Source: an uncultured bacterium (GTDB lineage: Bacteria > Planctomycetota > Phycisphaerae > UBA1845). Taken from it: DNA of 29,674 nucleotides. The DNA is taken from NCBI GenBank assembly GCA_965364865.1, contig CBDTZI010000001.1:1-29674 (forward strand), read 5' to 3'. The position numbers were made by a program, and so were the translations under genes. Numbering within the stretch: position 1 is the first letter of the stretch; each line of letters opens with the position of its first letter. Below, in pieces: positions 1 to 29,674 of the stretch. The notes under the pieces were generated by a model, which did not search any database, had not been told where the DNA came from, and saw only the letters and a program-made list of their open reading frames with translations.

Positions 1-1347
1 CCCACCGCCGCTTCGATCGATGAAATGCCCAGCCCTGCTGTGGGCCTGAAGGATCGATCGGCCCGCTACTACCCGTTGGGATCCTTGATGTCTCAAGTGA
101 TCGGGTTTGTTGGCAAAGATGGTATAGGTCTGGAGGGTATCGAGCTTTTATACGATCAGCATCTTAGGGGTCGTGACGGTCAGCGTGCGACCATTCGTGA
201 CGCACGACGACGCGCACTAAAAAGAGAATCCGACAAATATCGCGCACCCGTAGATGGCGGGCACATCGTACTCACTATTGATGCGGAAATTCAGCGCATC
301 ACCCACGAAGCGTTGTTGGCTGCGGTTGAAAAATTAGAAGCGCAAAGCGCGGTGGCAATTGTTATGTCTCCCAAGACCGGCGAAATACTGGCGATGTCTA
401 ACGTGCCCACCTACGACGCCAACAACGCACGCAACGTAGACCCTGAACTGAGGCGTAATCGTTGTCTGACAGATCCTGCAGAGCCGGGTAGCGCGATCAA
501 ACCGGTGATCACCAGCGGCGCGTTGGCGGGTGGGTTTGTTTCGATCACGGAAAAAATAAACTGCTACAACGGATACCATAATTTTGGCGGATACAAAGTC
601 GAAGACACAAAACCGTCCGCCTCACTGGATTTGATGGGGATCATCACCAAAAGCAGCAACATCGGGATGGCCACCATCGGCCATCGCATGGGCAATCAGG
701 TGTTGCATGACACACTATCTGGATTCGGATTTGGTCAGAAAACGGGGCTTCGTTTTATTGGTGAAACGCAGGGTCTGGTTCGACCCGTTCAAAAGTGGAC
801 CAGTTATTCGACCACCGGAGTAAGCTTTGGTTATGAAATCAGCGTCACCCCGATGCAACTGGCCAACGCTTACTGCGCCATCGTCAACGGCGGATTTCTG
901 CTCAAACCCAAACTCGTCAAACAATTACTCGATTCCGAGGGTCAGATCGTTCAATCGTTTGAAGAGCCGGATGTGATTCGGCGCGTTGTCCCGCAGGATG
1001 TCGCGGACTACGTTTCTAAAGAGCTGTTGGTTTCGGTGGTGGAAAATGGCGGCGGTAAAAAAGCACAGATCGGTCGCTATCGAGTGATGGGCAAGACCGG
1101 AACAGCCAAGTTGCCCTACACTAATCGAGCGGGATATGAAGATGGTGCGTACACGAGTACGTTTGTGGGAGCCGCTCCGGTTTCTGACCCTTCAATTGTG
1201 GTTTTGGTGGTGATTCGCCGCCCGAATCCAAAGATTAATTTTTACGGTTCACAGACCTCAGCTCCCGCAGCCGGCGAAATTATCAAAGCGGCTTTGTCGT
1301 ACATGAATGTTCCGCCGGATCGAAACGCGATGCTGACGGGGCTGTGA
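1..1347 (+). CDS. ftsI: Penicillin-binding protein, class B (FtsI/PBP3 transpeptidase), 5'-truncated by window edge
   Basis: Frame is open from base 1 (PTAASIDEMP...). PBP dimerisation-domain motifs RYYP and GLEGIE, and transpeptidase motifs SxxK (EPGSAIKP), SxN (KSSNIG) and KTG (GKTGTA). First gene of a mur cluster. Confidence 0.93.
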   Translation, partial: PTAASIDEMPSPAVGLKDRSARYYPLGSLMSQVIGFVGKDGIGLEGIELLYDQHLRGRDGQRATIRDARRRALKRESDKYRAPVDGGHIVLTIDAEIQRITHEALLAAVEKLEAQSAVAIVMSPKTGEILAMSNVPTYDANNARNVDPELRRNRCLTDPAEPGSAIKPVITSGALAGGFVSITEKINCYNGYHNFGGYKVEDTKPSASLDLMGIITKSSNIGMATIGHRMGNQVLHDTLSGFGFGQKTGLRFIGETQGLVRPVQKWTSYSTTGVSFGYEISVTPMQLANAYCAIVNGGFLLKPKLVKQLLDSEGQIVQSFEEPDVIRRVVPQDVADYVSKELLVSVVENGGGKKAQIGRYRVMGKTGTAKLPYTNRAGYEDGAYTSTFVGAAPVSDPSIVVLVVIRRPNPKINFYGSQTSAPAAGEIIKAALSYMNVPPDRNAMLTGL

Positions 1348-1415
1348 TTTGTTTTGCATGTTGGGCGGTCGATTCACCAGATGACAGGGCGGGCTGAGCG
1401 AATACAATTTTACCC

Positions 1416-2966
1416 ATGAACTCTTTTGATCCAACCAGCATATTTGGCCAATGGAACCTGTGCGATTTGTTGCAGCGTGCCGGTGTGGTCGGTGTACAGA
1501 ATGAGACATCATATGAAAACACAACCATTACTTCACTGACTGCGGATTCTCGCGCGGTCAAACCGGGGTGCTGTTTTGTGGCGATCAAAGGTACGCATGT
1601 CGACAGCCATGATTTTTTGGAATCGGTGGTTCAAGCCGGAGCCGCTGCGGTGGTGGTGGAAAACGAGGTCGAGTTATCCGACGGCGTTGCGATCGTTCGA
1701 GTTGCGGATACGAAATCGGCATTTTCAAAACTGGTTGCGGTTTGTAGTGGATTGTACGGTTCAAGTGACTCATCCATGCGTTTGATGGGCATCACCGGAA
1801 CCAACGGCAAGACAACTGTCGCCTGGATCCTCCGTTCGATTTTTCAGGCCGCCCGTGAAAAAACGGCGCTGATCGGGACCATCGAATACGATTTAATTCA
1901 CGAACAACGCAAAGCTTCGTTAACCACACCCGACGCGCTGGAACTGTGTACGTCACTGGTGACCGCAAAGCAAGCGGGTGCGAAATTTGGCATACTGGAA
2001 GTTTCTTCGCACGCTCTCAAACAAAAGCGATGTGACGGGTTATTATTTTCAGCCGCCATCTTTACCAACCTGTCCGGCGATCATCTGGATTATCACGGCG
2101 ATATGGAATCGTATTTTTCTGCAAAGCGGCGACTGTTTGATGGCCTGGAACCCAACGGAGCAGCCATCGTCAACAAAGACGATCCCTATGGTCAGCGACT
2201 AGTGCGTGAACTTGATCGTGAAGTTGTCACCTATGGGATCGATTCGGATGAGGTTGATGTCGGAGTCACGATTAACAACGTGACACCCCAAGGCAGCGAA
2301 GTTGTTATTCATGGTAAGACATTTGAGCGCGAATTGCGTTTGTCATTATTAGGGATGCATAATATTTCCAACGCGCTGGCGGCGGTTGCAACCGCTGAGG
2401 TGATGGGGATTTCTGCGGACGCGATTGTTGAGGGGTTGAAAAAAATAAAAGGCGTGCCTGGCCGATTACAAAGGGTCGTACCGGACGGCGTAACCCATCC
2501 CTGGCCCTATTCGGTCCTGGTGGATTACGCACATACCGACGCCGCGTTGGAAAATGTGTTGCGGGCGTTGAAACCGTTGACACAAAATCGGTTGATCTGC
2601 GTTTTTGGTTGTGGCGGGGATCGGGATCGACAGAAGCGACCCAGGATGGCTGCGGCTGCTCAGCAATGGTCGGATCGGGTGTTTGTGACCTCGGATAATC
2701 CGCGTGGTGAGAATCCCGAAGCGATCATAGAACAGATTCTTCCGGGTTTTACACGGAAAAACAGCTGTCAGTTTGAGGTCGAGGTTGATCGAAAAAAAGC
2801 GATCGAAGCCGCGATACGTTTTGCTGAGCCTGGCGATTCCGTGTTGATCGCGGGTAAAGGTCATGAGGATTATCAACTGGTGGGGGATCAGGTTTTGCAT
2901 TTCGACGATGTCGAGGTGGCACGGGCGTGCATGGAAAAACTCAGCGTGCGGGGGGCGGTCGCATGA
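1416..2966 (+). CDS. murE: UDP-N-acetylmuramoyl-L-alanyl-D-glutamate--2,6-diaminopimelate ligase
   Basis: Mur ligase P-loop GITGTNGKTT, LEVSSHAL, FTNLSGDHLDYH, DYAHT, VFGCGGDRD, TSDNPR and IAGKGHE. Position after ftsI. Confidence 0.96.
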   Translation: MNSFDPTSIFGQWNLCDLLQRAGVVGVQNETSYENTTITSLTADSRAVKPGCCFVAIKGTHVDSHDFLESVVQAGAAAVVVENEVELSDGVAIVRVADTKSAFSKLVAVCSGLYGSSDSSMRLMGITGTNGKTTVAWILRSIFQAAREKTALIGTIEYDLIHEQRKASLTTPDALELCTSLVTAKQAGAKFGILEVSSHALKQKRCDGLLFSAAIFTNLSGDHLDYHGDMESYFSAKRRLFDGLEPNGAAIVNKDDPYGQRLVRELDREVVTYGIDSDEVDVGVTINNVTPQGSEVVIHGKTFERELRLSLLGMHNISNALAAVATAEVMGISADAIVEGLKKIKGVPGRLQRVVPDGVTHPWPYSVLVDYAHTDAALENVLRALKPLTQNRLICVFGCGGDRDRQKRPRMAAAAQQWSDRVFVTSDNPRGENPEAIIEQILPGFTRKNSCQFEVEVDRKKAIEAAIRFAEPGDSVLIAGKGHEDYQLVGDQVLHFDDVEVARACMEKLSVRGAVA

Positions 2967-4486
2967 TTGCCATGTCCGTGAATCAATTGGTTGAGGCTAT
3001 AAGTGCACAAATTGTAAGTAATGCGCGAGCCAATCGGTCAACGCAAGACACCGGCGGACAAGCCGTCAGTGGCACTTGGGGAGATAACAAAGTATCGCGT
3101 GCGGTTATTGATTCGCGAATCGTGCAAGAGGGCGATTTGTTTTTCGCCATCCGCGGCGAGAAATTTGATGGCCATGATTTTGTTCAAAGTGCGTTTGAAA
3201 AAGGTGCAGCCGTCTGTGTGGTGGATCGAAAATTTGTTGAATCGAATCCCACTGTTCGAGAATTGAACGTACTGCTTTTGGTTGTGGATGATACGGTCGA
3301 TGCGCTTGGGTGGTTGGGTGCGTATTATCGCAGCACAGTGATGTCTGCGGATACAACGGTCATCGCGGTGACCGGCAGCAACGGTAAAACGACTACCAAG
3401 CGGATGATCGATCATGTTCTGCGAGATTCATTTGTGGGCCGGGCGTCTGAAAAAAGTTTTAATAATCAATACGGCGTGCCGCTGACGCTTCTATCGTGTG
3501 AGGTCGATGATCAATATCTGATTGTGGAAATCGGCACCAACGCGCCGGGTGAAATTGCGACGTTGTCAAAAATGACTTCACCTGATATCGCGGTCATCAC
3601 ATCAATCGGCGAAGCCCACCTGGAAGGACTGGGTGATGTGGACGCGATCGTAAAAGAAAAACTCTCCCTGATAGATTACGTTCGTCCGGGTAGTGCCACG
3701 TTTGTCAATGTCGATCGAGAAGAGATGGCTGCGTTGGTCGAGGACAAAAAGTACAACAGCGAAAGAGAAAAAATAAACGTAAAAACTATCGGATTTTCTC
3801 AAAAGGCAGATTATTCAGTTAGCGTCGTGGAGTTATCGCTGGAAAAAACGGTTTTTTCACTTGAACATTACGGTCAATTTGAATTGCCTCTACCCGGTCT
3901 GCATCACGCCACCAACGCGGCCGCTGCTTTTTGTGTAGCGAATCATATGGGTATAAATCCGATTACAATCATTCGACGATTGGCTACGTTCTCGGCGGTG
4001 GATGGTCGATCACGCGTAATCGAGGTCGGCGGCGTGAAGCTGGTGGATGATACCTACAACGCCAACCCCGCTAGCGTTTCTGCGGCGGTGACTACGCTGG
4101 GTCAACTGAAATGTTCCAGGCGAATTTTTGTGCTGGGCGATATGTTTGAGCTGGGCGAACACTCACTCGAAATGCACAAAGAAGTGATCCAGCTCATGGT
4201 AGACGCTGAGATCGAAATCGTGGTCACCGTGGGCGAAATATCCTTCTCCGCAGTCAACCCCATAAAAAATAAATCGCACCGAACGAAAATTTTATCGTTT
4301 CAAAAACATCAAGATGCGAGTTCCGCGTTGGTGAAAATGTTGATCGAAGGTGATGTGGTGTGGCTCAAGGGATCGCGGGTCATGGCCTTGGAGCGAGTTG
4401 TGAATGAGGTGAGTGAACAACTGACATTATATTCCACCGTGATTGAAAGTGGGATCACAAGCCGTAAAAAAATTGTGGCTGGGTAA
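2963..4486 (+). CDS. murF: UDP-N-acetylmuramoyl-tripeptide--D-alanyl-D-alanine ligase
   Basis: DSR...FFAIRGEKFDGHDF, VTGSNGKTTTK, SFNNQYGVPLTL, EIGTN...GEI, GEAHLEG, DDTYNANPAS, LGDMFELG and LKGSR. Start placed at ATG 2963 because it overlaps the murE stop as ATGA (ORF track starts at 2927). Confidence 0.95.
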   Translation: MIAMSVNQLVEAISAQIVSNARANRSTQDTGGQAVSGTWGDNKVSRAVIDSRIVQEGDLFFAIRGEKFDGHDFVQSAFEKGAAVCVVDRKFVESNPTVRELNVLLLVVDDTVDALGWLGAYYRSTVMSADTTVIAVTGSNGKTTTKRMIDHVLRDSFVGRASEKSFNNQYGVPLTLLSCEVDDQYLIVEIGTNAPGEIATLSKMTSPDIAVITSIGEAHLEGLGDVDAIVKEKLSLIDYVRPGSATFVNVDREEMAALVEDKKYNSEREKINVKTIGFSQKADYSVSVVELSLEKTVFSLEHYGQFELPLPGLHHATNAAAAFCVANHMGINPITIIRRLATFSAVDGRSRVIEVGGVKLVDDTYNANPASVSAAVTTLGQLKCSRRIFVLGDMFELGEHSLEMHKEVIQLMVDAEIEIVVTVGEISFSAVNPIKNKSHRTKILSFQKHQDASSALVKMLIEGDVVWLKGSRVMALERVVNEVSEQLTLYSTVIESGITSRKKIVAG

Positions 4487-4508
4487 TATTTTATAGGCGA
4501 AACCAAGC

Positions 4509-5657
4509 GTGTTATATCATCTGTTGGAACAATTTTTTGAAGGTCGTCATTACGCGTATGAAAATACGCTGTTCCGCGGTGCGTGTGCGGCGCTGTTTTG
4601 TTTCCTGCTGATTCTCGTGGGGCTTCCTCGGTTGATTCGCGTATTGATCAAACGCAAAATGGGCGATCGGCCCGAGTTTGATCACGCTTCGTTGAACGAG
4701 TTAACCCGCGACAAAAACAATGTACCCACCATGGGCGGGATTTTGATCATCGTAGCCATCGCTGCGGCGATTCTGCTGCTCTCGGATTTAACCAATTTTT
4801 ATATTCATATGTCTTTGCTCTGTTTGTGTTGGCTTGGTGTGATGGGCATGGTGGATGACTGGCTGAAATTAACCGCAAAACGCCGAACCCAGTCACGCGA
4901 CGGGCTGAAAATGTATCAGAAGCTTCTTTTTCAGGTCGGACTCGGCGTAATTTTGGGATACTACATCTACCGGCACGGTCGAAGCAATTTCAACTACGCG
5001 GTGTTGAGTCCGCTGGTGGAGACGGGGACGATTCCGGCGTACAAAATTCTCGCGGTTCCTTTTTATAAGGCTGGCCTGATCCTCGGGCCGATCGCATTTA
5101 TGATCGTCACCGTGCTGGTGATGTCGGGCACGTCGAACGCGGTGAACCTGACCGATGGCATGGACGGCCTGGCTTCAGGTTGCGTGGCGATGTGTTCGTT
5201 GGTTTTTTTGATACTGACTTATATCGTGGGCACGCAGGACTTAGCTGCTAAGCTTTTGTTCACGCACATCCCGATGTCCGGTGAGCTGGTGATCGTGTGC
5301 GGTGCGATTCTCGGGTCGTGTCTCGGTTTTCTGTGGTATAACTGTCACCCGGCCAAGGTGTTTATGGGTGATACCGGATCGCTGCCATTGGGCGGATTGA
5401 TCGGGTTTGTCGCGGTGGTCACCCGGCAGGAGTTGATGTTGTTTATCGTAGGCGGTGTGTTTGTGATTGAGGCGGTTTCGGTGATCATGCAGGTGGGCTA
5501 TTTCAAATGGACCGGCGGGAAACGGTTTTTCCGCTGCGCACCCGTGCATCATCATTTTCATCTGAGTGGATGGAGTGAATCGCAGACCGTAGTACGGTTT
5601 TGGCTGCTCGCGGCGATGTTCGCGGCGTTTGCGTTCGCTACGATTAAATTACGATAA
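4509..5657 (+). CDS. mraY: Phospho-N-acetylmuramoyl-pentapeptide transferase
   Basis: Polytopic membrane protein with PTMGG, DDWLK, NAVNLTDGMDGL, FMGDTGS and APVHHHF motifs. GTG start. Confidence 0.97.
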   Translation: MLYHLLEQFFEGRHYAYENTLFRGACAALFCFLLILVGLPRLIRVLIKRKMGDRPEFDHASLNELTRDKNNVPTMGGILIIVAIAAAILLLSDLTNFYIHMSLLCLCWLGVMGMVDDWLKLTAKRRTQSRDGLKMYQKLLFQVGLGVILGYYIYRHGRSNFNYAVLSPLVETGTIPAYKILAVPFYKAGLILGPIAFMIVTVLVMSGTSNAVNLTDGMDGLASGCVAMCSLVFLILTYIVGTQDLAAKLLFTHIPMSGELVIVCGAILGSCLGFLWYNCHPAKVFMGDTGSLPLGGLIGFVAVVTRQELMLFIVGGVFVIEAVSVIMQVGYFKWTGGKRFFRCAPVHHHFHLSGWSESQTVVRFWLLAAMFAAFAFATIKLR

Positions 5658-5687
5658 AGAACTGAGCCGCATGCTTTAGCTTGCGCG

Positions 5688-5706
5688 GTACAGCGAAAAG
5701 CTGTAC
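5688..5706. other. Short stem-loop in the mraY-ftsW spacer
   Basis: GTACAGC-GAAAA-GCTGTAC, a perfect 7-bp inverted repeat with no U-tract after it. Confidence 0.4.
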
Positions 5707-5739
5707 GCATTAGATGTAAATTATTTCAGGGATGAATAG

Positions 5740-6972
5740 TTGATGCCAGCGATTGAAACCGATTCGACCGTAAAACCATACGGGCTGATGTTAGTGGCCT
5801 GCGTGTTGATGGTGATCGGAGTGGTCATGGTCGGTTCCGCAAATGTGTCAATGGATCGTTCATTGTTTGATGAGGGAATGTGGCGAACGTCGTTTGGCCG
5901 CCAGGTTATCTTCGTGGCGGTCGGTTTTATCGTGATGTTCTTGTCATCCGGATTTTCTCAATTCGCACTATCTACGGCTACCCGTCGAAAACGATTAACT
6001 CAGATTTTTTTCTTTGTCACCATGTTGGCGTTGCTGGCGGCGTTGATACCGGGGCTGGGGGATCCTCATCGCGGATCGAACCGCTGGCTGGACTTGAATT
6101 CGGTGGGGCTTGGTGTTGGATTTCAACCGTCCGAGGTGGTTAAGCTTGCGATGATCGCGTTTATGGCTGTGTTGTTGACCCGTCCCGGCGTGGACATCAA
6201 AAATTTTCGCCGTGGTTTGATTCCCCCAGCTTTAGCGCTGGGAGTGGTTGTGCTATTGGTGGGCAGTCAGGATTTTGGCACCGCAGCTTTGATCGGATGT
6301 GTCGGCGGCATGATGTTGTTCGTGGGCGGGTGTCGACTCGCACATTTATCATCCTTTGCGGCTCTGGGATTGGCCGGCATGACCGTCATGCTGTGGACCG
6401 TGCCTTATCGAATGGCCAGGCTTACCGCTTATCAGGATATTTGGGCTGACGCACAGGGTGCGGGGTATCAGCCGGTGCAATCATTAACCTCCATCGTCGC
6501 CGGTGGCTGGTTTGGCCGGGGCTTGGGATCGAGCATTCAAAAATATGGCTATCTGCCCGAAGCACGCACCGATTTTATTTTTTCATTGATCTGTGAAGAG
6601 ACGGGTGTGTTCGGCGGCGTGTTAATTATTCTATTGTTCAGTTTGATCTTGATGATCGGGATCAAAACGGTGTGGTCTGCGCGGTCACGTTTTGAACGGC
6701 TACTCGCGTTTGGATTGACCTCAATGATTGTGTTGCAGGCAGCGATGCACATGGCTGTTGTGACGGTGCTCGCACCGACGACGGGAATGTCGCTGCCCTT
6801 TGTGTCCGCGGGTGGCAGCGGTATCATTACGTTTTCACTGGCGATCGGTGTGCTTTCCGCGATCGCGCGTCGAAGTGATATTCCGATCCGTGCAACGAAC
6901 GCGAAGCAGGATGATCAAACCATGAAGAAAAAAAGAGTCGCATCGCAACCGACCGGAGCGGTTTCATGGTAG
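5740..6972 (+). CDS. ftsW: SEDS-family peptidoglycan glycosyltransferase FtsW
   Basis: About 10 TM segments. GSNRWL, FQPSEVVK, QDFGTA and YQPVQS..GGWFGRGLG..QK..YLPEARTDFIFS..EE motifs. Located directly before murG. Start is TTG 5740 or ATG 5743. Confidence 0.93.
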   Translation: MMPAIETDSTVKPYGLMLVACVLMVIGVVMVGSANVSMDRSLFDEGMWRTSFGRQVIFVAVGFIVMFLSSGFSQFALSTATRRKRLTQIFFFVTMLALLAALIPGLGDPHRGSNRWLDLNSVGLGVGFQPSEVVKLAMIAFMAVLLTRPGVDIKNFRRGLIPPALALGVVVLLVGSQDFGTAALIGCVGGMMLFVGGCRLAHLSSFAALGLAGMTVMLWTVPYRMARLTAYQDIWADAQGAGYQPVQSLTSIVAGGWFGRGLGSSIQKYGYLPEARTDFIFSLICEETGVFGGVLIILLFSLILMIGIKTVWSARSRFERLLAFGLTSMIVLQAAMHMAVVTVLAPTTGMSLPFVSAGGSGIITFSLAIGVLSAIARRSDIPIRATNAKQDDQTMKKKRVASQPTGAVSW

Positions 6973-8147
6973 ACGATTCAATGAGTCACGAGTCGGCGCC
7001 ATTGATCGCGTTTGCGGGCGGAGGAACGGGCGGTCATCTCTACCCGGCGCTGGCGATCGCAGAATCACTCCGCAAAAACATTCCTCATGTACGTATATTA
7101 TTTTTCGGAACCGATCGCGCCATCGACGAACATATCTTGGGTGAAGCGGAGTACGAGTGGGTGCGTCAGTCGATCCCGGCGCTTTCCAAAAATCCTTGGC
7201 AGTGGATTTCACTGATCAAGCGTTTTAGAAAAGTGAGTGCGGACTGTCGAATGCGGTTTGAATCGGATCGACCGGTGATGGTGATCGGTTCGGGGGGCAT
7301 GGGATCGGTCCCGGCGATGCGTGCGGCGCATAAGCTGGGGATTCCAACCGCCCTGATGAATCCGGATGTGTTACCGGGTCGAGCCAATCGACATTTGACC
7401 CGTCGTGCCGATTTGATTTTCGTGCAATGGGAGGATGCCGTGGTGCAATTTCCCTCCACTTCAAAAGTCAGGGTTACGGGTTGTCCTGTGCGGTCCACTT
7501 TTCTTCATGCGGATCGATCCGCTGGATTGAAACGGTATAACCTTGATCCGAATAAAAAGACGTTGTTGATTACGGGCGCTTCGCAGGGTGCGCGCAACAT
7601 CAATTTTGCAGCTATTACCATTTTACCTTTCCTTCAAAATTTTGAGGACTGGCAGATTTTGCATTTGACCGGCCACGCCGATTACGATTCGGTTCGCGCT
7701 GCGTATGAGAAATCTTCCGTGCAGGGTACGGTTGTCGCGTATACGGATCACATGGCTGATGCACTGGCGGCGTCGGATCTTGTGATCGCGCGGGCGGGTG
7801 CGTCATTCCTGGCTGAATTGATGGCGGTGGGCAAAGCCTCAATTTTAATTCCCTATCCCTACCACAAGGATCAACATCAACTCGCCAACGCAAAATGTCT
7901 GGCCAAGGTGGCTGCGGCGAAAATTGTTCACGATTCACTCGATCCAGAGATTAACGGTGCTTCGCTTCAGCGAGAGTTGGAATTATTGATGTGCGACCAT
8001 GAAATGCGTCATTCGATGGACGAAGCAGCGAAAAATCTGGGTTGTAAAGATGTCGCGGAAAAAATTGCACAAATCATAATACAAACCACCCATCTACAGG
8101 CTCAAAATCGGGGCTGTGAAATGATGGAGCCGGTTTGTTCGACCTGA
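6966..8147 (+). CDS. murG: Undecaprenyl-PP-MurNAc-pentapeptide GlcNAc transferase
   Basis: N-terminal AGGGTGGHLYP, GCPVR, GASQGA, RAGAS and HQLANA (GT28 motifs). Overlaps the ftsW stop. Confidence 0.95.
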   Translation: MVDDSMSHESAPLIAFAGGGTGGHLYPALAIAESLRKNIPHVRILFFGTDRAIDEHILGEAEYEWVRQSIPALSKNPWQWISLIKRFRKVSADCRMRFESDRPVMVIGSGGMGSVPAMRAAHKLGIPTALMNPDVLPGRANRHLTRRADLIFVQWEDAVVQFPSTSKVRVTGCPVRSTFLHADRSAGLKRYNLDPNKKTLLITGASQGARNINFAAITILPFLQNFEDWQILHLTGHADYDSVRAAYEKSSVQGTVVAYTDHMADALAASDLVIARAGASFLAELMAVGKASILIPYPYHKDQHQLANAKCLAKVAAAKIVHDSLDPEINGASLQRELELLMCDHEMRHSMDEAAKNLGCKDVAEKIAQIIIQTTHLQAQNRGCEMMEPVCST

Positions 8148-8162
8148 CGATATATCTATAAT
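8135..8162 (+). promoter_or_regulatory. Possible internal sigma70-type promoter upstream of murC
   Basis: Perfect TATAAT at 8157-8162 in the murG-murC gap. Only a weak -35 (TTGTTC, 8135-8140) at 16-nt spacing. Confidence 0.25.
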
Positions 8163-8234
8163 GGGCACAGGCGCGGTTTGTGATCGGTCTTGAATGGGGG
8201 CGGTTATCAAACCGTAATATGATTTCATACCAAC

Positions 8235-9683
8235 ATGAGAAGGATCGACATGCGCGCAGAGATCGAAGGAGCGATGGCCACCCCGATGGTTTCACCCTCT
8301 GTTTTTCAGGATGCCCGGATTCACATGATCGGCATCGGTGGCAGCGGAATGAGTGCGGCGGCGATGATGCTGTTGAAGTTGGGAGCGACCTTAACCGGTT
8401 CGGATCAAATTTCCTTTGACGGGTTGGGAACGCTCGTGCAAAAAGGGGCGCAGATCACCATCGGAGATCAACGACGTCCGATTGATCCTTCTTTGGATTG
8501 GGTGATCCATAGCGCCGCCATTCCGGAATCCAATGTTGAATTGTCCCTGGCTCGTCGATTGGGAATTCGTACGATTAAATACGCGGAATTAATCGGCTTG
8601 CTGATGGTGCACTATCAGGGAGTTGCGATTGCGGGCACCCACGGCAAAAGTACAACCACCGCGATGGCCGCCTTTCTATTCAGTCAAGCCGGTTTGAATC
8701 CATCTTATATTTTTGGTGCACGATCGAGACAACTGGGTGGTGCGAGCGATCTGGGTACGGGTGAACATTTTATCGTTGAGTCGTGCGAGTTTGATCGATC
8801 CTTTTTACATGTTCGGCCATCCTCCGCTGCGATTTTGAACTTGGAAATCGACCATGTGGATTGTTTTCGCAACATGGATGAAATTCTCGAAGCGTTTTCA
8901 AGTTTTGCATCGAACGTGAAAGAAGAGGGCGTGTTGGTTTATAACGCGGACGAGGCGCTGTGTGTAAAAGTTTCATCCGCAGCGAAGGCGAAGGTCGAAT
9001 CGTTTGGCCTGCAAGATGGAGCGGATTGGCGGGCGATTCATCTGCAGAGCGATCATGGCCGTTACGCGTTTGATGTTCAGTATCAAGATGAAATTTTGTT
9101 TTCGACGAAGTTGTCGATACCGGGTTTATATAATGTCAGTAATGCGTTGGCGGCGATTGCGCTATCGTATCATGCGGGCGCCTATCCGGATTGTCTGGCT
9201 GATTCGGTGGCGAGTTTTTCGGGAATCGATCGCCGGCTTACGTTAAAGGGTGTGGGTGGCGGTGTTACAATTGTCGATGATTACGCACATCATCCGACTG
9301 AAATCAAGGTCACGCTCGAAGCGGCACAAAACAGGTATAAACCAAGTCGTACCTGGGTGATTTTTCAGCCTCATCAGGTGGCGCGTACAACGCATTTTAT
9401 GGATCAGTTTGCGACTTCACTCGCGGGCGCGGATGAGGTGATCATCCCGGATGTTTTCGGAGCTCGGGAGTCCGACGCGATCGCGTGTCGAGAAGGGTCG
9501 CAGGAGCTGGCGTCGAAAATTTCCCAACAGGGTCATGAAGCAAAGTATTTTTCTACGTTGAATGAGGTTACAGATCATCTCGTTGCGAATATATCGAAGG
9601 GTGATCTGGTGATGACAATGGGGGCGGGGGATGTATGGAAAGTAGCCGATGAGCTGGTGGAGCGAATTTGCCAACCAAATTGA
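8235..9683 (+). CDS. murC: UDP-N-acetylmuramate--L-alanine ligase
   Basis: IGIGGSGMS, GSD, AGTHGKSTTT, ESCEFDRSF, DDYAHHPTEI, FQPH and MGAGD motifs. True start may be ATG 8250 or 8274. Confidence 0.95.
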   Translation: MRRIDMRAEIEGAMATPMVSPSVFQDARIHMIGIGGSGMSAAAMMLLKLGATLTGSDQISFDGLGTLVQKGAQITIGDQRRPIDPSLDWVIHSAAIPESNVELSLARRLGIRTIKYAELIGLLMVHYQGVAIAGTHGKSTTTAMAAFLFSQAGLNPSYIFGARSRQLGGASDLGTGEHFIVESCEFDRSFLHVRPSSAAILNLEIDHVDCFRNMDEILEAFSSFASNVKEEGVLVYNADEALCVKVSSAAKAKVESFGLQDGADWRAIHLQSDHGRYAFDVQYQDEILFSTKLSIPGLYNVSNALAAIALSYHAGAYPDCLADSVASFSGIDRRLTLKGVGGGVTIVDDYAHHPTEIKVTLEAAQNRYKPSRTWVIFQPHQVARTTHFMDQFATSLAGADEVIIPDVFGARESDAIACREGSQELASKISQQGHEAKYFSTLNEVTDHLVANISKGDLVMTMGAGDVWKVADELVERICQPN

Positions 9684-10560
9684 GCACGACGTACCGCTGG
9701 GCAGACAAACCTGGTTTCGTCTGGGGGGGAATGTGCGCATGGTGTTCAAGCCCGTAGACGAAAAAACACTTTCCGCTTTTATGCAGCGGGCGAAGGATGA
9801 AAATGTCGTCGTCAAGGTTTTAGGCGCTGGCGCTAATGTGTTGATCAGTGACGACGGGTTTGACGGCGCGGTGGTTCGGTTGGACGGCGATAACTTTCGA
9901 CGCGTGAATCAGGTTGGATCGTCCTTTGAAGTCGGAGCGGGTGTCGATTTGATGCCGCTTTCCAAAGAGTGTAGCCAGCGAGGCTACGCGGGTCTGGAAT
10001 GTATGGCTGGGATACCCGCGACCATCGGCGGGGCGATTCGCATGAACGCCGGCGGAAAATTCGGCGACATCAGTCAGGTTGTGCGAGAAATTCGTGTGTT
10101 GCGCAGCGACGGTAAAGTAAACATATTGTCGCACGAGAAAATCGGGTTCGGGTATCGACATACGAATCTGGCTGAACAGATTGTTCTTTTCGCGAAGTTG
10201 GAACTGCAACAAGGTGACCCCGAACAGGTGTACGCTCGTTATGGTGAAATTTTTGATTACAAAATGAGTTCCCAGCCGATGGCAGATAACAGTGCGGGAT
10301 GTATATTCAAAAACCCAACCGATCAATCGGCGGGTGCGTTAATCGATCAGGCGGGATTAAAAGGAGTGTCTGTCGGTAATGCGAGTGTATCGCAGCATCA
10401 CGCAAATTTTATTGTAGCGGGTAAAGACGCCAAAGCGGCGGATGTGATGCAGCTCATTGATCTGGTGCACGACCGCGTGCTCGATCAGCTGGGCACGGAT
10501 TTGAAACTGGAAATTGATGTCTGGAAACCGTGCAAAAAATTAACGACCTCAATCAAATAA
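9649..10560 (+). CDS. murB: UDP-N-acetylenolpyruvoylglucosamine reductase
   Basis: FRLGG, GAGANVL, GIPATIGGAIRMNAG, FGYRHT, SAGCIFKNP and HANFIV motifs. Overlaps the murC 3' end by 35 nt. Confidence 0.95.
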   Translation: MSWWSEFANQIEHDVPLGRQTWFRLGGNVRMVFKPVDEKTLSAFMQRAKDENVVVKVLGAGANVLISDDGFDGAVVRLDGDNFRRVNQVGSSFEVGAGVDLMPLSKECSQRGYAGLECMAGIPATIGGAIRMNAGGKFGDISQVVREIRVLRSDGKVNILSHEKIGFGYRHTNLAEQIVLFAKLELQQGDPEQVYARYGEIFDYKMSSQPMADNSAGCIFKNPTDQSAGALIDQAGLKGVSVGNASVSQHHANFIVAGKDAKAADVMQLIDLVHDRVLDQLGTDLKLEIDVWKPCKKLTTSIK

Positions 10561-10568
10561 AGGTAGAG

Positions 10569-11537
10569 ATGATGACTGTTGCACAAACCAATCTTACGAA
10601 AACGATCTCAAAGCAAAAAAATGTGTTGCCCATGGACATCACCGTATTAGCGGGTGGTCCCGGTGTGGAACGCGAAGTGAGTTTAAAGAGCGGCCAATGT
10701 GTTTACGAATCACTACAAAGACTGGGTCATCGTGTGACACTGTGTGACATCAATCCCGGCGATGTCACTGCGCTGGATTTGCCCGCCGATTTTGTATTCA
10801 TCGCACTGCATGGTGAATTCGGTGAAGATGGCACGGTGCAACAACTGCTCGACGATAAAGGAATTCCGTTTGCCGGTACGGGTGCAGCTGCGTCGCGCCT
10901 GACCATGAACAAAGTGGACACCAAGCAATGTCTGGAAAACGCGGGTCTTAAAACGCCCGCTTATGAAGTGGTGAGCGCCAACAATATATCGAATCTTTCT
11001 TCAACCATGTCGCCACCGGTCGTGGTAAAACCCGTAGCGTCTGGAAGCAGTGTGGATACGAGTATTGAGCATGACATTGATCACATGCTGGCCGCAGTTC
11101 AAAAACTGATCGAAAAGCAGGACACCGCTCTGGTGGAGCAGTATATCAAGGGTCCAGAATTGACGGTCGGAATTTTGGGCGATCAGGCCCTGCCGGTGTG
11201 CGAAATTCGCACCTCGCGAGAGTTTTACGATTATCAGGCCAAGTACATCGACGACGACACGCAATACCTTTTCGATCTGGATTTGCCAGCTGCGTTTTTA
11301 GCACAGATACAGACGATGAGCGTTCAAGCCCATCGTGCGTTGGGCTGTCGCGCTTTTTCACGCGTCGACTGGATGGTCGATGGCGACACCCTCACACCCT
11401 ATATCCTCGAAATCAACACCATTCCGGGCTTTACCAGCCATTCCCTGCTCCCCAAAGCCGCTGGACGCATTGGCATCAACTTCGACCAATTGTGCAATCG
11501 CATTATCGATTTATCCCTCAACTCGCCGAAACAATAG
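10569..11537 (+). CDS. ddl: D-alanine--D-alanine ligase
   Basis: AGGPGVEREVSL, ALHGEFGEDG, GSS, FYDYQAKY, RVDWM and LEINTIPGFTSHSLLP motifs. Start placed at ATG 10569 just after the murB stop (alternatives GTG 10530, ATG 10632). Confidence 0.95.
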   Translation: MMTVAQTNLTKTISKQKNVLPMDITVLAGGPGVEREVSLKSGQCVYESLQRLGHRVTLCDINPGDVTALDLPADFVFIALHGEFGEDGTVQQLLDDKGIPFAGTGAAASRLTMNKVDTKQCLENAGLKTPAYEVVSANNISNLSSTMSPPVVVKPVASGSSVDTSIEHDIDHMLAAVQKLIEKQDTALVEQYIKGPELTVGILGDQALPVCEIRTSREFYDYQAKYIDDDTQYLFDLDLPAAFLAQIQTMSVQAHRALGCRAFSRVDWMVDGDTLTPYILEINTIPGFTSHSLLPKAAGRIGINFDQLCNRIIDLSLNSPKQ

Positions 11538-11578
11538 ATTGGTTGTGATTTGTTTGGATTACACGATGTGGAGGCGAT

Positions 11579-12466
11579 ATGCTCTGGATTTTCAAAAAGC
11601 GAAGTCGACGCAGAAGAAGGGGCGACAAAACGCTATACCGAATCAACGGAATTCCGGTACGGGCGATTTTTGAATGTACCTTCCTTCTCTGTTTTGTGAT
11701 TGGGTTCATTTTTCTGGTGAGCGTGGGTGTGAAACGCCTGGACGCGCATGTCAAACAGGATTTGTTCACCGAGTCACCCGAGGCTACGATTGTCTTTGAT
11801 GACCTTCCGTCCTCGATCGAACTGTTAGCGCTGAACGATCTGTATACTTCGATTGATGATTTGCTGCGCCAGCCCTGGATTCACGAATCGATTTGCGAGG
11901 AAATGGCTCGGCGCCTATCGCAGGTTGGCTGGGTGAATCATTTATATTATGTCCGACGCACAAGTGATGGTCAGTTTCATGTCAGTGCAAGATATCGCGA
12001 ACCCGTAGCCATGATCCAACAGAACGGAATGTTTCTGTTGGTCGATAAAAATACGGTTCGATTACCTGGTGAATATCCCTACGATCCATCCTGGCGTTTG
12101 ATTCAGGGCGTGTTATTCCCGGCTCCGAACTCAGGCACGGCCTGGAGCGGTGAAGATATTAAAGCGGGGTTGGCTGTGTGGTCTCGCATAGGTCGCGAGA
12201 TGTTTGCCATGCACATCACTTCTGTTTCTGTGAAAAATTACGCGGGTCGGTCAAATCCCAGGGCGTCACATATTGAGTTGGTGACGGATCGAGCGGGTGG
12301 GAGAATTCGCTGGGGATCGCCACCGGGCTTTGAGCTGGAAGAAAACACGATGACTCAGAAACTGGCGATTTTGCGTGCCAACTATGCCCAGACCGGCAGA
12401 GCCGATGCCCACCACGATATCATCGATATATCGATCTACAATGATCGTTACACGGTTCCCGGTTAA
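11579..12466 (+). CDS. ftsQ: Cell division protein FtsQ/DivIB-like (bitopic)
   Basis: Basic cytoplasmic N-terminus, one TM segment, then GWVNHLYYVRR...FHVSARYREPVA...LLVD. This resembles the PWV..V.R..P..L.I.V.ER.P.A...LVD pattern at the FtsQ POTRA/beta-domain junction. Canonical position after ddl, with a GGAGG RBS. Confidence 0.7.
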   Translation: MLWIFKKRSRRRRRGDKTLYRINGIPVRAIFECTFLLCFVIGFIFLVSVGVKRLDAHVKQDLFTESPEATIVFDDLPSSIELLALNDLYTSIDDLLRQPWIHESICEEMARRLSQVGWVNHLYYVRRTSDGQFHVSARYREPVAMIQQNGMFLLVDKNTVRLPGEYPYDPSWRLIQGVLFPAPNSGTAWSGEDIKAGLAVWSRIGREMFAMHITSVSVKNYAGRSNPRASHIELVTDRAGGRIRWGSPPGFELEENTMTQKLAILRANYAQTGRADAHHDIIDISIYNDRYTVPG

Positions 12467-12488
12467 GATGAAAAATCTTTATTTTGCG

Positions 12489-12521
12489 GCGAAAAACAGA
12501 TATTTTCGCATATTTTATGCG
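12489..12521. other. Two overlapping inverted repeats downstream of ftsQ (possible weak terminator or operator)
   Basis: GCGAAAA-N7-TTTTCGC (12489-12509) and CGCATA-TTT-TATGCG (12507-12521) share the CGC at 12507-12509. AT-rich context. Confidence 0.3.
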
Positions 12522-12594
12522 GATTGACAGAATATTACAGTCCCCAGAGCGAATATCGTGTAGGATGCATAAATAAGATAACAGAGGCACAACT

Positions 12595-13455
12595 ATGGAA
12601 CCTGCAGTAACAACAGAAAATACGATCATGATGGACTTCCAGGCGATGTTCGGCCAGATGAGGGTCTTCATTGAGCAACACGCACCGGAAAACATTGTCG
12701 ATCAGGTTGTTCCGATGGCGATCGTCTGTCTGATGGCGGGCGTCATACTGTGTGTTCTGGGTGCCAAGATATCTCGCTGGGGTACGGCGGCTGCTTTTGC
12801 TGTGCTCGGCGGCATGGGCGGTGCTTATTTTTCAAAACAAACCGGATACGCCTTTCCGATCTGTGCTGCGGCGGGGGCGTTTACCATCGCAATCGTCGGA
12901 TATGTCACTTTCAGATTATGGGTCGGTGTGTTGGCCGCTCTGGTGTTTTCCTCCGTTGCTTTGGGTGCGTTTGGCTATCACCAGGTCTTACCTCACGTCG
13001 CTGAGTTTGATCAGTTCACGGCACGGCCAATGATCGATGGTCCACTGGGATTCACCCTGCCCACTCCGGTTCAACAAGAGGCTGTCGAAAATCGAACGCC
13101 CAAGGAATGGTTCCAGCAGTTCTGGCAGTTTGTTTCTCATGAAAATGTTCGTGTCGAGCAGAATGCGTGGGCGCTGGGTATCGGTGCGATGGTTATAGGG
13201 CTGTGTCTGGGTGTGATCGCCATGCGACCCGCGCTGATTTTATCGAGTTCGTTGATCGGTACGGCTATGGTGGTTTCCGCGATCGCCACTTTGTGGTCAC
13301 AGCTTCGACCGGGCGCTACTTATCAGACGATAGAGGGTCAACCGGGTTTATTCGGGGTATTGGTTGGTGGGTTTTTAGTGAGTTCCCTGATCGTGCAGAC
13401 GTTGATTACCAGACCTGCCGCTGCGGGTGGTGGTGGCGGCTCCAAATCTCGTTAA
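12595..13455 (+). CDS. Polytopic membrane protein, DUF4203 (TM7S3/TM198)-like, with ~60-aa soluble insertion
   Basis: About 7 Gly-rich hydrophobic segments. L.GAKISRW...F..LGG.GG start pattern and a final SS.IG...VS pattern resemble DUF4203. Recognised by eye only. Confidence 0.5.
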   Translation: MEPAVTTENTIMMDFQAMFGQMRVFIEQHAPENIVDQVVPMAIVCLMAGVILCVLGAKISRWGTAAAFAVLGGMGGAYFSKQTGYAFPICAAAGAFTIAIVGYVTFRLWVGVLAALVFSSVALGAFGYHQVLPHVAEFDQFTARPMIDGPLGFTLPTPVQQEAVENRTPKEWFQQFWQFVSHENVRVEQNAWALGIGAMVIGLCLGVIAMRPALILSSSLIGTAMVVSAIATLWSQLRPGATYQTIEGQPGLFGVLVGGFLVSSLIVQTLITRPAAAGGGGGSKSR

Positions 13456-13512
13456 AGTCTATATTTGATTACTTTTGCAACTCTTCATGTCGGTCGATAT
13501 ACCCTCAGATCA

Positions 13513-14190
13513 ATGTTGGCCTGTGCGCTAGATGAGTTATCTTGCGGTTGGTTAACGGAGTGTCTCTTGGGGCTGATTGTGATTACCTCTCTGCAGGACT
13601 GGACATTTTATTTGCGTGATTCGAGTGCGGGTATCTCCATACCGTTACTCATCTGTGGCGCGGGCCTGATGTTTTTTGGCTGGCGACTTTGGAAGCTATG
13701 TGTCGTGCTCTCCTTTGCATTGATCGGGATGTACATCTCATATTACTACATCAATCCGACCAAAGATCAGATGATTTACGTCTATATGATTGGTGGGGTT
13801 GCGGGTGGCGTCATGTTTTGGCCCGCCAAACATGCCATAGCGGTACTCGGTGGCGTGATTGTTTCCTTGATTGTGATGAGTTCGGTATCCAACCTCGGTT
13901 GTTCAGGATCAATGCTATGGAGCATTGGCGGTGTATCCCTGGTGTGTGGAACGGCTTACGCTTTTCTGAACCGTCAGCATGTTGTGATTATGGTGACCGC
14001 GTTCCTGGGTGCGGTCAGTGTCATCTCCGGAATCACCGCACTGGTGCTCACCTCTCCAGGCTGGCTGGATTTTTTCAGCGATGTTGTGCAACACAAGAGC
14101 CTTGTGATTCCCTTTATATTGCTTGTCCCCACCATGATGAGCTGTTTCTATCAGATGGCAGAGATTAAACGGATGCAGGTAGAACTGTAG
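13513..14190 (+). CDS. Polytopic membrane protein, DUF4203 (TM7S3/TM198)-like
   Basis: GLMFFGWRLWKLCVVLSFALIG, GGVAGG and TAFLGA...SG patterns typical of DUF4203. Start is ATG 13513 or TTG 13465. Confidence 0.55.
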   Translation: MLACALDELSCGWLTECLLGLIVITSLQDWTFYLRDSSAGISIPLLICGAGLMFFGWRLWKLCVVLSFALIGMYISYYYINPTKDQMIYVYMIGGVAGGVMFWPAKHAIAVLGGVIVSLIVMSSVSNLGCSGSMLWSIGGVSLVCGTAYAFLNRQHVVIMVTAFLGAVSVISGITALVLTSPGWLDFFSDVVQHKSLVIPFILLVPTMMSCFYQMAEIKRMQVEL

Positions 14191-14415
14191 ACGGCTGACC
14201 CCGGGTTTCCATACCAAATCATTGTGATCGCGCGAGTTGTACAGCTTTTACATACGATCCCGCTTCAAATTCAAACATTCCCGGCTATGTTAACAGCGGC
14301 AAACTTGCTGTAGCATTTTGAAAACGATAAAATTTAGTCTCATAAGGCCGGTTCATCTCGCAGGCGGTCTAATTATTGGCATACGTTTTTAGTATACAGA
14401 AGAGGGAGATGATTT

Positions 14416-14787
14416 ATGAGTCAGAAATCACTTTATGAGCGACTGGGTGGATATGATGGCATTGCCGCTTTTGCCGACGACCTGCTACCGCGATTACAAG
14501 GCGATTCTATCCTGGGCCGCTTTTGGCAAAATCGCGGTGACGATGGGCTCGTAAGAGAAAAACAATTTCTGATTGATTTTTTGAGCGCCAGCGCCGGTGG
14601 CCCCATGTATTACACCGGTCGGGACATGAAGATAACGCACAAAGGTATGAAAATATCTGAAGAGGACTGGTCCATATTTTTGAATCATGCGGGTGCAACG
14701 TTTGAAGCCTTACAAGTTCCCAAGCAGGAGTGTGACGATGTGGTTGAATTCGTGTTGAGCTTGAAAGATGATATCGTGGAAGCCTAG
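14416..14787 (+). CDS. Group I truncated haemoglobin (2/2 globin, trHbN-like)
   Basis: SLYERLGG, GGP..YTGRDM and proximal His in THKGM. 123 aa, with a GGGAG RBS 7 nt upstream. Confidence 0.9.
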   Translation: MSQKSLYERLGGYDGIAAFADDLLPRLQGDSILGRFWQNRGDDGLVREKQFLIDFLSASAGGPMYYTGRDMKITHKGMKISEEDWSIFLNHAGATFEALQVPKQECDDVVEFVLSLKDDIVEA

Positions 14788-14824
14788 ATCGGAAATCGCG
14801 ATTGTCCATGAAACTCGTTGATTG

Positions 14825-14842
14825 CATGTGATTGATCACATG
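14825..14842. promoter_or_regulatory. Perfect-arm palindrome, candidate operator
   Basis: CATGTGAT-TG-ATCACATG (8-bp arms), ending 17 nt before ATG 14860. Confidence 0.4.
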
Positions 14843-14859
14843 ACTATGGATGTTGAAGA

Positions 14860-15678
14860 ATGCAGGTAGATAACGTAGGTATCAATACGGGTGATTTACG
14901 ACTCGGGGTGAAGGAATCTTTACAGCAGGCATCAACCATGCGGTTTCAAACGGTGGAGTTGCCGACAGTAGAGGGTGAGCTGACCCCGAAAAATCTTTCG
15001 CAAAGCGGAAGACGACACCTGGGTCGCTTGCTGGATCATCATGGTTTACACGCCTCGACGCTGATCGCAGACATGCCCTATCTACACATCACCGACGCGC
15101 AAAGCGTGGACGAACGAATTCAACGCACGAAAGATATTCTAATCCTTGCGCGTGATATGAAAGTGAAAGTGGTCTCCGCTTCGTTTGGAGCGCTTACCCA
15201 TCCCGAAACCTCCGAGCCTTCACCGGTCGCGGTCGAGGCATTGTGCCACATCGGAGAAATCGCAGAATCTTGCGGTGTACATTTTGCGATTCGGCCAACC
15301 TACGACGGCGGCGATCGTCTATTAAACTTGCTGCGTGCGATTCGATGTCCGTCGATCAAAGTCGGGTTGGACCCGGGTGCGATGGTGATGACTGGGGTCA
15401 ATCCACTGGCGTCGATTGAACAATACATCAACGATTTGTCTTTACTTCATGTGCGCGACGGGACGTCTGGCTTACGCGACGCCTCGCAGAGCGAAACACA
15501 GCCCGGGCATGAAACGCCGCTGGGACAGGGTGATGTTGACCTTGTGGGGCTGCTGGAGATTTTACGCGAAGCGGATTATCGAGGCCCCTGCATTATTCGT
15601 CGAACCCAATCACCTCATCCTGCCGACGATATCCAATACGCACGAGACACATTAAAGCGAATGATGCCTGCGTCGTAG
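14860..15678 (+). CDS. Sugar-phosphate isomerase/epimerase family (xylose-isomerase-like TIM barrel), possibly catalytically degenerate
   Basis: F..VEL, LDPG, HVRDG, PLGQGDVD and YRG patterns of the AP_endonuc_2/IolE-like fold. Confidence 0.75.
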   Translation: MQVDNVGINTGDLRLGVKESLQQASTMRFQTVELPTVEGELTPKNLSQSGRRHLGRLLDHHGLHASTLIADMPYLHITDAQSVDERIQRTKDILILARDMKVKVVSASFGALTHPETSEPSPVAVEALCHIGEIAESCGVHFAIRPTYDGGDRLLNLLRAIRCPSIKVGLDPGAMVMTGVNPLASIEQYINDLSLLHVRDGTSGLRDASQSETQPGHETPLGQGDVDLVGLLEILREADYRGPCIIRRTQSPHPADDIQYARDTLKRMMPAS

Positions 15679-15736
15679 TTACGTCTCACCTGTTGATGCC
15701 GTCTCATGAGTGGCTGTTGATAAGACGAGAAATTGC

Positions 15737-17068
15737 ATGCCCAAAATAGTTCTAAAGCGATTGATCGGTGCTCCGACAGCTTTGTTGATCGGGATGGGGG
15801 TGGCGATCGGATCAGGCATTTTTCGTACGCCGGGTGAAGTCGCCAATCACATCCAGACGCCTTCGATGGTGATTCTCATCTGGGTTGTCGCCGGCGTGAT
15901 CGTGCTGATGCAAAGCATGGTGACTGCGGAATTGGCTACGCGTTATCCACACGCGGGAGGTGAATACGTTTACCTGCGCGAAGCGTACGGAGAGTTCGTC
16001 GCGTTTTTTTTCGGATGGGCATATACCATTTTTATTATTGGCGGGGGGGCGGCGACCATTGCGCTGGCGTTTGGCGATTTTGGATGCGATCTTTTTTCGT
16101 TATCACGCAACTGGTCAGGTAGTGTAGCCGCCGGTGCGATCATCACGATTACCCTGGTCAACGCGATCGGTCTTCGCGCAGGTGCCGGTATGCAAAACGC
16201 GATGACCGTGATGAAAATCATAGCGATGATGGTGTTGATCGGTTTTGGTTTGATGTATACCGCCGAAAGCGTTGTTGAATTCGTACCTGTGACTCAAGTC
16301 ATGAAGGGGGGCCTGGTCGTGGCGTTTTTAAGTGCATTGGTTCCGGCGCTTTGGCCATATGAAGGAACGACCGACGCCGCCAAGATGGCCGAGGAAATCA
16401 AGGACGTGCATCGGGCGATCCCGCGGGCGTTAATCGGTTCCACACTGCTGGTGATATTGATTTATATTTTAGTGAATGTGGCTCTGATGAATGTGGTGCC
16501 GCTTCATGAAATGCGCGGGATGGAATCGGTACCGGGCGAAGCGATGGCTCGCATCTTTGGGCCGCAGGGTCGAAGACTGATGTTGATCATTGCGATGGTT
16601 GTGTGTCTGGGGGCGCTGAGTTCGACGGTGTTGGCTACGGTTCGAGTGACGTATGCACTAGCTCGTGATGGTTTGACGTTTCGTGTGCTAGCGAAAATGT
16701 CCAGGTCTCAGTCGCCCGTGCCTGCGTTGATTGTGGTGGCTTGCGTATCGGTGTTTCTGGTGCTGATGCGCAACTTCAGCCAGGTGTTGCAAATTTATTT
16801 CTTCGCCAGTGCGATCTTGTTTGGTTTGTCTTATGCGTCTTTGATTATTTTTCGCAGACGCGAGTCGTCTTTTCCGAAACAGGTGTTCCGCTGTCCGGTC
16901 GGGCCGGTGTTGGCTGTTCTGTTAATTTGTATTCAACTCGCCATCGCGGTGAACATCGCCTACCATCAGCCGAAGGACGTGATGTATACTGTTCTTATGC
17001 TGATCACGCTAGTGTGTTTCTACTTTGTCTGGAAAAGATTTAATAGACACACTAACACTTCCAACTAG
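15737..17068 (+). CDS. APC-family amino acid permease
   Basis: About 12 TM segments. IGSGIF, AELAT.YP.AGGEYVYLREAYG, YEG......AEEIK and R..YALARDG motifs. Start is ATG 15737 or GTG 15710. Confidence 0.9.
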   Translation: MPKIVLKRLIGAPTALLIGMGVAIGSGIFRTPGEVANHIQTPSMVILIWVVAGVIVLMQSMVTAELATRYPHAGGEYVYLREAYGEFVAFFFGWAYTIFIIGGGAATIALAFGDFGCDLFSLSRNWSGSVAAGAIITITLVNAIGLRAGAGMQNAMTVMKIIAMMVLIGFGLMYTAESVVEFVPVTQVMKGGLVVAFLSALVPALWPYEGTTDAAKMAEEIKDVHRAIPRALIGSTLLVILIYILVNVALMNVVPLHEMRGMESVPGEAMARIFGPQGRRLMLIIAMVVCLGALSSTVLATVRVTYALARDGLTFRVLAKMSRSQSPVPALIVVACVSVFLVLMRNFSQVLQIYFFASAILFGLSYASLIIFRRRESSFPKQVFRCPVGPVLAVLLICIQLAIAVNIAYHQPKDVMYTVLMLITLVCFYFVWKRFNRHTNTSN

Positions 17069-17148
17069 TCTTGAAATTTGTTCCCAGCGTAGCGCTGGAG
17101 CCAGAATCGATTCTCTTGCTTAATCGTTATATATATTTATAGTGTGAG

Positions 17149-17174
17149 AAAGGCTTCTCGCCTCAGCCTTTTTT
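17149..17174 (+). terminator. Probable intrinsic terminator between convergent genes (may be bidirectional)
   Basis: AAAGGCT-TCTCGCCTC-AGCCTTT followed by TTT, lying between the permease stop (17068) and the kinase stop (17215). Confidence 0.5.
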
Positions 17175-17214
17175 GATGATCACACATCGGCTGCACCCGC
17201 AGGTTTTATCTGCT

Positions 17215-18888
17215 CTACGCGGAGGGTCCGTGAGTTTTTTCGCTGTCGGCGAGTGTAACGTGGGAGGCCACGAGCTTGACATGAAAAGTAGTCCCTTCGC
17301 CGACCACACTCTCGACTACAATCTCACCGCCGAGTTCCGCGACAATTTTTTTCGCCGCAGCGAGTCCCAGTCCGGTGCCGCCCTGACCTTTGGAGGATTG
17401 GAAGGGATCGAAAATTTTATCGAGTTGGTCCTGCGAAATCCCCGGGCCGTTATCACCGATCGACATCATCACGATGCCGCCCGAGGCATCGTACTGGGTG
17501 GAAATAATGACTCGCCCACCCTCATCGGAAACCGCATCGATCGCATTGAGAACAATGTTGTGTGTAACCTGGTGTACGCCGTCGGGATCAATGGGAATCG
17601 CGGGGATTTCATCCAGCTCGGTTAAGATCATCACTCCGTGTTCGTCGGCCCGTTTTTGCGATAATGAAATTACATCTTCGATAATTTTGTTTAATTGAGC
17701 GGTTTCGATTCGAGGTTGCCGGTCTTTACTGAACGTGAGCATGTTTAAGGTTAGGAGGAAAATTCGATTGAGGTTGCGACTCATCAACTCCCAGCCAGAT
17801 TTCATCGAATCGAAATCTCTTTTTTTCATACCCAGCTCGACCACATCAGCGCCACCCTGCATTCCCTGTAAAATATTGCGGATGTAGTGAGATAAATAAG
17901 CGACGGTTTCACCCGCCGCAGCGAGACGTTCTGTGACGACGCGGGATTCCAACAGTTGTACATTTTCAACGGCCATGCCCGCTAATCTTCCTATCGCGAC
18001 TACAAGGCGAAGCTGTTCGGGGGTATAGGTGTGGTGCGACATGGAACAATCCAGATGAAAAATGGCCAGTATTTCTCCGCGCACCAGGATGGGAACACAA
18101 ATAATACTTTGCAGGCCGAGGCTGTGGATACTGTCCTGCTTGCTGTCGGCGGTAAAACGATTGTCCGTCATCGCATTTGCACACAGCAATCCTTCTTTGG
18201 TTTCCAACACATGATTGATGATTGTTTTTGAAGTTACGATTTTTTTACGTCGGCCTCTTTGTGGATTGCGAAAGCGTACGATTTGAGGCGTCAGCTCATC
18301 CAGTTCGTCATACCGACGCAACAGCAACATACGGTCGACCACCAGATGATCGAAAAGGGTGTCGGTGATTCGTTCCAACAGGGCGTCAACGCTCTCGATC
18401 GTGCCGAGGGTTTCGGCGACTTTGTAGACGACATTCCAGGCGGCGACGGCGTCCGCGGTTTCCGGTGCCTGGATGATTACGCTTTCTTCGGAGGCGTCAA
18501 TCGCAGTTAAAATCGAAGAACCGCCCGAGGGATTGGAGAGATCAAAATCAACATCAACCAAATCCTGCGCCATGGCGGCTGCGGTATAGGGTTGCACATG
18601 TTTTTCGGGATTAAAAACCAGTAGTGAACTTCCCACCTTGATCTGATCGCCCTGATTGAGCTTGGTTGGGCTTACGATGCGTTGTCCATTGAGAAAGGTT
18701 CCGTTCGAGCTGTTCAAATCGACCAAGAGCCAGGAACCATTGGAGGGTCGCACCTCGGCGTGCCTGCGCGACGCGCTGTTATCGGTCAGAGATATCTGTG
18801 CCGATACACGCCCAATGACGGAGGGTTCATTGGGGGTCTGGTATGTACGCCCTTTATCCGGGCCTTGTAATACAAATAAGGTGGGCAC
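17215..18888 (-). CDS. Cytoplasmic FHA-GAF sensor histidine kinase
   Basis: FHA (IGR...SRRHA...DLNSSNGTFLNG), GAF (SIICVPI...FHLD), H-box LSHYIRNILQG and HATPase NAIDA/DNGPGI/GTGLGL. No TM segment. GTG start with GGAG upstream. Confidence 0.92.
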   Translation of the reverse strand: MPTLFVLQGPDKGRTYQTPNEPSVIGRVSAQISLTDNSASRRHAEVRPSNGSWLLVDLNSSNGTFLNGQRIVSPTKLNQGDQIKVGSSLLVFNPEKHVQPYTAAAMAQDLVDVDFDLSNPSGGSSILTAIDASEESVIIQAPETADAVAAWNVVYKVAETLGTIESVDALLERITDTLFDHLVVDRMLLLRRYDELDELTPQIVRFRNPQRGRRKKIVTSKTIINHVLETKEGLLCANAMTDNRFTADSKQDSIHSLGLQSIICVPILVRGEILAIFHLDCSMSHHTYTPEQLRLVVAIGRLAGMAVENVQLLESRVVTERLAAAGETVAYLSHYIRNILQGMQGGADVVELGMKKRDFDSMKSGWELMSRNLNRIFLLTLNMLTFSKDRQPRIETAQLNKIIEDVISLSQKRADEHGVMILTELDEIPAIPIDPDGVHQVTHNIVLNAIDAVSDEGGRVIISTQYDASGGIVMMSIGDNGPGISQDQLDKIFDPFQSSKGQGGTGLGLAAAKKIVAELGGEIVVESVVGEGTTFHVKLVASHVTLADSEKTHGPSA

Positions 18889-19284
18889 CTTGCAGGCTCC
18901 ACGTCAAAAAAAAGTATCGTCAAATAAAAATGAATCACTCGGCGAAATTGATTTCCTCAGGGGGTTACGATGGCCCGAAAAAAAGACGATCGATTGACCC
19001 TTCTGAGAACGCCATTGATTTTAGTGATCGTAGATGAACATGTCAATCGAGGATTGAAGTGGTGATGTAGTGATATCGGACTGAGCGATCGCCTATAAGA
19101 GCTGCGGGATATCGTACACTACAAATGTAAGAGGGGTACGCAGTGAACCTGACGTTTAAGGGCAACACTTTATAGGCCGACAGATATGCAGCGGTCTTAA
19201 AGAAACATGTCAAGGGTGAAAACTGCGCTACCAAAATGACCTCGGCGAGCAACGCTGTGGGTATGCGCTTTTAGGATAATTGGT

Positions 19285-19797
19285 ATGGCTGAGCGAAGTA
19301 ATCCAACAGGATATCAAAAGCTTGTCGAGCAGACAACGCCGCCATTGCCGCCTCGGCGTACCGCAGAGGATGAACTGGATTCACTGATTAATGTTCTCAA
19401 ACGCAGAGAAGAGAACGGTTTGTCCGGGCATTCGATTCAGGATCCACTTCAATCGTTACGCGAAATGATGATCAATGAACTCGTACCCATCTTCGTGGAA
19501 ATTGTCGAGAAGTATTCCAAGTCGGGTATTTCCATGCAAATGGACGCTTCCAACTTTCTTGAAGGGGGGCGCGAAATCCGTTTTGAACTGGGAATTGGTG
19601 AATACCGATCTCACCTGCAGGGAACGATTACGGGTGAAGCGATCGCCTTTCATGAGACACGCTATTCACCGGACTTTCATGGAGAGTTGACCGCGGGTCC
19701 CATGATTCGACTTCGATATCTCAACGGAAAAACTTTCCGTGAATTTATTTGTGAACGTCTATCCACACTGATTCGCACCGCCACCCGTCGAAGATAA
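19285..19797 (+). CDS. Hypothetical soluble protein (170 aa)
   Basis: Longest ORF in the gap, with protein-like composition (helical N-terminus, beta-rich C-terminus). No family recognised. Confidence 0.7.
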   Translation: MAERSNPTGYQKLVEQTTPPLPPRRTAEDELDSLINVLKRREENGLSGHSIQDPLQSLREMMINELVPIFVEIVEKYSKSGISMQMDASNFLEGGREIRFELGIGEYRSHLQGTITGEAIAFHETRYSPDFHGELTAGPMIRLRYLNGKTFREFICERLSTLIRTATRRR

Positions 19798-19969
19798 TCC
19801 AACTTACAATTTGATTCGCAGCGTTTATGTTCAGCTGGTTCTCAACCCGTGTCCGTGAGTCGCGGCTGGGATTCTGAAATGCTCACCGGAATCCATCCTG
19901 ACGCTGCAACACACTGACGGACTCTCGTTGTATGGGGAGCTTTGATGTTCAAATGTCATTGTTGTTGGA
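19798..19969. ncRNA. Candidate structured RNA (long irregular hairpin), identity unknown
   Basis: Nested inverted repeats found by eye: 19798-803/19964-69, 19806-10/19958-62, 19843-46/19927-30, 19851-60/19913-22 (9 of 10 bp), 19862-66/19903-07 and 19869-74/19889-94. Confidence 0.3.
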
Positions 19970-19976
19970 ATACGAA

Positions 19977-21962
19977 CTAAGGAATGTAGCGTTTTCCCTG
20001 ATCGACATCTTTAAGCCGACCTTTTTGTATGTATTCCTGAACCTGCAGGCGAAATTGTTCCATGCCGGGAGGTTCCGAAAACGCGGCCTGGATGGACCAA
20101 CGGGGTTCTTGTGTTTCGCAGATGCGTTGTAAGAGTGGCTGCAAATCGTCAAAGGTCATCAGTTGCTGTCGAATGGGAAGGTGTTTCCACAGCCTGGCTT
20201 TGAACAGCGGCATGACGCGAGGCTCTTTCATGAAGGCATAAATTTCATCGCGTAAAATAATCTCCGGGGTTTCCATGTGACGACGCGTGTTGATATCGTT
20301 TTTGGTGTCGATCATCCAGATGTCATAACACTGCCGGGCTTTGATCATCGAAGTGACGGCTGCCTGTTTCTGGTTAAGAGAAAATTGTTTGAGCGAACGA
20401 CGCACAAAACTTCGGATAATCGCGCTGACCGCACGATAAGTCTGAAGCTGATTGATAATGTCAGCCATTACAAATTCGTCGAGCGTAATCAGATAAATAT
20501 CCTGCGTGCTGCCGTCGGGGTGTGGGTTTTTTTCGCGAAGCCAGGAATAGTATTGCGTGGCGAGCTGGACGTTTTGCTCACCCCCTTCCAGGTATAACAA
20601 TTCAATCCAGTTGTGCATGTTGGTGACCATGCCGTTGAGGAACTTCTTGCCCGGCGTGCCTTCGACGAATCGGGGATCCTCCCCAAATTGTTCCTTACCC
20701 AGTCGCAGATAGGTGTCATACAAATAAGGAATCAGTCGCGTGTCGGGAGTGAGTTCCAGATAAGACGAATAGGGATCATCGAAATCGGGATAAAACGTCA
20801 TCTGTCCTCTCATGATTAATTGTTGCAAAGAGAAAAAGACGAATCGGGCGGTGTTCATCTGGTCCGCTTCGTTGATGTTCGCGTACCCTTTGGCCTTTTC
20901 ATTTCCCATCGTTGACCAGTACAGAGAATGAGAGAAGGCATTCCGCCAGTCGAGCGGCCCGTATTGTTCCACCATCAACTTGTACATAAAATCAAGATCG
21001 AATCGGTGTTCTTCACGCAGAATTTTTGATCGAATGGTGGACAACAGTCGTTCCAACGTTTGCGCGACTTGTTCATCGGTAAAGATTTCCAATCTTCGTT
21101 GTAATAGAGAATCCGCTGTCGATTTTGTATTGGGATCGACCAGGTCTTCCATCTGAAGTTCAGGACGAATATGGCGGGCGACAAAATCCAACAGCGTTTC
21201 GTCTGTGTTCAGATCAACCTCGGCCAGGCGTTCCACCAGCATGGCCACTGGTCCTTCATCACGAATCAATTGATCCAGATCGCGCGGTGCGGCGACCATT
21301 TTGTGAAACCAATCGTAATACTCCTGATCGTTCAACACGATAGGGGGCGGTCCCAGGATGCGTTCCATCTCTACCGCCAGCACGCGTTTATAATTGAGGT
21401 GTTCGTCGTCCATGAACCCCCCGATCTTATTCCAATAAATCCAGGCGAGTTCTTTGTAGAGCGAAACGGATCGCGGATTGTATTGAATACCTTTATCTCG
21501 CAAAATTTTTATTCCGTTGGAGACCCATTTCCATCGCGCTTCGGGAGTATATTGTGACACCGAGATGTTGTAAGCCATGTTCCAAGCCGCGTAGGCCCAG
21601 ACTTTCGGAAAGCGGGGTGCGAGAGCACAGACGGTTTCGTGAAGCTGCAAGGCTTCGTAGGTTCTTCCTTCTTCCTTCAATCTTTCCGCGCGAATCGCCG
21701 CCCAGTCAATCGCCAGCGCACGAAACGTGCCCAGTTTTCCCATCAGGGCGATCCCCGGCGGTAATCCCTGAATCGTGTCCGGATCAATCACCAGTTGATG
21801 TTTTTTGCGTATATCGTTAATGGGTCGAATCAACAATCCCGCCAGGATAAAGGATAGAATCGTGATGGTGATCGCAATGATCTGGACGGTGGATTCTTTT
21901 CGCATGGCTTTTTGTCGGGCAGCCAGGTGTTCAGGTAGTTGATAGGAAATCGTTTCGGACAT
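19977..21962 (-). CDS. Membrane-anchored TPR-like helical protein associated with the ABC module
   Basis: One N-terminal TM segment, then LG.FRALAIDW..IRAERL.EEG...E......V..LAP.F..VW.Y.AWNMAYNIS...RW.WV..GI..L.D.G...NP....Y.ELAW helical repeats. Last gene of the operon. Confidence 0.7.
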   Translation of the reverse strand: MSETISYQLPEHLAARQKAMRKESTVQIIAITITILSFILAGLLIRPINDIRKKHQLVIDPDTIQGLPPGIALMGKLGTFRALAIDWAAIRAERLKEEGRTYEALQLHETVCALAPRFPKVWAYAAWNMAYNISVSQYTPEARWKWVSNGIKILRDKGIQYNPRSVSLYKELAWIYWNKIGGFMDDEHLNYKRVLAVEMERILGPPPIVLNDQEYYDWFHKMVAAPRDLDQLIRDEGPVAMLVERLAEVDLNTDETLLDFVARHIRPELQMEDLVDPNTKSTADSLLQRRLEIFTDEQVAQTLERLLSTIRSKILREEHRFDLDFMYKLMVEQYGPLDWRNAFSHSLYWSTMGNEKAKGYANINEADQMNTARFVFFSLQQLIMRGQMTFYPDFDDPYSSYLELTPDTRLIPYLYDTYLRLGKEQFGEDPRFVEGTPGKKFLNGMVTNMHNWIELLYLEGGEQNVQLATQYYSWLREKNPHPDGSTQDIYLITLDEFVMADIINQLQTYRAVSAIIRSFVRRSLKQFSLNQKQAAVTSMIKARQCYDIWMIDTKNDINTRRHMETPEIILRDEIYAFMKEPRVMPLFKARLWKHLPIRQQLMTFDDLQPLLQRICETQEPRWSIQAAFSEPPGMEQFRLQVQEYIQKGRLKDVDQGKRYIP

Positions 21963-21982
21963 GTTTTTTTTAATCGATCATC

Positions 21983-23389
21983 TTAGATCGAAACCTCCGC
22001 AACTTCTCGGCGATGAAAAAGCAGCATCGCCAATCCTAAAACGATGACTGTTTTGATCACCGCCAGATCAACGACACCTTGCAGCACCCACACCAGACTC
22101 ACGTTTCGACCGTTGACGAAAGATTCGACTGCGTCGTAACGGGCGAAGTCCGGAATAATCCAGTGTAACACTTGATAGAGCTGTGTAATGGAATGCATAA
22201 AAAATTCATTCGTAGAATCAAACATGCTGGAGTAATCACCGGATGAGAAATCGAGCGCTTCAGAAATAAACTGTCTGGTACCCGCGAGGATGTATATGGT
22301 GAACGAACCCAGGCAGGCGACCGGGAAAGAAAAAGCGGTAGCCATGAACAGGGCTACGGCGGCCAGGAAAATAAGCTTGCACCACATCAGGATCAACAAC
22401 CGAACAAAATTCCACTCAAACGAGCCGACGATGAATAACACTTCTACCCGGTCAGATTTTCTGAATTCAATGACATTGTTGTACTGCGGCTCGTCGGGGT
22501 GCGTGTTTTGATTGTAAAATCGAACCGTTAGTGTGTGGTCCGCAGCGACGGCATCAGACGGACACAGCACTGTATGAAACCGACCGACCATATGGCGCAT
22601 GGGTTCATCGTAGACCGGGGTGCCCTTGTAAGGATCACCGAAACGCCACAGTGAACGAAAAATTTCGTCCGGTGGATATTGGGTGACCTCTGCTTTGTAC
22701 CGGATTTGGATAAAATGACCCGGCGAGCGATCCACCAGCACATTTTCAAATTCAAACAGTCGCACATCCACCGGGCCGACGATGCGCCATCTCGCTTCGT
22801 ATTTGCTGGCTAGCCTTCTTTTTTCCTCCGCAGGTCGAAAGTCGAGGACATCATCGTATAATCCTTCTTCGACGTTGCGATCGAATTCTATTTCCGCATC
22901 ACGCATGAAGTTTGGAATTTTTACCGGCAGTGCATGGCGAGCGACTAAAATTTCATTGTTGAGTTGAAACTCGTCGTACCGCTCATCAATGGGCGGGTGA
23001 GTGTAGCGGATATAGTGAACCATGCTGTACATCGTAATGCCTGCGACCGTCACCAACGCCGCATTTAACAGTACAATCCCAAGCCACTTTCCGAGAATAA
23101 ACTGCCAACGTGAAATGGGTTTGGTGACCACCAGATAAATTTGTCGGTTGACCAGTTCGTCGCTGAGTGAACGGGACAGGAAAATGGTGAGCATCCCCAG
23201 TAACACGCCGGTAGCGGTTAATCCATACATTAAAAAACTCTGAACCGTCCCGGTCAGTGAGCTGTCACCGGATGTAGAGAAGGGCAGAGCCAATACCACG
23301 AAGCTGATCATCAGAATAAAAACCAGAGCGATTTTCATCCGAATCCCTTCGGCGATCATTTGTCGTGCCACAGCCCATGTTTTACTCAT
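21983..23389 (-). CDS. ABC-2-type transporter permease with large extracytoplasmic domain
   Basis: TM bundle, EL.NRQIYLVVTKPISRWQFILGK motif, a ~200-aa soluble loop, and C-terminal LFHRREV. ATGA overlap with the ATPase stop. Confidence 0.85.
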   Translation of the reverse strand: MSKTWAVARQMIAEGIRMKIALVFILMISFVVLALPFSTSGDSSLTGTVQSFLMYGLTATGVLLGMLTIFLSRSLSDELVNRQIYLVVTKPISRWQFILGKWLGIVLLNAALVTVAGITMYSMVHYIRYTHPPIDERYDEFQLNNEILVARHALPVKIPNFMRDAEIEFDRNVEEGLYDDVLDFRPAEEKRRLASKYEARWRIVGPVDVRLFEFENVLVDRSPGHFIQIRYKAEVTQYPPDEIFRSLWRFGDPYKGTPVYDEPMRHMVGRFHTVLCPSDAVAADHTLTVRFYNQNTHPDEPQYNNVIEFRKSDRVEVLFIVGSFEWNFVRLLILMWCKLIFLAAVALFMATAFSFPVACLGSFTIYILAGTRQFISEALDFSSGDYSSMFDSTNEFFMHSITQLYQVLHWIIPDFARYDAVESFVNGRNVSLVWVLQGVVDLAVIKTVIVLGLAMLLFHRREVAEVSI

Positions 23390-24645
23390 GACGTTGAATC
23401 ACTCTGCGAGGAATCCGGGTCAAGCTGGCTGTCGAGCAATCCATCGATTACACTTTGATCCGCCAACGGTGCCTGGCGAGGCGTGTCCTCATGGCTGGCG
23501 GGTGTATCCGTCGCAGTCTCCTGTGTGGCCGGGATTTCCTGGGGGGTATCCTTTTTATTCGTAGACAGCAAATCGTCAAGCACTTGGTGGTCAGGCTCGG
23601 GTTTTTGAATCGCGGCGGTCGATTTCAGCAAAGTGGGTTCGATGGTTTCTGCGCGGGGTTCGGTGCGTATTTCTGACGCGGACACCAACGATTCGACTAT
23701 CGTTTGTGATTCTGTGACCGCTGGGGCCTGCAGAAAATCGGGCATTTTTCCGCCCTGACGTGCCCCTGACGTTTGAATGTTCGCCGCTTGTGCCTCTTCC
23801 ACGATTCGCAGGAAAAAATCTTCCAGCTTGACGCGTGGATTGGAAACTTCCATGATATCTTTTTTTTCCAGACGTTGAATCACGTCACGAACCTGGCGGA
23901 TCGTGCCTTCGTTCAATTGAGGAACCGTAATCTGTGTTACGTTCCGTTCGCGGAGCAGTTCATCGATATCGCCCACCGCACGCTGCTGACCTCCGTATAG
24001 GATTGTGACCCGGTCGCATACGTCCTCGACGTCCGCCAGCATGTGACTGGAGAGGAGTATGGTTTTTCCTTTTTTTCCCAGGTTTTGAATCACGTCTTTG
24101 ATTTGACGCGCTCCGATGGGATCGAGGCCTGAAGTGGGCTCGTCGAGAATTAAAAATTCCGGGTCGTTGATCAACGCCTGAGCGAGTCCGAGTCTTCTAG
24201 CCATCCCCTTGCTATATTCACCAACGGGTCGTTTCGCCTCGTGGCGTAAACCCACCATATCCAGGAGCCGATCGATTCTATCTTTTCTGATCTTGGTGGG
24301 AATGCGAAATAATTTGCCGTAATAATCCAGTGTTTCATGGGCGACCAGGAATCGATAGAGGTACGACTCCTCAGGCAGGAAACCGATTCGTGATTTCACG
24401 AGCACGTCGGAAGGGGGTTGGCCAAATACGGAAATTCGACCACGGGTCGGGTAGAGCAATCCCAACAGCATTTTAATCGTGGTGGTTTTTCCTGATCCGT
24501 TCGGTCCGAGTAATCCAAACACTTCGCCCGCATGAATTTGCAGACTCAAATCCTTGACCGCTTCGACGCGCGGTCTGCGCCAGAAATCCTTAAACGTTTT
24601 ACAAAGACCGGCGGTCTGAACTACCGGGTGATTTTGATCCACCAT
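23386..24645 (-). CDS. ABC transporter ATP-binding protein with long C-terminal tail
   Basis: Walker A GPNGSGKTT, signature YSKGM, Walker B LILDEPTSGLD and H-loop SSHML. About 110 extra low-complexity C-terminal residues. Confidence 0.95.
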   Translation of the reverse strand: MVDQNHPVVQTAGLCKTFKDFWRRPRVEAVKDLSLQIHAGEVFGLLGPNGSGKTTTIKMLLGLLYPTRGRISVFGQPPSDVLVKSRIGFLPEESYLYRFLVAHETLDYYGKLFRIPTKIRKDRIDRLLDMVGLRHEAKRPVGEYSKGMARRLGLAQALINDPEFLILDEPTSGLDPIGARQIKDVIQNLGKKGKTILLSSHMLADVEDVCDRVTILYGGQQRAVGDIDELLRERNVTQITVPQLNEGTIRQVRDVIQRLEKKDIMEVSNPRVKLEDFFLRIVEEAQAANIQTSGARQGGKMPDFLQAPAVTESQTIVESLVSASEIRTEPRAETIEPTLLKSTAAIQKPEPDHQVLDDLLSTNKKDTPQEIPATQETATDTPASHEDTPRQAPLADQSVIDGLLDSQLDPDSSQSDSTS

Positions 24646-24702
24646 GATTTACGCCTAGAAGAAAAAAACTAAAAAATATCGAGCACGCCACCCATCGACC
24701 GT

Positions 24703-25992
24703 TTAATCGTATTCCCACCCCACGGGTACATAGCGTTCTTTCCGGAGCTTGGAGGGGTCGAATTTCTGTTCCTGCAATCGTCTTGCTTCCTCTACGCGGG
24801 TCGCTTCAGGATCTAGCGGGATGTTCAAACGAAAGGTGGCTAGCGATGGCCTGTACATTTTTGTGACGCCGCCATAGGAGAAGATATTTCGTTTGGTGTC
24901 CTCCCACAATCTGGCGATGAGCAGATGTGGATTCCGCTGGTACTCCGGCAACAACGTACGATACATTTCGACATCGCTTTGCATCAAGCCTACGATTTGT
25001 GACAAGTATGCACCAACATCCTTAATTGCCCGACCCGCCTCGCCTTCCACTCGATGGGTTAAGATTTGATCCACTTCCTGTTGAAGTTCATCGGTGGGTT
25101 CGTGATTGGCTTTGGCTAACTCGAGTTCATCCAACACCCTGAGCAGATCAACATAAGCGGCTCCCGCCGCTTCGTTGAGAATTTTTGTACGTTGTTGTTC
25201 TGCCTCACGGATTTTCTTTTGTTTTCGGTTTTCTGATTGTTGTGTGCTGTCGAACGCCACCCGTACCGTAATCGGCGGCGTGGGTTCGTGCATTTCGATT
25301 CGAGAAAGTGTAATTCCCGTTTTTAACGACGTGAGTTTTTCATTCACACGACGTTTCATTTCCTGTTGGACATAATCCACGCGTGTGCGAATCAACTCTT
25401 CCGCCGTCAGTTCGCTGGCGATCTTAATGCCTGCGTTTTCCACCAGTTTGAGAATCAGATTCTCAGCGGCCTCCACCTCTTTACCGATCACTTGTGAAAC
25501 GTATTGACTAACATCATCGATTTTGTAGATCGCTTTCCAGCGTATATGCACCAGTCCCGCATCCGAGGTCATCAACGCACCATCCAAAACAGGGTGTAAC
25601 CCTGTGGTGGGGCCGCGTGCGATAAAACTCAGTGGCTTGCCGATTTCGTTTCTACGACGCTTAAATGAGTGGCTGTCAATGGCCAGTTCGTTACTTTTGC
25701 GTGTGGGCAACGGAACGATTTCGTCGATCGGAAAAGGAAACGCCCAGACTAACCCCGCTTCGTGAGGGGGTTCGGGTTTGAGTTGACCCATGCGCAAGAC
25801 CAGCGCCTGTTCGTGGCTTTCAATTCTTCTGACATTGGAAAACAGATAGAGGATCACCAGGATACACATGATCCCTTTGAGGATGCGAAAACTGGCACGC
25901 AGTGCATCCGCCAGCGATTGATTAGCGGCGTCGAGCGGTGCTTCCGCCGTTTCCAAATTTCGATGAGTGTGTTGATCTTGATTTTCTGCCAT
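24703..25992 (-). CDS. SPFH (band 7) protein, HflK-like
   Basis: Single TM, EQALVLRMG...GLVWAFPFPID, LMTSDAGLVH, PP..V..AFD and an Ala/Glu coiled coil ending LLPEY..NP...ARLW.DT as in HflK. Confidence 0.85.
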   Translation of the reverse strand: MAENQDQHTHRNLETAEAPLDAANQSLADALRASFRILKGIMCILVILYLFSNVRRIESHEQALVLRMGQLKPEPPHEAGLVWAFPFPIDEIVPLPTRKSNELAIDSHSFKRRRNEIGKPLSFIARGPTTGLHPVLDGALMTSDAGLVHIRWKAIYKIDDVSQYVSQVIGKEVEAAENLILKLVENAGIKIASELTAEELIRTRVDYVQQEMKRRVNEKLTSLKTGITLSRIEMHEPTPPITVRVAFDSTQQSENRKQKKIREAEQQRTKILNEAAGAAYVDLLRVLDELELAKANHEPTDELQQEVDQILTHRVEGEAGRAIKDVGAYLSQIVGLMQSDVEMYRTLLPEYQRNPHLLIARLWEDTKRNIFSYGGVTKMYRPSLATFRLNIPLDPEATRVEEARRLQEQKFDPSKLRKERYVPVGWEYD

Positions 25993-25994
25993 CG

Positions 25995-26966
25995 TTAATC
26001 TGCTTTCGAAACCTGTTTGGGATCAGTCAATAATGTGCGAGGATCGATGCGATGGCTGGACGCGTCTTTGCTGGGAATCGCCCGACGTACATCTTCTTCA
26101 AATAAATTCCACGGCGACTGGTCCGAGGTCATAATCAGCGTGGTTCTGCGCCGGAGTGCTTCCTGCAGTGCGCGAAGCTCATCCAGAAAAATTCGCAGTT
26201 CGGGATGTTCATCAAATTCCTTGTAATAATCGCTGACCACCCATTGGGCTTCGGCTTCGATCTGTGCGACTTTTTCTCTGGCCGACGCCAAAATGCGTGC
26301 TTCCGACGCGGTGGCATCCGCGAGGATGTCGTTGGCCCGAGCGTCGCCTTCAGCCTGATAGCGAGCCGCCTTGGCTTGTTCGTGCGATTTCATACTGTCG
26401 AAGATGGCTGTGGTCACCGATTCGGGTAAGCCCAATTTACTGAGTCCAAAATCAACCACTTCAATACCGTATTCGTTGATCGCGTCACGAGCGACCGCGA
26501 CCTTGATCGTCTGTTCAATATCACGAATTTTTCGATCTTTCTGATTGGTCGAAATAAATTCCTTGAATTTTCGTTGGCCGATGACCGCCTGCATGTGTGA
26601 CACGATCGTGGTACGTAGTTTCTTTTCACCCTCGTCCACACCGCTGGGAAAATTCGTGTGAAATTTTCCCGGGTCCGTAATGCGCCAGAGCGCAAACGTG
26701 GTAAGGATCAGATTTTTTCCGTCGGTGGTGCGTGTTTCTTCGGTTTTGGTTTCCAATGTGCGAATACGTTTATCGTATTTGACATAGGTTTGAATGGGCG
26801 GGGGCCATTTGTATTTCAAGCCCGGCTCGGTGATCGCCTCTTTGTCCGGCTTGCCCCAGGTCTTCTTAATGGCGACCTCGGTAAAGCGGACTTGAAACGT
26901 ACACATGTAGAGCAGGAGTACGCCGGCGACGACAACCGCAGCCAATATAGTACCCAGATTTTTCAT
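25995..26966 (-). CDS. SPFH (band 7) protein, HflC-like
   Basis: N-terminal TM, TFQV..TEVAI...WGKP....EPGL.YKWP..IQ....YDKRI, T.DGKNL...FA.WRITDP..F, G.EVVDFG...LGLP, and a C-terminal coiled coil with F...R.L.AL. Confidence 0.88.
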   Translation of the reverse strand: MKNLGTILAAVVVAGVLLLYMCTFQVRFTEVAIKKTWGKPDKEAITEPGLKYKWPPPIQTYVKYDKRIRTLETKTEETRTTDGKNLILTTFALWRITDPGKFHTNFPSGVDEGEKKLRTTIVSHMQAVIGQRKFKEFISTNQKDRKIRDIEQTIKVAVARDAINEYGIEVVDFGLSKLGLPESVTTAIFDSMKSHEQAKAARYQAEGDARANDILADATASEARILASAREKVAQIEAEAQWVVSDYYKEFDEHPELRIFLDELRALQEALRRRTTLIMTSDQSPWNLFEEDVRRAIPSKDASSHRIDPRTLLTDPKQVSKAD

Positions 26967-26990
26967 GATCGATAGACTCCGTTTATGGAT

Positions 26991-29135
26991 TTACTGGCCT
27001 GGGTTTTTCTTCATTTCTGTATCCACGCCGTCACTTAATACCTGATCCAGACCGCCGATTTTGGCGGTTTCATATTCGATGATGACTTTGGATAAATCAC
27101 CCAATATAAGATACTTACGAATATCATCGAGGTCCTGGATGACTTCAAGATTTTTTCGTTGTTTATAAAGATTAGGAGCAGCTTTGTAAGCGACCAGCTC
27201 CGTCTTGAACACTCGCGCTTTGGTCGCGGCCTCAGAGATTTTCCGGCTGGCGCTGGCATGGGCAAACGCGATCATCGCCGCGGATTCACCACTCGCGCGG
27301 GGAATCCCTTTTTCTTCGTTGCCCAAAAACAAATCATCAATCCGCTGTTCCGCTTGGGTCAACGCTTCCGTATCTACTTTTTCCTGCGATTGCAATCGAT
27401 CCTTTTCGCGAATCGCTACGTCCAGGCTTTTGGCTCGGGCTTCGGTGCCCGCGATTTCAGTCAGGATTTTCCTGGCTTGACCCTCTGCGGCGTTGATGAT
27501 CGCGAGCATTTTTGTTTGCGAGGCGATGGCGCTTTGGAAGCTGGCGGCGACTTCGTTTTTCGCTGGAGGGTGGGCACCACGAATTCCCACAAAGACAATT
27601 TCAATGCCCACTTCCAATTTTTCCAGACGTTGTTGAATGGAGGATTTCAGCGCCCGATTAAAAGCGACGCGGCCCGGACCCATCAACTCGTCGATATCCA
27701 CGCCAGCTGCATAATCCGCGAGGTACTGATACGCGATCGATTCCAACAGTTTAATCGGATCAGTATAGTGATAGAGAAAGTGGTGGATATTGTTGATGCG
27801 GTATTCAATCGGGATGGACACCATTAACAAACTGACCGGATTACTGCGAGCGGTGTCGTCTTCGGAATCCGATTCAAGTTCGAGGGCGCGTTCGTCAGAA
27901 GATTTGGGAGACGCCACGAGCAGCATTAACTCCGCGACGAAGTCATCATGTTCTTCGGTCCAGATGATCGCTTCCTCGTGGCCGTGACCGTGTCCGTCCT
28001 CTTCATCATCCACGGGTTCACCGATTACCAACTCCGCAATCTGTGATACCGGGGCACGCCGAATGGTGTCGATCGGGAAAGGCCACTTCACATGAAAACC
28101 GGCTTCGAGTTTTTCACCGTCTTTTTGTACGAGTCGACCAAATCGTTCGACGACCGCCGCTTCGTTGGCGTCGATCACGACGAAACTGGATAACGAAAGG
28201 ACAATCATCGCGGTGACGACGATGATCGGAAATAACCATCGTTGTAACAATTGATAAAACCAGGTGGAGCTGACTTCAAACCCGAATTGATAGTTTATCG
28301 CTTCCGCGATCGATTTTGTGATGCTTCCCGGTTCCGACGTCAGGCCGAGCAGCCGACTATCGAAAGAGGGTCTGGACAAGATCTCGGATTGACGCGGGCG
28401 ATAAAAATCAAAGACGAAATTGGCGACCATCTCGAGACCCAGCACGACCATCAACACCCGCGTAAAGTAAGTCATCAGCGGTTCGACCCAATCAATCGTC
28501 GTCGACATCAACGCGACCGACAGGCCCAGGCAAATCAACGCGTTACCCGCCATGTAGGTGGCGCCTGCGTGAAGCAATCGCCAGTCGCGAAGTTGCGACA
28601 GTGCCATGGCGTATCTCGCGTAAAGAAAACAGATAAATCCGATCCCCACGATGAACCACATCATCATGGTTGGGTTTTGTGTCCGTGCCATGCCGCCATG
28701 TTGAATCGTTTTGAAGGTGTCTTCCATTGCCCAGCCCCATCCGACGAAGTGGCCGGCCAGAAGAATGAGGGCGACGATAATCGTGGTCGATGGCAGCATC
28801 CAGCGGATCATCCAACGGAGACGATTTTGCTCAAGCAGGATGGCTTCGTCCTCCACATCAAAGATGGCGGTGGTCGTGCCGGATTCTCTGGCATGAACCA
28901 GTTCGACCGATTCCATTTGCTCAGCGCGTACGCGTCGCACCTGCTTGAACACCAGAAAGAGAATGATCCAGATGGGGATACCCGCGAACATAAATCTGGA
29001 GGCCGTCTGGATCGCGGGTGATTCCGCCCAGATCGAAATTCCCAGAAGAGTAGCGTATGAGGCCAGCTGCAGGAGAAAGCCCAACGCCGCTACATGCTGG
29101 GCTCGTCTGTCACTAAGAGTCGTGGTTTCTGCCAT
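26991..29135 (-). CDS. Polytopic membrane domain fused to HflK-like SPFH domain
   Basis: About 6 extra TM segments in the first ~300 aa, then the usual anchor, EAAVVERFG...GFH.KWPFPID, HPP....VA.SFQ and YKAAP..Y..R..LE motifs. Confidence 0.85.
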   Translation of the reverse strand: MAETTTLSDRRAQHVAALGFLLQLASYATLLGISIWAESPAIQTASRFMFAGIPIWIILFLVFKQVRRVRAEQMESVELVHARESGTTTAIFDVEDEAILLEQNRLRWMIRWMLPSTTIIVALILLAGHFVGWGWAMEDTFKTIQHGGMARTQNPTMMMWFIVGIGFICFLYARYAMALSQLRDWRLLHAGATYMAGNALICLGLSVALMSTTIDWVEPLMTYFTRVLMVVLGLEMVANFVFDFYRPRQSEILSRPSFDSRLLGLTSEPGSITKSIAEAINYQFGFEVSSTWFYQLLQRWLFPIIVVTAMIVLSLSSFVVIDANEAAVVERFGRLVQKDGEKLEAGFHVKWPFPIDTIRRAPVSQIAELVIGEPVDDEEDGHGHGHEEAIIWTEEHDDFVAELMLLVASPKSSDERALELESDSEDDTARSNPVSLLMVSIPIEYRINNIHHFLYHYTDPIKLLESIAYQYLADYAAGVDIDELMGPGRVAFNRALKSSIQQRLEKLEVGIEIVFVGIRGAHPPAKNEVAASFQSAIASQTKMLAIINAAEGQARKILTEIAGTEARAKSLDVAIREKDRLQSQEKVDTEALTQAEQRIDDLFLGNEEKGIPRASGESAAMIAFAHASASRKISEAATKARVFKTELVAYKAAPNLYKQRKNLEVIQDLDDIRKYLILGDLSKVIIEYETAKIGGLDQVLSDGVDTEMKKNPGQ

Positions 29136-29174
29136 ATTGTTAATCTTTACAGGTTTCTGTTATGCGCATTGAAC

Positions 29175-29189
29175 CTGACTTCAAGTCAG
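29175..29189. promoter_or_regulatory. Palindrome in divergent promoter region, candidate operator
   Basis: CTGACTT-C-AAGTCAG (perfect 7-bp arms), 39 nt upstream of the SPFH operon start. Confidence 0.4.
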
Positions 29190-29192
29190 ATC

Positions 29193-29210
29193 GTATCCAA
29201 GGGTATCCAA
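29193..29210. repeat. Direct repeat with 10-bp period
   Basis: GTATCCAA-GG-GTATCCAA. Confidence 0.5.
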
Positions 29211-29375
29211 AGCAGCTGCGGGGCTCACCTTGCTGTTCGATCGCGGCAGCTTACAATAAACGAATTCCAGTGCCAATATGTTGCTATTTACGGATGCAGT
29301 GGCAGACAAGTTCGCTCATACGAACGCCAAAATCGATGATTAGTCATTCTAACCGGAATCGGTGACCGCAAAAAG

Positions 29376-29674
29376 ATGTTTCAACGCTTCTATACCCTAT
29401 CACAAAATACGTTTGTCGAAACGATTCGCCAGCCGATTTACGGCGTGATTTTGCTGGCGACCGCAATCCTCATGGTTCTCAACGTGTCGCTGGCGGGGTT
29501 TACCCTGGACGACGACAACAAGCTCCTGCTGGACCTGGGACTTTCTACGCTCCTGCTCAGCGGTTTGTTCTTGTCCACATTCAGTGCCGCTGGGGTGTTG
29601 AGTCGGGAAATCGAAAACAAGACCGTGTTAACGGTCATTTCCAAGCCGGTCAGCCGCACCTTGTTCATTTTGGG
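29376..29674 (+). CDS. Second ABC-2-type permease, 3'-truncated by window edge (absent from the ORF track)
   Basis: My translation from ATG 29376 is open to the edge: MFQRFYTLSQNTFVETIRQPIYGVILL...DLGLSTLLLSGLFL...LSREIENKTVLTVISKPVSRTLFILG. It carries the same E..N......KP.SR..FILG motif as 21983-23389. Confidence 0.85.
   Translation, partial: MFQRFYTLSQNTFVETIRQPIYGVILLATAILMVLNVSLAGFTLDDDNKLLLDLGLSTLLLSGLFLSTFSAAGVLSREIENKTVLTVISKPVSRTLFIL

Follow-up and report, generated by a model that had tools for sequence, protein, structure and literature searches.

A planctomycete gene cluster that combines genes for three HflK/HflC-type SPFH proteins with those of an ABC-2 transporter

In general outline, the PilGHI module of Myxococcus and the Xap module of Geobacter each combine an ABC-2-type ATPase, a permease and an accessory protein, as does the planctomycete cluster described here; genes for pili or for polysaccharide synthesis did not show up among its recurrent neighbors in related loci. 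Other described systems comparable to it are the HflK/HflC-FtsH system of E. coli (PDB 7VHP, 7WI3, 9CZ1/9CZ2, 9PAW; PMC12048511), the NosDFY(L) machine for nitrous oxide reductase maturation (PDB 7O0Y, 7QBA, 7ZNQ), and a proteobacterial module of three SPFH proteins and a P-type metal ATPase. The last corresponds to the P. aeruginosa hmtA locus PA2439-PA2435 (PaFlo5-7), a match made by published annotation. In P. aeruginosa, zinc depletion raises PA2439, PA2438 and PA2437 (HflK/HflC family) and PA2435 (HmtA) by 5.6- to 14.4-fold (PMC4542158, Table 2), and Zur binds the PA2439 promoter (PMC8531726). Zinc/Zur regulation and mild deletion phenotypes are known for Pseudomonas only (PMC4542158, PMC8531726, PMC13086221). 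Our literature search found no paper describing a planctomycete seven-gene module.

The window, the whole stretch of 29,674 nucleotides analyzed here, comes from an uncultured marine member of the Planctomycetota. Six same-direction ORFs, S1-S2-S3-ABC-PERM-X, occupy its minus strand with gaps of 24, 2, 57, -4 and 20 nt, and these ORF coordinates agree exactly with the gene order and gaps of a first-pass annotation of the window. The features are as follows.

29376 to 29674, plus strand: PERM2, a second, divergent ABC-2 permease; its first 99 codons lie in the window (ORF 29376-29672), truncated by the contig end
29230 to 29276, unstranded: PERM2/S1 intergenic element, TTGCTG-N16-TACAAT-N13-TGCCAA
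26991 to 29135, minus strand: S1, 714 aa, HflK-like SPFH protein (Band_7 match), extended at its N terminus by a membrane domain of six helices
25995 to 26966, minus strand: S2, 323 aa, HflC-like SPFH protein (Band_7 match) with a single N-terminal anchor helix
24703 to 25992, minus strand: S3, 429 aa, HflK-like SPFH protein (Band_7 match) with a single anchor helix at about aa 33-51
23386 to 24645, minus strand: ABC, 419 aa, ATP-binding subunit of the DrrA/GldA/NodI type (ABC_tran match)
21983 to 23389, minus strand: PERM, 468 aa, ABC-2 permease with six membrane helices (weak ABC-2 matches and model)
19977 to 21962, minus strand: X, 661 aa, one N-terminal membrane helix and a periplasmic TPR-like solenoid (model; without family match)

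Our preferred reading, held tentatively and at somewhat less than an even chance, is that these genes encode one SPFH-scaffolded inner-membrane transport module, probably tied to transition-metal handling. One unit would be an ABC-2 transporter built from two copies of ABC and from PERM and PERM2, distinct NosY-like permeases, and working with X; the other would be a scaffold of the three HflK/HflC-type paralogues, with their SPFH domains in the periplasm. The three paralogues may build a hetero-oligomeric ring or arc resembling HflK/C, and this would enclose or regulate a patch of membrane in which transporters, not FtsH, reside. The enclosed transporter in the window's lineage would be the ABC-2/X machine, to which many relatives would add a dedicated P-type metal ATPase, and physiologically the module would most likely handle a transition metal, probably zinc, at the inner membrane and in the periplasm. 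We infer the physical association of the units, the cage geometry, the substrate and zinc-dependent regulation from the gene content, predictions and comparisons below.

The SPFH trio and its E. coli counterparts

Band_7 matches S1 (E 6.5e-14), S2 (E 8e-29) and S3 (E 4e-21), as the first-pass annotation had proposed. All three score below the curated cutoffs of the corresponding profiles: S1 reaches 100.9 bits and S3 109.9 bits against an hflK cutoff of 159.4, and S2 reaches 118 bits against an hflC cutoff of 134.4. Among solved structures, the best relative of S1 is HflK, that of S2 is E. coli HflC (E 2e-22), and that of S3 is HflK (E 6e-13). The trio resembles the E. coli system in having, by sequence, one HflC-like and two HflK-like members, each anchored by an N-terminal helix and with its SPFH domain predicted to lie in the periplasm, encoded by side-by-side paralogue genes, as a hetero-oligomeric ring would predict. 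By topology prediction, the insert of PERM and protein X are likewise periplasmic, and this predicted placement of the soluble parts fits an HflK/C-like arrangement. The planctomycete cluster differs in possessing three paralogues (K'-C-K'') instead of two, in the extra six-helix domain of S1, in showing no hfq-hflX context, and in having transporters as the conserved neighbors of the trio, with FtsH unlinked in 119 of 122 loci.

The extra domain of S1 covers roughly aa 1-250 (nt 28386-29135), ahead of an anchor helix at aa 303-321 and the SPFH domain at aa 320-554. About six additional membrane helices are predicted before the anchor helix, making seven in all. Homologues of this domain fall into 848 cluster representatives, most of those listed being 650-850 aa long, and the domain is therefore usually fused to SPFH. 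It looks like a degenerate CDF zinc transporter of the YiiP, CzcD and ZnT type, a sub-threshold resemblance that rests on its six membrane helices and on profile matches. Sixteen of 44 S1 homologues match Cation_efflux (CDF, PF01545) colinearly, with a best E of 4.7e-6 and all below the Pfam cutoff; hhalign gives the domain a 52% probability against CDF, in a profile-profile alignment spanning helices 1-6. The S1 of the window itself has no match to the CDF profile. The domain departs from CDF proteins in that helices 2 and 5 do not retain the customary metal-binding residues, in lacking the cytoplasmic C-terminal domain, and in its fusion to SPFH. A His-rich insert in S1 is not conserved.

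An ordinary HflK/HflC role, in which S2 and S3 (with S1) modulate FtsH and the ABC adjacency has no functional meaning for the transporter, appears improbable. It would account for E. coli HflC and HflK being the best solved relatives, and FtsH does occur within the fetched locus in three of the 122 cases. The 88%-complete assembly yielded no other HflK/HflC-like pair, its remaining SPFH genes being FloA-like or divergent, and a single FtsH gene; that gene lies on another contig, in keeping with the first-pass observation that the window has no ftsH. Against such a role stand the sub-cutoff scores, the K'-C-K'' composition with one member of seven membrane helices, the scarcity of linked FtsH, and a tree in which S1, S2 and S3 occupy clades apart from E. 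coli and Methylophaga HflK/HflC. By these scores, clades and FtsH counts, the trio is a non-canonical HflK/HflC set. Its distribution also argues against the ordinary role: S1, SPFH domain included, has no match in the two complete Planctomycetota genomes checked, yet X is present in 51 of the 52 S1-bearing genomes among 301 sampled from the phylum, samples that are small and drawn from related, non-independent genomes.

The ABC-2 transporter and protein X

The remaining family assignments of the first-pass annotation were borne out as well. ABC matches ABC_tran (E 1e-31), scores 215 bits with drrA and 186 bits with GldA, each under its cutoff, carries a low-complexity tail of about 120 aa, and is 45-68% identical across related loci. 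PERM gives weak ABC-2 profile matches and a model of pLDDT 87 with a type V ABC-2 fold, whose structural relatives include Wzm, TarG, KpsM, ABCA and ABCG. Its membrane part most closely matches NosY (7o0y_D, Z 19.4; next matches Z 15.9), with 247 of 267 residues aligned at 18% identity. Between helices 3 and 4, on the periplasmic side, PERM holds a beta-sandwich of about 170 aa (aa 150-320, nt 22430-22942). The PERM2 fragment has a weak PF01061 match and shares 82% identity with an ABC-2 permease of 325 aa from a relative (L031:11151-12128) that lies above the cutoff for PF12679 (ABC2_membrane_2), which upholds the proposal of a divergent second permease; its residues 96-325 carry on at C185:3-692, a contig of the same assembly.

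X has no Pfam or NCBIfam match. The suggestion that it is an anchored TPR-like protein agrees with its single membrane helix and a confident all-helical model (pLDDT 86), whose fold matches are generic TPR/solenoid or uncharacterized proteins only. It has 2476 homologues, and the source names shown are all 'hypothetical protein'.

NosDFY(L) and the planctomycete cluster both pair an ABC-2 transporter with a periplasmic partner protein, and the PERM2 orthologue shares the ABC-2 family PF12679. The differences are two distinct permeases in place of a NosY homodimer, the beta-sandwich insert of PERM, an anchored helical solenoid (X) instead of the NosD beta-helix, and a neighborhood in which no NosL/NosZ context was seen. 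NosY belongs to a copper-handling ABC machine, an analogy that we counted toward the metal reading.

An alternative that we regard as doubtful, yet still a serious contender, is an envelope glycan or lipid exporter, in which a polysaccharide, glycolipid or lipid would leave through the ABC-2 transporter and be handled in the periplasm by X and the PERM insert, the trio would organize the surrounding membrane, and metal ATPases would be incidental. The type V relatives of PERM and the DrrA, GldA and NodI exporter families that top the ATPase scores are compatible with it. For the PERM insert, the structural matches are carbohydrate-binding modules (CBM) and the BcsB domain, with Z of 8-9, although this sandwich is a very common fold and such values lie within the chance-similarity range according to the note of the structure-search tool. 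The invariant residues of X and PERM are W/N/R/K/Y-rich and not Cys/His-rich, those of X being aromatic, Asn and Arg, typical for sugar or headgroup binding, and a GH10-like protein lies 3' of X in 13 loci, with one clade having such a neighbor. Because of these residues, the CBM-like insert and the GH10-like neighbor, a glycan or lipid substrate fits at least as well as a metal. On the other side, the structural match to NosY stands clearly ahead of the next ones.

Gene order and distribution of the two units

The first-pass annotation had suspected that similar clusters recur, and the SPFH and ABC genes prove decisively syntenic across Planctomycetota classes. Of 121 distinct related loci, 87 hold all six genes in identical order, a recurrence that is not chance, and PERM2 lies beside 82 of the 87 complete clusters. 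The order spans many families and classes, even at 25-35% protein identity. The units are nested: the trio sits between PERM2 and ABC, and thus between subunit genes of one transporter, whereas in the trio-less loci L049, L052 and L101 the genes PERM2-ABC-PERM-X are contiguous.

Of 78 divergent intergenic regions, 15 (those of the window and 14 relatives) carry the PERM2/S1 intergenic element with identical spacing; the reverse complement gave 0 matches, and shuffled sequences gave 0.04 on average. It may comprise two overlapping divergent sigma-70-like promoters, and this promoter-like element common to PERM2 and S1 was counted as suggestive of shared regulation.

Some lineages, represented by L051 and the three loci above, have the ABC/X unit but not the trio, and therefore the two units may be only co-regulated. 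They would then be independent, the trio (with a P-type ATPase where present) and ABC-2/X being co-transcribed for the same condition without a physical complex, which we judge unlikely. L144 and L145, where the trio, a P-type ATPase and ABC occur together and PERM and X are not adjacent, agree with independence, as does a proteobacterial trio module without ABC-2 or X genes. A complex prediction for PERM, X 1-205 and S1 1-325 scored 0.00 and so lends a complex no support, a value that the tool counts neither for nor against binding. Independence sits poorly, however, with a trio inserted between one transporter's genes and not beside them, with the exact gene order of 87 loci, retained despite very low sequence identity, with the near-constant presence of X in S1-bearing genomes, and with an ABC gene that stays with the trio in L144 and L145 despite PERM and X being elsewhere.

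Metal-ATPase linkage of the trio

In Burkholderiales, a module encodes a polytopic HflK-like protein, an HflC-like protein, a further SPFH protein and a cation P-type ATPase, in that order (Paraburkholderia sprentiae pl1WSM5005, Burkholderia ubonensis pMSMB2035 and one Burkholderia contig), next to ZnuABC-like genes or a TonB receptor with ExbBD. In the tree, each of S1, S2 and S3 has one protein of this module as its sister, a one-to-one orthology: S2 clades with the module 'HflC', apart from canonical HflC, and S3 groups with the third SPFH protein. On this phylogenetic evidence, the trio has its orthologues in a proteobacterial set of three SPFH genes, always with a P-type metal ATPase gene after them. 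The SPFH order is identical in the two systems; the proteobacterial module lacks the ABC-2 permeases, the ABC ATPase and X, and includes the P-type ATPase that is missing from the window's cluster.

Twenty-four planctomycete loci include a P1B ATPase of a subtype marked by the motif CPC...LHxxG/S; its gene occupies one of two positions, and in nine of these loci it follows S3 within the operon. The planctomycete cluster ATPase groups with that of the Burkholderiales module in the tree. An unlinked orthologue (56-59% identity) was present in five of five genomes checked from the window's own family, and the cluster-type ATPase was absent (<=40% identity) from five of five checked genomes lacking the trio. 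The window's cluster contains no P-type ATPase, and a search of its 88%-complete assembly for the cluster-type pump gave no orthologue and a best match of 36% identity. In L144 the cluster is extended by genes for a ZnuC-like ATPase and for an ABC-3 permease.

A glycan or lipid exporter would leave unexplained the orthology of the trio to a module whose sole non-SPFH member is a metal ATPase, the in-operon metal ATPase of nine loci, and the CDF-like domain of S1. The first-pass proposal that the SPFH trio is coupled to an ABC exporter stands in part. Synteny, nesting and co-occurrence favor the coupling; because of the trio's orthology to the proteobacterial SPFH and P-type ATPase module, the ABC transporter is probably not its only or oldest partner. 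For the preferred reading, an SPFH-scaffolded transport module probably tied to transition metals, the wider meaning is that the FtsH protease may not be the sole client of bacterial SPFH "cages" and that transporters may be served too, because related loci tie the scaffold trio to metal pumps.

Gene content and conservation of the cluster

The six minus-strand open reading frames of the first-pass annotation lie where it had placed them, and their gaps of 24, 2, 57, -4 and 20 nt are reproduced. The window spans contig C1 in full; the assembly to which it belongs is a marine metagenome-assembled genome of 3.59 Mb in 564 contigs, with a completeness of 88%, and its closest named relatives place it in Phycisphaerae, a class of Planctomycetota. 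The six genes, in the order S1 to X, and the features that border them are as follows.

Minus strand: S1, 714 aa, HflK-like protein with a six-helix N-terminal fusion
Minus strand: S2, 323 aa, HflC-like protein
Minus strand: S3, 429 aa, HflK-like protein
Minus strand: ABC, 419 aa, ATPase of the DrrA/GldA/NodI type
Minus strand: PERM, 468 aa, permease
Minus strand: X, 661 aa, anchored TPR-like protein
29376-29672, plus strand: PERM2, divergent second permease, truncated by the contig end
19285-19797, plus strand: 170-aa open reading frame, convergent with X
17215-18888, minus strand: FHA-GAF-HisKA-HATPase sensor kinase, after the 170-aa open reading frame

A Band_7/SPFH domain is present in each of the three proteins for which one had been proposed, S1, S2 and S3 (together, the trio), and profile scores and solved relatives separate HflK-like from HflC-like members. 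The assignments of the transporter genes also hold. ABC is an ABC ATPase; PERM gives weak ABC-2 matches and has six membrane helices in its model; and X, which has no family match in profile searches, is modeled as an N-terminal anchor followed by an all-helical, TPR-like solenoid. PERM2 is a paralogue of PERM. Its portion in the window is 82% identical to a 325-aa ABC-2 permease of a relative, and its remaining residues are found at the start of contig C185, with ilvC and mgtE beyond.

In its C-terminal third (window 23386-23750), ABC has a tail of low complexity, about 120 aa in length, in which Pro, Thr, Glu and Gln are abundant; alignments of this ATPase to relatives often end ahead of it. 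The 170-aa open reading frame has no family match. Together with the sensor kinase it adjoins the cluster in several relatives, and those that can be placed all belong to the window's own family. The kinase could be a local regulator.

Loci were gathered from genome searches and a genome collection, and all cluster genes were mapped by tblastn. Synteny is maintained in relatives, with the order S1-S2-S3-ABC-PERM-X kept in 87 of 121 distinct loci and PERM2 also present in 82 of these 87 complete clusters; most of the remaining loci are truncated by contig ends. Usually PERM2 and S1 are divergent; sometimes PERM2 lies immediately upstream of S1 on the same strand. The suggestion that similar clusters recur in PVC genomes is borne out within the Planctomycetota by loci in Phycisphaerae, Candidatus Kuenenia, and metagenome-assembled genomes labelled Pirellulales or Planctomycetales, among which protein identities fall to 25-35%. 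The cluster is absent from complete genomes of two other families. Within the order, 40 of 41 genomes encode X. Across the phylum, S1 was found in 52 of 301 sampled genomes, 51 of which also encode X, and X or its N-terminal domain is distributed more widely than S1, with matches in 230 genomes. At three loci that lack the trio (L049, L052 and L101), PERM2-ABC-PERM-X, hereafter the ABC/X unit, is contiguous, which places the trio inside the transporter's own gene set.

Two further arrangements were observed. At 13 loci (L033, L088-L091, L098, L104, L105, L110, L111 and L118-L120), the gene downstream of X on the same strand encodes a protein of roughly 650 aa that carries a weak GH10-like domain. 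Two loci from genomes of about 9.4 Mb, L144 (G048:C1:912000-931000) and L145, have the order S1-S2-S3-P-type ATPase-ABC; neither PERM nor X was found beside these genes, and X is encoded elsewhere in both genomes. In L144, the locus for which downstream genes were annotated, ABC is followed by genes for a ZnuC-like ATPase and an ABC-3 metal permease, with an IS605 OrfB/TnpB-like gene nearby.

The SPFH trio and its proteobacterial orthologues

The genes of the trio are currently annotated as "protease modulator HflK/HflC". All three proteins fall below the curated equivalog cutoffs (TIGR01933 and TIGR01932), with S1 at 100.9 and S3 at 109.9 against 159.4, and S2 at 118 against 134.4. The window has three genes in a K'-C-K'' order rather than a two-gene hflK-hflC pair, and S1 is predicted to have about seven membrane helices in all, compared with one N-terminal helix in each canonical protein. 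Judged by these sequence features, the trio is not canonical HflK/HflC, and the current label is probably misleading for the family. A His/Asp-rich insert in the SPFH domain of S1 was considered as a metal site and dropped, as it is not conserved beyond the window's family.

Ordinary modulation of FtsH by the trio is one alternative account of these genes. The first-pass annotation saw no ftsH gene in the window, and the FtsH gene of this genome does lie on another contig; among the fetched loci, FtsH falls inside in only 3 of 122 cases. A separate SPFH-plus-ATPase pairing occurs on contig C18 of the same genome, where the gene for a 605-aa protein that weakly matches SPFH lies directly next to one for a CDC48/FtsH-like AAA ATPase (L141:2088-3905 and 3911-5068, both on the minus strand).

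When plasmids were searched by tblastn with S1, Paraburkholderia sprentiae and Burkholderia ubonensis were found to carry a module of four genes, encoding three SPFH proteins (an "HflK" of 606 or 631 aa with a polytopic N-terminus, an "HflC" and a third member) and a cation P-type ATPase. By blastp and phylogeny, the trio is one-to-one orthologous to the SPFH proteins of this Burkholderiales module, in the same order. In a maximum-likelihood tree, S1 groups with PbK/BuK (support 98/97), S2 with PbC/BuC (87/66), and S3 with Pb3/Bu3 (89/84), where Pb and Bu denote the P. sprentiae and B. ubonensis proteins. All three stand apart from E. coli and Methylophaga HflK/HflC in this tree, which contains few canonical sequences. 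Because each member groups with one Burkholderiales counterpart and apart from the canonical proteins, the three SPFH paralogues are old and distinct. A canonical-looking hflK-hflC pair on a Methylophaga thalassica plasmid (L162) also has a metal/ion context, flanked on one side by genes for a MerR regulator and a heavy-metal-associated domain and on the other by cation:proton antiporter genes.

In the vicinity of the Paraburkholderia module are ZnuABC-like genes and one that is annotated "GTP-binding protein". On another Burkholderia contig (L163), the same four genes lie beside a TonB-dependent receptor, ExbB/ExbD/TonB, and a beta-carbonic anhydrase, and on the conjugative B. ubonensis plasmid pMSMB2035 (L149) the module is flanked by IS5, IS110 and IS66 elements. 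The insertion sequences on L149 and the TonB setting of L163 suggest that the SPFH-trio-plus-ATPase module is mobile and tied to metal uptake.

A comparable locus has been described in Pseudomonas aeruginosa, its likeness to the Burkholderiales module being one of published annotation. In a zinc-starved znuA mutant, PA2439 (HflK family), PA2438 (HflC), PA2437 (HflC family) and PA2435 (HmtA, a P-type ATPase for which import of zinc and copper has been reported) were upregulated 5.6- to 14.4-fold (PMC4542158, Table 2). The PA2439 promoter was shifted by Zur in a gel assay (PMC8531726), and induction by zinc limitation via Zur is known only for the P. aeruginosa locus (PMC4542158, PMC8531726). 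A single operon, PaFlo5-7, comprises the three SPFH genes, and their triple deletion caused only mild phenotypes (PMC13086221). With the Paraburkholderia S1-like protein as query, the best 120 matches were all from Burkholderiales, and PA2439 was not among them.

A P1B ATPase subtype and the S1 membrane domain

One P1B ATPase subtype is encoded at 24 distinct planctomycete cluster loci. Its members are 49-69% identical to each other, lack an HMA domain, and carry CPC in the metal-binding helix and LHxxG/S...NSARL in the last helix. The gene lies between S3 and ABC at 9 loci and just past PERM2 at 14. In a tree, the planctomycete subtype joins the ATPase of the Burkholderiales module (support 97/94), separate from the CopA-like and SPC-type pumps of the window genome. 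A matching P1B ATPase is missing from the window's cluster, and the best match in the 88%-complete assembly is 36% identical. In all five of the high-quality genomes examined in the window's family, an orthologue with 56-59% identity is found on another contig. Five of five trio-less genomes have no match above 40%, and two of these five retain the ABC/X unit.

The six-helix domain of S1 has 848 cluster representatives, and the lengths of most of the listed ones (650-850 aa) indicate that fusion to an SPFH protein is its usual state. The cation diffusion facilitator (CDF) profile PF01545 gives sub-threshold but colinear matches in 16 of 44 homologues of this domain (best E 4.7e-6), and hhalign aligns the domain with CDF over helices 1-6 (probability 52%, E 1.4e-4); the window's own S1 has no PF01545 match. 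Unlike CDF proteins, the S1 domain lacks the metal-site motifs D/H-x3-D and H-x3-D of helices 2 and 5, and it has no cytoplasmic C-terminal domain, its six helices leading instead through a 57-aa linker to the SPFH anchor helix. A search for canonical CDF genes (PF01545) at E <= 1e-20 returned none from the window assembly (88% complete); of ten relatives searched, seven have one. Pfam searches of sub-regions gave two insignificant matches for S1 1-310 and none for the S1 C-terminal part or the insert of PERM.

The transporter unit, its putative control region, and a proposed function

As modeled (pLDDT 87), PERM is a type V ABC-2 membrane fold nearest NosY of the NosDFY machine (7o0y_D, Z 19.4), with CcmB, PmtCD and ABCG as runners-up at Z 15.9. 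PERM scores 22.4 against PF12679 (gathering cutoff 27.2), and a PERM2 orthologue (L031) scores 31.4. The partner X is an all-helical solenoid, in contrast to the beta-helix of NosD, and no NosD beta-helix partner, NosL or NosZ occurs among the cluster's recurrent neighbours. The unit also differs from the GldAFG gliding-motility transporter: ABC scores 186 against a GldA cutoff of 402.6, the GldF score is 22 against 288.5, and there is no GldG-like gene. Fold searches with the X model (pLDDT 86) gave nothing more specific than generic TPR or solenoid matches and AlphaFold clusters of uncharacterised proteins, and an atlas search added no information. Membrane topology predicted by the positive-inside rule puts the three SPFH domains, X, and the PERM insert in the periplasm.

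The PERM insert, which PERM2 lacks, is a beta-sandwich of about 170 residues on the periplasmic side that resembles carbohydrate-binding modules and a BcsB domain (Z 8-9). The main rival to a role in metal handling is that the unit exports a glycan or lipid, which would fit this insert, the aromatic-, Asn- and Arg-rich invariant residues of X, and the GH10-like neighbour.

The 240-nt gap between S1 and PERM2 contains TTGCTG-N16-TACAAT-N13-TGCCAA (29230-29276). This element recurs with identical spacing in 15 of 78 divergent intergenic regions, compared with 0 matches on the reverse complement and a mean of 0.04 for shuffles, and the relatives that have it all encode an S1 at least 36% identical to that of the window. 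It can be read as a -35/-10 pair for PERM2 and, on the opposite strand, as TTGGCA-N17-TAAGCT for S1. We infer overlapping divergent promoters, which would put S1 and PERM2 under putative joint control. A promoter and terminator scan of 19200-29674 gave counts at the level of shuffled sequence and is therefore uninformative on operon boundaries. The sequencing runs that contain the window are marine and sediment DNA metagenomes only, with no RNA run among them. A second rival is that the trio and the transporter are co-regulated without contact; complex prediction for PERM, X(1-205) and S1(1-325) gave 0.00, under the 0.34 mark, which speaks neither for nor against binding.

SPFH proteins such as HflK/C, prohibitin, flotillin, stomatin and erlin build membrane cages, as established by cryo-EM. 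In the reading that we prefer, S1, S2 and S3 would build an HflK/C-like ring or arc that organises or gates a membrane patch in which the NosY-like ABC-2 transporter sits together with X, its periplasmic partner. An HmtA-type pump would share this patch in many relatives, and the role would probably be the handling of zinc or another transition metal. Taken whole, this statement is tentative, and we place it slightly short of an even chance; that the trio and the transporter are functionally coupled is, taken alone, likelier. A more specific version is doubtful: that a three-subunit HflK/C-type cage encloses metal-transport machinery (the NosY-like ABC-2 transporter and its partner, and the HmtA-type ATPase where present) rather than FtsH, forming a fenced membrane and periplasmic compartment for zinc or copper handling, with the degenerate CDF-like domain of S1 as an adaptor or sensor that recruits transporters.

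No description of the planctomycete module emerged from literature searches that paired SPFH proteins with ABC transporters in Planctomycetes or Kuenenia. Set against that literature, the module is an SPFH scaffold with transporters as its conserved partners. New here are the orthology of the trio with a proteobacterial module, the genome-wide co-occurrence of the trio and one ATPase subtype, and the conserved divergent promoter element. To our knowledge, FtsH is the sole defined client of bacterial SPFH cages. The module adds a second set of candidate clients, one that is genetically defined and made up of transporters alone. This set is conserved across a phylum and has a simpler orthologous version in the genetically tractable Pseudomonas and Burkholderia. 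A metal link may explain the mild PaFlo5-7 deletion phenotypes, in a study that mentions neither zinc limitation nor HmtA (PMC13086221). It predicts that the trio matters under zinc or copper limitation and that purifying it would bring down the P-type ATPase or the ABC-2 transporter as well.
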